The notes beneath the pieces were generated by a model. The model saw only the letters and a program-made list of their open reading frames with translations. It had not been told where the DNA came from and made no database searches. A stretch of 57,639 nt of DNA, the filler included, from Sphacelaria rigidula (lineage: Eukaryota): NCBI GenBank assembly GCA_964200075.2. It is 6 parts of 6 records of this genome, joined end to end, with 100 filler letters (N's around TTAATTAATTAA, not from the genome) between each part and the next. Parts side by side here need not be neighbours in the genome. Positions count along the whole stretch, not along the records: positions 38,496 to 48,017 come from CAXNAA020008301.1; 5 more parts are not named here. One strand, given 5' to 3'. Shown here piece after piece: positions 1-57,639 of the stretch; positions within the stretch are counted from its first letter, which is position 1; the number at the start of each line of letters is the position of its first letter. The position numbers were made by a program, and so were the translations under genes.

Positions 1-24
1 CATTTCTCAATGAGTTCCGAACAG

Positions 25-143
25 ATGTGAACAAGGTCACGCACAACGTGCACAGCTGATGAGCAGCTACAGCTCGATTTGCTGTCAAATAAAGACTGTT
101 GTGTGTAGATTAGCAAGGGCTAGCAGCAGTGAAACTACTGCGC
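25..143 (+). CDS. Probable penultimate exon of the VPS37-like gene
   Basis: AG at 23-24, open frame CEQGHAQRAQLMSSYSSICCQIKTVVCRLARASSSETTA, donor GTGAGT at 144. It ends in phase 1 and joins in frame to the exon at 770. Confidence 0.55.
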
Positions 144-769
144 GTGAGTGGTGGGTGTCTGTGCATGTTTTTTCGGGGCTTGGTGTGTTGGCGTGGTGTT
201 GCCTTGCTTTGTCTTACTGCAGTGTATCTATCTACAAGTGGGTACCGCATGAAGCACTAAAACTGTTACATATTCTGAGGGAAAATATTGCTGTGTTGTA
301 GCAGTACAGCAGCAGCACCTGGACACCATTAATATTGCAACAAAAGAAGCTGATGCATACTGTATACAGTCCGTCTTCAGGTTCTCAAACTAAAAAACAC
401 TGCAAAACTGCTGAGTTGTCTTGTGTTCAGTGTAGTCTGTACTCCATATACCACTGAAGAATTGTCTTGTGTTCGTGTACTACCCTGTACTCCAGATGAT
501 GGGGTGATGTTTTGAGCAGTTCTTGAAAGGTTCTGCTTGCTTTTCTGTCACAGAAATCCGATGCCAAATCTGGAATAGCCTGAGACAACAACCAATCTGG
601 AAATTGGAATATTGCAAACCTCGTGCCTCGATAACCACTACAACGTCTGATCGTAGACTGCCTTATCCGGGAGTAGTTTTTGGGATCATTTGTGATCGAC
701 TCTTGGTTCTCGCCATCAAGGCTTGTGTATCCTACTAACGGTTTGTCCCAATGGTACCTACTATTACAG

Positions 770-1002
770 GCAAAGCTCAGGGGCGGGACAAGAACCTTGG
801 TGGCACAGCAGACCAAGTTATCCTCAAACAGGTGAAGCACGCTTCAAAGCTTGCAGACAGCAGCTCGGAACGAGTTGCGAACGCTTTCCTGGAAAAAAGG
901 CTTCCCCTTCAAGATTTTTTGGATGACTTCATGAGGGAGCGTCAGCGGTATCACATGCTTGCTGCGAAGATCGAGTGCATGAAGCGCGACATATGTTTCT
1001 AA
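770..1002 (+). CDS. VPS37: Terminal exon of ESCRT-I subunit VPS37-like protein (Mod(r) C-terminal domain)
   Basis: Branch point TACTAAC at 733-739, acceptor AG at 768-769. Translation ...ADSSSERVANAFLEKRLPLQDFLDDFMRERQRYHMLAAKIECMK resembles the VPS37 C-terminal motif (SE.lA..Fl.g...l..FL..F...R..yH.r..K.E). Confidence 0.75.
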
Positions 1003-1895
1003 CACAAGCGCGAGCATTTGCTATTCATAGGACTTATGGTTCCCTCTCCAGAGATGTGTGTTGCTCTCTCTGCGCGCGGGGCGTCTTTGTGTTGAATACC
1101 GGGCAGCTAAAAAATTCGCGCCCGGGCTTGTTCTGTACTAAGCTGGAGACCGGTGGCAGGCTGGGCGAGAGATCGGTGCTAGGCTGTTGGTGCTGTGATA
1201 GTGTTGTGCAATTTATATCTGGCATCCTGGGACGCTGTGCCCACACGGAAAATGGTTACATCAGGCGCTGTGTTATTGCTTTGTTTTTAGAGCATGAGTT
1301 GGTGAACGCCGTGGGTTGCTTGTCCCAGAGAAGGTAGGTCTCTCGTTTGAGAGCAAACATGTACCACACTGAAGGTCGTGGGGAAAAATTCTCACGGATA
1401 GCAAGCCTTCAGACTAGACTGGGTGTGGGCTCTCAATAGAGAGACGTTGTCATGTGTTCGATTAGTGGACGAAACAACATCTCCGAGAGTCGATTGTATA
1501 TGGTGCCGATCCAACAGAGTTACCTATCCTAACGGTCGACGGATCAAGACAAATGACGTTGCGGAACACTTGAAACAATGGAGTCGCCAGCTATACGAGT
1601 ATTACTACGGAACGATGCGTGTTGCTGAACGGCCATTGGAAGAACGTGTATGACGATGTCGACCACCGGAACATTCCTCTCATTTATGCGCCATTATACA
1701 TTCGGCAAATTCCGATTATACCTCGTAGGTAATGGTATGGATTCCGAAAGTGTTGCCCCGATGAATACGTTGAATGCGAGTACAAACAGTGTGTAAACCC
1801 GCCACGATTCAAAATAATGGTAGTTTGGTGTTTGTTTAACTCCGGATTATATATCCAACGATGGACTTCGGCATATGAACCCCCAGGCCATCAAG

Positions 1896-2001
1896 TTGAA
1901 GGTGTCTCTGATAGGAGTAGGAACGGTGTTCCAACTCGCAAGGGACACGTGATTAATGGTCAAACGGCAAAGGCAAGCAACAAATGAATACGCTCCCCCC
2001 C
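1896..2001 (+). mobile_element. 5'-truncated LINE 3' end with C7 tail and 16-bp TSD
   Basis: Aligns to the LINE end at 40270-40376. Flanked by CCCCCAGGCCATCAAG (1880-1895) and CCCCCAGGTCATCAAG (1997-2012). Confidence 0.85.
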
Positions 2002-5000
2002 AGGTCATCAAGGTTAGTAACCTGAGTCAGGCATAATTTTTCAAGTATAACTGATGCCGATTCCACCTATGGACACCTGCTGCGCTAAATGTCGGTTTCG
2101 AGAAATCGGCATTACTTTCACTTCAAGTGGAAATGGGGTGAAGAGCCCTCACTGAATCAGATGCTAGACACTCGATCTGGTGAAGAGGTTGTGGGATGTT
2201 GCGTAGTGGACAGGAGTTATGCAACCCCAAAAACTTCAGGGACGTACTGAGCACACATCGGTGCGGGGACCTTCCGAACAACATCTTTAATATCCGCACA
2301 CCTATTTCAGTCTCGATAAACATCGCATCGGTGTGACTCATGTCTTTTAGATTTTGCTGGATGGCAGAGGCCTTGCTTGCGCTTGCGCATGGTGGGAAGA
2401 TCGCCCCAGTGAACGCATTATGCATTGTTCTCCATTAGCCAGCCTGTCTGACCACCACGGAGAAGCGTTGGCATGATATTCCGTTCTCGTCTCCAAGCAA
2501 CTTCATAACTCTCCAATGAAGAAATTTTTTGGATCGAAGATGGCGTAAAAATCCTCGTCGCCCATCTTCTTTCGCAGCGCCATGATGACTCTTGTCTGCT
2601 CAACGGAGAAACGCCAGTAACACGGTGCCATAAAATCAAGGTGAGATAATCCTGTAGCTTCAAGGCATTTCATCGTGTCATTTTTTCGACAGAATGGTAA
2701 ACGGACAGGGTCTGAGCAACGCGAAGAAAGTAGCTAGCGTCAGCGCCGTTGTGGAAGCTTCGCTTCTCCCACACACGATCTAAGCGAACTGATTAAATAC
2801 GTGAGCCCGTTGCCGTACCCACTCACATTCCCCAACATCACCAAGCATACGTGGGAGTCGAGGAAGGGCTCCGCATGAATCTAGGTCGATCTGCAGGCTA
2901 GGCAACGTTGCAAGCAAGCGTACCAGGCACGGTATTCGTGTCCTCCTTGCGCTATTCTCCGCAGCTGTATGAAACTGCTTGGCACATGAGAACCCATCTC
3001 CGAGCTTTGTCACTGTCTCAACTAAGCGAATGTATGAAGCGACAGACGCACATACAACAAGAGAAAATGTGTACCTCACTAGAGTGATGCCGCGGCGGGT
3101 GCCATGCGACCGACAGGAACTCCAGGGTGCGAAAACAGGGAAGAAAGAAAGTCGTCATCAACACCCAATATATCAATATCAAGTTCATCTGCTCCATTGT
3201 GCTCTCGCTGCCAGCATTGCAACTGCGAAAATCAAAACAAATCCCGTACAGGACGTCGGAGCTGACAGGGCAATATAGAGGTGTGCTGCAGTGGCCTCAG
3301 TACTTGCGTTGTTGATGCCGCTGATGTGACTCGGTACGTACGGCCTAGCCAAGGCAAAAAGTGTTGTACCGGTGGCTCTGCGAGGACACATGTTACACGG
3401 TACAGTACTCGAGTTTTCAGTACGCATCCCGTCTCTTCGCGTACTATGACACTGTTGTGTGCGACCTCTGCACCCTGTCGTCCGATATCATCACGTGGGA
3501 CGGTGCTCTGAGTCAGTGGGTCGCACGAGATCAAAACTGCTGCATCGTGAAGAAAGTGAAGTGACGCTGACACGTCGCGAAAAACCCGACGCATGCGTTC
3601 GAAGGAACCCTACAGCGGCGGGACTGTGTGGATTCGGAATTGTGTATAAGGCTGCTTCCAAACGCTTGGCACCTGTCCGTCGGCTTTTCCATTTTTTTGT
3701 CGGAAAAACGGACAAGACGACAGTTTCGTGACAAAGGTTTGGGATGTTCCACGTATCACCTCGACATATCACAATGACACTGCAGCGCCCAGCACATGCA
3801 TTGATCACTCCGGAAGACAGCAAGATCATGTAAATATATATCAAATATACAAGGTCCCTTGCCAGCCTTCGGCCGGCGGTGGTCCCTTTCTTTGCGGGTC
3901 ACGCCTGACGCGTTATAAACAGCCAAGCCCTCGTGTTTCGTTGTGTGGTGAAGAGTTTGAGAAGGAAAAGGCGGATTACGGGTGGTGACGGTTATAGGGA
4001 CGGAAGCAGAAATTTTCTATAATAAAGTTTCGTGTTGTCGTTGTCAGATCGATGATATTCTGCACTTCCCGTTACGTCATTATAAACGGTATCTTGGTTA
4101 GAAGGGGGTGTAGTAATGTGTCGTCGAAATCAAATGTTGGGATGCATGTTTCATTAGAAGAAATGCGTTGAAGGGTGTGGAAAGGGTAACACAATCCGGG
4201 AAGAAAGAATCGATTGCACACCTGAAGAAGGTGTAGCGTTGAACATATTCCGAGAAAGAACAACAGTACTCGTACATAATCGAAGGAAAGTAATCGGAAT
4301 TGAAGATAGCTATTAAGGGACGCCCTCCAAAGCTTACATAGTCGCAACACGCGCCGTCTTCGTACATCAAGTGAGACTACAACCTATACATTTATATCCC
4401 CGAGTTAGGTAAATTACGCCCGCCGTTTACTAGTTTGACTTGAAAGTTATTGTTAAAGCCGGGTGTTATGGCAAACAGATTTTTGGCCCACCGATTGTTA
4501 ACTTTTGGGACGTTTGACCCACCTTTTGACCCCCATACAGGGAAAACCGTCAACAAACGTCTCGGACTCTTTGCATCACCCCACAGAGGGGAGCCTAGTT
4601 TGCCGCAAAAAACAATCCCCCTGTTTTTTAAGGGTCCGGTGATGTGGAAGCCACAGTGATATAAAAAGAACATACCAATGATGTCCCACGCATTCCATTT
4701 TTTTCGGGAAGAGCCTCCCGCTGTCATGTCTTTGTGGAACGAGAGTTACTTCGCACTCTGGCGCCTCGGGTATACCACACGTAACAACGTTTTCGTGAAA
4801 TTGAGAGTAGAGTGCTGATTGAGAGTGGCTTTGATCATTCGCTTTAACTTGGCCAATTTTTCATTCCGTGTGCTTCTTTTTGCCTTCATCACTGGCGTGT
4901 GCTTATAGCTACACCTCGATATCCTACTCAGGGATATCAAGGGCCTCAGTGGCAAGCCACTACAGAAAGCATATTGGGCCTCGTGGAAGGGCATTTCGGA

Positions 5001-5284
5001 ACTGAAACGGGTCATTCACTAATTGACCGCTTTTCACTCTCAATCGTATCCTCTACTACCAATCTCACGAAAATCTTTTTGCATGTCCTACGCCGGCGGT
5101 TCCGCCGTCGATCTCCGTCCGAATTCCCATGTTTCCGAACAACATCTAACAACACATGCGATGTTCTGTACAACCACCATCACTACTGTACATTGAGATA
5201 CAACAGTAACTTATCTCAACCATATATTTTCGACTTGCGTCACCCCCGGGAGGCCCGTACCAACCACCAGAAGGGGAACATTGT

Positions 5285-5512
5285 AGATATGTATACACGT
5301 ATAAAATTCGACTCAACGGTCGACGAGGGAAAGGGACCGCCGAACCCTTCTCGAGATAATAAATATAGGCAAGTACCGCAGAAGGAAGGTGGAGAACTAA
5401 AACAAAGAAAAAAAAAATGTGTTGGCCGTCCTCCTGTGTGACGGCGACTGGTGCGCCCACATACACCGAAAGGTGTAGACCAACGTCCAGAAGAAATGGA
5501 ATGACAACACAC
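5285..5512 (+). mobile_element. Headless copy of a SINE-like body
   Basis: Diverged direct repeat of about 5635-5875 (AAAATTCGACTCAACG...GTGCGCCCAC...GGTGTAGACC...ACAACACACA). Confidence 0.65.
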
Positions 5513-5519
5513 AAGCCGC

Positions 5520-5880
5520 TGGTCGCCCCGGTGGCTCAGTTGGTAACCTCGAAACCTTTTGACGGTTGGGCTGTGGGTTCAAATCTCGGAGCGATCAGGG
5601 ATTTTTTCTCACACCATGCCCGACAGTGAAGAGCGTCTATGTTGTGGGTACACAAAATTCGACTCAACGATCGACTAGGGAAAGGGACTGCTGAACCCCT
5701 CTCACGATCATAAATAAAGGCAGGCGCCGCTGAAGGAGGGTGAAGTACTAAACATAAACAAAAGAGAAAAAATTCCTGTGTTGACCTTCCTCCTGTGACC
5801 CCGGGCGGTGCGCCCACGTATACCGCAAGGTGTAGACCGGCGTCCAGAATAGATGGGACGACAACACACATACACACATC
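5520..5880 (+). mobile_element. tRNA-derived SINE-like element
   Basis: A-box TGGCTCAGTTGG (5532-5543) and B-box GGTTCAAATCT (5576-5586), then a repeated body and a CA-rich tail. No intact cloverleaf. Confidence 0.65.
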
Positions 5881-7304
5881 CGCATTGTTGGAAAAATTAT
5901 GTCATGGAATGCGGTCGGAATCGAAAATATGTCACCCTCTTGTCCATCATTCAAATCAACAAAAAACAGGCAACTATTGTAGCTGCGTGAGTCGTCCAAA
6001 ATAGGTCGGTGGAGCGCTACATGTATGCTAATCCACACTTGTACAGCCGAATCGTTACGTTTTCTGGGCGGTATGTACCACGAAAACGGGTTCGAGCCAG
6101 GACAAGGCGTGCTATCAGGCAAGGTTGCTCATGAATTGACGTGATACGTGGAGAGCATCCACCAACCTCGATCCCGTGCTTGAAACAAAACACTGGAAAC
6201 GCTGCACTTCCGGCACATACATCAGATGCTGTACAGCTGTACCACACGGTACACGGTATATCGATCCGCACGCCCACACTGCAACGCAAAAGTCACGACG
6301 GAAATTACCGCCCCTTTTCCTCATGCAGTTTCTCCTACAGGATATACACCTACTCGCGTTCAGTTACCGTGTCAACATGTATGCTCCAGGTACGCCCCCA
6401 AGAGGGCTGTGTGCGAGCACACGTATCATTGGTGTGTTTCCCTGTCTTCGCTGCAGTCACAAATACATGCAACATGTTTCTCACTCGTCGCATCGTGTTG
6501 TCCGAGGTAAATTTCTAAGCATTTTCTTCCCCGGCACATTCCTACATCTATCAGCCATAAATAAGTACCGAATCGCGGCTCTTCGGGACCTCACTGGCTG
6601 AACCACCTTCACGTGATTGACCTGGGGGTTCACCATTACAACACACTTACATAGCTAAACACTTGCACACTCGGTTTCAGTGGTTCCCCACCCTGACACT
6701 CAGCGTCTAAACGCTGGAAATATCGTGAAACTCGAACACGTGCAACGAGTCTATCGTCGTACCCACGTACGAGTCGCGACTGTTTGGGGACGAGCGTCTG
6801 TCTAGCTGTCAGTTAGGAGAGATGATTGAGTATCAATTCAAGGGCCGGCCACATGCATCCTTGTTCACAGCTTGTTCCTGATATGTGCGGGTTGTGCGAT
6901 ATTCCTCTTCGTATTCAGTCTCACAGCAGCCGACCAGCCAGTACAGACAGCACGACAGTGTTTGCTCAAACCTTCATGACCTGCTAACACCCGGACAACG
7001 ATAGGTTGGACACGTGCCTCCGGCGCAAACGTTTGAATGTACTATACTGCCACCGAAGATTCTACTACGGTGCCAAGGCCTCCACGCGTTTCCCCTCGCT
7101 GTTAATACTGGTCAATAATTGATGCGGCATTCACCGATAGTATGCACGTATGTACGAGTACAACTGCACTGAACTGCACTTCATACATCTCATGTACAGC
7201 AAACCCTGCGAAAATTCAACGCTGATGCTGCTGCTGCTGCTGCTCGTGCAGCACAGGGCTGCTACCTATTCTGCACTCAAGGGTTGCTATTGATACCTAT
7301 TCTG

Positions 7305-7548
7305 CAAGGGTCGGACGAAGAAGGATTCGTCTGAAAAATAGTTGCTTCTAGTGTGATTCGAATCAACTCTTAGGCTTCGTTTTCAGCGTTGCACCCCAAA
7401 TACGCACACCTCAGTCACATGGAGTAGCGCAGAATTCGCGCAGAGACGTTGTCAACCAGCGATCAGCGTTTTGCTCTCCGTCGAGAAAACTGGCCTCAAA
7501 GATCGTAGCTTTGGTTATTCGAAGCAGCGATGATTCGTTCGACTCTCG
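7305..7548. mobile_element. P-superfamily-like MITE, family A, copy 1
   Basis: Degenerate TIR CAAGGGTCGGACGAA...TTCGTTCGACTCTCG, 8-bp TSD CTATTCTG/CTATTATG. Homologous to 28281-28538. Confidence 0.8.
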
Positions 7549-9471
7549 CTATTATGGACCATCGGTAGGGAACGAGGCGCGGTGATCGGGGGCGACTATT
7601 ATACCCATCAACCTGTCGCTATGTGCACGCGTCTTCTGAAGGGCGTGCGGTTTACTTGTTGGCTGCGATCTGTTTGTGTATTGGCTGACCTGTACGCTGT
7701 ACTCTGAATGCATATTAGTAGGGCCCGCGGATTTGTAGTCTGGGAAGTGGACTGAAAACAAAGTCATCTGCCCGAACAAATCGACCTAAAAATCAATATG
7801 CAAACCGTGGGAAAGACGGATATAGTTCAGCGGCGTATCAGGTAGCCCGCTTTTCCGACGCTTGGTACTATGGGATGATTCCCCACGATATCGACCATTA
7901 TCCCCTACAATAACGCTACCCTTGAACTAGCCTTTCGACTTTTCACCAGTTCCGGAAGGAATGAAAATACCAGGACAAACCAGGAAGGGCCTTAGTCGAG
8001 TCATGCGAATCAGCCGGGGACAATTCCGACGCCTGTCTGCTGTTTTGCGGCGCACTACTACAATACGGTGCTGATTGTCTCACGGATGAGACTCGAGTCA
8101 TCCCCATGATTTTTCACAATGATCCGCTCCTGCTATTTGACCTCTAGCACCGTTTCGGAACAATTTCACCGACTGACAGTCCAAGGGTTTCTGTGTTTTC
8201 GATGAGGGGGCGTGCAGCTCCCCCGATTGTCAGCGAATGATTTCTAGATCAACCATGCGTGTCTCCTGGGGTTTTCCAGGCCTGCCAAGATGCCTGAAGA
8301 GGGGTGAGGTGATCATTGTTCCTGTTCTGATTGGTGGAATGATCCACAAATCTCACCTACAAATTGCCCAATATCGCCCGCCTGGAGGTGAAGCTATATT
8401 TCACCAGTCGACCATCAACCATATACACGCACAAAAAAGAGGGTGACTTTTGCTCTCTACGCAACGTCGATGAAAAACACTGAGTAGAGACAGAACCAGT
8501 GTACACTGCACACGGTGTGCAGCGGAGAACAAGGGCACAGTACTACTTCTGTACTGTTTGTTTACTTCGCTGTATTTGGAATTGTCCGTCAGTACGGCAC
8601 ACTACACGAGTACAGCAGCAGTGCGGTATCATAAGAGTACAGTTGAGATGATATGAAATGCAGTGTAACATCAAAACATGTAGGAGGTGCGCTAACTACG
8701 AGTTGGAAGTAAGACTAATGCTGAAGCAGGCGGAGAGTATGATGCTTGGATACATCCCAGCGGTGGTGGTAACCAGGGGTGCACCTCTTACTTGCGCATG
8801 ACACCATCTACATGTACCGCTCACTCGGCATATCGATATGGACACTCACGTAACTTGGGCAGAAAAAATGGTCATGGGTCCGTATGTACAACTTCCGTAA
8901 AATGATTCAGCACCCACCTGCTCAGATAAATGCCGTGTTGTGCCACTTGAAAAACAACAGATCCCAAGCCTATTTGATCATGGGCGATTTGGGCAATCTA
9001 GGGGGACTGGAGACTGGAGGCCAAAAGGCTGACGAAAACAAGCCCTATGAATCGAGATTCCAACTAATGTGAAAATGTCTACTACCCCATCCGAAGCTAC
9101 AGCCCGGAGCAATGACTGTCAACACTCTTGATAGTACGTTCTTCGAATTGCTAGATACAGACGGCAGGTGAACGTTCTGTTACCTAGCATTCAGCTGGGT
9201 CTCTCAACTGATCAATCTCGCTCAATATTGATATTTGTCCCAACCCGCTATACTGTCACGCGAGCAGTGTCGTATCAAGATTTCTGGGGCGCCACAAGCT
9301 GTGTCTCAAAGTTTTCTGTGTGCGGGTAAACTTGCGGCGGAGCGACTTTCGTTTCGGCCCTGGGGCTAGGTCGACAAACATTGGAACGGTCAACTCTTAG
9401 ACAGCGAGCGTCACCTCGAAACAGTTTCACAGGCTGACGGTCCGGGGACATACGGGGGTTTCCAGGGGCCT

Positions 9472-9525
9472 GGGGGGGGGTGTACTCATGATCACGCATG
9501 CCATAGTCATAAGACCATTGACCTC
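9472..9525 (-). mobile_element. 3' end of second LINE subfamily with C9 tail (cut by contig end)
   Basis: Minus strand reads GAGGTCAATGGTC...ATGAGTACA+C9. Closely similar to 19090-19149 and alignable to the LINE end at 40324-40376. Confidence 0.7.
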
Positions 9526-9625
9526 NNNNNNNNNNNNNNNNNNNNNNNNNNNNNNNNNNNNNNNNNNNNTTAATTAATTAANNNNNNNNNNNNNNNNNNN
9601 NNNNNNNNNNNNNNNNNNNNNNNNN
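9526..9625. other. Artificial contig linker
   Basis: N44-TTAATTAATTAA-N44 (stops in six frames). The same linker occurs at 19150-19249, 28773-28872, 38396-38495 and 48018-48117. Confidence 0.99.
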
Positions 9626-12600
9626 CCCCCCCCCGACTGAATTATTTTGGTAGCGGCATCTCATCATAGAGTTCACTACTGTTTAGTCCAGAGGTCAAAG
9701 GACGGATGGGCGAACGTGCGCTAGCCCATGTCACCGGGCTGATCAAAACAGATAGGGTTGTTCATACTCATCCTACGTTTGAACGTTTGTTTACCGTGTG
9801 TTCAGGGAGGTTTCGGCTTCCACGAGGATACATGTAAAAGCGACAAGCACGCCAATGGGTTTGCTTGGAACAGCAATGGAAATGAACTCACTTTCTTCTC
9901 GTCGAACGCAAGTCCAGCCTTCTTCAGTAGGTACGCCATCTTTCGATCCTTCTATCGTTATCGTTCTTGAAAGAAGAGCGTACGTACTTGGATACGCCTT
10001 GAACGGAAAGACCTGTGACGAGGGTCGGCACCTCCGTGACCTCGTTCACACCAAAGGCAGTTGTGAAACGAAACGGTCCCACGGATTGTTGCTCAGCTTG
10101 AACCCTGGGCGAAGATCCTCACGTATGTGTTGAACGCGCTTTCCGCGTACCCCGTCCACGTTCGGTCTTGAAGCGCTTTACACAAATGTGTACTCGGTAC
10201 GGGACGGTACGGGAAGGTACGGGACGGTACGGTGATCGTGTCCTTGAAGGCCCCGAGGAGACGAAGAGAACGCGGACAGTTTTACACCAGTCACAATACA
10301 GTACAATAGTACCACCTCGTCAACTAGCTCAGCAAACAGTACAGGCCAGCAATACCAAGCCTCAAAAACTTGCGCTACAGGCTGTAGCCAGCGATTATTA
10401 CACTCGAACTGCCTTGAATGACAACACAGTATAGTATGCGATATGTAAGTACGGGGTAGATGATGAGGGGGCAGGAATGCGGCGCTCTCTCACCACTACT
10501 AGTCCGCGCTCTCTTGATGTGTTGTTATTTAGCTACTACTGCAACCAAGTGTCCAAGCACAGGACCGGGCAGTCTTGCAAGGGTCAGCGGGCTGACGTGT
10601 GATGACTCGGACAATAATTTGGAAATACTTTCGGGCCCCTTCGCTGTAAAAAAAAGAAGTAAAACAGCAAACAGCAAACAGCGAAACAGCAAAACAGCTT
10701 TTTGCATGTGCACTTTGAACTCTTGAGTAGAAGAGGCGGAATGGAGCAGGGCAAACACTTACCGTGTCTCTGTGGGACCCGGCAGTCGTTCAACTGTAGG
10801 ACTCTATTTGAAAAGCCGATGTCCTATCCTGTGTTGTCTGTTCATCGATCCAAGAGAACAACAACAGTACAGGAGACAGTAGTACTGCTGGAAGAGTCTG
10901 ATACAATACATGGCAGGATATTGCGGCACTGAGTGTTTTCTGTACAGAACCACCATGGAACGGATCCGGATCCGATTATTGTTCAGACTCGTATCAAGCG
11001 AGTACAATCAACCATTGACAGATTGTAGCACAACGGGGGACTCTGCTGCCAACTGGGGCAAACTCTACCAGCTACGCTACTGATGGAACGACGCAGCCCT
11101 ATACAGCCATGCTGCTGGCTGTATGTTGGTGCAGAACAGTGGGTCTCTGAAAATCACGCACGATAACAACCGCAACAGTACGACATAAAACTGAAATCCA
11201 ATGCACCAAGTACTGTCTGTCCGTAGTTGCCCGATATATTTACCTACACAACCGACCGCCATACAGGATCCCAGAGTGGTCGACCTCGCGTCGTTCACGC
11301 CCTCATGCGATTACTTGTATTCACCCTGACACACAGGCTGGTCTCTGCCTCACCTGAATATTGCAACACTGCATGCTATCCGCGCATGCCACCCGCGCAG
11401 GTAAAATGGGGGTACGCACAAGAGACATTCGAGGGCCCGGCGGCACGCAAGGATATCGATAAAAAACAAAATACGAAGATAACATACATTACATCTTCGG
11501 GGAGTTGGTCTGGTTCTGGGATGGTACTCGCCAATCACAGGCCAATTATTGGATATCTGGATAAAAACCGGCGATTATCCCCCCGTTCCCCCAATAGAAC
11601 AATCAAGTCGCCGGATAGATACGTCTGAAATTGATTGTTAACTCACTGTATTGTATTGGCCTCGTTTCCACCAGTTGTATCGAGATGGGGTTTACGGCGC
11701 TGCCAATCGCGTGTTGTATTCCTTTCGATATCCTACGTGACGGCTATTGACATTACTACACGTCATACAAGTTTGGGTTCCGATAACCGAAATTTTGGAT
11801 CCGTAGACGAAAAAACAATTATGGGGAATTCAGGAATCAAAGTGGATCACCTAATTTCCCCAGAATTGTTTCTTCATCTGGGACCCCAACGTTTGGGTTT
11901 TCGGAAGTGTGGCGTAATATCGATAGTTGTTTTCGGTCTTCGACAGGCAGCTGGGACGTAGCCTGGACCAGAGAAATCTAGGAACATCTGACCTACAGAT
12001 AGATCCAGGCTCGACTACGAGTGTTGTATTCATATCATTTTCTTGTAGAGTGAAGGTGAAGAAAATATTGGGGAGGCAGGTCGACCAACGTTTGAATCAG
12101 GTCGGATTTTACTCGTGGTATCTCCCAGAGGGAATGAAATTCCGGAGAAAAAATGACCAAATTAACTAATAAATTAATTAAAGATTGTTTGAGGATGGAT
12201 GGTTGGATGGTTGAGGATGGATGGTTAATTTCATTTCTTGAACAAGGGAAAGACTATATCAATAGGGCCGACTGTTTTAGGTGAAGGGCGGGGAAAGGGG
12301 GGCGCGCAAGGCAGGGTTTGTGGAGTGTGTTGCACGAGCTCGCAGTACCGTTGTGCGTTCGTTCATAGGTGAAGACATTATCAAGCGGTGCCATTGCCCG
12401 TTTGCTACTACTGATGATGCTGCTGCTTCCCTAGTCTGTTGATAACAAGGACAGCTTTCAGGTTAGATGGAACGAGTAGTGATTGTACCGACGTTTCCTT
12501 CAAATTCAAGTCCCTTGCGCAAGACTTGGCTTATAACCAACCTCCCTTATTGATACAGACTTGTCGTCAGTCTCCCAGCCGAGGTCAATGATTCTCCTGA

Positions 12601-12920
12601 CTCCTCAGCGCACCGCAATAAGACTGTAAGTTATTCACGTTTGTGGCCACCTACTAATACCTACTGTACGGTCGAAGCTCATGAGAATAGGGCGGCGTGT
12701 GCACTGCGCCAAGTTGACGGGGGGGATAGTGAGAGTGGTACCCTCACACTGCCTCGAGCAAAGCTTGGGAACACTCGAGATGCAGACCCCGCATGACTGC
12801 CGTGAGGCAGTCTAGCCGAGCCTCCGGGTAATCGGCACACGACTCCGCTTGCGGGGAAAGTGTTAGGTCACGTTTCCTCCTTCCTTTAAGAAAAAAAATG
12901 CTAGTATGTCATGTGGCTCG

Positions 12921-13124
12921 AGCGCGAGGATAGTCCCTCTGGATCATGCATACTTTTTTCAAGTGAAACTGGTGCCGATTCAACAGATGATCTACTCTAG
13001 CCGTCCAAGGGTCAACCCTCAGACCACGGCGCGGGTAGTCCATCTGGATCACCTATACTTTTTTCAAGTGAAAATTGATGCCGATTCAGCGGGTCACCTA
13101 CCCTCGCGGTGTAAGGGTTGACCC
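12921..13124. repeat. Diverged tandem duplication, period about 108 bp
   Basis: TAGTCC.TCTGGATCA...ATACTTTTTTCAAGTGAAA.TG.TGCCGATTCA...AAGGGT..ACCC occurs twice. Confidence 0.85.
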
Positions 13125-14459
13125 CAATCGTAGGATCACTCGGCCTCATCCGCTTGAAAGAGAGTTTGCGCATGGGAACTCGCACGGTGAAGGTACCGGG
13201 TCGGATAACAAGCGAAAGCTGACTTCGGCAAGTCACAGGTAGGGGCGAACATATGTGACAAACAAACCATACTACGCGGTGATGAGAAGCCCCCAAAGAA
13301 GCGAGTACAGTCATTTGCAAGAGGAACGGCGAGGACTGCGACACTGGAGCCCTTCTGAACGTGAATTCACATGTTCACTTGAGATTGAGTAGCCTGAGGT
13401 CTCCCAAGCGTAGACACCCACGACGCACTGGGACCAAACCACGAATAAGCTAAAAAACAACGATAAAAGAAAACTCGATTCCGTCAAGAAAGCTCCCTGA
13501 TCAATAAAGAAGATGAATAGATATTCACTTTTCATCTTGCGAAATGTTTCCTGTACGTGGGTGCGGATGCGGGTGCGGGTAGGGGTGGGGGGGGTGGGGG
13601 GGGGTGGGACTACGCCACCCTTTCGCAAGAATAACACGCTTATTTTACACAACCCACGATGGAATACTTAGCCTGATACATCGATATGGTTTCGAGATTA
13701 GGCCGAGGACCTTGTGTTTCAACTTATGGTCAAATCGCGCTCGCAGGTGTAGCGCAAGCTGCAACAACCCAGGGGTCGAATGTAGTACTACAGTATCAAG
13801 CACGTACTGAACATTGCCAACAGACAGGGGGGTTCTTGAAACTACGAGAAAACCGCAACTTGCTACAAGACATGCTTCCGGGACAGGTATGCCGCCCGTG
13901 TCTCCCACGCGCGAAGCCGTCAGATCCAAGCAATGAATCCATCACACAGGTCAACACTGCTGCCGTGCTGTACCAAGAGGAAGAAAACGTTGGTAGGCCT
14001 TGGTACGGGATAAGGAGTGAGCAGAGCAAAAACATCCGAAACAAAAGCAGCATCCAACGCGCCCCGCCATGTCCGATACCACCCTCGTTATCCAATACGG
14101 TATCGCTGTTGTCAATTTCCGAGGAATCGATGTTCTTCGTCTCTTGGGGGTACCGCAAATATATGACTCGAAATATGCTCGAACCTTCGAGTCTTGGCTG
14201 CAATACTCATCTTGGCACTGATCCATGTTCACGAACCATCTCCCCGACCCCCCTCCCCTCGCTTCCCCACACATTAAGTCGGCAAAAACAACACCAACGC
14301 TCTTCTTGACGTTCTACTTGTAAATTATACAGCACAAAACACGCTCCGAATCAACTCAGCATGTACCTTCCATACTGTGCATGCCATCATCACCCGCCCC
14401 GCGGCACCCCCGTCCACCGCCCGCTGTCGCGCCTCAGCGACTATTTTTTCAAGCATATA

Positions 14460-14597
14460 CTATGGAGAGGCGGGGTGAGCCTGTAGCTTCTTCCCTAGTG
14501 GATTGACGTCCAAGGACTCCAACGCATCAGCCGGGAAAAGCTCGCACTGCGCCTTCTGCTGCATCAACGCGTCGGCCAGGACCAAAGCGACCATGGC
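14460..14597 (-). CDS. aroC: Chorismate synthase, last exon
   Basis: Acceptor CAG at 14598-14600. Translates AMVALVLADALMQQKAQCELFPADALESLDVNPLGKKLQAHPASP*, matching the plant/algal chorismate synthase C-terminus. Confidence 0.92.
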   Translation of the reverse strand, partial: AMVALVLADALMQQKAQCELFPADALESLDVNPLGKKLQAHPASP

Positions 14598-14849
14598 CTG
14601 CATGAACGAAATTCAGTAGGAAGATGGACAAGAGTGATCGGATCACGGACGGATGTGAAGCGCTAGCACACGAAGGAAAGAATGGGCCGGTTCGACGGAT
14701 GGGTAGATGGTGTACGGTAGAGTTTACGTCACTTGGTGGTTAAACTCCATCGTTCAACAAGTACTTGGTTTCAGCGTCGAATATCATATTCCGATACTCT
14801 CGGGGCTGACAAAACCAGGTGCTGGGCAGTGGGCGTAGGGCGCGCTTTT

Positions 14850-14996
14850 GCTCAGATCAGCGCCCGTATGTGCAGCGCCGATTTTAGCTCTATCAGCACA
14901 GACTTTACCCCCACGGCACAGTACGTACTCCGTCGCCCGAGGGCTGTCAGGCTGACTCAGGTTGGTGTCACGGGTTAGGGGTGAGTTTAGGGTTGA
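14850..14996. repeat. Dispersed repeat carrying TTAGGG-like units
   Basis: Weak inverted similarity to 16805-16930 (shared ATC.GCGCC, GCCCGAGGG and GGGTTAGGG blocks). Confidence 0.45.
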
Positions 14997-15306
14997 ACAA
15001 AAACGAAGTATGTCTCAGTCTCAGCGATGGATTTCACGACCAACTCACGGGAACGTACCTCATGGTGTGAGTGGAAATGGATTCATGATCGGAGGGTGAA
15101 CGAGATTAAAAAAAAAAAGTGGATGAAGGCATGCGGCATGCACAAAATGTATAAACGCATGTAGACAGCATCGTCTCTGGGGACACGACCAACTTTATCA
15201 CCCCTTTGCTTGTCCCGTAGCATGGTACATTGCGTGCTGTACACAGGGACACAGTACAACAACCCCTCTACTAAATTCAATGCCCACATTAAACACGAAT
15301 ACGCAC

Positions 15307-15435
15307 CTCAACCATGGGTGCCGCCCTAGGCAGCACGCAGGGGTCGTGCCGACCCTTTCCTCGCATGGTTGTCTCCTCTCCCTCCCTTGTCACGGTATTC
15401 TGGATCTGCCCGATCGTAGATGTCGGCTTGAAAGC
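15307..15435 (-). CDS. aroC: Chorismate synthase, penultimate exon
   Basis: CAG acceptor, GTGCGT donor, 129 nt in phase 0: [43 protein letters not shown], containing the FKP and GRHDPCV.PRA signature motifs. No upstream exons found on this contig. Confidence 0.96.
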
Positions 15436-15901
15436 CTGGTTGCGATGGCAATAGATACGGCACAACCACGCGTTCCTAGGTCAACGTCTGCACAGGCTAA
15501 GAACGGCGAGAGAATCGATTATGATGAGCAACGTGGCTCAAGGTTGAGCTGCATCCTGCCAAGAATATTCGGCCCGAAGCGTGCGGATTGCGTTGCATGT
15601 AGATGACAACTTCGAATAAGTTGCTTTGTTTTCTGGTATCGGCACTTGCAGAGATAGCCACGGGTTACACACTGTATCATGAGTGTTTCACCATAGGCGT
15701 AGGGGCGGTATCCATTTGTTGCTTGCCTCAGTCGTTCGACCATGGGCCGCACATCCCTTTCGAGACGGAGGACCGTTCCTACTCCTAATAGAGACATCTC
15801 CAACATTTGGGAGCTCATTACGCTTCTTCCGTACATTACACAAAACCACAGGCACCGTAGGAAAGGTAGGTACCCGTTACCGGTTTTCGGGACATGTCAC
15901 A

Positions 15902-16196
15902 CCTACGATACCTACGTTACCACGGTATTTCGAGATACCAGTACCTACCGTACCCCCTCAATCGGGTATTTTCAAATGTCATGCTTACGATACCTACGAT
16001 ACCACGGTATTTCGAGATTTCAGTACCTACCGTACCCACTCAATCGGGTATTTTCAAATGTCATGCCTACGATACCTACGATACCACGGTATTTCGAAAT
16101 TTCAGTACCTACCGTACCCGCTCAATCGGGTATTTTGAAAACTCTCACCTACGATACCCACGCATACCACGGTATGGGATACCCCGGTAAATACCG
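15902..16196 (+). repeat. 82-bp tandem array (about 3.5 units), subterminal in the TIR element
   Basis: Units start at 15902, 15984, 16066 and 16148 (CCTACGATACCTACGATACCACGGTATTTCGAG...). Confidence 0.95.
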
Positions 16197-17245
16197 GACG
16201 CGATGCACTCTCGACGGTGCAGCAGCTGGTCCCAACTTACGCAAAGGCCAGAAGTTCTCGGAGCAGGTACGTCTTGTTTTCACAAGTAATATTTACTCAG
16301 ATTTCCCCCTGATTTTCGCGCTTGTATCTGTTCGAATGAACCATGGGAACTCCATCCAACTCATTCTCAGCTACCACCGCAACCCTGCAGCATCGAGTAC
16401 CAGTTGAGCATAGGGATAGATACACTGCAGTAGTTGGGTATGCTTTTTTTTATATTTTGTTGCTCATCTTGTTCCGTGGTAGGATCAGCGACGGGACTGC
16501 GTGGTGCCGTGGGCAACCGAGTTGCGCACACCCTCATGGACAGTGCAGGCAGTAAGTACAAAGCTGCACGTTGTCGAAGTCCTTTTCGCATCGCATTGTA
16601 AGCAGGAAAAACTTTTAGTCCCGGGCTGTCTGCGCTGCACGTTGCCCGCTTCTCAAGATCCTACCTTACGAAACACGACGCACACACGCACTCACGACAC
16701 GCTGCTCGAGAGCAGTGCAGATAGTACAGGCTGTCTGTAGGAGGCGACCTGAGGTTTTGGTCGTATATTTATGGTTGATTTTTTCGAACAAATCAACAAT
16801 AACACTGACCCTAACCCTAACCCCGACCCAAGGCGTACGAGACCCTCGGGCAAGGGATGTGCATAGGTTCCCCTAGGCAAAGTATGCGTTGGCAGGCCTG
16901 AAATCAACGCCGCAGGCGCCGATTTCGACTAAAACGCATTCTGGACGAGCTGGGTCCACTGCTCACCTGTCTCAAACCATATATAATTCCCAAAACTTTC
17001 TCAATTCTAAAAACAAGTAGTCATTTCGTCAACCATAGATACACGACCAAAGCTTTAGGTCTACTGGTCTGTACTGCACACGAGTGACCACGTACCGTTT
17101 CACGAATTTCCCTGTCTTTTTTCGGTCGAAAGCTTGAAATTTGCTTGGACTCAACTCGACGAAAATGAGCGATTTTCGCTCGAATCGATTCCACCGTCCC
17201 ATTTTTCCGATCGAAAAAAAAAGTGTCAAGGCCGTGTCTTTTTCA

Positions 17246-17435
17246 GGGCGTGTCTTCAGCACATCATTCCCAAATCGAAAATATGCGGTGGAAAAGGAAA
17301 ACTTCGGTCTGACAGGTGGTAATTTCAACCATCGTCAGTTATGTTGAAGATGGTTGAAATTACAACCTATAATATCGGGATTTTTGTTTTCCACCGCACT
17401 TTTTCGATCTACAACTAATGTGCTAAAACACGCCC
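17246..17435. mobile_element. Tourist/PIF-like MITE nested in the cargo
   Basis: Long imperfect inverted repeats GGGCGTGT.TT.AGCACAT...GCGGTGGAAAA / TTTTCCACCGCA...ATGTGCTAAAACACGCCC, flanked by TCA and TAA. Confidence 0.55.
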
Positions 17436-17554
17436 TAAGTCACGCCCTGAAACGCTTCTCCGCACTGCCGGATGACAGTTTTGACGTCGTTGTAGAGGGT
17501 GTGGCAGGTACCCGGTATGGGTATTTGTGGGACATCGCATACCCTACTGATGCC

Positions 17555-17870
17555 GACCCAATCGGGTACTTTCAAATGCCATACCTACGATACCTACGAT
17601 ACTATGGTATCTCGAGATACCAGTACCTACCGTACCTGCCCAATCGGGTATTTTCGAATGCCATACCTACGATACCACGGGATTTCGATATACCAGTACC
17701 TACCGTGCCCGCTCAATCAGGTATTTTCAAAACTCATACCTACGATACCTACGGTACCACGGTATTTCGAGATTTCAATACCTACCGTACCCGCTCAGTC
17801 AGGTATTTCCAAAACTCATTTCGACGGCACCCACGCATACCACGGTACGAGATACCCCGGTAAATACCGT
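17555..17870 (+). repeat. Second array of the same about 82-bp unit, same orientation
   Basis: Same motifs as 15902-16196 and the same end block GATACCCCGGTAAATACCG. Confidence 0.9.
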
Positions 17871-19089
17871 GGGTACGCTCGGTGTGGTACCTTACCTACG
17901 GTTCCCGTGCACAAAACCCTTCCACATATCTTATCCCCGTTTTGTTCCACCGTCTGTGGCCACCATCTATCTCCTAGCATAGCCTCGTTTTCTCCCTACT
18001 GCCCGATGCATCAAACGATTCCATGTCACCTTCGCTTACTTCCTGCCTTTCCCCCTCTAGCACGTCCCGTTCCTCCTTGTATAGTTTCTTCTGCCACTAA
18101 GTGGGTCGCACTCTATTCCTCCGCCACAGGGGCAACTCTGTGCATCTACTTCCTCCTCCACTCGACTCCTGGCATATCCCTCTTTCTGCCAGGTCTAGGT
18201 CCCCCACCCGAAATCGCAGTTTCAATTTTTTCGCCGCGTCCATTGGGTCATGCAGATATGTTTTATCCTTATCCCCTCTCTCAAGCCCCCGTACATCTTC
18301 AGATAATCTTCATCGTCTAGTTTACGCCTTAGCGTTTCTTCTTCCCTCAAATCCATCATGCTTCTTACTTCTGTCTTGTGCCCCTTGCCTTCGCCTATGA
18401 ACATTATCTCGTCTTTGTTTCCTCCTATCTCCTTCCATACTTTCTCGACTACGCTATCCCACCTTATTTCAGCCTGCCCTTTCGCTACTTTCTTCTACAC
18501 AGCCCTATCAACTTCGGCTGGCAATCTCTTGCTCTGCATGCCCTTCACGCTATATTGCCATCGCAATTTTCTTTTGTCTCTGTTCAAAGTGGGTATATTC
18601 TCAGCTCTGCTCTCAATGCTGTATTACTCGTCGTTTTCGAGCATTCAAGTATTTTCTTAGCTGTTGTCATCTGCACTGTTTCCAGCTTCTGCACCAGCTT
18701 CGCGTTCCCCTCCCATACTTCTCCCGCATATTCCAGTTTTGGTACAATCACGTTCATTAGAATACATGCCGTAATCCTAGTATCTAGGTGCGAGTCTCTG
18801 AGGATCACGTCCATCCTGCCTGTGCCTGACCCTTTCCTATTTCTTCACCCATGTGTGCACCCCAAGAACAGGTTTTTGATATCTCTACGCCAAGGTATGT
18901 ATACTGGTCTACGATCGGCAGTTCCTCTTCCCTCACTCCAATTTGAACTCTACCGAGTTCTTCTTGCGTTCGTTACACAAAAAGTACCGCGCATTTGTCA
19001 GGGTTCGCTGTCACTCTCCATTTCCCAGTGTATTCTAGCGCCTTGTTCATCTGTTCCTGTGATCCTTCTGGTGTTTATGATATCCCCAT

Positions 19090-19149
19090 GGGGGGGGGGT
19101 GTACTCATGATCATGCATACCATAGTTATCAGACCATCGACCTCGCATC
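19090..19149 (-). mobile_element. 3' end of second LINE subfamily with C10 tail
   Basis: Minus strand ...GATCATGAGTACA+C10; matches 9472-9525. Confidence 0.7.
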
Positions 19150-19249
19150 NNNNNNNNNNNNNNNNNNNNNNNNNNNNNNNNNNNNNNNNNNNNTTAATTA
19201 ATTAANNNNNNNNNNNNNNNNNNNNNNNNNNNNNNNNNNNNNNNNNNNN

Positions 19250-19325
19250 CACCGTTCCTACTCCTGATAGAGCCACCTTCAACATTCCGGCGCTCGTTAC
19301 GTTTCTTCCATACATTACACAAATA
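19250..19325 (-). mobile_element. Short 5'-truncated LINE fragment (3' end lost at contig edge)
   Basis: Matches 15773-15845 and 40220-40303. A G8 run lies at 19334-19341, just beyond the truncation point. Confidence 0.8.
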
Positions 19326-20141
19326 CCCAATGTGGGGGGGGAACGGACGGACGTACGGACGGTTAGTGGGTATTACCTTTGTTGTTATTGACCTCACATG
19401 AAAACCATTCCGACATCTGCGCAGTACTTCTATCTCCGTAGTGGGCATCTGATGCAGACGCCTCCTGTGGCCACAGACTAAACTACCCAAAATGAGGTGA
19501 AAGGAAAAATCAGTGAAAACTAAAATGTGACTCAGAAAAAAATCACCACAGGCACGATACAAACAGAATAAAAATGCTGCTAACCTCATAAGATCCGGTG
19601 CCACAGGCGATCATTCGGAGTCGAATATTCCACACGTTGGACAATATATATATGGTCAATAGATGCAATAGACAAAAAAAAATACTACAAAAAGTATGAG
19701 CCTACTGTACCTATTGCCGGCCGGCAATACGTGCAATAGGTCTATACTTTACGCAGTATTTTTTGTTCATCGCAACCGTTCACCATATAATGTCATGATG
19801 CAGGACGTAATACTTGGTTATCTTCCACCACAGCATCACATCGCATCATATAACATGACAAAACGCAAGCTATCACAATTAATACAGCACACAAAGCAGG
19901 CATGTGATATCAAACAGAATCAGCAACACACACGCGCGCGCGCGCGCGCGCCCGGCAGTATCATCAATATCACGTTTGAAAAAAACAAACATGAAAGTGA
20001 ATAAATCGTGTGACAGTTTATAAAATCTTGAATCCAACCCTCCAAATGACAACAACTGTCTGCAAAGAGGGTGACAAAATCTGTGTTTGGTCCATGTGTG
20101 TACGTACACGCAAAACTGCGGAAACGTCCCTTGTATAGTTA

Positions 20142-20228
20142 CCAACTAAAACTAGTTGTTCAGACAACAACAAAAAGTTATCCAGACAACTAAAGTAGTT
20201 GTTCAGACAACTGAAAGTAGTTTTCCAG
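20142..20228. repeat. Minisatellite, about 22-bp unit x4
   Basis: CAGACAACTAAAGTAGTTGTT-type units. Confidence 0.75.
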
Positions 20229-20559
20229 CGTCACTCGTTAATGGTAGTATCGGTCAACTTTATAGATACATCTGTTTAGGCAACTCTGTAGCGCTCAAAA
20301 CGATCTAGCTCCCGCAGTGAAACGTTCCCTTACTCAGATATATCTCGCACCACTACCTGCGCCGTATATTTCTGGTCTACCTGCGTGAAACAAGAGTAAC
20401 AACTTTCGCAGTCATGTGAAGAACATTCGCGAATCACAAACACACCGATTCACAGCATATAAACACACGACAATCACATAAAAATAAAATAGCGATACAA
20501 GAGAACAAAAAAAACTACAAAGCACACGCTGAGAGGAAGGTGTCGAAAAACCCTCACTA

Positions 20560-21491
20560 CAGTAATTTTCATCTGGAAAAACAGGATATTTTTGTAATTT
20601 TTTCGTCGTCGGCGATTTTACAATGTTATTTTCGCGTGTCACCGCTCATACCAGCGAGCGGTTGATGCCAACGTTTGGGAGTCGGGAGATACTAGGCATC
20701 CGTTCCACATTCCGGAACAAAAATCGTCTCTGCGCTGAATATTGAACGATTTACGAGCTGAGATGACAGGGGGTGTTAAAGGTCGTTTGTGGTCCAAAAC
20801 ACATTTATTTTCGGCTCTAGCGCAATGAATAGGTAAAAATAGTAAATCAAGAATCCGTGGAGTCATTCATGAGGGTGATCGGAATTGGTTCACCCCCGCC
20901 CGTGCTACTACGCAGAGCTCGGTTGGGCAATTTCTGTTTTGGAGTATTTTTCTGAATTTCTTCGTTTAGTATCCGTCCTTGGCGCTTGAAAGTCCTACCG
21001 TCGATAGATACTGGAAAGAGAAGCAGGTCGTGCTCAGAACAAAAACCTTCATTGGTGCTGTCCGGGTGATACGGAGTAGGTATCTTGTTCATCAGGGGGT
21101 GTTATCAACCGTCACTGGTCCCGAAAAACACAGTTTTTCGGCTCTACCGCAACATATAGGTAGAAATTAGAAAAAAAAGTCGATAATTTCCATTTGTTCA
21201 CGAAAACGATTGGGATTGTTTCAATCGAGAAAAAATACTCAAGGGTCAGAACCTAGGGCTGGGTAGTCTCAGGACCCCCGAAAACCGGTCAGCCCGTGAG
21301 TCGTTCAATAATGAGCGCAGATGTAAAATCTAATTTCGGAATATGGAGGGGATGCCTAGTGTGTCCCGATCCCCAACTTTGGGATCGACTTTGCGTTCAC
21401 TGGGATAAGCGGTGGTACACGAAAATACTTTCGAATATCCTTAACTGAGAAAAAAACTACGAAAATCTCCTATTTCAGATGAAAACTACTG
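20560..21491. mobile_element. Non-autonomous Tc1/mariner (pogo-like) element
   Basis: TA|CAGTAATTTTCATCTG...CAGATGAAAACTACTG|TA, with imperfect inverted repeats extending about 45 bp. Confidence 0.75.
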
Positions 21492-21613
21492 TACTGTATC
21501 ACCCCTTCACGATCACAAAACACTACTACAGCCATCCACCATACACACAACTTTTACGTTGTTTGAATGTATGTATCTACGTATGTATCTACGTATGTAC
21601 GTATGTACGTATG

Positions 21614-22158
21614 CAAGGTTGTGTTCTGTAGGGTACGGTTTTCTGTATACCCGGAGTATTTTGCCGGGTATTTACCGTACCCGACAGCCTTGTAAACTCT
21701 GTAAGATTTCCATACCGGTACCCGACACTCCTGTAAACTCCGTTAGACCTTCATACCCGTACCCGATAGTTCTGTGAGTTCTGTAAGCCTCCCGTACCGT
21801 TACCGGGGGGCAACGGTATGCTCTTGATAAGATACCCGGTTGCGGGTACGGTTTTCTGTGCAACCTCCATACCCTACCCGATAGTTTCCGTGAGTTCTGT
21901 AAGCCTCCGATACCCTTACCCGACAGTTCTGCGAGTTCTGTACAAAACTTTACCCTAACCCGAGGGGCGGGTATGCGCTAAAAGAGTTACCCGATTGCCG
22001 ATACCGGTTTTCTGTTAAGCCTTCCATACCGTACCCGACAAGTCCTGTACTTCTGTAAGACTTGAATACCGGTACTCGACAGTTCTGTAAGTTCTGTAAG
22101 TTCTGTAAGGAATCTCATACCCTACAGAACGTACCGTACCTTACAGAACACAATCTTG
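21614..22158. mobile_element. P-like MITE, family B
   Basis: TIR CAAGGTTGTGTTCTGTAGGGTACGG / CCGTACCTTACAGAACACAATCTTG, TSD TACGTATG/CACGTATG inside a TACGTATG microsatellite. Internal TACCCGACAGTTCTGTAAG subrepeats. Confidence 0.88.
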
Positions 22159-22393
22159 CACGTATGTACGTATGGATTGAGTGATTGATAGACTGATTGT
22201 CGCACGTTAACTGATCCCGGAGGAGCCCAGTTGTGGTCATTCTCCACAAGATGAACGTAACCAGGCAAGGTGGAAGAAATGGAAACGATATTTAGCTGAA
22301 AAAAAAGAGAAGAGAAAGGAAGAAGAAAAAGAAACTAAAAGGATGCAACAAACAAACGAAGTAAACTGAAGAACTTAAAAACGTTGAGAACTA

Positions 22394-23173
22394 CTTCCTC
22401 TATCCCACAAGAGAAGCCCGTTTGGAAAATCTCATTGGATAAGCCCGTGGTGAAATATTGCGATAATGTACCCAGTACAGTTGTTTTCGACTCACGGACC
22501 TCCGACATGTCTTCCACATATGGTTGCCATCATGTAAATATATATATATATATATCCCCAGGGGATCACATGTTATCATCCCCGGCGTAAAAAATCACAA
22601 AGTGGGCTTATGAGGTGAGCTTTTCCGAAAAAGAGCCAGAGTTTTGGCAGAACTTTGGCGCAATGTGCTATACGGGGGGTACAAAGAACCTTTTTTTCGA
22701 TGCTCAGACCCACAGTAGTGTGTTTCGACGTGTTGGGGACATGTGTGAGAACAAGAAGATCCTCAAGACACGGGGACAATATCATATTGTCCCCGGGATG
22801 GGCGCGTATACCCCCGAATCCGGTATGTACGGACTGCTGCGTGCTCAAATAGTGCTGTGGTGGCGGCAAACTGAAAAATGACGGTTTCGAAAGGTTCTCC
22901 GAAAACGCCTCGGGAACCATGAAAAAAACGTTTCTCCAAAAATTGATGGGAAGGCTGTCAATCGGTAGATTCCGGTTATGCGCGACCGACACACTCTGAT
23001 CGCCGTGAGTGTAGCTGCTTGTCTACTTGGGGCTCGGCAAAAGCCTCGGTTTTGAGCTCTGCTCCAAAACTTCACGGGAACAACAACAACAAAAACGCTC
23101 GGGAAAAGCGGAACATACGCACGAGAAATGCGGCAAAACCTCCAAACGGGCTTATCTTGCGGGACAGAGGAAG
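22394..23173. mobile_element. Stowaway-like Tc1/mariner MITE in a DENR intron
   Basis: TA|CTTCCTCTATCCCACAAGAGAAGCCCGTTTGGA ... TCCAAACGGGCTTATCTTGCGGGACAGAGGAAG|TA. Contains a nested inverted-repeat pair at about 22557-22798. Confidence 0.8.
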
Positions 23174-23207
23174 TAGTATAATAATCGTAATGGGACAAAG
23201 CACTCGC

Positions 23208-23334
23208 CGGGGAAGGTGTCGAGACCCCCGACGACCGTGACGAACTTGCGCCTGTTTCTTGACAACCTCCCGATCACCACTCGCTGCTCCCCTCCCCCGC
23301 CTCCTTTCTTTCCCCCGGCCTTGGCAATCCTCAC
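23208..23334 (-). CDS. DENR: DENR/Tma22 (SUI1-domain translation reinitiation factor) internal exon
   Basis: Acceptor TTCCTTATAG. Translation VRIAKAGGKKGGGGGEQRVVIGRLSRNRRKFVTVVGGLDTFP matches the start of the DENR SUI1 domain (V.I....R.K.K.VT.V.GL.TF). Donor G|GCGAGT. Confidence 0.8.
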
Positions 23335-23951
23335 CTATAAGGAAATCAAGTGACAGGAATAAAGTACTCAGTCTTCCGGGCGGGACGTGAGCATGTTGGT
23401 GATGCTTTCTTTTCGTCCGCCAAGTATCCAGTCTTCCGGGCGGGACACGTACGTGCTGGCGATATGTATAATAATGATATTAAAACAAAGAAAAAAGTAA
23501 CAACAACAACAACAACAACCTCCTGCTCCCGACGTTGCTGTTCCCGCATCGGGTTCAACCCTCTCACAACACATAGGCTGCAAACATGCCATCTTGGCCC
23601 CTGACCGTAGGGGAACAAGTTATTATTGACAGTGCGAGACATATTTCCATATTTGCCCTTCCCGAGGACATAAAAATCTGCCTAAAACTATAGTTGGAAA
23701 GAACGCATGTTCGGTTCCCGCCAGTTGCGCTGGGGTTTCTTCTCGAGAGAATGAGTTGTACAGTAGTACCTCCCGTTCAATCTAGGATATTTGGTCATTC
23801 CTGGTCATTCCTTCGCAATTAGATTGGCGATTTTCTTGGGTTCTTTCGCTTGCCACCGCTCATCTCATTCAGGATCTGAATATACTAGTATCCGCTCCAG
23901 ATTCCAAGAAAAAAAAGCTCCATCTTTATTCAAATATTGAGTGACTTGTAG

Positions 23952-24752
23952 CCACCGCGCCCCGGTGGTGTAATGGTCCGACTGTCGCCATTAGGGTGGA
24001 GAGAACGAGGGTTCGATTCCCGATGCGTTGGATTTTTTCTTCGTAACATCTGATTTCCAAGGGCATGTCGAGTAGAGTATACTCAATACTCAGTATTTTC
24101 GAAGAGTCATACTCTTAGTACTCAAAATTTGAGTAGAGTATTTGAGGTCGTACTCGACCTGGTCCAAAATTAGGTGAAGTAATGAGGTCATACCCAAGTG
24201 AGACTCTATACTCAAGTATTACTAAGAGTGCTTACTCAATCTTTGAGTAGAGTATTGGCGGTCGTACTCGATCTACTCAAAAATTGAGTAGAGTATTGGA
24301 GGTTGTGCTCGATCTACTCAAACTTTGAGTAGAGTATTGGATGCCGTACCCGACCTACTCAAAATTCGAGTAGCGTATTGGAGGCCGTCCCCAACCTACT
24401 CAATATTTGAGTAGAGTATTTGAGGCCGTACTCGACCCACTCAAAAATTGACACAAGTAAACACTCGGGTACTCTACTCGAGGACTCGAAAGTACATACT
24501 CTACTCGACCTGCCCTTGCTGATTTCCCGTGGTGGAAAGCGTGAGAACGTGAGTAAACAAAGTATTAATAGTCGACTGAGTTTGTTTGACGTGAGTTGAC
24601 GCGGTTCGGGAGTGTTGGTCATGATCCAATCCGCGAGATCAAAATGCAAGGCGTGTACCGGGGGAGAGATGGGTTGATCCTTTGGGACCACGGACTCGTC
24701 CCGAGCAAGTGGAGGGCTTCAAAGTGCGACAAATAAAATAAAAATAAAAAAT
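23952..24752 (+). mobile_element. tRNA-derived SINE interrupted by a P-like MITE
   Basis: A-box TGGTGTAATGG (23966-23976), B-box GGTTCGATTCC (24010-24020). Body 24600-24710 recurs at about 27048-27182. AAAAT-repeat tail at 24730-24752. Confidence 0.65.
24058..24518. mobile_element. P-like MITE, family C, with internal 41-bp tandem array
   Basis: TIR CAAGGGCATGTCGAGTAGAGTAT / ATACTCTACTCGACCTGCCCTTG, perfect TSD CTGATTTC (24050-24057, 24519-24526). Repeat units at 24233, 24274, 24315, 24356, 24397 and 24438. Confidence 0.95.
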
Positions 24753-25269
24753 AGGGCTGACCGGTCACCGGGGGTCTTCAAAGTATCTGAGTTCCACGGT
24801 TGAAATCGTGAGTACGTCAGTGACAACAAGAGTTTGTTCGATTGAGTTCGCTTGACGAGTGGTGCTACGGTAGGGTGTTCACAAATATTTTCTGAGGTCC
24901 GGAATACTATTAGGAGCCCTGTACAGTTAGAGATGCGAATCGCTCAAAAAACGTATAGGAAATTTTGCCCCAAAAGTGTCCCGGCTCTTCCTGATGGACA
25001 AATCAAGCTAGCCAGTCGGAAACAAGGGATCCGTCCGGTCGGTTCCAAGAGACCCCGGAAAGGCTTTCTGCGCAAACCACACACACTGCCCCAGGTGCAT
25101 CGCTCATTGGCGTACTGATGATTCATCAAGATTTTTCCGACGCAGATGCCCATCCTGGGGGTGACAATAGACGAAGCCGAAATAAAACAGAGAGCAACAA
25201 CAGAGTACAACAACTGTACGAGTAGTACAGTGCGGTACAAAAGCTGTGTGGTACCGTACAGTACAGTAC

Positions 25270-26000
25270 AGTACGGTACAGTGTTTTCTTGTCTCCCTCC
25301 CTGTTGCTGCCTTTCCCCCCTTCAACGGGAACCATAAATGATCAGATAAACGGGAAACCTTGGAAAAACGTTGAACCTGTGAGCCTCTACGGTGGGTCAC
25401 CTGGGCCTTGCATTCATCTTTCAAGTCAAAGTTATGTCACTGCACAACCGATAACTCTCCCTGAAGGTGGTTGAATATAGATGGACAAAGCCGAACAAGG
25501 CTCAGTAAAGTTCAGGAGAGTGCTGTCTTCTCTCCCGTCCCCCCCTGCGTTCCTTCCCATTGCTCCCCTCATCTATGGCCATCGCCATGAACCAGATTAC
25601 ACGAAACCTGTTGAAAGCGTGAAGTCGTCCTGCCCCAGCTCTGGAAGTGAACCCTTGACCCTCCACGGTGGGTAATCTGTTTCTTGCATCCATCTTTCAA
25701 GTCATAATTATGCCAATGCAAAACAGATTACTCGCCCTGAAGGTGGTGTATATAGATGGGCAAAGCCGAACAACAAGGCACAACAGCACATAACAGGGCA
25801 ACGCAGTACAATGCAGTCCAGTACAGTGGAGTAGAGTGTTCTCTTCTCTCTCTCCCTCCGTGCTTCCCTTCTCATTGCTCCCATCATCTATGGGTATTAC
25901 CATGGACAAGAGTACAAGAAAACCTTTGGACAGTGTGAACTCGTCCTGCCCCCACTTATGTTCTGGAACCCTTGGGCCTCAACCGTGGGCAATCTGGGTC
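25270..26000. repeat. Diverged tandem repeat, about 2.5-3 units of roughly 280-310 bp
   Basis: Recurring blocks CATCTTTCAAGTCA, CCCTGAAGGTGGT, ATATAGATGG.CAAAGCCGAACAA and CATTGCTCCC.TCATCTATGG. Confidence 0.8.
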
Positions 26001-26399
26001 CCCTTCGTATTTCGAGCCAAATCACGCCTATCAATTCAGTACATGCAAACACAACACTGAAGCTTCATGGCAGCGCAGGGATGATGCACAGACGGCAGGG
26101 TGGTAAAGGTGGACTCTGCATAACCAAGAAACAGAAGAGCACAAGACAGTCACCATGGTGCTGTCTATTCCAGTACACACCAGGCTCTCCAACGTTGGTC
26201 CCCGGAGCGGTTGTATACACACGCGACAGCGCTTTGCTGTTCATATCCTCTCGGAATGCATTACACACGGACGTACTTTGACGACCCGAAAGAAGTTACT
26301 CCGGCTCAGATTTCTCCTGCCTTCTTGCTTCCCCCGTCCCGTCTTGTGTTTCTTTTCCACTTGCTCTTGTCGGAGACGGTGGTTTGTTGGGGAGGGTCC

Positions 26400-26832
26400 A
26401 TCGAGAGGCCAGCTAAAAATCAGAGACGATCTCGTCGACCACGAGTGCGATTCGAGCGCTGTTTTCTGCGTTGTGTGCTTCAAATCACAATGCATGTTGT
26501 GATGACCTCGCTTTCCGGGAATGTCCCACGCTTGGCACATCAGACGGCAAAAAACGTTATTTTTGCAGAGTCTCAGGGAACGCCAGAAGAGTTGAGAAAA
26601 GAGGAGCTCATCTCTTGCAGTGCGTGTCAGGGGTGTGGGCGTGTATGTGGCGCCTGAACAGGGAGGATGTCGCTTGAACGCACGGTTTGCTCGTTCTAAT
26701 GATGTGGTGTTAAATCAAGTGTATCCACATGGAAGAATGGAAACGACGATGAGTTGTCCATGATCGATAAAATTTCGTCGAGCAGCCTGACAAAATTCGG
26801 GGGCTACCACCCCCCCCCGATTCGCACCCCTG
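26400..26832 (-). mobile_element. Possible hAT 5' remnant
   Basis: Minus strand begins CAGGGGTGCGAATCGGGGGGGG (hAT-like terminus), followed by a degenerate zinc-finger-like peptide (NVFCRLMCQ...KTALESH). No matching second end was found. Confidence 0.3.
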
Positions 26833-27047
26833 ACAGTATCTCGTCCAAAAAAAAAAATTGATAAATAATGTCAGGGCACGCCACGATTAAGATATATATA
26901 TATATATATATACACCGAATGAATTTGAAAACGGGAGTGCCCTGACCCATGTCCATATTTAGCTCCTATCTTTAGGAGAGCCCCTGAAGGAGAGCGGTTA
27001 GGGCCCAAACGTGCAACCCGTACCGTAGCATCAATGCAAACAGTCCA

Positions 27048-27212
27048 CGCGGTGCGGGAGTAGTGTTGGTCATGATCCAGTCCGCGATTCAAAAGATAAA
27101 AAAGGCGTGTACAGTACGAGTACCGGGGGAGACACGAAAGGTTGGTTGATCCCTTTAGACCACGGATTTCATTCCGAGCAGGGTTCAAAATGAGACGGGG
27201 GAAAAAAATAAG
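27048..27212 (+). mobile_element. Truncated copy of the SINE body at 24600-24752
   Basis: Shared AGTGTTGGTCATGATCCA.TCCGCGA, AAGGCGTGTAC, GGTTGATCC, GACCACGGA and CCGAGCA blocks, then an A-rich tail. Confidence 0.65.
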
Positions 27213-27536
27213 AAGAGAGGAACACTGTCAATAGGGCTTCTAGTATAACCAGTACGAAGCCCAACCAGATACCTTTCTTTTTTTTCCCAACACGTGACGG
27301 CCAAATAGCCGCCGGGGCCCTCACCATCATCGAAACATGGCACACCAACTGTCCTCCATTTCACACACAGATTTTTAGTTGTTTTCTGGTGGTTGTTTCC
27401 GCGTGGTTGGAGATGTGGCAAACAACGTGAAAAGCGCAAACGAACAAAAAAGTGACAACGACAAATCTCAACGAATAGCGGAGGTGGTACTTCAATTCTC
27501 GTCACCAGATTTCCACGTAGCTACTGTACCGGGAAT

Positions 27537-27636
27537 AAGAGAGAGAGAGAAAGACGCCGAGAGACAGAGACAGAGATAGAGATAGAGACAGAGACAGACA
27601 GAGATACCGAGAGACAGACAACAGAGACACATACAG
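27537..27636. repeat. AG/AGAGAC-rich microsatellite
   Basis: Direct reading. Confidence 0.9.
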
Positions 27637-27712
27637 ACATGAGTCGATCCCTGGAGACGACGACGGAGTCTCTCCCCGCTGAACGGCGCGCAGGAGGCGG
27701 GCGAGCGGGGGG

Positions 27713-27783
27713 CGGGACGGGGGGACTCAGTTGTTGCTTGTCTTAGTCGTTCGACCATTGACCACGCATCTCTTTCGAGACGG
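27713..27783 (-). mobile_element. Very short LINE 3' end with C-rich tail
   Basis: Matches 40306-40376. GAGCGGGGGG occurs on both sides (27703-27712, 27794-27803) as part of a likely TSD. Confidence 0.75.
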
Positions 27784-28122
27784 GCTGGGGGTGGAGCGGG
27801 GGGAAATTGAACCCTGCTTCGTGTCATGACTTTCAAACCCGTCTCTTCTTTTGTGAATTGGGAGGGAACAGCCTACGCTGAGAGGCTTTTCCCCAACTGT
27901 AAAAACTCGGAGTTGAACTCTTACCCACGAATTCATCTAGAATCTTGAAAACAGGGGGGTGGGTGAAGGGGAGGGTGGGGGATATGGAAAGTACGGCAAA
28001 AATCGGAGAGATACAAGGTTCGCCGAGCGGTGTGTTGGATCGTCGCGGGGCTCCGGCGCCTGCAGGATCAACGAGAGGGCCAAACGATACCATGACTCTT
28101 CCTGCGGTATGTTCCCACACAC

Positions 28123-28214
28123 CTTCTTCGTCTTTTTTTTGGGCTCTTCCCTTGCTGCCTCCCCTTCGCCATCCTCCCCGTCCCCCGTCCCATCGCCATC
28201 ACCGCCTGCTTCAC
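28123..28214 (-). CDS. DENR: DENR exon (acidic/Gly linker and Lys-rich stretch)
   Basis: CAG acceptor, GTGTGT donor. GEAGGDGDGTGDGEDGEGEAAREEPKKKTKK joins in phase 0 to the exon starting at 23334. Confidence 0.65.
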
Positions 28215-28280
28215 CTGACATCTGATTCGGAAACGCAGGGCAGACCACGGCAAACAGTAAAAGGGGAGGGGGGAACATTA

Positions 28281-28538
28281 CAAGGGTCAGACGAATTGAT
28301 GATTCGTCTGGAAATTACTCGATTCTAGTGTAATTGATTCATACCGCACAAATCAATCCTTAGGCTTTGTTTTCAGCGTTGCAAGCCAGGTACGCGCAGC
28401 CCAGGCATGTGGAGTGGCGCAAAAGTTGCGTGGAGACGTGTTTGACCGGCGGCCGACTTATTTCTCTCTTTCGAGCAATCAGGCCTGAGAAATCGTGGAT
28501 TTGGCTATTCGAACCGGCAATGATTCGTCCTATCCGTG
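28281..28538. mobile_element. P-like MITE, family A, copy 2
   Basis: CAAGGGTCAGACGAA...TTCGTCCTATCCGTG, TSD GAACATTA/GAATATTA. Homologous to 7305-7548. Confidence 0.8.
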
Positions 28539-29149
28539 GAATATTACTGGACGAGATGATCCAGTGAATAGTGGCCATGCCGACAAAAAAAGGGTCAGGG
28601 TTCGAGACAATTTCAAGACAAAATCAATTGATCAACCCTCCTCTCCTCCCCCCCCCCCCTTCTAGGCCGAAGATCTGTGGAGGAAACCCTCGACAACCTT
28701 TCACGGTTAGGACAAATCATCACGACTCAAAATCATCAAATTCACGATTTCTTCTGCCTGATTGCCCGAAAGNNNNNNNNNNNNNNNNNNNNNNNNNNNN
28801 NNNNNNNNNNNNNNNNTTAATTAATTAANNNNNNNNNNNNNNNNNNNNNNNNNNNNNNNNNNNNNNNNNNNNGTGGGACCTACGGTTTATACAGCATGAC
28901 TACTTGCGCGTCATGGCGAGTCGACTCGTGTAAATGTTGATTTGTCCTAACCGTGTTCCATTCTCTCCCCAAGTACGGGTCTTCTGTCAGAGCCTGCTAC
29001 ATACGAATTACGATGCCCTAAACACGCGGGAGGCATCGTTCGAACGTACTCACTTTATCCTACTACTTTATGACCTCTGCTCACCCTACTCCTCATGCGA
29101 CTGACCGCACACATCACGGGGCTTCGCGCTTGGTGATTGATTGCGAGCC

Positions 29150-29260
29150 TGATCCGACGATAAACCGACGTGCTCCGTCCCGGTTTTTGTAGAGATACGA
29201 GGTCAACGATCATGTGACTACGGTATACATTATCATAGGCACCCCCCCCCCCACCCCCCC
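29150..29260 (+). mobile_element. Diverged LINE 3' end (second subfamily) with C11-A-C7 tail
   Basis: GTGCTCCGTC...GAGGTCAACGATC...GACTACGGTAT.CAT.ATCAT followed by C runs at 29242-29260. Confidence 0.6.
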
Positions 29261-30846
29261 GACACACACACAGTACACCCCCCCCACACACATGCCCTCC
29301 CGCTCCGTTTTCCACGGGGATCAAAGCAAGGCACCCCCTCTCCGAACATTCTCGGCAGGAAGGGGGTGTCATCCGACGCGTGAGCCATTTGCGGCCGGAC
29401 AACAATGAACCTGAGCACGTGAGCGATACCAATCAATAATAGAAAGCCTGCAACTTGCCCTCAGTAGTGCCAGCTTTTAGCTTTCTGACGGGATAGGGAA
29501 AGCAGACACCCAGGCGAAGATATTGTTCCATTCCATCCCGAAGTACCCGCTGGGACCATAATGTAACATCAAGGCCTGTTGAATGCCAATGACGATGACC
29601 CTGGACAGCAAATGGCCACTAGAACGTATTCATCCTACTTGCTGGTTTGAGACCGCCCTTCACCCCCTCCTCGACTATGAGATGAGAATATGTACTCCCC
29701 AACCAAACACCCTCACCCGAGCTGGTCTTATTTGATGCACAAGCCATTTGTGGCCGGACTGCATGATGGTTCTTCTGAACGGGAGAAAGATTTCTTCAAA
29801 CGTTGATACCCTGTTACTATGTATCCCTAGCATCGTCAGGAGTACCACCGTTCGTTTGTGGCATGACGAAGTGATAGATGTCACCCTACGACGTCCTCGA
29901 CAGCGCATATGTAGTCGTTAGTGCATGCACTAAATGTGCGACTCCTGATGAGGTCTTGAATGAACTGAAACAGCAGAATCAATAGACTGGAAACAATAGC
30001 TCCCAAGTTCGTCTAAATTCAAATGCATCGGTCAGGACCCGTCGGTCCAAGCGCTGCAAGTCCATTTGGCGTTTCAAAGCCGGACTCTATCCGACTTGGC
30101 TGCAAGTTCTTCCTACCTCCACTAACTCGACAGTTTATGTGCAATGTCCAGACTGCTTTTTTGATAGCCCGCCTTGAACACCCCGAGTTGGTAATCTTGA
30201 ATGAATGTAAATAAATGGTAATCCTACTTCCAAGCCGCGACTTGTATCTAAGTCATGTTCAAGTCCAGCTGCGATTCGACCACCTGCCCGTGTTCGTCTC
30301 ATGTACCTTGTACTGACACCACAACACCCGGAATACACTCACACAGCCCCGTAGCAATCGTTCAATGTCATGGATCTGTTGCTGTCCACCCACAGGTGGC
30401 TGCAGAAGGCTGACGCTAGCAGATGTTAAGCTGCCGTGCGAGCTGTGGCTCAATTGTGCCAGACGAAAGATTTAAAATGGAATGGGCGCTCATGGCCAAC
30501 ACAGACTTGTAGAGAGAGTACAATGGACTGTCGAAGTCCAGTTGAGAAGTTGGAGAAATGAAGAGTGAAAAGACTTGGGCTCACGATGTGCTTGTGAGTT
30601 CTCTTGTGCTCCTCTTCTCAAGCGTTCGTATCTCAATCCTATCAAAGATTCTCGATCGTACCGGACCGTTACTCAGACCGATTTACAGTATACGAAGTAC
30701 TTGTTTTAGACGTACTCTGGAACGTTCGTGTATTCGACGTTTCAACCGACAGCGGTTGCTCCGCTTAAGCACCAAACGACCCAAGATACCTGCGCTGTGT
30801 TACTGAGCATTGCCCGTGTAGTCTATGCCATAGTATATCCCTAAAC

Positions 30847-32850
30847 CTCAAGCCATCGCACGGTGCAAATGGCCTCGTAGCGGACGAGAAACGCGCTTGC
30901 TGCACACAGTTCCATAAGTTACATCTGCACCGGACTGGACTTGGACATAGCATTTGTCAAAAACGCGACTTGCGCAACTTGGACAGAAGCTATGTTGGCT
31001 GAAGGCATGGCAGCACATAATCCGGTGCTTGCGATTGACAGCGGCCGCGTTGCAGACGAGAACGCCAACAGACAATTGCCGCTAGTACGTCCGACCCGCA
31101 TGATTTCTCGATGTACTGAGGTTTTAGGCAGCGTGAGCATGTATCTACAGTACCGACAGTGTTCAATAAACTAGAAATGTGCACGCTGCTCGGGTGTCTC
31201 GCGTCGTACGTCATCAACGTTGGGACCGGTGCTACCAACAACTTCATACACGCTCCATGTATATTGTCCACTGCCTGTGTAGCCTGTGGCTGTTGGGTAC
31301 GAAGTGTGGATAGCGTGTACCAGCCGCAAAGGTGGCTCCATGAATCGATCGTTTCTTAGTCGTACGGTCGGTGTCCTCGACACGCAACTAGTGGGTCGAT
31401 TTCCCACGGCTGTAGGAGCTGCGAGGAAAAAGGCCAGGGTTAGGGTATCGTGGGTCTTTCGTGTAATGCGTGAGAGGACCGCGTGCTTAGAGGATCGCGC
31501 CGTAGTTCAAAATACCTCAGGATCGACGTTTTTCAAAATCAGTCCGGCCAGTCCCTGCAGGTACTACGTCCCTGACCATAACCCCGACACTAACCCTAAC
31601 CCTAACCCTGGCCCTAACCATAGGGATATTCAAATACCGATGCGGTCCTCTAAGCACGCGTTCCTCTCACGCATTACACTTAGCACGCCCTAGACAGTTT
31701 GACATTCTTTGGTTGATTCGGGAATATGATTACGATACGTGTATTGCGTCTCCGTCACTAGGGGCAGATGTCAATTTTCAGGGGCGCTTGCCAGTATCCA
31801 GATACGCTCCCCCCTACTCAGGTGCGCTTTCCCTTCCCCGGGTGCGCTTCCCCCAACCCATGTGCGCTTCCCCATAGTCAGGTGCGCTTCCCCATTGTCA
31901 GGGGCGCTTGCCCCTAATCCGGGCCGTTCCCCCTTAACCAGGGGTGCTTCCCCATAGTCAGGCGCGCTTGCCCTGAATCCGGACCGTTTGCCCTTAAGCG
32001 AAAAGTTGCCCTTAACCGGGTGTTGCCCTTAACCTGCAACAGGGCTTCTAGATATACACAACACTAACCCTAACCCTAACCCTAACCCTAACCCTAACCT
32101 GTACCGCGTGCCCACAGGCGAGAGACACCTGTATCGTGTGCCCACGAGTCAGAGACACGCGTATCGTGGGTCCTTAGCACGCCCTAGACAGTTTGGCATT
32201 CTTCGGCTGATTCGGGAATATGTTGACGATACGTGTACAGCTCCTCCGTCGCTAGGGGCAGATGCCAATCTTCAGAGGCGCTTGCCCGTATTTAGGTGCG
32301 CTTCCCCCTACCCAGGTGTGCTTCCCCTTACCCAGGTGCGCTTCCCCATAGTCAGGGGGGCTTTCCCATAGACAGGTGCGCTTCCCCACAGTCAGGAGCA
32401 CTTCCCCTTACCCAGGGGCGCTTCCCCATAGTCGGGGGCGCTTCCCCATAGTCGGGGGCGCTTGCCCTTAATCCGGACCGCTTGCCCTTAAGCGAAAAGT
32501 TGCCCTTAACCAGGCGTTGCCCTTAATCTGCAACAGGCCCACGATGGCTAAGGACTGCGTGAGTGTGTTGCAGCTACTGTGGTATCGACACAAAGCACAT
32601 GAGACGAACGCGGACAGGTATTCCACTCGCTGGACTTGGACATAGCTTATGTCCAACTCCAGTCGGGTGGCGGCATTTTTTTACACTGCGTGTAGCAGGC
32701 GCGTTTCTCGTCCGCTACGAGGCCGTTTGCACCCCACGATAGCTTGAACGATGGCTAGGGACTGTGTGAGTGTATTGCAGCCGCTGTGGTGCCGAAGAAT
32801 CGCACATGGGACAAACGCGGGCAGGTAGTCGAATCGCAGCTGGATTCGGT
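30847..32850. repeat. Composite repeat region with inverted arms, internal duplications and telomere-like units
   Basis: Inverted similarity between 30847-30958 and 32639-32746. Direct duplicates 31680-32043 vs 32173-32537 (with GCGCTTCCCC subrepeats) and 32541-32646 vs 32747-32856. (CTAACC)n at 31590-31619 and 32063-32099. Confidence 0.75.
31461..31679. mobile_element. Small TIR element containing telomeric repeats
   Basis: About 38-bp TIR GTGTAATGCGTGAGAGGA.CGCGTGCTTAGAGGA.CGC. The empty site GTATCGTGGGTCCTTAGCACGCCC is visible at 32161-32184. Confidence 0.8.
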
Positions 32851-34756
32851 CATAACTATTTCCATGTCGCGACCTGGATATAGCATTAACGTAAAACCAA
32901 TGGTGTTTTCCAAAGCGAAATGGCGGTTGATACTACAAAAGGCATCTCGGATTGGACGTATTTACCAAATTTCGAGTCGAGCAGTGTTATTGTTCTTGAT
33001 TTGCATCAGAGTTGGGCCTGCGAGACTTGGGCCTGGAGTACCGCGGAAGTGCCCCTGGGTGCATCGCTTCTCTGCAGCCCCTTGGGCGCGAAAGCGTTTT
33101 CTTGGATTGTGGTAGTCTGGGTGTTCTCCAGTGCATCATTCAAGCCGCGATGCCCTGAGCCGTGGGGTGTTTTGTGCAATCGACTTATGCTACGATATAC
33201 CCCCCTCCGGAAAGAAAAAGAAAAAATGTGCCTGGTTTGAGGAGGAAAATTTGCACGTAAATCGAAATGAAAAAGCCGAGCACAACCAGCAGCTGGAAAG
33301 TCCCGCGCTTGGGGTCACTTTCGCCTATATCGCCCATATGAGGCTCTTCATGCAGCCTGAAACCAAGCATCATGCGCTGTATGACCATTTTCTTCGTGAC
33401 ATTTTTGGGCTGGTCGCGGAGGGAGGTATCGTAGCATTAATCAATCAACCATTGATGTTGCACAGGATCGGTACAGAATCGGCGATTTATTCGCATTGAC
33501 GGCTTTTGACGGATGATGATTCGTTCTGTGCAGCGGGGTTATTCTTTTTTGTGAGATCTTCTCGTCGATGATATTGATATATCATTGACGTCCCCTCGTC
33601 GTCCTGAAAAATCTGTTTTGAAATTAATTGGTGTTCCAAAACATCCCACCGGCGTTTCTCAGCCGTACTTCGAAACCTCGTTCACTGTCACCGACGTCAT
33701 ACCCCGTACCATGTACCTTCAGAGGTCACGGACCTGATGAACTGCTCTTTCTCAGCCGAGGGATAATAATTGGCGTCTTTCTGTGCGGTTTATTCATGAC
33801 CTATGAACAACCCGAACGGCAATTTCGCGCATGCGATCGCCAGCCCCCACCCAAGGGACTGTCCTCTTTCTTCTCGAGTTTCATTTCTCTTTCTACATTT
33901 CAAATCGTCTCCAAATCATGTTCTCAGCGCCGAATGCTCCACATTATTATCCTTATCTTTGGAATCACTCGATTTGGGCGGTGGCGCGAATCATGAAAAA
34001 CCTTCCACCAGTTGTAGCAGTTCTCATTTGCGTGAGAACGTTTCCCTGCAGACGGGTGCCATTTAAATAATAAGCTTTCGAAGACCAGCATGCCGCCTTG
34101 ACTCGACTTTCGAATACTCTCAGTTGTTTCTTTCGTCGTTCGCCTCTCCTGCAGACAGGTGTCATTTCGCACTGGACGCCCCACGAACTAGTATCGTACT
34201 TAGTTCCAGAGTACGTATGTATCTCTTGGTGTCATGTTTTCGCTGAAGCTCTCTGAACTGAGCTTTGTGATTTCACTTGATTCTTGGGTATATTGTTCCG
34301 CTGATCCCCCTTCGTTTGCATCTCGCTGAGCAGTGGAGTGCGCTCTGTTTCTGCTTGGGCGCGGAGTAGATTATCGTTCCGCGCTATATTTCGCATGTCC
34401 TTAGGGTATTGATGGCGTTACGATGCGTTCCGTTCAGATTTTGTGTCCACGTCTCAGCGGATCCTTCGATTGTCAGGGGTACTGTCATCCATGTCGCACG
34501 CTCTTCAATGGTGGAATCGGTATAGTTTATAGTTGAAAATTGAATCGACATCATGTTCATTTGATAATTAGAAGGCACGAGATAAATCCGTGCCGCCGCT
34601 CTCCGTTGAACACAGTCTTCATCTCGGGGCAGGCCTAGACACTTGAAGTGTGTTTTGATCTTGCATGCATTTTCCCTCTGCACTGATGCTGCTGCAGCTC
34701 GTGCTACTATCTCGGCGCCACATGAATTTCGTTCATCATGGTCGGATGCAACGTTC

Positions 34757-35006
34757 GAGTCATGCCACGGTAAGGGGGGGGGTATTTTGGGTCGTTTCTT
34801 CCACGAAATTATACTTGCAGTCGTCACATATAGCAGCAACGGTTGTTCGAATGCGCTTGCTCCCGATAAACAACGGCGCAGTCATACTTCTTGACACCAC
34901 TTTTACCCAAATACAAGCGCACCCCGAGTGTGTTACGTCCTCTGAACCACCTGTGAGCCCACTTCTTGTGAAATCGTACACCCCTCCCCCTATCGTAGCA
35001 TGACTC
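34757..35006. mobile_element. 250-bp MITE with GAG...CTC ends and 4-bp TSD (Sola2-like signature)
   Basis: TIR GAGTCATGC(C/T)ACG(G/A)TA then a G-run. TSD GTTC at 34753-34756 and 35007-35010. Confidence 0.85.
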
Positions 35007-35753
35007 GTTCACTTTTTTTTCGAATGTGAGTCGGCATCATCTCAACGGGTGCTGAACCTTTGTGTGCGTGTGCGTCACATAAATCATCGTTATTTATTAA
35101 ATCCATGTATATACTTGAGCGAGTTAACACACCACGTGCTCAGCTGATAAGCAGCTATGCCTTCTTCTTCAAGCTATGCCATATGCCATGACGCAACGCA
35201 CATAACCATCACCGTTACTCATGTATCTTGGCTATCGATCCGTTTAGCGTGGCGGCGAAAGCCGCCAAACCCCGGGGCATATGTAAATGTATTGTGGGGG
35301 CCAAGTTCACCTATGGTTGTCCTTTTGCGTGTGGTGAGCGAGTCAATTTGTGAACCGTGTTCTCCGTGAGTCCACCTGGTCAGACATATCTCGGTTATCC
35401 TTGAATCTAGAGTCGCCCGTTCCGGGATTTGTGTGTACGGCAACGAACTCCGCTCTGAAGGCAGGGCGGGCATCTCTCAAGTGCGAGAAAGTGTTATTGG
35501 GCCTCAGCGCGATGACACAGTAGTTGGCAAAGACGGGCTACCTCACAGCGTATAACAGTACTTCTCGGGGGAAAGCTCTCCTTGACGTGTATCTGAACTT
35601 AAAATGTACAACTGATTCTACTCACTGCTGTAGGTTATGCAGGCAAGATTGGCTGCCGATTATGATCTTGTAGTGGTGACTAGACCAGCACCTTTCGTGA
35701 AAAATGCTAGAATCAATCATCGTCATTCCGGGTCAAAATAAAAACCCACACAC

Positions 35754-35915
35754 CTTTCGGCGGCTGAGATCGTAGGGGTAGGGACCTCCGTTTTCCACAT
35801 AATCGGTGTCTCCGTCTGGATTCGTGACTACATCGTAGAATGTTCCGTGCTCAATCTCCAATCCGTCTTCGTCTATGAAGAAGCACGAAGTTTCGTCCAA
35901 GCCTGTGTCGACGAC
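35754..35915 (-). CDS. Subtilisin-like S8 protease exon with catalytic Asp
   Basis: CAG acceptor, GTGTGT donor, 162 nt in phase 0: VVDTGLDETSCFF...DLSRRK (DTG motif of KP-43/TagC-like S8 proteases). Confidence 0.88.
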
Positions 35916-37952
35916 CTGTCCGCCGCCATGTTCACGATGCGAAAGACGATGCGTGGAGGTTAACGGCTCCTCGGAGTTGCAAGTTAGCTGCGAGAAGATC
36001 TGCTCCAATCGCGTGTCGCCTCCTTGGTCTTCGTTCTAGATTTCACAAGATACATCAGTTCTGGTGCTTTTTCACCAAAACTTTGGGGACGGGCTTGTCT
36101 CGGCCGATGGTTGTAATTCTCGCAGTTTCGCTGCTACCTATCTCTGTCGTTTTGTAGGTACAGCATCATGAATGGACATGCAAAAAATACGGCAATAACT
36201 TCAGGCCTGGCTCGCCGTATATTACCACAAGCTAGACTCTGAGTGTAACAGGCAACGTAAAAACCTACGACGATTATGCGAAGTCCACAACGATCGTGTA
36301 CTGCCACGTTTTTACGGCGCATTTCAACGCATTGCAACTCGAAGACAAGAGTGAGTAAAACAACGCTGAATTGATGTGAACCGTTGTTGTGTTGAAACAC
36401 TGAACGATGATGACATCTTCACAGCGGAAAGTCACGGAGTTTTGTACAAAGAAGGTCACCGCCAACACTTCATGAAATCGAAAAAGGGGGGAAGGATGGA
36501 TCGGTACCAGGGGGCGAGCGCATCTGTATTCACTGCTTCATGCTCGTGTGACTTATTACGTTTAGCTGCTTCTGTTGTGGCTGTAGATGTTATGATGTTG
36601 CTCGTAAATATTGAGAGTACTAACCATGAAGGTTTAGACTGTAGAGTAAAAATCACATGATTGCAGTACAGGTGCAGCTGGGAGATAAAACCGTTGATGA
36701 CGATAGTCCGCTCGACTGTATCGCAACCTTTGTATATGCTGTAGTTTCGGTTGGGCAGGAAATGCTGATGAATCTACAATCCATTCAGCGTCCATTAATG
36801 GAGGGACGCGATTGATATCGGACGAGCAAGTGTAGTGTGCGCTCATGTGTGCATGCATTCGGTGATCAACAGGATTCGCCAAGTTCGTAACCTGATGTGG
36901 AAACAGGCAGAGAACTCGAGCTGCACACCACAATTGATCTCACAGGATGACTGATACCCACGCTGCAGTAAAGGGGCATGCATGTAGTTCGGGTTGTCAA
37001 GGATGTGCTTCGCAGACAGTGGAGGGGGACTCAGAAGCTGAGCGCACCACGAGGGTCTGTTTTACCACGCAAAAGGTGTGGTGCGGTTAGTTTATTGGAC
37101 ACGGGAAGTTTCTTGATTGGTACGCAAGAATCGCAGACAACAGGGCCGAGGCATCGCCCGTGGCATCCTCTTTTTGCTTGATCATACGTGAGACACATGA
37201 CGCAACTATTTTAACCAAGCGTCGTCAAAAGTTCCAAACTGTAGCCGGATGCTAGTTGTATACTCCAGTACGACCACGCCTTCAGATACGCCTTCTCGCG
37301 TGACAGCTATATTGCAACCATCTCCAGAAGCGATTTGCGCTTGGGTATTGACCCATGCTTCTTGAAACGTAAACGTGCTGGCTGCGCACTTGAAGTTGAT
37401 AACAAAATGTTTAAGAGGTTGCGCCGAAGGCCACCAAATCCCCTCTGATGAACCCCCAATGTTTTGCAAAGGGACCGCGGGCCAGGTGGGTTGATCTCTC
37501 CCCGCCAATTTCGTCACCTTGAATTTTTATCATACGAATGTTCCAGTCTAAGAAAAACTTCAGCTGATGCATCACCATCATCCTCGAGGCCGACACGACT
37601 CACAGTGGCAACACATGATATGAAACAAATTGTTGAAGTTTCTTCGATCGAGACAAAGAAAAGACTCATAGAGGACGGGGTTTCATTTGATTCCTATTTC
37701 TTCTTTGTTCCTTTGCTGCCACATTATACCAGTACAGCTTGTGGAGGAACAAACTATATGTTCTGGGGTTTGTGCATATAAGTATTCTCAGTGCATGCTC
37801 GTAGCATGCCGAAATCATCCTGCTCCCTTTCCATCCATCATCCACCCGAGCGACCTGTTTCTCCTGGCTCTTACCCGTAGCCTCCTCTACCTGTATGGCG
37901 TGTATGTATGTCGTATTCCCCCCCACAACAGTTCTTTCATTCAATCACTTAC

Positions 37953-38188
37953 CTGTATGACTTCGCCTGTACCATCTAATCCTGCGTCCTGCAGAGGAGT
38001 GTCGGTGATGGTCCCACTCTGAATGATCGCGCTGGCCACAGAGTTCGCCATTTTCCTCGCGTTAAGGGGCGACACACGCAACACCTCTGGTTTGGAGGCC
38101 AAGTGAGAAACCAACCCCATGAAGCAAGCCATGTCTACCTCCGACGTGGTGTGGTCATCGCCGCTCGTTGGTAATAGGTGGTCTATAC
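37953..38188 (-). CDS. Subtilisin-like S8 protease exon (end of prodomain, start of mature domain)
   Basis: CTAAC branch point, TAG acceptor, GTAAGT donor. ...LASKPEVLRVSPLNARKMANSVASAIIQSGTITDTPLQDAGLDGTGEVIQ splices in frame to VVDTG, giving the GL.G.G..I.V.DTG S8 motif. Confidence 0.88.
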
Positions 38189-38559
38189 CTATTGTTTTTC
38201 GATTCCAAACAAAGCAGCGACGTTAGGGCGCAATGTTGTGAATCGAATTGTGTACGGGAATTATAGTATACCGGACATGGGTGAAGTATGTGTGGTCATC
38301 AGGAGGGGACGAGGTCTGCCCTCCTCCGTTTTGGCATTGATCCAAAACAAAATAGGCGTAGGCGGCAAATTACGACGAGATAGAGAGTTTCTGTGNNNNN
38401 NNNNNNNNNNNNNNNNNNNNNNNNNNNNNNNNNNNNNNNTTAATTAATTAANNNNNNNNNNNNNNNNNNNNNNNNNNNNNNNNNNNNNNNNNNNNCTCGG
38501 TCGCAAGTGTTTCGCGTCTTCCCTGCAAAAGGGAAATGCCACTTCAACCTCATATTTGT

Positions 38560-40399
38560 ATGAACCCCATTTTCTGGATCCACCGTTATGTGCCGAAAGG
38601 CTATGATGCTAGACGGGGGAATATCGAAATATTCCGACATCTTACAAGAAGTTGCACAAGGATGTACGTTATCACCCACTTTGTTCAAGGTATATATACA
38701 TGGCTTGATAATAGCAATAGAAGAAGAAAGGAAGGGGTCAAGGTGGGTGAAGATATGGTGTCAGGATTGATGTTCGCGGATCAATATGTGGGTATTTCAG
38801 AAACACCAGGAGGATTACAGGCACAGATAAACAAGGCGCTAGAATACACTAGGAAATGGAGAGTGACAGCGAACGTCAACAAATGCGCTGTACTCGACGG
38901 TTACGAAGATGAAATACATCCGGTAGAGTTCAGATAGAAGTGGGGAGAAGAGGAATTGCCGATCGTAGACCGGTTTACATAGCTTGGCGTAGAGGTCTCC
39001 AGAAACTGTTTTTGGGATGCACACATAAACAAAGTAATAGAAAAGGGTAAGACATACATATGCAGAATGGACGTGATCCTCAGAGACCCGCACCTAGACA
39101 CTAGGATCACGAGATGTATCCTGATGAACTTGATCGTACCAAAGATGGAATGTGCAGGAGAAATATGGGAGGGGAGCGTGAAGGTGGTGAAGAGGTTGGA
39201 AACAGTACAGATGGCAGCAGCTAAAACAATACCTGGATGCTCGAAAACGACGAGTAATACAGCCTTGAAAGCAGAGTTGGGAATGTACCTACTTGAAACA
39301 GAGACATGAGGAAATTGCGATGGCAATAGACTAATGCCGAGATAGCCCCCCCACAAAAAGTGCACCGGCACCATCCAACGAACCGGCTGCGATCCCACTA
39401 TTGGGCCTGTTTGCAGCAACTTCGCCCACATGAGAGGCGTGTAGTAGTCCGAAATCAGCTATAACGCCCAAGTGAGTCGCGTCGTGCAGCACGAAACCAG
39501 CTTTGACGGCAGTTATGATCATCGCCTCCGTGCACATTTTTGGCCGGTTTTGGGGGGGGGCTACCTCGGCAGCATTCAATATAGCGTCACGAACATGCAG
39601 AGAAAGAGATTGCCAGCTATAGTTGATAAGGCTGTATGGAAGAAATTACGAAAGGGCAGGCTGGAGTAAGGTGGGATAAAGAAGTCGAGGAAGTATGAAA
39701 TGAGATAGGAGGAAACAAAGACAAAACACTGTCCATAGCTGAAGAAGCGGGGTACGAGACAGAAGTAAGAGACATTATAGAAACAAGGGGGAAAGAAAGG
39801 CTCAGACGTAACGTAGACGAGAAAAGAACACCTGGAGATATATGGGTGGTTGAGAGAGGGGATAGGGATGAAAGCATGTTTACATGGCCCAAAGGATGCG
39901 GCGAAAAGTATAAAATTGTGATTTCTTGTGGAGGACCTGGGCCTGCCAGAAAGAAGAAAGAGATGTGTGGCAGTCGTCGAAAAGAGGAGGAAGTAGATGG
40001 ACAAAACTGCCCCTGTGGCAAAGAAATAGAGAGCAGAACTCATATAGTGGCAGAATGTGAACCATACAAGGAGGAAAGGGACATGCTAGAGGAGAAAACG
40101 CGGGACGCGAACGACGGTGGCATGAAATCGTTTGATGCAGTGGACAGTAGGGAGAAAACTCTGGCTATACTAGGAGATAGATAGCGGCCACAGACGGCGA
40201 AACAGGATGGGGATAAGATATGTAAAAATATTTTTCCATGTATGGAAGAAATGTAGTGAGCGCCGGAATGTTGGAGGTGGCTTTATGACGAGTAGGAACG
40301 GTGCTCCGTCTCGAAAGGGATGCGTGGTCAACGGTCAAACAACTGAGACAAGCAGCAAATGAGTACGTCCCCCCCCGCCACCCCCCCCCCCTCTCCCCC
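38560..40399 (+). mobile_element. Decayed LINE: RT domains, C-terminal Cys/His knuckle, poly(C) tail
   Basis: VAQGCTLSPTLFKVYI and GLMFADQYVG (degenerate FADD) RT motifs; CPCGKEIESRTHIVAEC knuckle; TGA at 40360-40362, then a C-rich tail at 40369-40399. Many stops and frameshifts. Confidence 0.92.
39329..39577. mobile_element. 249-bp MITE (GAC ends, 4-bp TSD), copy 1, inside the LINE
   Basis: TIR core TGCCGAGATAGCCCCCCC, TSD AATA (39325-39328, 39578-39581). The uninterrupted site GATGGCAATATAGCGT is seen in the LINE copy at about 18546-18561 (minus). Confidence 0.92.
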
Positions 40400-40654
40400 A
40401 CACTTCCAGGCTCTTGGGTTGGCGTCGAGTGGCAACGGCACTGTAAAACAAGCCACCAAAACCTAGACATGACAAACACGACACGAAATGGATATAGACA
40501 TAATATTACATAGCTGGATTTGTTTTTCTTTTCCTAACTTTACTTCTTCCTTTTTGTCAGTCACTATGTTTCTTTACTTCTTTTTTAGTCCTTTTCTTCT
40601 TCATTTTCCCGTTTGTCTACGTTTCTCCCGTTTCCGGGGGGGCTTTTTATCCGA

Positions 40655-40965
40655 TACCATATAACAGCCCGAACACGGACATGATAAAAAAGCTAACCAT
40701 CCGTTCCCTCTAACCTATCACGACACAGCCCGGACATAGACATGAAATGGAGAAGCTAACCATCCTTTTTCTTCAATCTACCATACCACACACAGTCCGG
40801 ACATATGTATGAAATAGAGAAGCTTAATCTCCTTCTTCTTCAACCTACCATCACACAGCCCGGACATACATATGAAATAACGAAGCAAACCGCCCCTTTT
40901 CTTTAAAACAGCCGATCACCTATGTTGAGGATGATTGGCTGTTTTAACCTGCCATAACACAGCCC
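40655..40965. repeat. Minisatellite of about 62-bp units x5
   Basis: Recurring ACAGCCCGGACATA..CATGAAAT..AGAAGCTAACCATCC.TT..CTTCAACCTACCAT. Confidence 0.85.
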
Positions 40966-41600
40966 AAAAATGAACGTGGAAAGCGAAAAATAACAGATCT
41001 ACTTTCCCATATCAAGTCGGAAAACAACCGGATTCTCCCCCCCAAAATCATATCAAACGTAAGACAAAAAAAAACTAGTAATGTAAGTAATAGTGTGAAG
41101 GTTAACCACCTTACATGCAAATTGAAAATACAAAATACATAACAAGAACGGATAGGCGAGGGTCATCATCACCCCCGAAATGTGAACTCCAAATGGAGGT
41201 TGGGGCCTCATGAAGAAATACCAGTGAAACCTTATCGGTTCCCAGTGGGCGATGAAATTTTGGTCGAACACTTTCTTGAATTTTCCAACATTAGTGCAAA
41301 AGACACCTAATGGAGGGAAGAGGTGGATAATGCATGACATCAACGTCAAGACCTACTAAACACATGAGACAAACACTTTACCAATGACCGACCACATGAC
41401 CTACGAGAAGGAGCACCAAGCGGTACGTACTCTTCTTGAGATCTTGAAGGGAAAAAGCTGGTACAACGTGTGTAGGAATCGTTGGCCAAGTCTTCGGCAG
41501 CGAAGGTCTACTCCGAAGAATCAGTGGAGTAGCGACCCATGGTGGACCGTACACGGAGTGGGAAGAAGTGATGTACGGAACATGACGATGTGGGTAAGAC

Positions 41601-41853
41601 TGTTCCTTGGCTCAGGCATAGGGTAATGGTTTCAGATCTTTTATTGAAGAGCAACCAAGTTATACTACAACTTGGGAGAGTGCTGATGAGATGGAGGTAG
41701 ATGAATGAGAATGATCAAAGGCGGCGGGCTGCTCTGCTGCTCTCAGCGTACTGCACCACATTTGCACACACTTGACTGTCGGTACTTGTACATCACCCAG
41801 ACCCCCGGTTCTACGTAGATCCCGTATAACTGGGTATCTGAATCACTCGAACA
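41601..41853 (-). repeat. 3' LTR (253 bp, TG...CA)
   Basis: About 11 substitutions and 1 indel versus the 5' LTR by eye (about 95% identity). Terminal inverted TGTTC/GAACA. Confidence 0.97.
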
Positions 41854-41863
41854 CTCCCCCTGA
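41854..41863 (-). promoter_or_regulatory. Polypurine tract
   Basis: Minus strand TCAGGGGGAG immediately precedes the 3' LTR. Confidence 0.9.
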
Positions 41864-42156
41864 TCGGATACCTCAGCACTCAAAGCTAAAAACAAAATAA
41901 GGAGGAAACTCGGCCTTCCAAGCAAAAAACTCTATCACACAACTCCACCGCTTGTGCTCAAAACAAACAGCCCTTTTTCGCAGACGCCCAAGCCAGGGCA
42001 CCTGCACTTAACAACGGGAAACGCCCTACAAACCCATGCCCCACAAAGTAGCGTGAGCGGCTTCACCCAATGTAAGCGCAGATGCATTACGGAAACCATG
42101 ACCTGAAACATCTAGAGCTGACAAATCGAAAGACACACACAAAACAAAATATGTGT

Positions 42157-45100
42157 CTACTCGCTGTCCCCAGTGTTCATCAAGACGCGGCGGTGCCTGT
42201 TGAACAGCGTGAATGGGAGCGGCTTTGTAAGCATATCAGCGTGTTGCCACTCCGAATCCACGTGAACAATCCTTACTGCTCCCGTCCTAACCAAGTCCCT
42301 TATAAAATGCCACCTCACGTCGATGTGGTTACTTCGACCTGAGCTGAGAGGGTTGTTGGCTAAAGCCTTAGCCCCCTCGTTGTCTTCATAGAGAACAATA
42401 TCGTACTCTACTTGTCGTCCCAACAAGACCTTCGGTCGTAGGAAAGACAGTACCGACCTGACAAACATGCATTCCTTCGCCCCTTCCGCCATAGCTACGT
42501 ACTCGGCCTTGGTGGTTGACAGGGTAACGCAGTGTTGCGTTCGACTAGTACTTGATACTGCTATTCCCCCGTACATGACCGCTACACCGGAAACTGACCG
42601 CCGGTCTGTATCTTTCTTGGCGTAATCAGCATCACAATAAAGTGTGAGCCTACTCTCCCCTGAACTCAAAGTCAGACCGTAGTTTCTGGGTGTGTTGAGG
42701 TACGCCAGAGCTTTCAACACCCCTCGCCAGTGTCTTTCACGTGAGTCGTGTGATTGTCGGGCCAGGTCTCGGGCTGCATTTGCCATGTCAGGCCTGGTTA
42801 CCCCAGCCAACCACATCAAACCTCCCACGGCACTCCGGTATGGCCTATCTAAAATCTCATCACCTTGCTTCACCGGTCCCAAATCTGCAGACACTGATGC
42901 GGGAATATCAGAAAATTCCGTAACCTCGACACGCTTCAGTATGGTGTCGACACAGGTCGTCTGATTCACGAACATGGTACCTCTTTTCCAATTCCTCTCT
43001 ATGCCACACCCCATATAACACTGGACTTCACCTAAGTTGTTCATCGGGAATCCGTTGTTGAGGATATTACATACCCTCTCCGACTAATGCCGAGATAGCC
43101 CCCGCACAAGAAGTGCACGGGGGATCGTCCGACAAATCGGCTGCGATCCCACTATATTGGGCCCATTTGCAGCAATGCCGCCCACATGAAAGGCTTGTAG
43201 CAGTCCGAAATCAGCTATAACGCCCAAATAAGTCGCGTCGTGGAGCACGAAACCAGCTCTAATGGCATTTATGATCATCGCCTCCGTGCCGGTTTTGGGG
43301 GGGGGCTATCTCGGCAGCAGTGCTCCACTCTTTTGGTTTCTCCCCCAATTAGAATGTCGTCCACATGTACCACAAGTATGACACACACTTTCCCCCTTTC
43401 CTCCAGTCTGTACACACACGGATCAGCCTTACTTCGCGACATTTTTACATCCTCCATCAGTGTTTTGTCCAGGAGGAGGGACCATTGCCTTCCTGCTTGT
43501 TTTACTCCGTATATAGATTTTTCTAGCCTAACCGTGCTACCTGTCGAGGGGTCACACCCTTCTGGGAGCTTCATAAACACGTTCGTGTCCATTTTGGCTC
43601 GTACAAGAGCCTGGGTAACGTCGAAGTGATATAGTGGTCATCGTCTTTGTACTGCCACGGCCATGACCAATTTTATTGATGTCACGGCCTGGGTGGCTGC
43701 AAACGTCTCAAAATAATCCACGGCGAATCTCTGACCAAACCCACGCGCCACTAATCTAGCTTTCGCTTTAGTTACAGTACCATTAGCGTCGATTTTCCAA
43801 GTGAACACCCATTTGGCTATGATTATGTTTTTTACTCCTTTTGGAATTTCTCCTTTAGAGAATGTACCTGCGGTTTCATGACCATTCAGTTCTGCACGCA
43901 TGACACTCACTCATATTTCCTTATATTCCGACTTTTGTATGTCTTCTACTGTTACGGGGGGAGTTTCCACATTTCTCACGTGCAGACCGATGGGGGGACG
44001 CAAACCAAAAGTGGGCTCCTCCTCCGTCTCGCGTTCTGCTGAAAAACAAAAATACTTCTGCTCCGCAAAGGTCTCTTCGATCTGCATGGCCGCGCTGCCT
44101 CCCACCTCTGGTCCGGCTGCTACAGTGATCAGCTCCGTCATCTCGCACTTATCCTCTGCCATTGCATACAGCACAGTCTCCGCTTGAGCTCTCGCCTGAT
44201 TCCTCGCCAGCGCACGAAGGAAAATATTGTTTCTTTCCCACGCCATCATTCTGTCCAGTTCATCCTCTGCCGCCGATGCTAGCTCGTTTTGGTCGGCTGC
44301 CGCTCTCGTCGCACTGCGCGTGCGACCAGCCATTTGTGGAGGCAGAGATAACTCATCGTCGAGAGCAAGATGGCGTAGCTCCGTCCTTGGGATTTCGGGA
44401 GCTCCACCGCCCCCCCCGTCATTGCGCTTGGGGGTGTCTACGGTTGTCAGTGTTGTTTCTGTCGGCGTTGGCGGCGGCGTTGTTTCTGTCGGCGTCGGCG
44501 GCGGCGGTGTTTCTGTCGGCGGCGATGTGGGGGGCGCTGATCCCCCGTCATCAAGGAGATGTCGGACAGGGTTGCGTAAAATCCCGCGCCCTCCCCCCGC
44601 TTCTGCAATGAAGCAGCGAGGTCATCTCACCCCCCCCCGCCCATAGCGGGCGTCTGTTGTGCCGCTTCTGCGTCTAGCTCTGGGTTGGGGAGCAAGAACG
44701 ACACGTGCCGTGAGCCGCGGGGTGAAGCACGCGCCGCCGGAGTTTGCCGTTCCGCGGACTCGCTACCGGCCGTCCCTCCCTCGCTCCGTCGGGCGTCGAG
44801 ATCGCTTGCTGTGGGGTAGGGAGAAGGGTAGGGGCAACATACGCCCATGTTACGTGCCTGGTCGTAATAGTTTGTCCTGTTTCCGTCATCACTCTCATAG
44901 CATCGCGCGGGTATCCTGGGGCTGGTCTAAGGTACCAGCACCTCCGAGCTTTTCGTTGTAACTTGTCTGTTCTCTGTCTGAACTCTACGAATCCTGGCTT
45001 TAGAAAAGGAAGGAGGTCGTTTTCCGGTGGTACTCTGTGCTATATTTCGTGTGGCGTCTTGTTTCCCGGGTTGGCCGAGGTTGCAGTACAGTTCAAAGCA

Positions 45101-47667
45101 TGGCATGCCCAGTTAGCCTGTTCCACCAACAGATTTTTGCTTGTTGGGATGTTCTGGTTCGGGTACATCTCCGATGCCTGAATTTTGGCTGCAAGGCCGG
45201 CCGCCTCTATGATGCCAATTGCACGCTCCGCTACGCCGTTGAACTGTGGGGCGTCAGCAGCTGTTTTCTCTTGTTTTATTTTCTCTCTATCACACAGCTC
45301 CTCGAACGCCCCCTCCGAAAATTGACCTTCACCATCACTGCGGACCTTCTCGATTTTTCGCGGGTGAATCTCTGCGATGTATTTACTAAAGCACTGTACG
45401 GACTCGTCCTTCGTGCGCAAAAAAACAATCTAGTGCACCGCGAGCAATCATCGCGTACTATCATCATGTACGACTTTCCTCCCCGAGATCTAACTGGTTT
45501 TGGGCCTGTGAGATCAACAAACACTCTGGAAGCTGGCTCAAATGCTCGTGTATGGGTCGATCTTTGGATGGGCTGCTGAAGTCCCTTTCCTTCCGAGTAT
45601 CCTCGGCATGGTCTCAACTCGCCACGCAGCTCGACTCCGAGCTGCTTTGCAGTCCGCCGGAGCAGGTCCTCGTGAACATGCGCGTGTTTGCAATGGAAAT
45701 CATTCATGTCTTCAACTTGGGGGTTGGGAAGTTTCCCCGGGAATATCACAGCGCATGCTGACGCATGCTTGTCATGACCATTCGGAAAGATGCGGAGGGC
45801 ATACATAAATAGTTGTCCGTGTTGATCGGGGATCTTCAGGGTTTTGCCTGATTTCAACTCAACCTGGAATCCATCACTAGACCCAATGTAGGTGTGACCC
45901 GCGTTGGACATCCTGGTCAGTGACAACAGATGGTGACGGACACAAGGTGCGTGGTCTACATTTTTCAAATGTAAGACTATATCGCGTCCGTCAGATCGTA
46001 AAGATAGAGCCAGGTTACCTCTTCCTACGATCGGGTAGGTACCACCGCCCGCGCACCGTAGTACCCTTCCACTGCATTTTCTATAGTCCGTCATCATACT
46101 TGAATCCGGAGAAAAATTCCAAGTGGCCCCCGTGTCAAGTATCCACGGTTCGCCCCCATCTGACTGTTCTACATCCCCCTTCCCGGTCGCAAGCGCATAC
46201 TCGTCTGGGTTCACCTCGTTCACCGTCATGTCGAGGCTGGTGAACGCTTCTGCATCAGCATCCGAACAGACGGAGTCATCGTCCACCACGTCTTCCGCCA
46301 CGCCCATCACAATCGCCGCGTCCTCCACAGTGTTCTGACAATCAATCAAACTGTGTCCGCTCTTTCCGCACCTAACACAACGCCTGTCTGGACAGTCTCT
46401 TGCTCGATGTGTGGTCATCTTCTGACAAACATGGCACCTCCACGGCGTCGCAGCCCCTGATTGGCTCGTCGATGATGAAGCCGGCGGCTGGTTGTTCTTG
46501 CCCTGCCCCCCGTCACCTGCGCGACCTAGGTTCTGGGTCTTTCCCAGCTTACCTTTCCGGTGTGAACCGTTTGGTTTGCCGGGATGGCCCTTGACAGCAA
46601 GGGCCTGGTCGCCCGGGGAAGCCTTCTTCCCCTCGGCGAGTTCCTGCTTGAAAAGTGCCGATTCGAAACGTTTTCGAACCGACGTCACTACGACTTCCCT
46701 CGTGAGTGGACCTTCGCGCTCCTCCAACGCCTGTTTTTGGCAGTTATACTCGCAAGGAAGCGCATTGACAAATTTGAGGAGGGTTTGCGCCTCCGTCAGG
46801 ACGATGTTGCTGTCGTGTGATTGTGACTCTCTCGCCACCTCTTCCATCTCGATTAGGTTTTGAACAGGATCATCGCGAAGTCCAATCTTCACGTGATCAT
46901 ACTTTTCTAGAAGAGCTAATCTAGCTCCGCTGGTCTTGGAGCTGTAGAAATCATTTCCCTCACGCCACATGGCTGCTGGAGGCGGAATTCGGAACAAAAC
47001 ATCCCGGTCCCGCTTATGTTCGAGACTTGCCACCAACATTTGCCTCGCTCTCACGTTTGCAGCTACAGTGCCCTTTCCGTGCCTTGCTTCAAGAAAACTC
47101 AAGGATAACGCCTTGTTTCCCACCTCCACATCCTATGTCCTATTTTCTGACATAGTGATAACCCAATCAACTGCTTCACTTCTTGCAAACATGATTAGTT
47201 CATGACTGCAGTGGTTAAACTCTGAACGCTTCCCAGACAACTTGGGTACAGCTGCCTTGAAAACCGGGACCGAACACTGCGACGGACTCACTGGCGGGGT
47301 CTACACCCCTTGCTCCGTCGCTTGCTGTCCTGTGGTAGCTCCCGCTCGGAGCTCCCCGCTCGCCCTCTCGGCTATGTCTTCGGCCTTGAGGTGAGCTTTG
47401 GTTGGCTGCGTTGTCAGCCCGGTGTTGTTGTGTTGTTTGATCTTCCTCGCTTTCGACGACGCCACTCCACCTCGCGCCTCCGGATTCTCGACCTTCGATG
47501 CCATCTACCCTACCCTGCATTACAGTCTGTGCAGATTGTACATCTTTTACCATCCCTGTCAGTGTGCTAAACTGACCACTGAACAGACTCATCATACTTT
47601 CAAGCTGACTCGTGGGCCCGTCTACCATTTCTCCTGAAGACGGAGCGTTACCATCGTTCCTAGCCAC
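42157..47667 (-). pseudogene. Disrupted copia gag-pol
   Basis: Two zinc knuckles (CHVCQKMTTHRARDC, CVRCGKSGHSLIDC); protease WILDTGAT; integrase VFVDLTGP, VRSDG, PQFNGVAER; RT KWVFTWK, KARLVARGF, VHVDD; RNase H YCDADYA, YEDNEGA, HIDVRWHFIR, ADMLTKPL. Broken by several stops and frameshifts and by a MITE. Confidence 0.97.
43082..43322. mobile_element. 241-bp MITE (GAC ends, 4-bp TSD), copy 2, inside the copia RT
   Basis: Homologous to 39329-39577. TSD CTCC (43078-43081, 43323-43326). Confidence 0.92.
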
Positions 47668-47692
47668 ACTTGCCCAATCGATTGATCATTAA

Positions 47693-47948
47693 TGTATTCC
47701 TTGGCTCAGGCTCAGGGTAATGGTTTCAGATCTTTTATTGAAGAGCACCCAAGTTCTACTACAACTTGGGAGAGTGCTGATGAGATGGAGGTAGATGAAT
47801 GAGAATGATCAAAGGCGGCGGGCTGCTTTGCTGCTCTCAGCCGTACTGCACCACATTTGCACACACTTGACTGTCGGTACTCGTACATCACCCCGACCCC
47901 CGGTTCTACGTAGATCCAGCATTACTGGGTATCTGAATCACTCGAACA
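47693..47948 (-). repeat. 5' LTR
   Basis: Copy of 41601-41853. The inner boundary is 47693 (ends CA) or 47695 (ends TA). AATAAA on the minus strand at 47734-47739. Confidence 0.96.
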
Positions 47949-47951
47949 AAG

Positions 47952-48017
47952 GAGTCATCCTACGATAGCAGGGGGGGTATTTTGGGCCATTTGTCGCTCG
48001 AAATTTCGAGTCAGATC
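47952..48017. mobile_element. Left end of a GAGTCAT-family MITE (cut by contig end)
   Basis: GAGTCATCCTACGATAGCAGGGGGGGTATTTTGGG matches the terminus at 34757-34791. Confidence 0.8.
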
Positions 48018-48163
48018 NNNNNNNNNNNNNNNNNNNNNNNNNNNNNNNNNNNNNNNNNNNNTTAATTAATTAANNNNNNNNNNNNNNNNNNNNNNNNNNN
48101 NNNNNNNNNNNNNNNNNTTGTCCATGCTGCATCTGCTGCTTCTGTTTTTATTATCATTGCTGC

Positions 48164-48165
48164 CG

Positions 48166-48245
<80 letters not shown>

Positions 48246-48246
48246 G
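48164..48246. repeat. (GTT)n / (AAC)n microsatellite
   Basis: Direct reading, about 27 units. Confidence 0.97.
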
Positions 48247-51027
48247 CTGCTGCTGGCGATGTTATCTTGTTGTCTAGTTGGGGGGGACTGTTGCGCGATG
48301 GGCGCGGTAGTTTCGTTTCCAGCACGATTGTCCGGGAGGACTTTGTCAGGGAGGGTACCTTCTGGACAGTTTTTGTCGCTCACATTGGCGTCGACGCCGT
48401 TGCTGCTATTGTCATCGCTGTTGTCATTATTTGCGGCATTCCCTGCGGCACCAGCGTGCTCTGCTAGCATCTTGGTCATCCATCGCTCGAGAAGGATAAC
48501 CTTCATTGTTGGTGGCGGTGAATCGAGGTAAACAGTTGACAGCACATAATTGAGGTCGGCTACTATCCTTGTTCGTCTTCGGAACGTATTTTTAGTGTAA
48601 GGTGTAGGGGTTACACGTTTGTTCTTCTCGTCAGGCCTGTCAGAACAGTGCTCGGGCGTAACCCCCGTCTAGATTGCTGTAAGGAGTGAAGGCGTTTCAT
48701 CTACCTAACGCGAGAAAATTATCGTGCACCCGCTAACAGGTTTGATCATTCAAATCTCGTGTTTTTCAATCATGGATCATATGTCGTGTCAGTCACACAC
48801 GTGGGTCGTGGGGGAATGAATATTTCACGGACCCGCTGTTGTGGCTATTATCCATTATATGAGCTGTCGTCACATACGGTAGTAGCGATAAGTACTCGGA
48901 TATGTTTTGCTAGTTTTATACCATTTGCCCGCCCAAAGCGCCACCCAGTAAACAACGCACAAGGCATGGCACGACAGATGCCTGTACATCGACTAGACCG
49001 GCACCTGTAAGTAACGTCGTGTGTACACATTAAACGTTATGGTCTCGTAGCCACAGTTGTAATGGTTTCAGGCATGGTAGGACCATTGGTTCGCGCTGCG
49101 CCTGTGCTGGTGTTGTTACCTGCTCTCGATTGCTCGGTCGCCGTGCTGGAAAGACAATTCGGTGCCACAGCCGTTCAGCGGGATCATACCTGCGTCGGTA
49201 TCATGTTGCGTGCGTTCGGCAGAGGAATGCACGTCGAGCAAAACAAATAGTTGTTTCTCAACGTGCTTCATCCTGCGAGACTGCAGCGACGACCGCAATA
49301 CCGGTAGCTGTCCCTCGATTGACCAACTATGTTATGGTATGCAATCAGCGTGTTTTTGTTTTGGGCGGGCTCAGCGGCTAGAGAAGAGTGTCGCAGGTGC
49401 CATCTCGACTACGACATGTGCAGATGAAATAGAAAGAATGATTCCTATAACTTACTCAATCTCAACACGACATTGGCACTGACGGATCGATGGTGATCAG
49501 ACACTAGTCCACGACGTTTATCGGTAGCGTATGGGCGAAACGAGAAATTTTGAGGGCGATATTCTAGAGTTGACAATCATTTGACATTCAATTGGACGGC
49601 ATCCTACCACAGAGGGTTAACCCCTAGTGCCCCACTTGATATTAGTTGTGGCTCATCTAACTATGGTGGAACGTGTGTTTAACGTGATGAGCGTGATACC
49701 ATTACTCCAGAATACAAGTCCCAAACAGAGGGCGCTGAAGAGGGATAGCGACGGTCTTGCTCACCATTCTTCGAAGCAGGGATCGCCTTTCTTGAGCAAT
49801 GACTTCTCCACCAGGCGAGAGTCTTGAGGTATCTTGGTTGGCGGCACATTCACGTCATTCCACTCCCCCTGCCGAGCCTTATTTTTGTTGTGTTTTTGAT
49901 GCATTGTTCATGGAGCCCGAACGGGGAGCGCAGTTCCGAGGCGAGACGAGGAAAATTTATTTACCACGTTGCAACATTTCTTTTTTCAAAGGTCAGCCAT
50001 CTCTTTCTGTGCTTTGCTTTCGTTGATTTTTTCCTCTCTTTCTTTTTTTCTTTTTACGTCCTAGTCTACTATTTCGTTCTGTTCGACGTTTTGCTGCTCT
50101 TTCGTTTTCTTGAGCGAGTGTTTTCGGTTTTGTTTTTCTTGGGTGCGTCTATCATGCGGTCACGGCTGGACCCATGGGTGATCAGTTAAAGTGCGACAAC
50201 CAAATCAGATCAGATCAAATCAACAAACTACTGAGGTACGGACGGGGGGTGTACGTGTTAGCGCCCACTGAAAGTCGAACAAAGCAATCAAATCTGCACA
50301 AAAAAGCACTCCTTGTGTCTTCGTCCAAACGTCGGGCGACGGAGAGATGTCCGTACAAATATTCCCGGAGTTTGAGCGCCGCAGGGATCAGCCGCAAAAG
50401 GAGGATGCCTCCTGTGACGCTGGACTATACAGTGATGGTAGCGATAGTCAGCGGCTCGCCTATTCTCCGTACGACGTCATGTACCTCCACACGCTCTTCA
50501 TTGTTCATATAGTATACACAATTACAGCGTTGTTGTACCGCGTGAGTGACGAGTAGAATACGCCCTACCTGTTCGTGGTTGCAACTGCTCTGGTTCAGCT
50601 ACGAATTGGGCCAGCCTAACAGCTGACATGACTCTAGCACCCGACAACGTTTTCATTTCCCGGAAATAACCTGATGTTATGATATCGCTGTGAAGCGCAG
50701 ACCAACCTGCTAATGCACGCTCTGCCGCCAAAACAAAGTGTACTGCATAGTGTATGACCTCAACGATGGAATCAGGTTCTGCAAAAAAGAAGTATATGTC
50801 AGGATTCAAACTCGTGACCTCCGCAGCTGCTGGAGTCTCCTGTACCACTTGGAAGATCACCGGGGCGCGAGCGGTTTCGCGCAAAAAGTGGAACGCCCCG
50901 CCCAATTTTAGTAGCTTTGAGCCGAAATTTTACGAGGGCCTTTTGCACGCAAGTCAAGAATTCTTTGCCCAAGCAACAAGATATTTTTTTATCGTAAATG
51001 TTTGGCCTTTTTCTTCATGCCGACCTG

Positions 51028-51110
51028 GAAAAAAAACATACCTGTCTGGATTCGAACCCACGACCTACCGCCCTATAGGGTGGCATATCTGCATCGTCAT
51101 ATATTGACCA
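51028..51110 (-). mobile_element. Degenerate tRNA-like/SINE head
   Basis: B-box GGTTCGAATCC followed by a T-run on the minus strand. The A-box is poor. Confidence 0.35.
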
Positions 51111-54100
51111 AACATACACGGCCTAAAGTAAAGAGTTTGGAGCTGAAATTTCACCGTACTTTCCGCACGTCAATACGCAAAAACCGAAGACCGTAGACAA
51201 CAGTATCGATATATTTATATATTCGTTGAGTTATGACATTCTGAAGTTGGCCAGAATCTTAAACTGGCTCTAATTTGCTCATGATTTTCTTCTTATTTTG
51301 CTTCCCGGCATCAGTTTTTGAGTCTTGATGTAAACCTCTTTGTCAAAATGTCAGCGTCTAACTTAATGGGCCTGGTAAAGTTGGTCAAGCGTCAAAACGT
51401 CCTCAAGACTGGCCCAGTGCATATAAGGATCGTAGCCTCCAGCATAGATTCTTCCATTTTAAATAACCCCAATTGATGCGAAGCACACCTAACTACCATA
51501 TTCCCCACCTGTTTGCCATGGCCGGCCTTGTCTCGTAAATACGAAACGTCGGAATGTCGACCATCAAAGTCGCCCCGTACGGCCGAAGTCACGGTACAAC
51601 GCCGGAGCCCACCGCGAGGAATAAAAGAACTGCACGACTCACGCAAACGGAAAAGAGTAGTGACTCCCTTCAACAGGGCGCTGGAAGACGAGTATTGTGT
51701 GTGGCATGTCTTCTCGAGTGTGAGGGTTGTAGAGGTGAAGAGTGGTTGCCAGTATAAAACTGGTCAGTGTCAGGTATTGGGCGTTACTGGATAAGCAGTC
51801 GGCAACGTGTTCAGTTTACAGTTATTCCCTCGGACATATGCGTCATATCCCATGAAATTCTTGGTACATTTTGGGATCCTCCATCACTGTTCTTGGTGTA
51901 TTATCGTATCCCAACGCGATTGCACAGCTGCGCATAAGATAATACATCACACAGTATGGTTAACATTCCGATACAGATGGCAATGTCTACTTCGTTCGGG
52001 GCTTTCAAGTATTGACAACACAATACAGTAGATGCAACAGTACACTATAGCCTTTGAGGTACACTCAACATTTTTCGGATAAAAGGGAAACCAAATTTCC
52101 AGGCTTGAGTTTTCTAAAGAAGTTGGCCATAATCCGTAAAATCTCCAGCGCAATACATTTTAGCACAATGCAGTGCCGTGTAAACCACTCATTACGGAAC
52201 TCTAGCCCCAGGTCCGAGAACAAGTGTATAGAGAGAACCTGCCGTCCCGCTACGTACCAGTGTATAACGGTGATCCTGCTCTGCGACATCAACTGTCAAC
52301 GTGTGCCGGTCTGTTTAGTGTAATACATGGATTCTGACTTCATTTACACTGTGCGAGTAAGATAATACTGACCGCAGCTTCGAAACAGATGTAGCTTCCA
52401 GGAGGATGTGATTGTGCGTGCTCTTCATGTAGGCTGACGTAACTTCAACCTTCAAGCGACCGTTGCCTACTACGAAGATCCCAAAAGCTCGTCCAAGGGT
52501 GGTCATCAGTGGATATGTCCCGTGTCATGGAAAAATACCAGATAGTAACACGCGTGGAGAAAATTTGTCACCTGATGAAAATCTACGCTGTACGTCCCGA
52601 CACACTAATAACGCCTGTATTGCTAGTCCACTCCGATTTTCGTGCGAATTACTTGATTTTAGTTTGGAAAGGAAAAGGTAAACCACTGGCCCCACCTCGG
52701 GCTCGCGAGGACCTACGAAGATCCGCGACGGTGCAGGCTAGCCCACGGATACCATGTTGGAAGTCTTAGTAACCACTGAGCTCCCATTCAGCGCTGGCTG
52801 ATAGTTCAGGGCTCAGTGTGACTTCCAACAGAAGTTGGCCCCAGGGTTCGATTATTGCCACGGTCACCTTTAGTCGGTTTGTATGCGTGGAAAGGAAATA
52901 CAGGGATAGACACCTAAAATATTGGTGTACACACTCTTGGCAACAAAAAGCACAAAAAATCGCGCTTGGGACTTAGTTGAGGAGTCTAGGGTCATGAGCA
53001 GTGCTGGTATGAGGGATGGAAGCCCCGACGTAAAAGCACGGCTCCGATAGCTCAACAGCTTTGCCGGACCTCGGAACTAACTTGTGCTGGAAGTTACAAT
53101 AACAACTACTGGGTCATCCACCAGCCCTGAAAGTGATTGCTCAGTAGTTACTGTTACTCCCAGCACGCAACACGGACAACAAGCAGCAGCACCTGGTGAG
53201 TGACATCGCGGTAGGGGTTCAGAAAACCTTTCTTAGTATTGAATTGTCGCGAGTTCTTCATTTCATCCAAAAGACGACTTATGATACATGTGAGAGCTCG
53301 CCACGATAAGCATTCCAAATGGCTACGACAACTCAAATGAATTTATAAATGGGAATGTCCTGATCGATATTGTTGTGTAGCTCCGAACGTGAGGAGCCCC
53401 CAAATGGGAAACGTCTGGACCCACATGTGCAACCCCTACCGTGGCATGACGCCGCTCTATCTAGAAGATTACCTGCGCGCGACCACTTCCTGGTCAATAT
53501 AGCTGATGTACCACTTCCACTCATCATCCACAACTCACACCTGATCTCACTTTTCTGCTGTTGTTTCCTCGCAGGCATCAGTCTTGTGCTGAGAAATTAT
53601 GCAGTAAAAAAATAGTGCCGTGAAATGCTGTGCCGTACAATACAGACGTCGTAAATATGCCAAAGAGTTGCGCATTCGTTTTTCGTCAGGATCTGCTGAG
53701 AACAGAATGCTCGTGAGTTGGAGGATGTGATCAGGGGGAGGACCAGAGGCTCTTAACAATTTGAGAGGCAGTGGCGACCGATTGAGAGTTTTCACAGCGG
53801 GACTTGAGTTACCGCCTTTAAAATGCAGTCAGTTTGATCGGTTGGGCGTTGGAATTAGTCGATTCCTTATTTCTCCATGATTCATGAGGTGAAAGCTTTC
53901 AGTCTTTTTTTTTTGGGCTGCTAGCTTCATATCTCGGCTTACACGATTTTTGCTTTTATCCTCTCTTCTCGACTGTGTGCAGTGGGCGGCAGTTCAAGTT
54001 TCGCTGTGAAATATCTTCGTCAGTCCTAATTGCCTCTAAATTTGCGAAAATCTCTGATTCTCCACCTGAAAACGTATCCCCCATTTCACGAACATTCTGT

Positions 54101-57100
54101 TCCAGAGGTAATGAACATGCAGGTTCATGGCATCCACTAGAGCAGAATGGTGACGGGCAGTATGTACATGTTTAAACACTTGCAGTTTTTATCGGCGTGC
54201 AACATATCCTTTTCGTGTCTTCTCAGGTCATCTTTCTACTAGTACACAGTACTGTACTGCACAGTGCTGTGCTGTGCTGTGTTCGGACTAGTAGGGTACC
54301 AAACTGGACACGGCCACATGAGCAACCTGGACTTTTTGAAACAGACAGAAGGTGAAACAACTACACTATACACGTGGTGCGCTGCTGATCAAAAGCAAAA
54401 GTAAAACTACCCATGCTCACGCACTGCTCTATCGCATTGACTTCGAAAGGGTAAAATGGTACTTTTGCGAATGAAAAGAATGCTATTCCGTTGCCGTCTC
54501 AGACCACAGACGCACAATTGCAGGGTTACCTGCAAGCACTGTCTATCCGGCGTTGCAGGGAAAGTGGCTTAGCAATATCCATATATATCCGGTCAACGAT
54601 ATTTGGCGCAAAACATCGGCGGGAAACACTTGACCTCCACATGCAGTATTTTGGCACAGCGTTTTTCGTGCCGTGAATGTAGCACTGTGTTGCTGAACAG
54701 AGTAGTGGTATATCACATCGCTATAAAAATCACGTGTCACCCGAAGACGGTACCTTCACGATTGTGATGACCATGAAATTCGGTCGGCACTATACCGTAC
54801 GGCAAATGGTCTACAGGACTGCATGACTCAAGTTATGAAAGGAGCAGATCAAATGTTAATGTCTGCGTCCTCCGTCTACACGGTTCTCCCTGTGCTTTTA
54901 TCCGTAGTTCGCGCAGTAAGCCGTCCCTCCTCTAGTGCGTGCTGCTGTGGCGAGAGGGTGTTCAAGGAGCGTAAATGTGACTTTTGAACCAGTGAGTGAT
55001 GACAGGTTCAAAGTTGATGCCCGCTTCTTGAACAGGGTGGGCGCAGAGTTAATACTGTATTCTGACTGTAATATGTGTGAAGTTATACTGAATACCACCA
55101 TTACGATGGCTCACTTGTTTTGTGTGGAAGGTTGATGTCATCTCGTGTTTGCCGGCGATCCCCTTTGTTTGTTTGCCGTGACACGACCCCTCAGGACTAG
55201 AACGTAGGTCGATGCACAGAACGCTCGAATATTGCAGTAGACCATGTAGCAATACCTTGCAGAGCTAATGCTATGCCATGGTTATGGGCTGCTCACACTG
55301 CTGACATCTGTGTCGCAATGGCAGCGTTCGCTACGAATGACACAATCCGACCAATGGTTTTCGGAAACACTGCTGCCTGCTTGGGCGCCCCACCTTAGCA
55401 CAGGCGCCATGGATTCCTTCCCGAAGACTCTGCTGCTGCTGGACCCACCGACGCTGTTGCCATTAGAGTGACCGTCGTATGCGCGTCCATAATCGCGTGT
55501 AACCAGACCCGGTAGCACCCCAAGTAACTCGAGATCCTTCATCGAGTTTACGCCGACAAAATGAGGGCGGGCTGTGGAAGGAGAATGCCGGCTAGTACCC
55601 GTGGCTGCGCTGAGCGACCCGCAGGAGGGCGGGTGTGGAGAGCGGGTCGTCGTTTGCTTCTGTTGCGATGATGCCTCCATAGCTGACAATTTACCCCACA
55701 CAATAGATAGATTGCGTACCAGCTACACGTATAAAGTATATGTGCATGTAGCAGCAGACACAGGTTCTGAATGCACCGTACGGAGCTATGGAATGACGGC
55801 TAGTGCTGTCCGCACAACAGTTTGTAGACGGGTTACAACTCTGCGAGTCAGATGTCCGCTGTTGTGATGTCTTCCTGTTTAATACCTAGTGAGGATTGTA
55901 AAACGAGATTTTCCCGGGCATACGAAATTTAGCACGGAGCACATACAGATAGCCTGCTGCTAGAGCGTTAGAAGGAGACAGCGCACAGTTCAGTACAATG
56001 TAAAGACGACGATACATATACGTGGGCGTACTCGGGAGCGGTAGATGGGCGGTGTTCAAAATATGAAAATCTGCCGCACATTTCTCGACCGAAAGCAGTT
56101 ATACCGCGATCTTGTATTACCCCGCACACCGCATGATTGTTGCATCGTGCTTTACATGGAGGCCTGCTTGCACCAACTCCTGAAATGGAGCTGCAGGTAC
56201 CCTTTACTCTTTATTTCTGATTCGGCTGATCCTGAAGACAGACTAAGGAAACCGTGCAGTCAAGTATCCGATAGAAGAGCAAAGAGCCCTCCCAGGCGCC
56301 ATGTCATTGCACGCAGCCCATCGGAAACACTGCGAGAGGGCTCATCCGTACCAGCACAAGCTTACAGGTGGGGGGAACAGCGCTTTTCGTGCTCGTCAGA
56401 CATGTGAATACCGACAAACACGGAGGAAGCCGTATCGAAATTTGAACTATCACGAAAGGCATGTTGCCTTCATTTGGACGTCCTATGGGTGTGACACGTC
56501 TCACTGCTATCTAGCTGGCAGGTAACACAGCTAAAATAGTAAAATAGTGAGACAAGATGCGTCGTCCTGAGACGCCTGAGGCCAATAACTATTCCGAAAA
56601 CACAACCTTAGACAGTGCCACCAATTTTCTGTCAGTTGTGTACTCAGATACACTCACCACACCACGAACTGTAGATATTACCCACCATACAGACGGTGAG
56701 ATAGCGTACACTCTGCGCCGTACAGCAGTCACTGCTGGATTTTTACTTCGAAAGCAATTCATTTTATCCTGTGTTTGCCTGCAAACAAACGCCGACTGCA
56801 CTTGATCCCAACATCCCAACTGCCACCGCCGACACACACACCGTCTAGGCATACTATACGAAAGGGTTATAGGAGATTGTGAATAGAGTAGCTTACTCTA
56901 TCGTTCGGTGCGATGCCGATATTTTGCTTGTAGTGAATGCGCTAGTGATGCATCTCTCGAGACAGACAGCAAAATCAAGGGCTGTGAACTGGACCAGTTA
57001 ATGCTGTCGATTAAACTGGAAAATGAACTAAATGGAGTCAAGCCGTATCGTGTAGATGCTGGCCATCTACATGAAAAATAACCACTGGGAACCCCTGACC

Positions 57101-57639
57101 GGTTTTGACCGCGCAGTTAATAGCGTACAGAGTCAGTACGTGTGCGGTATGTCTCCACTGGATACAACGGCAAAAACAGTCAGCGTGCCGTCCCTCTCCA
57201 CTGAACACAATTTACTGCATGCTGCCGATGCTTCCGTTTAGCGTTCCACAACAACACTACAGAGAGTGTGAAGCTATGCTGGCAACACATGGGACGTCAG
57301 ACAGGCGGCACAGACCTCGAGCAGAGTACAAAACACGTCATTTATGCCCATGTAATTTATGTTTGAATTGCCCTGACCAAAAAGAGAAATACCGATAGAC
57401 AGCGAAGTAGTCCACCTGTAGTCCGCCTGTAGGGGAACTACGTGCTTATTTCGACGGCCGCGATTGGTCAGAATGGTAATTCTGCGCCTCTCGGGCCTCG
57501 TTCCTGGCTTAGAATCTTCCACAGGAACTTTCGCAACACACACTTGGTGGGCTTCCCGGCTGCTCTGCGGATAGCCCCCCCCCCCCCCCACCCCCCCCCC
57601 CCCCCCCCGCCGCCCACCCCCCACGCGCCCCCCCCCCAC

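Follow-up and report, generated by a model that had tools for sequence, protein, structure and literature searches.

An abundant LINE family of a brown alga ends in C-rich tails and has a target duplication that begins with a C-run

The window analysed here, a stretch of 57,639 nt (filler included) of Sphacelaria rigidula DNA composed of six pieces of ~9.52 kb each with N spacers between them, holds retrotransposon copies that stop at a common end motif followed by Cs, which raises the question of how an element with such an end finds its landing sites and starts its own copying. Coordinates of the copies are collected in Table 1. For the analysis of the tails, 13 ends were compared, seven from the window and six from public copies in other assemblies, and background values were taken from both strands of the window and of loci L001 to L006. 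One of these loci, L004, is a chance match of the search motif and is without a C-run. Further copies were sought in viral contigs (0 matches), with a family-2 pattern in public genome contigs (0 matches), with a protein pattern, which returned the L006 contig again and one weak match, and with a motif from upstream of the end, which returned L006 only. C/G runs are common in the genome at large, with 54 of at least 6 nt in 57 kb. Part of the window's C/G runs are inverted repeats of a different element, and two of the window pieces start or finish with long C-runs (9626-9634 and 57575-57637).

Table 1. Element copies, tails and flanking duplications, numbered along the whole window.
Feature	Position	Strand	Details
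Copy A, upstream duplication	1880..1895	+	CCCCCAGGCCATCAAG; 15/16 identical to 1997-2012
Copy A, 5'-truncated family-1 LINE 3' end	1896..1996	+	...AAATGAATACG, then CTCC outside the duplication
Copy A, downstream duplication	1997..2012	+	its C5 falls within the C7 run 1995-2001
Family-2 3' end	9472..9525	-	...GATCATGAGTACA, C9 tail 9472-9480; cut by piece end
Copy B, 3' terminal 135 nt	15702..15836	-	ends AAATGGATACCG + CCCC (15705-15702)
Copy B, body	17924..19089	-	RT thumb to C-terminal zinc-knuckle region; 5'-truncated at ~19089
Family-2 3' end	19090..19149	-	C10 tail 19090-19099, abutting the copy B 5' end
Copy D and C8	19250..19341	-	copy D 19250-~19326; 3' side cut by piece boundary
Copy C	27703..27803	-	element 27783-27725; tail CCCCCCGTCCCG 27724-27713; CCCCCCGCTC 27712-27703 and 27803-27794
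Family-2 copy, at least 150 nt	29093..29260	+	tail C11 A C7 (29242-29260)
Copy E, degraded family-1 LINE	38496..40368	+	RT motifs to 3' end
Copy E, tail	40369..40399	+	C8 GCCA C11 TCT C5
Further LINE copy, 5' region	41071..41602	+	78% to L002 element positions 16-337; cut by Copia insertion

The original prediction, made from the window sequence, named seven ends with a common motif followed by C-runs and without poly(A). C/G runs are present at every one of them, in each case as a C-rich run that comes after a ATGAGTAC-like motif. Read directly before the run, family 1 copies terminate in ...GCAAGCAACAAATGAGTACG and family 2 copies in ...ATCATGAGTACA. With a tail defined as a run of at least 4 Cs starting 0-4 nt after the end motif, 13/13 ends carry one against a background of 0.0179 (1.8%) per position, a result with a chance probability of ~1e-23. 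An A-run follows 0/13 ends, in the window and in the public copies alike, and the poly(A) tail of an L1-like, poly(A)-dependent LINE is thus missing. Tail length varies from 4 C to ~30 nt, with impurities of T and some G that could represent decay or targets that are pyrimidine tracts; the tails of copy E, L003, and L005 (17-30 nt) exceed the 10-16 nt duplications seen. L001 and L006 are 95.5% identical yet have tails of C8 and C13, and hence the length of the run varies as that of a tail does. The sequence beyond the run is different in 13/13 copies, which places the run at the terminus of the element. A run of fixed length with conserved sequence downstream, the pattern that had been named as contradicting a tail, was not seen. 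An internal C-run was rejected because all downstream sequences differ, and a poly-G read-end artefact because the runs lie in the interior of contigs from five independent public records. In the contigs of four public runs, tens of thousands of pieces have these C/T-rich tails, reading CCCTCCCTCCCTCCC, CCCTTCCTCCCC..., C20, and C13 after ATGAGTAC. AGG directly follows the C-run in 3/13 copies. Downstream, next to the tail of copy E, lies a stretch of ~80 nt that occurs in high copy.

The element is a LINE, as originally identified, with an endonuclease and a reverse transcriptase in a single ORF of ~1330-1410 aa. The window pieces match the protein P0005 (1328 aa), with the window copies aligning to residues 821-1328, and P0005 contains an Exo_endo_phos domain at 142-383 (E 8e-15) and an RVT_1 domain at 710-959 (E 2e-32). 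Intact ATG ORFs are present in the public copies L002 (1412 aa) and L006 (1333 aa), upstream of which no ORF1 of at least 60 aa was found, save one 64-aa frame in L002. In the ORF, an apurinic-type endonuclease precedes the reverse transcriptase, and a Cys/His knuckle lies on the C-terminal side; the ORF terminates in ...KASNK with the TGA stop within AAATGAGTAC. Because this TGA lies inside the terminal AAATGAGTACG, the 3' UTR is only ~5 nt long and the ORF reaches the very end of the element. Seven frames from the LINE pieces gave one weak RVT_1 match in Pfam (E 0.21), and a Pfam scan of 140 window ORFs (10 of at least 180 aa, 130 of at least 90 aa) returned Copia domains only. The named protein matches are Ectocarpus sp. 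proteins with ~70% identity. The best relatives among solved structures, L1 ORF2p and R2, are both generic matches, an Atlas search for the clade likewise gave a generic match only, and the cluster names are limited to "hypothetical protein" and "exonuclease III" (10 clusters among 117,653 representative matches). The Ectocarpus matches point to a brown alga or a close relative as the host, in which this non-LTR retrotransposon family is very abundant.

Copies A, B, C, and D start at different 5' points, and the 3' end is common to all copies that retain it. Copy A is 77.6% identical over 107 nt to 40270-40375 and aligns by tblastn to P0005 residues 1290-1328. The body and the 3' end of copy B are ~2.1 kb apart, with 82-nt tandem repeats in the intervening sequence. 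As copy E extends past the beginning of its piece, its visible part is without a 5' end; a 248-bp inverted-repeat element interrupts it at 39329-39576. Monomers of 63 nt (40690-40903) lie ahead of the further LINE copy that follows it, and they recur upstream of the L006 ORF.

One clean duplication is found among the four window copies with both ends or a usable flank. This is the 16-bp duplication of copy A, which begins with C5 as predicted (15/16 match) and displays an RTE-type signature, the first base of the duplication being the repeated base of the tail. Five of the seven Cs of its C7 run lie in the duplicated target, with CTCC between the element and the duplication. A second case, a candidate duplication of 10 bp with 12 additional nt at the 5' junction, is that of copy C; the remaining copies are cut or unclear in this respect. 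The sequence predicted to flank the copy at 27713-27783 on both sides is present, as the two occurrences of CCCCCCGCTC around copy C, and here 12 C-rich nt separate the element from CCCCCCGCTC; on the element strand, the entire C-rich stretch 27724-27703 reads C6 GTCCCG C6 GCTC. These additional nucleotides before the duplication, in copy A and copy C, indicate that the tail is not only target DNA.

Runs of at least 5 Cs lie within 25 nt upstream of 4/4 readable 5' junctions, compared to a background of 2.3-2.8%. The C8 run reported near the truncation point of copy D is there, 4-8 nt upstream of the 5' end (19334-19341); at 19250 the piece boundary cuts the 3' side, and the real 5' end is at ~19323-19330. 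The host site of the insertion at 19090, once taken to be not obviously C-rich, is itself a 5'-truncated family-1 copy. In the contigs of the public runs, poly-C is seen at loose ends preceding short copies, and "goes back" joints place short copies after earlier tails. The best duplication candidate of the intact public copies is an 8-mer, with their 5' ends lying beyond the contigs or in monomer repeats.

Two kinds of 3' end do exist, but the two subfamilies that had been proposed from them more likely represent a LINE and a short partner. Four family-2 copies have ~45 nt in common with the LINE 3' end, and upstream of these ~45 nt no match to P0005 was found in the window family-2 copies or in L005. 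On this sequence evidence, family 2 is probably a short non-autonomous partner of the LINE that shares its last ~45 nt. A consensus fold computed for the final 100 nt of nine copies, whose sequences are highly similar, has 26 predicted pairs, of which 1 is changed on both sides.

The best reading of these features, in which we place moderate confidence, is pairing between a C-rich template tail and a G-run at the nick. The endonuclease would nick the bottom strand where a G-run ends, the nicked G-run would pair with the C-run following GUACG in the template RNA, and reverse transcription would begin at this pairing. The C-run would be encoded in the source copy, read through into the RNA, and restored with each insertion, partly as the tail and partly as the opening bases of the target duplication. 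A template C-run pairing with a G-run at the nick would be expected to leave this pattern in the DNA: the C-rich tails, the C-start duplication, and the C-runs at 4/4 5' junctions all agree with the originally proposed priming of poly(C) on a G-run, and we infer from them the part that concerns RNA, namely that a C-run at the end of, or within, the element RNA would serve in priming. Because older tails are C-runs, they would themselves become new targets, and head-to-tail arrays would result.

A preference for the target alone, with no tail at all, is another reading but, in our judgment, an unlikely one. The RNA would end in ...GUACG and the endonuclease would nick beside existing C/G runs, so that every C-run after a copy would be pre-existing target DNA, duplicated on the other side. 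The position of 5/7 Cs of copy A inside its duplication, the C-runs upstream of all four 5' junctions, and the frequency of C/G runs in the genome are in line with this, and the AGG after the run in 3/13 copies hints at a sequence-specific site. However, 4 extra nucleotides (CTCC) in copy A and 12 in copy C precede the duplication, the tails of copy E, L003, and L005 are longer than the duplications seen, and the short copies with poly-C right at the 5' junction would require duplications made of C only.

The C-run could instead be untemplated and made anew in each round, either by a reverse transcriptase that adds Gs to the nicked DNA end before copying an RNA ending in GUACG or by an enzyme of the alga that adds Cs to the nuclear element RNA. 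The different tails of the near-identical copies L001 and L006 and the irregular impurities are what such an activity would leave, and both non-templated extension by a non-LTR reverse transcriptase (PMC8857657) and C-tailing of algal mitochondrial mRNAs (PMC5727444) have been described. The published C-tailing is mitochondrial, however, and comes from a green alga (PMC5727444); moreover, untemplated addition leaves the C-run starts of duplications and 5' flanks unexplained, and an encoded tail needs fewer assumptions, which makes this alternative rather improbable. If the alga did C-tail the element RNA, the RNA tail directing retrotransposition would be one other than poly(A). Least credible, to the point of being very improbable, is a C-run that is not terminal but internal to a longer element, an artefact of sequencing or assembly, or due to chance. 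The pieces that begin or end in long C-runs and the high-copy stretch after the copy E tail would be compatible with it, but the differing sequence after the run in every copy, the location of runs within contigs of independent records, and the chance probability given above all speak against it.

With template-tail pairing as the preferred reading, the combination of a C-run tail with landing in C-runs is an unusual variant of the usual copying mechanism of such elements. A literature text search found no description of a C-tailed retroelement, though "poly(C)" as printed may escape such a search, and the motif may already be on record in curated libraries of brown algae. The original remark that no described example was known to its author agrees with that search, but the principle of a simple-repeat tail that matches its target is already known for other repeats (PMC6007223). 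A C/G tail and target offer a natural test of whether tail-nick pairing, rather than poly(A) itself, sets start and landing sites. The family may cause much of the C/G homopolymer load of the genome and its tandem short-copy arrays, which affect assembly, repeat masking, and possibly the formation of G-rich structures. If the endonuclease really prefers G-runs, this well-studied enzyme fold would gain a new specificity of possible use.

Among known systems, mammalian L1 pairs its homopolymer tail with the complementary homopolymer at the nick and has duplications that begin with the tail base, older tails that are reused, and frequent 5' truncation. The alga element resembles it in the homopolymer pairing proposed here, the tail-base start of the duplication, the proposed reuse of old tails as targets, and frequent 5' truncation. 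In contrast to the alga element, with C/G and a single ORF, L1 uses A/T, acquires its tail by polyadenylation, and has two ORFs; L1 also recognises its RNA via poly(A) in a relaxed manner, whereas the alga element has a conserved 45-nt 3' end common to its partner. The R1-clade LINEs Waldo, Mino, Kibi, and Koshi likewise insert into simple-sequence tracts, theirs being di- to tetranucleotide repeats. In zebrafish L2-type pairs, the tails are oligonucleotide repeats and a 3' stem-loop has been shown, whereas the 3'-end alignment of the alga element gave no usable covariation. The conserved 3' end common to LINE and partner, followed by a short repeat tail, is a likeness to such stringent-type LINE/SINE pairs, of which the zebrafish L2 elements are an example (PMC4176376).

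Closer in host are RTEX-1, RTEX-2, and RTEX-N1_Ec32 of Ectocarpus, which also combine a brown-alga host with a short non-autonomous family that has the autonomous 3' end; RTEX is that genome's most abundant group of LINEs (PMC12477816). The ~70% Ectocarpus protein matches of the alga LINE fit this likeness, which is one of description. The main text of that paper makes no mention of the tails of RTEX-1 and RTEX-2, and its Figure 1C and Supplementary Material 3 may record a C tail (PMC12477816). RTE-clade LINEs share with the alga element a single endonuclease and reverse transcriptase ORF, a very short 3' UTR, and a simple-repeat tail, a likeness of architecture (PMC6007223). In RTE-clade LINEs and SINEs, too, the first base of the duplication is the repeated base of the tail, and a non-autonomous partner has a common 3' end (PMC6007223). 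The same paper, which also cites the mammalian L1 comparison of tail and target, describes (GTT)n tails for plant RTE, (CAA)n tails for animal RTE, and T-stretches for Au-like SINEs, and thus tails of other simple repeats in RTE-related elements, including a T-stretch with the tail base as first duplicated base (PMC6007223). The alga element differs from these in a C homopolymer or C-rich tract that is absent from the paper's list of tails, in the C-terminal Cys/His knuckle of its ORF, and in a duplication that opens with a whole C-run, not one base (PMC6007223).

Read on the element strand, the window copies show two types of 3' end. Family 1, a LINE with endonuclease and reverse transcriptase, terminates in ...GGCAAGCAACAAATGAGTACG (four such ends in the window, with copy D a fifth copy whose 3' end is cut off by a piece boundary), and family 2, a short element with a LINE-like end, in ...GAGGTCAAYGGTC..ACTAYGG..ATCATGAGTACA (three ends). 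For public copies we searched with a 20-nt motif ending at GTAC, which so places no bias on the letters that follow; it marked four loci in metagenome contigs, three of them true copies and the fourth a chance match with neither LINE similarity nor a C-run, and two further copies in contigs assigned to bacterial bins. One bacterial-bin contig, L005, also carries a fourth family-2 copy, ending ...GAGTACA C5; its end reads ...GATCGAGTACG TCTCTCC TA TCGAGTACA C5, with the terminal motif twice, ~10 nt apart.

Coordinates of the copies and neighboring repeats, with tails past the terminal motif and C-runs at 5' junctions
Feature	Position	Tail or remark	5' junction
Copy A, family 1	1896-1996	CT C7	C5 opening the duplication
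Copy B, family 1, minus	15702-15836 (3' terminal piece), 17924-19089 (body)	C4	C10 directly abutting, the tail of a family-2 copy
Copy C, family 1, minus	27783-27725	C6 GTCCCG C6 GCTC	C6 and C5
Copy D, family 1, minus	19250-~19326		C8, 4-8 nt off
Copy E, family 1	38496-40399	C8 GCCA C11 TCT C5	
Family-2 ends	9472-9525 (minus), 19090-19149 (minus), 29093-29260	C9, C10, C11 A C7	
Family 2 on L005, minus	2650-2700 of L005		
LINE, metagenome contigs		G C8; G C10; G CCT C7 TCCTCCC	
LINE, bacterial-bin contigs		C9 T C9 TCTTCC...; G C13	
Monomers upstream of LINE ORF	40690-40903	tandem, ~63 nt	
248-bp inverted-repeat element	39329-39576, 43082-43319	84% identity	
Copia element	41603-47948	LTRs 41603-41853 / 47697-47948	
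Two 82-nt tandem-repeat arrays	15826-16196, 17508-17869	between parts of copy B	
Interstitial (CCCTAA)n	31566-31634, 32052-32120, 16793-16837	telomere-like	
Repeat with internal G7-G9 run	34757-34810, 47952-48005	78% alike	

All C and G runs named in the original prediction were found in their places. At each of the 13 ends a run of at least four Cs begins 0-4 nt past the motif (background frequency 0.0179), and none carries an A-run, as had been claimed. Because the sequence past the run differs in all 13 copies, the run is terminal and not an internal stretch followed by conserved sequence. The observation is genuine, departs strongly from chance, and recurs in independent data. AGG directly follows the run in three of the 13 copies (copy A, 2002-2004; the family-2 copy at 9472, 9469-9471, minus strand; and public locus L003), with a similar CCAGGC 8 nt beyond the tail of copy E, and may be part of a preferred nick site. 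The ~80 nt past that tail (40400-40487) have a summed depth of 0.25-0.97 million in public contigs versus ~100 further on; no second copy of them was found within the window.

A 108-aa frame at 38983-39309 matched nine longer proteins, of which the named ones are from Ectocarpus sp. (~70% identity); this places the host within the brown algae or close to them. One of the nine, P0005 (1328 aa), combines Exo_endo_phos, RVT_1, and a CPCG...H....C knuckle, and its C-terminus, ...NGQMTKASNK, corresponds exactly to the final codons ahead of the TGA within AAATGAGTAC, leaving a 3' UTR of ~5 nt. Intact ORFs starting with ATG are present at public loci L002 (1412 aa) and L006 (1333 aa); upstream of them, the element strand has no ORF of at least 60 aa apart from a single 64-aa frame at L002. 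The element is thus a single-ORF LINE, recently active somewhere. At L001 the reading frame stays open over at least 1253 aa. Comparisons of the reverse transcriptase gave no named clade. Units similar to the ~63-nt monomers upstream of the window ORF also occur in L006 (element-strand positions 1-290); no true 5' end of the LINE was recovered from these upstream regions.

The two 3'-end types had been taken for subfamilies; the types stand, but family 2 shares only its last ~45 nt with the LINE, and its stretch upstream of the common end does not resemble P0005 at the protein level. The best reading of family 2 is a putative non-autonomous partner. Terminal ATGAGTAC is retained in family 2, where no ORF ends at the motif, which suggests that the motif is kept for copying, not for coding.

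Within 25 nt upstream of each of the four 5' junctions that can be read in the window lies a run of five or more Cs (background 2.3-2.8%). The predicted 16-bp duplication around copy A is identical at 15 positions and starts with C5. In the most likely mechanism, for which such a pattern would be expected, a G-run on the nicked bottom strand would pair with a C-run of the template. The DNA fits the poly(C) priming originally proposed, with its putative C-run at the RNA end.

The C-run could instead be pure target DNA and not a tail: there is only one clean duplication, and its Cs belong mostly to the target. However, 4 and 12 C-rich nt lie outside the duplications of copies A and C, and two copies 95.5% identical differ in tail (C8 versus C13), which favors a real tail. 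Such a tail would most simply come from the source copy, whose C-run is read through and remade at each insertion; addition of Gs without a template, or of a C-tail to the RNA, is unlikely.

Parts of 39600-40700 are present in 14 public sequencing runs, labeled as algae or protist metagenomes plus two coded organisms. For four runs, contigs were placed on this region at 80% likeness: each DNA-type run contributed between 29,089 and 55,115 pieces, and a presumed RNA run 3,352. Summed word depth at 40303-40339, which is not a copy number, reaches ~15 million versus ~90 in unique flank and shows great abundance of the element; depth there is 4-5 times that of its neighbors. Many short copies start at 40293-40307 with poly-C directly upstream, and loose ends preceding 40302-40304 are long poly-C; copy C begins at this point too. 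In joints and loose ends, ATGAGTAC is followed by, among others, CCCTCCCTCCCTCCC, CCCTTCCTCCCCTCTTCC..., CTCTCTCTCCCCCCA, T C20 AAAACCCTG, and C13 GTCT.... Joints that go back, such as 40376 to 40293, place a short copy just behind another copy's tail, giving short units in tandem with a 15-25 nt C/T-rich spacer.

The window consists of six equal, repeat-rich pieces of ~9.52 kb, separated by N44-TTAATTAATTAA-N44. A Pfam scan of 140 window ORFs (10 + 130) gave matches from the Copia element at 42-47 kb only, and one of seven LINE-piece frames gave a weak RVT_1 match. The Copia element (gag, beta-barrel, and RVT_2 matches; LTRs 95-97% identical direct repeats) lies within a LINE copy, in that copy's 5' region. 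Copy E is interrupted by a 248-bp element whose ends are inverted repeats (...GCCGAGATAG C7-9 A(C)AAAA...) that themselves contain C7/G9 runs; this element recurs inside the Copia reverse-transcriptase region. The ~2.1 kb between the two parts of copy B (15837-17923), separating its 3' terminal 135 nt from the body, is missing from copy E. At 57575-57637 a piece closes with C15 A C18 GCCGCCCA C6 ACGCG C10, and the GGATAG just ahead of this stretch is similar to the GAGATAG + C-run found in the inverted-repeat element; another piece starts with C9 (9626-9634). The G7-G9 repeat reads ...GATAGCA G7 TATTTTGGG....

Our literature text search, which covered spellings without parentheses, returned no C-tailed retroelement, in line with the original prediction. 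In its available portions, the Ectocarpus transposon paper names CRE, RTE, and RTE-X LINEs besides unknown ones, reports a non-autonomous family of 600 bp with a 3' end common with RTE-X elements, and makes no mention of LINE tails in the main text (PMC12477816); the Saccharina genome paper, in the text available, names clades only (PMC4421812).

A C-tailed LINE is not a new mechanism. The monomers upstream of the ORF recall the monomer promoters of mouse L1, and L1 shows the same pattern as seen here, with A/T in place of C/G. According to the accessible part of a study of RTE-related elements, their duplications open with the base that the tail repeats (PMC6007223), a pattern that the duplication and tail of the present LINE match.

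Follow-up and report, generated by a model that had tools for sequence, protein, structure and literature searches.

Priming of reverse transcription is a defining step for LTR elements. Few departures from tRNA priming are known: self-priming of the Tf1 type, half tRNAs, and the unexplained hairpin site of GalEa elements.

For Tf1, the available portion of PMC7175516 describes pairing of the first 11 nt of the RNA with the PBS, and an RNase H cut between nucleotides 11 and 12. In a screen of plant elements, self-primers were sought as complements of at least 10 bp starting 0–5 bp after the LTR, and self-priming was predicted for the TAR lineage of Ty1/copia, comprising Houba and Osr-1 (PMC6317226, available portion).

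The fungal GalEa copia elements have no PBS according to the accessible text of PMC5445492, and CTGATCAGT or CTAATTAGT stands directly behind their LTR. With the last A of the LTR included, this text forms a palindrome, whose two main variants are distinguished by letters at paired positions. At 12–41 bp downstream follows CHSeq2, another 9-mer, which is inverse-complementary to the first and has one A/A mismatch. The site was named the Conserved Hairpin Site (CHS), and, in the same portion of that paper, its authors report that no Tf1-like complement was found (PMC5445492).

No description of the primer sites of brown-algal copia elements was found in the literature searched.

A dead copy of an abundant Ty1/copia family

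The window, i.e., the whole stretch of DNA that was analyzed (57,639 nt), originates from Sphacelaria rigidula, a brown alga. It is composed of six contigs of about 9,522–9,525 nt each, joined by five linkers of the form N44-TTAATTAATTAA-N44 (9526–9625, 19150–19249, 28773–28872, 38396–38495, and 48018–48117), and is not one continuous locus. Within the fifth contig (38496–48017; 9,522 nt), a Ty1/copia LTR element of 6.35 kb was found on the minus strand, with the following features:

47949..48017, no strand: 5' flank up to the contig end, part of another, very abundant repeat
47695..47948, minus strand: 5' LTR, 254 nt, starting with TGTTCGAG and ending with GGAATA (LTR–LTR alignment)
47804..47812, minus strand: 9-mer TTGATCATT in the LTR, the proposed self-primer, with a second copy at 41710–41718 (sequence)
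47748..47770, minus strand: perfect hairpin of 8 bp, CCCAAGTT...AACTTGGG, with a 7-nt loop, directly before the AATAAA of the LTR (sequence and folding)
47734..47739, minus strand: AATAAA poly(A) signal in the LTR, with a second copy at 41640–41645 (sequence)
47682..47690, minus strand: post-LTR 9-mer AATGATCAA, the exact complement of the LTR 9-mer in the window copy; the family majority reads AGTGATCAA
47215..47667, minus strand: open frame of the gag N-terminus, first in-frame ATG at 47628
45276..47129, minus strand: frame of 617 aa with gag (PF14223), zinc knuckles, protease, Pol_BBD and the start of integrase, after which the frame breaks
43275..43592, minus strand: reverse transcriptase fragment (RVT_2; Pfam domain match)
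42157..43083, minus strand: frame of 308 aa with the RT C-terminus and RNase H, 84–87% identical to other S. rigidula copies
41854..41861, minus strand: polypurine tract AGGGGGAG, abutting the 3' LTR (sequence)
41601..41853, minus strand: 3' LTR, 253 nt, ending with GGAACA (LTR–LTR alignment)

The order gag, protease, integrase, RT, RNase H, all on the minus strand and with a copia-type gag and RVT_2, is that of Ty1/copia. The integrase is visible solely as a broken frame, and since the frames between the coding parts are broken, the window copy is dead. There were 636 homologues, the best of which come from S. rigidula.

For a view of the family, contigs of four public runs (X1, X2, X4 and X6; three probably DNA, one guessed to be RNA) were aligned to positions 47200–48017 at 80% likeness. 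Between 131 and 4,811 contigs aligned per run, which shows that the Ty1/copia family to which the dead window copy belongs is highly repeated and has a very high copy number in S. rigidula. About 30 majority differences between the family and the window copy were listed in 751 nt, i.e., about 4% per site.

Alignment of the two LTRs yielded 11 mismatches and one gap in 254 columns. The limits of the 5' LTR are supported by family contigs with unlike flanks, which stop at 47695 and 47948 (loose ends), and the polypurine tract text AGGGGGAG recurs as a loose end at 47948. The two LTRs differ at their ends, the 5' LTR having TA (47696) and the 3' LTR having CA (41602), and no high-share variant was listed at 47696 among the family contigs. 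Judging from these letters, the LTR of the family may be of a non-canonical TG..TA type, or the true LTR end may lie two bases further, at 47693. The element is flanked by TCCTT and GTCTT, which agree at three of five positions, so that the target-site duplication is not clean. By its position, the hairpin at 47748–47770 is reminiscent of poly(A) hairpins in the R region of retroviruses; its counterpart in the 3' LTR carries a change in the second arm.

In the 5' flank, many contigs begin to align at 47952, and the flank repeat (47952–48017) exceeded the element by far in summed contig depth in each of the four runs. The only other copy in the window is an RT fragment at 39329–39574 (246 nt), which is 84% identical to the element RT region 43082–43319 on the same strand and represents the remnant of a related copia copy. 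The region around it (38789–40372) mirrors 17913–19088 in inverted orientation.

Elsewhere in the window, none of 13 other long frames matched a Pfam family, and a scan for bacterial-type promoters and terminators, which is unsuited to a eukaryote, returned nothing. Two contig ends (9472–9525 and 19091–19149) share text that is 90% alike, consisting of a run of 9–10 G followed by TGTACTCATGATCA..., TGATCA included. By its sequence, this text looks like a polypurine tract with the start of another repeat or LTR family; the frames upstream of both ends matched no Pfam family. The sixth contig starts with a long TTG/CAA triplet repeat (48125–48266). Tandem arrays were observed with units of about 41 nt (24119–24492), 63–67 nt (40684–40906) and 82 nt (15826–16196 and 17508–17869).

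The missing tRNA PBS and the 9-nt complement

The original prediction described the element as a copia element without a tRNA PBS, primed by pairing of a 9-nt LTR motif with the text just after the LTR. Its statements about the sequence all held when re-checked, the sole difference being that the LTR end is placed two bases earlier here. The distance of the post-LTR 9-mer from the LTR, given there as 2–4 nt, is accordingly 4 nt with the LTR end at 47695, and the value of 2 nt applies if the next CA is counted as LTR.

In the window copy, the text after the 5' LTR reads CATTAATGATCAATCG. No TGG was found within 0–5 nt of the LTR, the first one occurring at +19, and GGTTATG-type text, as in a half-tRNA-iMet PBS, was absent after the 5' LTR. 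The element has no recognizable canonical PBS, neither of the tRNA-3'-end nor of the half-tRNA-iMet type. In this respect, it shares with the half-tRNA-primed copia elements (copia, Ty5 and Osser type) both the superfamily and the absence of TGG after the LTR; however, those elements carry GGTTATGGGCCC-like text right after the LTR, and nothing similar is present in the S. rigidula element.

The same inspection was applied to a control set of 21 metagenome copia loci with repeat pairs. In six of the 21 (L002, L041, L042, L044, L045 and L063), GGTTATGGGCCC, of the half tRNA-iMet type, was found directly after the LTR. In two (L052 and L069), TGGTATCAGAGC occupied this position, and two more loci had a displaced or variant copy of it. 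These six and two loci are 30–36% identical to the S. rigidula element in RT/RNase H. The longest LTR complement measured 5–8 nt in 19 of the 21 control loci; one locus had none, and in one it reached 12 nt, within a simple repeat. Canonical PBS sites are readily visible in other copia elements by this inspection.

The metagenome contigs contained 523 copia relatives, and among the best 80 of these 523 the closest was 43% identical, with DNA likeness to the element at none of the loci. Being distant and without DNA likeness, these relatives are of no use for co-variation and served as a control only. In viral contigs, neither relatives nor pattern matches were found (0 each). Two matches to a 19-nt pattern in bacterial MAGs showed no further likeness to the element and were taken as chance. 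A search of a protein collection for other copies, using the 69-aa open frame across the LTR, gave no candidate.

The exact 9-nt complementarity between AATGATCAA (47690–47682) and TTGATCATT (47812–47804) on the minus strand was confirmed in the window copy. As predicted, the LTR motif is present in both LTRs (47812–47804 and 41718–41710) and lies upstream of the AATAAA (47739–47734). A perfect complement of at least 9 nt starting 0–8 nt after the LTR occurred in 0.6% of 20,000 dinucleotide shuffles of the LTR (p 0.006), a value that applies to the window copy only and is uncorrected for the number of features open to inspection. The 9-mer pattern was counted five times in the window against 0.73 expected, a count inflated by the inclusion of both LTR copies and of the complement on the PBS side, which make up three of the five matches.

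The family contigs gave a different picture of the post-LTR letters. At 47689, where the window has T on the plus strand, the family reads C (on the element strand, G and not A). The other letter accounted for 84,965 of 85,009 depth units in X1, 193,960 of 194,038 in X2, 15,436 of 15,467 in X4, and 4,026.5 of 4,026.5 in X6. At 47692 (plus strand A), the family contigs read G, with similar depth shares. The numbers of contigs with the other letter at 47689 and 47692, respectively, were 47 and 47, 40 and 39, 40 and 40, and 5 and 4 in the four runs. At both positions, the other letter made up more than 99.8% of the depth in every run, and the depth of the form seen in the window corresponds to no more than about one or two copies. 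After the LTR, the element strand thus has CACTAGTGATCAATCG in the family, versus CATTAATGATCAATCG in the window.

While the window copy forms 9 Watson–Crick pairs with the LTR motif, the family letters form 7 Watson–Crick pairs, or 9 pairs with one G.U. Because of the family letter at 47689, the match drops to chance level: 7 Watson–Crick pairs were reached in 12% (p 0.12), and 9 pairs with G.U in 11% (p 0.11), of 3,000 shuffles. The perfect 9-mer thus characterizes a single decayed copy.

On the LTR side, two variants replacing TTGATCATT were seen at loose ends, TTGTTCATT in four contigs of X2 and TTGTTCACT in two contigs of X6, and both break the helix in its middle. The evidence on LTR variants is thin, amounting to these six contigs with loose ends only. 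At the partner position, the TTGTTCACT variant holds a C able to pair with the post-LTR G of the family, so that co-variation at that one pair is possible. Among the rows listed for contigs aligning at 47804–47812, no difference within the motif was found, and at least 16 (X1), 10 (X2), 12 (X4) and 4 (X6) contigs have a neighboring variant at 47813 with no listed difference inside the motif. No contig spans both the LTR 9-mer and the post-LTR 9-mer. The summed contig depth dipped in the bin of the LTR motif in all four runs, contig depth being unfit for ranking parts of the element.

These results bear directly on the Tf1-like reading, under which the RNA would start at or next to 47812 and fold with its first 9 nt onto 47690–47682, and the short RNA released by an RNase H cut would prime the minus strand into U5. 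Several observations are consistent with it. The exact complement 4 nt after the LTR in the window copy was rare among shuffles, and exactly these 9 nt are paired in the predicted minimum-energy fold of an RNA that starts at 47812. The position of the motif upstream of the AATAAA gives plausible sizes for U3 (about 136 nt) and R (about 95 nt), with a short U5. The C offered by TTGTTCACT in the two X6 contigs could pair with the post-LTR G of the family, and the contigs without a listed motif difference leave room for a subfamily with a matching pair.

The perfect 9-mer, however, rests on the private letter at 47689, and with the family letter a G.U is placed next to the would-be 3' end of the primer. 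From the Tf1 mechanism as described in PMC7175516, each cycle would copy a self-primed site anew from the primer, and a mismatch or wobble close to fixation would be unexpected. Neither of the two LTR variants seen leaves the middle of the helix intact. The Tf1-like reading also does not account for the second private change (47692), which falls outside the helix, whereas a palindrome model explains both changes. The fold was no stabler than those of shuffled sequences (z 0.45).

Like Tf1/Tf2 and the Tf1/sushi group of Ty3/gypsy, the element has no tRNA-type PBS and has a 5' LTR stretch complementary to the post-LTR text. In Tf1, however, the stretch is the 11 nt of a mapped RNA start (PMC7175516, available portion), whereas here it is 9 nt in one copy, and 7 plus wobble in the family, of an element from another superfamily. 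A perfect complement of about 10–11 nt, as in a Tf1-like element, was not found: its length is 9 nt in the window copy, and the family letters give 7 Watson–Crick pairs or 9 pairs with G.U, below both the 11 nt of Tf1 and the screening limit of at least 10 bp (PMC7175516 and PMC6317226, in the portions available). The plant TAR copia elements (Houba, Osr-1) are alike in being Ty1/copia without a tRNA PBS and with an LTR-internal complement proposed as primer. They differ in that the S. rigidula element falls below that screening limit and its host is a brown alga and not a land plant (PMC6317226, same portion). The TAR prediction lends the Tf1-like reading some support. Given this prediction, a self-priming copia element would not be a first, and the statement that self-priming would be unusual for Ty1/copia was overstated (PMC6317226, as far as available).

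The palindromic block at the LTR border

Inspection of the text at the PBS position revealed a block of overlapping palindromes on the minus strand:

47675..47694, minus strand: block of 20 nt in the place of a PBS, covered completely by three perfect palindromes (8, 6 and 10 nt) that overlap (sequence)
47694–47687, minus strand: palindrome 1, 8 nt, CATTAATG in the window and CACTAGTG in the family majority
47688–47683, minus strand: palindrome 2, 6 nt, TGATCA
47684–47675, minus strand: palindrome 3, 10 nt, CAATCGATTG

From its start at the base directly following the LTR, the block is completely covered by palindromes of at least 6 nt in both the window form and the majority form. The tiling was noticed after the fact. 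Among the 57,024 N-free 20-mers of the window, only this block and two 20-mers inside an (AT)n run were fully tiled, and full tiling was obtained in 0.05% of 300,000 shuffles of the 20-mer.

Apart from two changes private to the window copy, the block has the same letters as nearly all family contigs. The two changes are positions 3 and 6 of palindrome 1, and since the two positions pair with each other, palindrome 1 stays perfect despite the changes. By a rough estimate of our own, not computed by a tool, such a compensated pair would arise by chance in about 0.3% of cases. Since the two changes are both transitions, and their sequence context is the same when one is read on each strand, the appearance of compensation could also come from a symmetric mutational bias.

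Thermodynamic measures were less distinctive. The predicted homodimer energy of the block was not beyond that of shuffles, 8% and 14% of which do as well, and local RNA folds of the leader and block were no stabler than shuffles (z 0.3 to −0.2).

The closest resemblance was observed to the GalEa elements. As in GalEa, a copia element without PBS carries a short palindrome at the junction, of TGATCA or ACT..AGT flavor, and its variants differ at paired positions (CTGATCAGT vs CTAATTAGT there, CACTAGTG vs CATTAATG here). In both cases, the LTRs start with TGT, and their lengths are comparable, with about 235 bp there and 254 here (PMC5445492, accessible text). A perfect 8-nt palindrome extends from the first post-LTR base in both the window form and the family form.

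Differences were also evident. A CHSeq2 partner is missing here, three tiled palindromes are present instead of one, and the last A of the LTR is not needed (PMC5445492, accessible text). In a search for an inverse partner downstream, queries of the 9- and 10-nt CHSeq1 length returned best matches with 3–5 mismatches at 0, 51 or 70 nt. The fungal signatures KSRLVI, QTDD and CQPEA are absent, the consensus of the relatives having RLVA and VHVDD and the window copy TRPDM, and one knuckle of the window copy, CX2CX4HX4C, departs from the C2C4C4H signature of GalEa (PMC5445492, same text). By sequence and by analogy, the brown-algal block appears to be something of the GalEa CHS kind, but not a member of it.

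Explanations for priming and their significance

Taken together, the locus is a dead copy of an abundant copia family with a palindromic block, not tRNA-like, at the primer site. It is best read, with a confidence somewhat above the midpoint, as one in which the 9-nt LTR complement is a side effect and priming depends on the block. The complement would not be a Tf1-style self-primer; it appears at all because the LTR 9-mer holds the same TGATCA palindrome as the block, and one private change, which turns G.U into A-U, makes it a perfect 9-mer in the window copy. Priming would then not start from an RNA 5' end at 47812 but would depend on the palindromic block. Most likely, the block would act as a symmetric RNA–RNA pairing site between two genomic or element-derived RNAs. 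It would replace or assist a conventional primer site, in a manner analogous to, and not the same as, the GalEa Conserved Hairpin Site.

An unlikely but still arguable alternative is a host RNA primer that pairs with part of 47694–47675, be it an internal fragment or half of a tRNA or some other abundant RNA with its 3' end, the palindromes serving dimerization or being incidental. The primers of copia elements are indeed varied, including half tRNA-iMet, half tRNA-Ile, and an internal part of tRNA-Lys in the fungal FunCo1 (PMC6317226 and PMC5445492, in the portions available). Within the family, the block hardly varies, which would be expected of a primer site. The conserved eukaryotic 3' terminus of 18S rRNA, which we take to be ...GATCATTA, would presumably pair with 8 nt at 47691–47684 of the window copy, one of the 8 pairs becoming G.U with the family letters, and we give it little weight. 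An 8-nt match with a wobble to one among many abundant RNA ends is weak, however, and the complement of the block fitted no anticodon arm, D arm, T arm or acceptor end when compared by eye, using U33, a purine at 37, G18-G19 and the T-loop as guides. No tRNA genes were found in the window or in 82 retrieved loci. An Rfam search of 41400–48017 returned nothing, and at a loose threshold a sub-threshold match to ssnA alone, which is unrelated.

Less probable again is that there is nothing special about the site, the block being conserved by recent expansion of the family, the palindromes and the compensated change being coincidental, and weak ordinary pairing serving as primer. This explanation is favored by the post hoc nature of all the statistics, by the unremarkable thermodynamic measures, and by the window copy being dead and its variant nearly unique. 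Yet full tiling exactly from the LTR border is rare (0.05% of shuffles, and unique among the non-simple 20-mers of the window), and a missing canonical PBS in a family with thousands of contigs still demands explanation.

Tf1-like self-priming from the LTR motif is not supported, and of the explanations considered we assign it the slimmest chance.

Returning to the preferred reading, that priming depends on the palindromic block, a specific form of it, with a similarly low probability to that of an unremarkable site, would have two element RNAs paired symmetrically through the block at the U5 border, with an RNA cut at the palindrome priming its partner in trans. If true, trans priming by a sister RNA would be a third solution beside tRNA priming and the Tf1-type fold-back, possibly the same as that behind the unexplained Conserved Hairpin Site of the fungal GalEa elements.

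What merits follow-up is the triple palindrome that the family conserves at the LTR border, and the many natural copies of the family would allow tests of compensation at the paired positions. In brown-algal genomes, this family would be missed or mislabeled by annotation pipelines for which a tRNA-complementary PBS is a requirement. With a palindromic non-tRNA site in a very abundant copia family of a brown alga, the departures from tRNA priming would gain a case from the stramenopiles.
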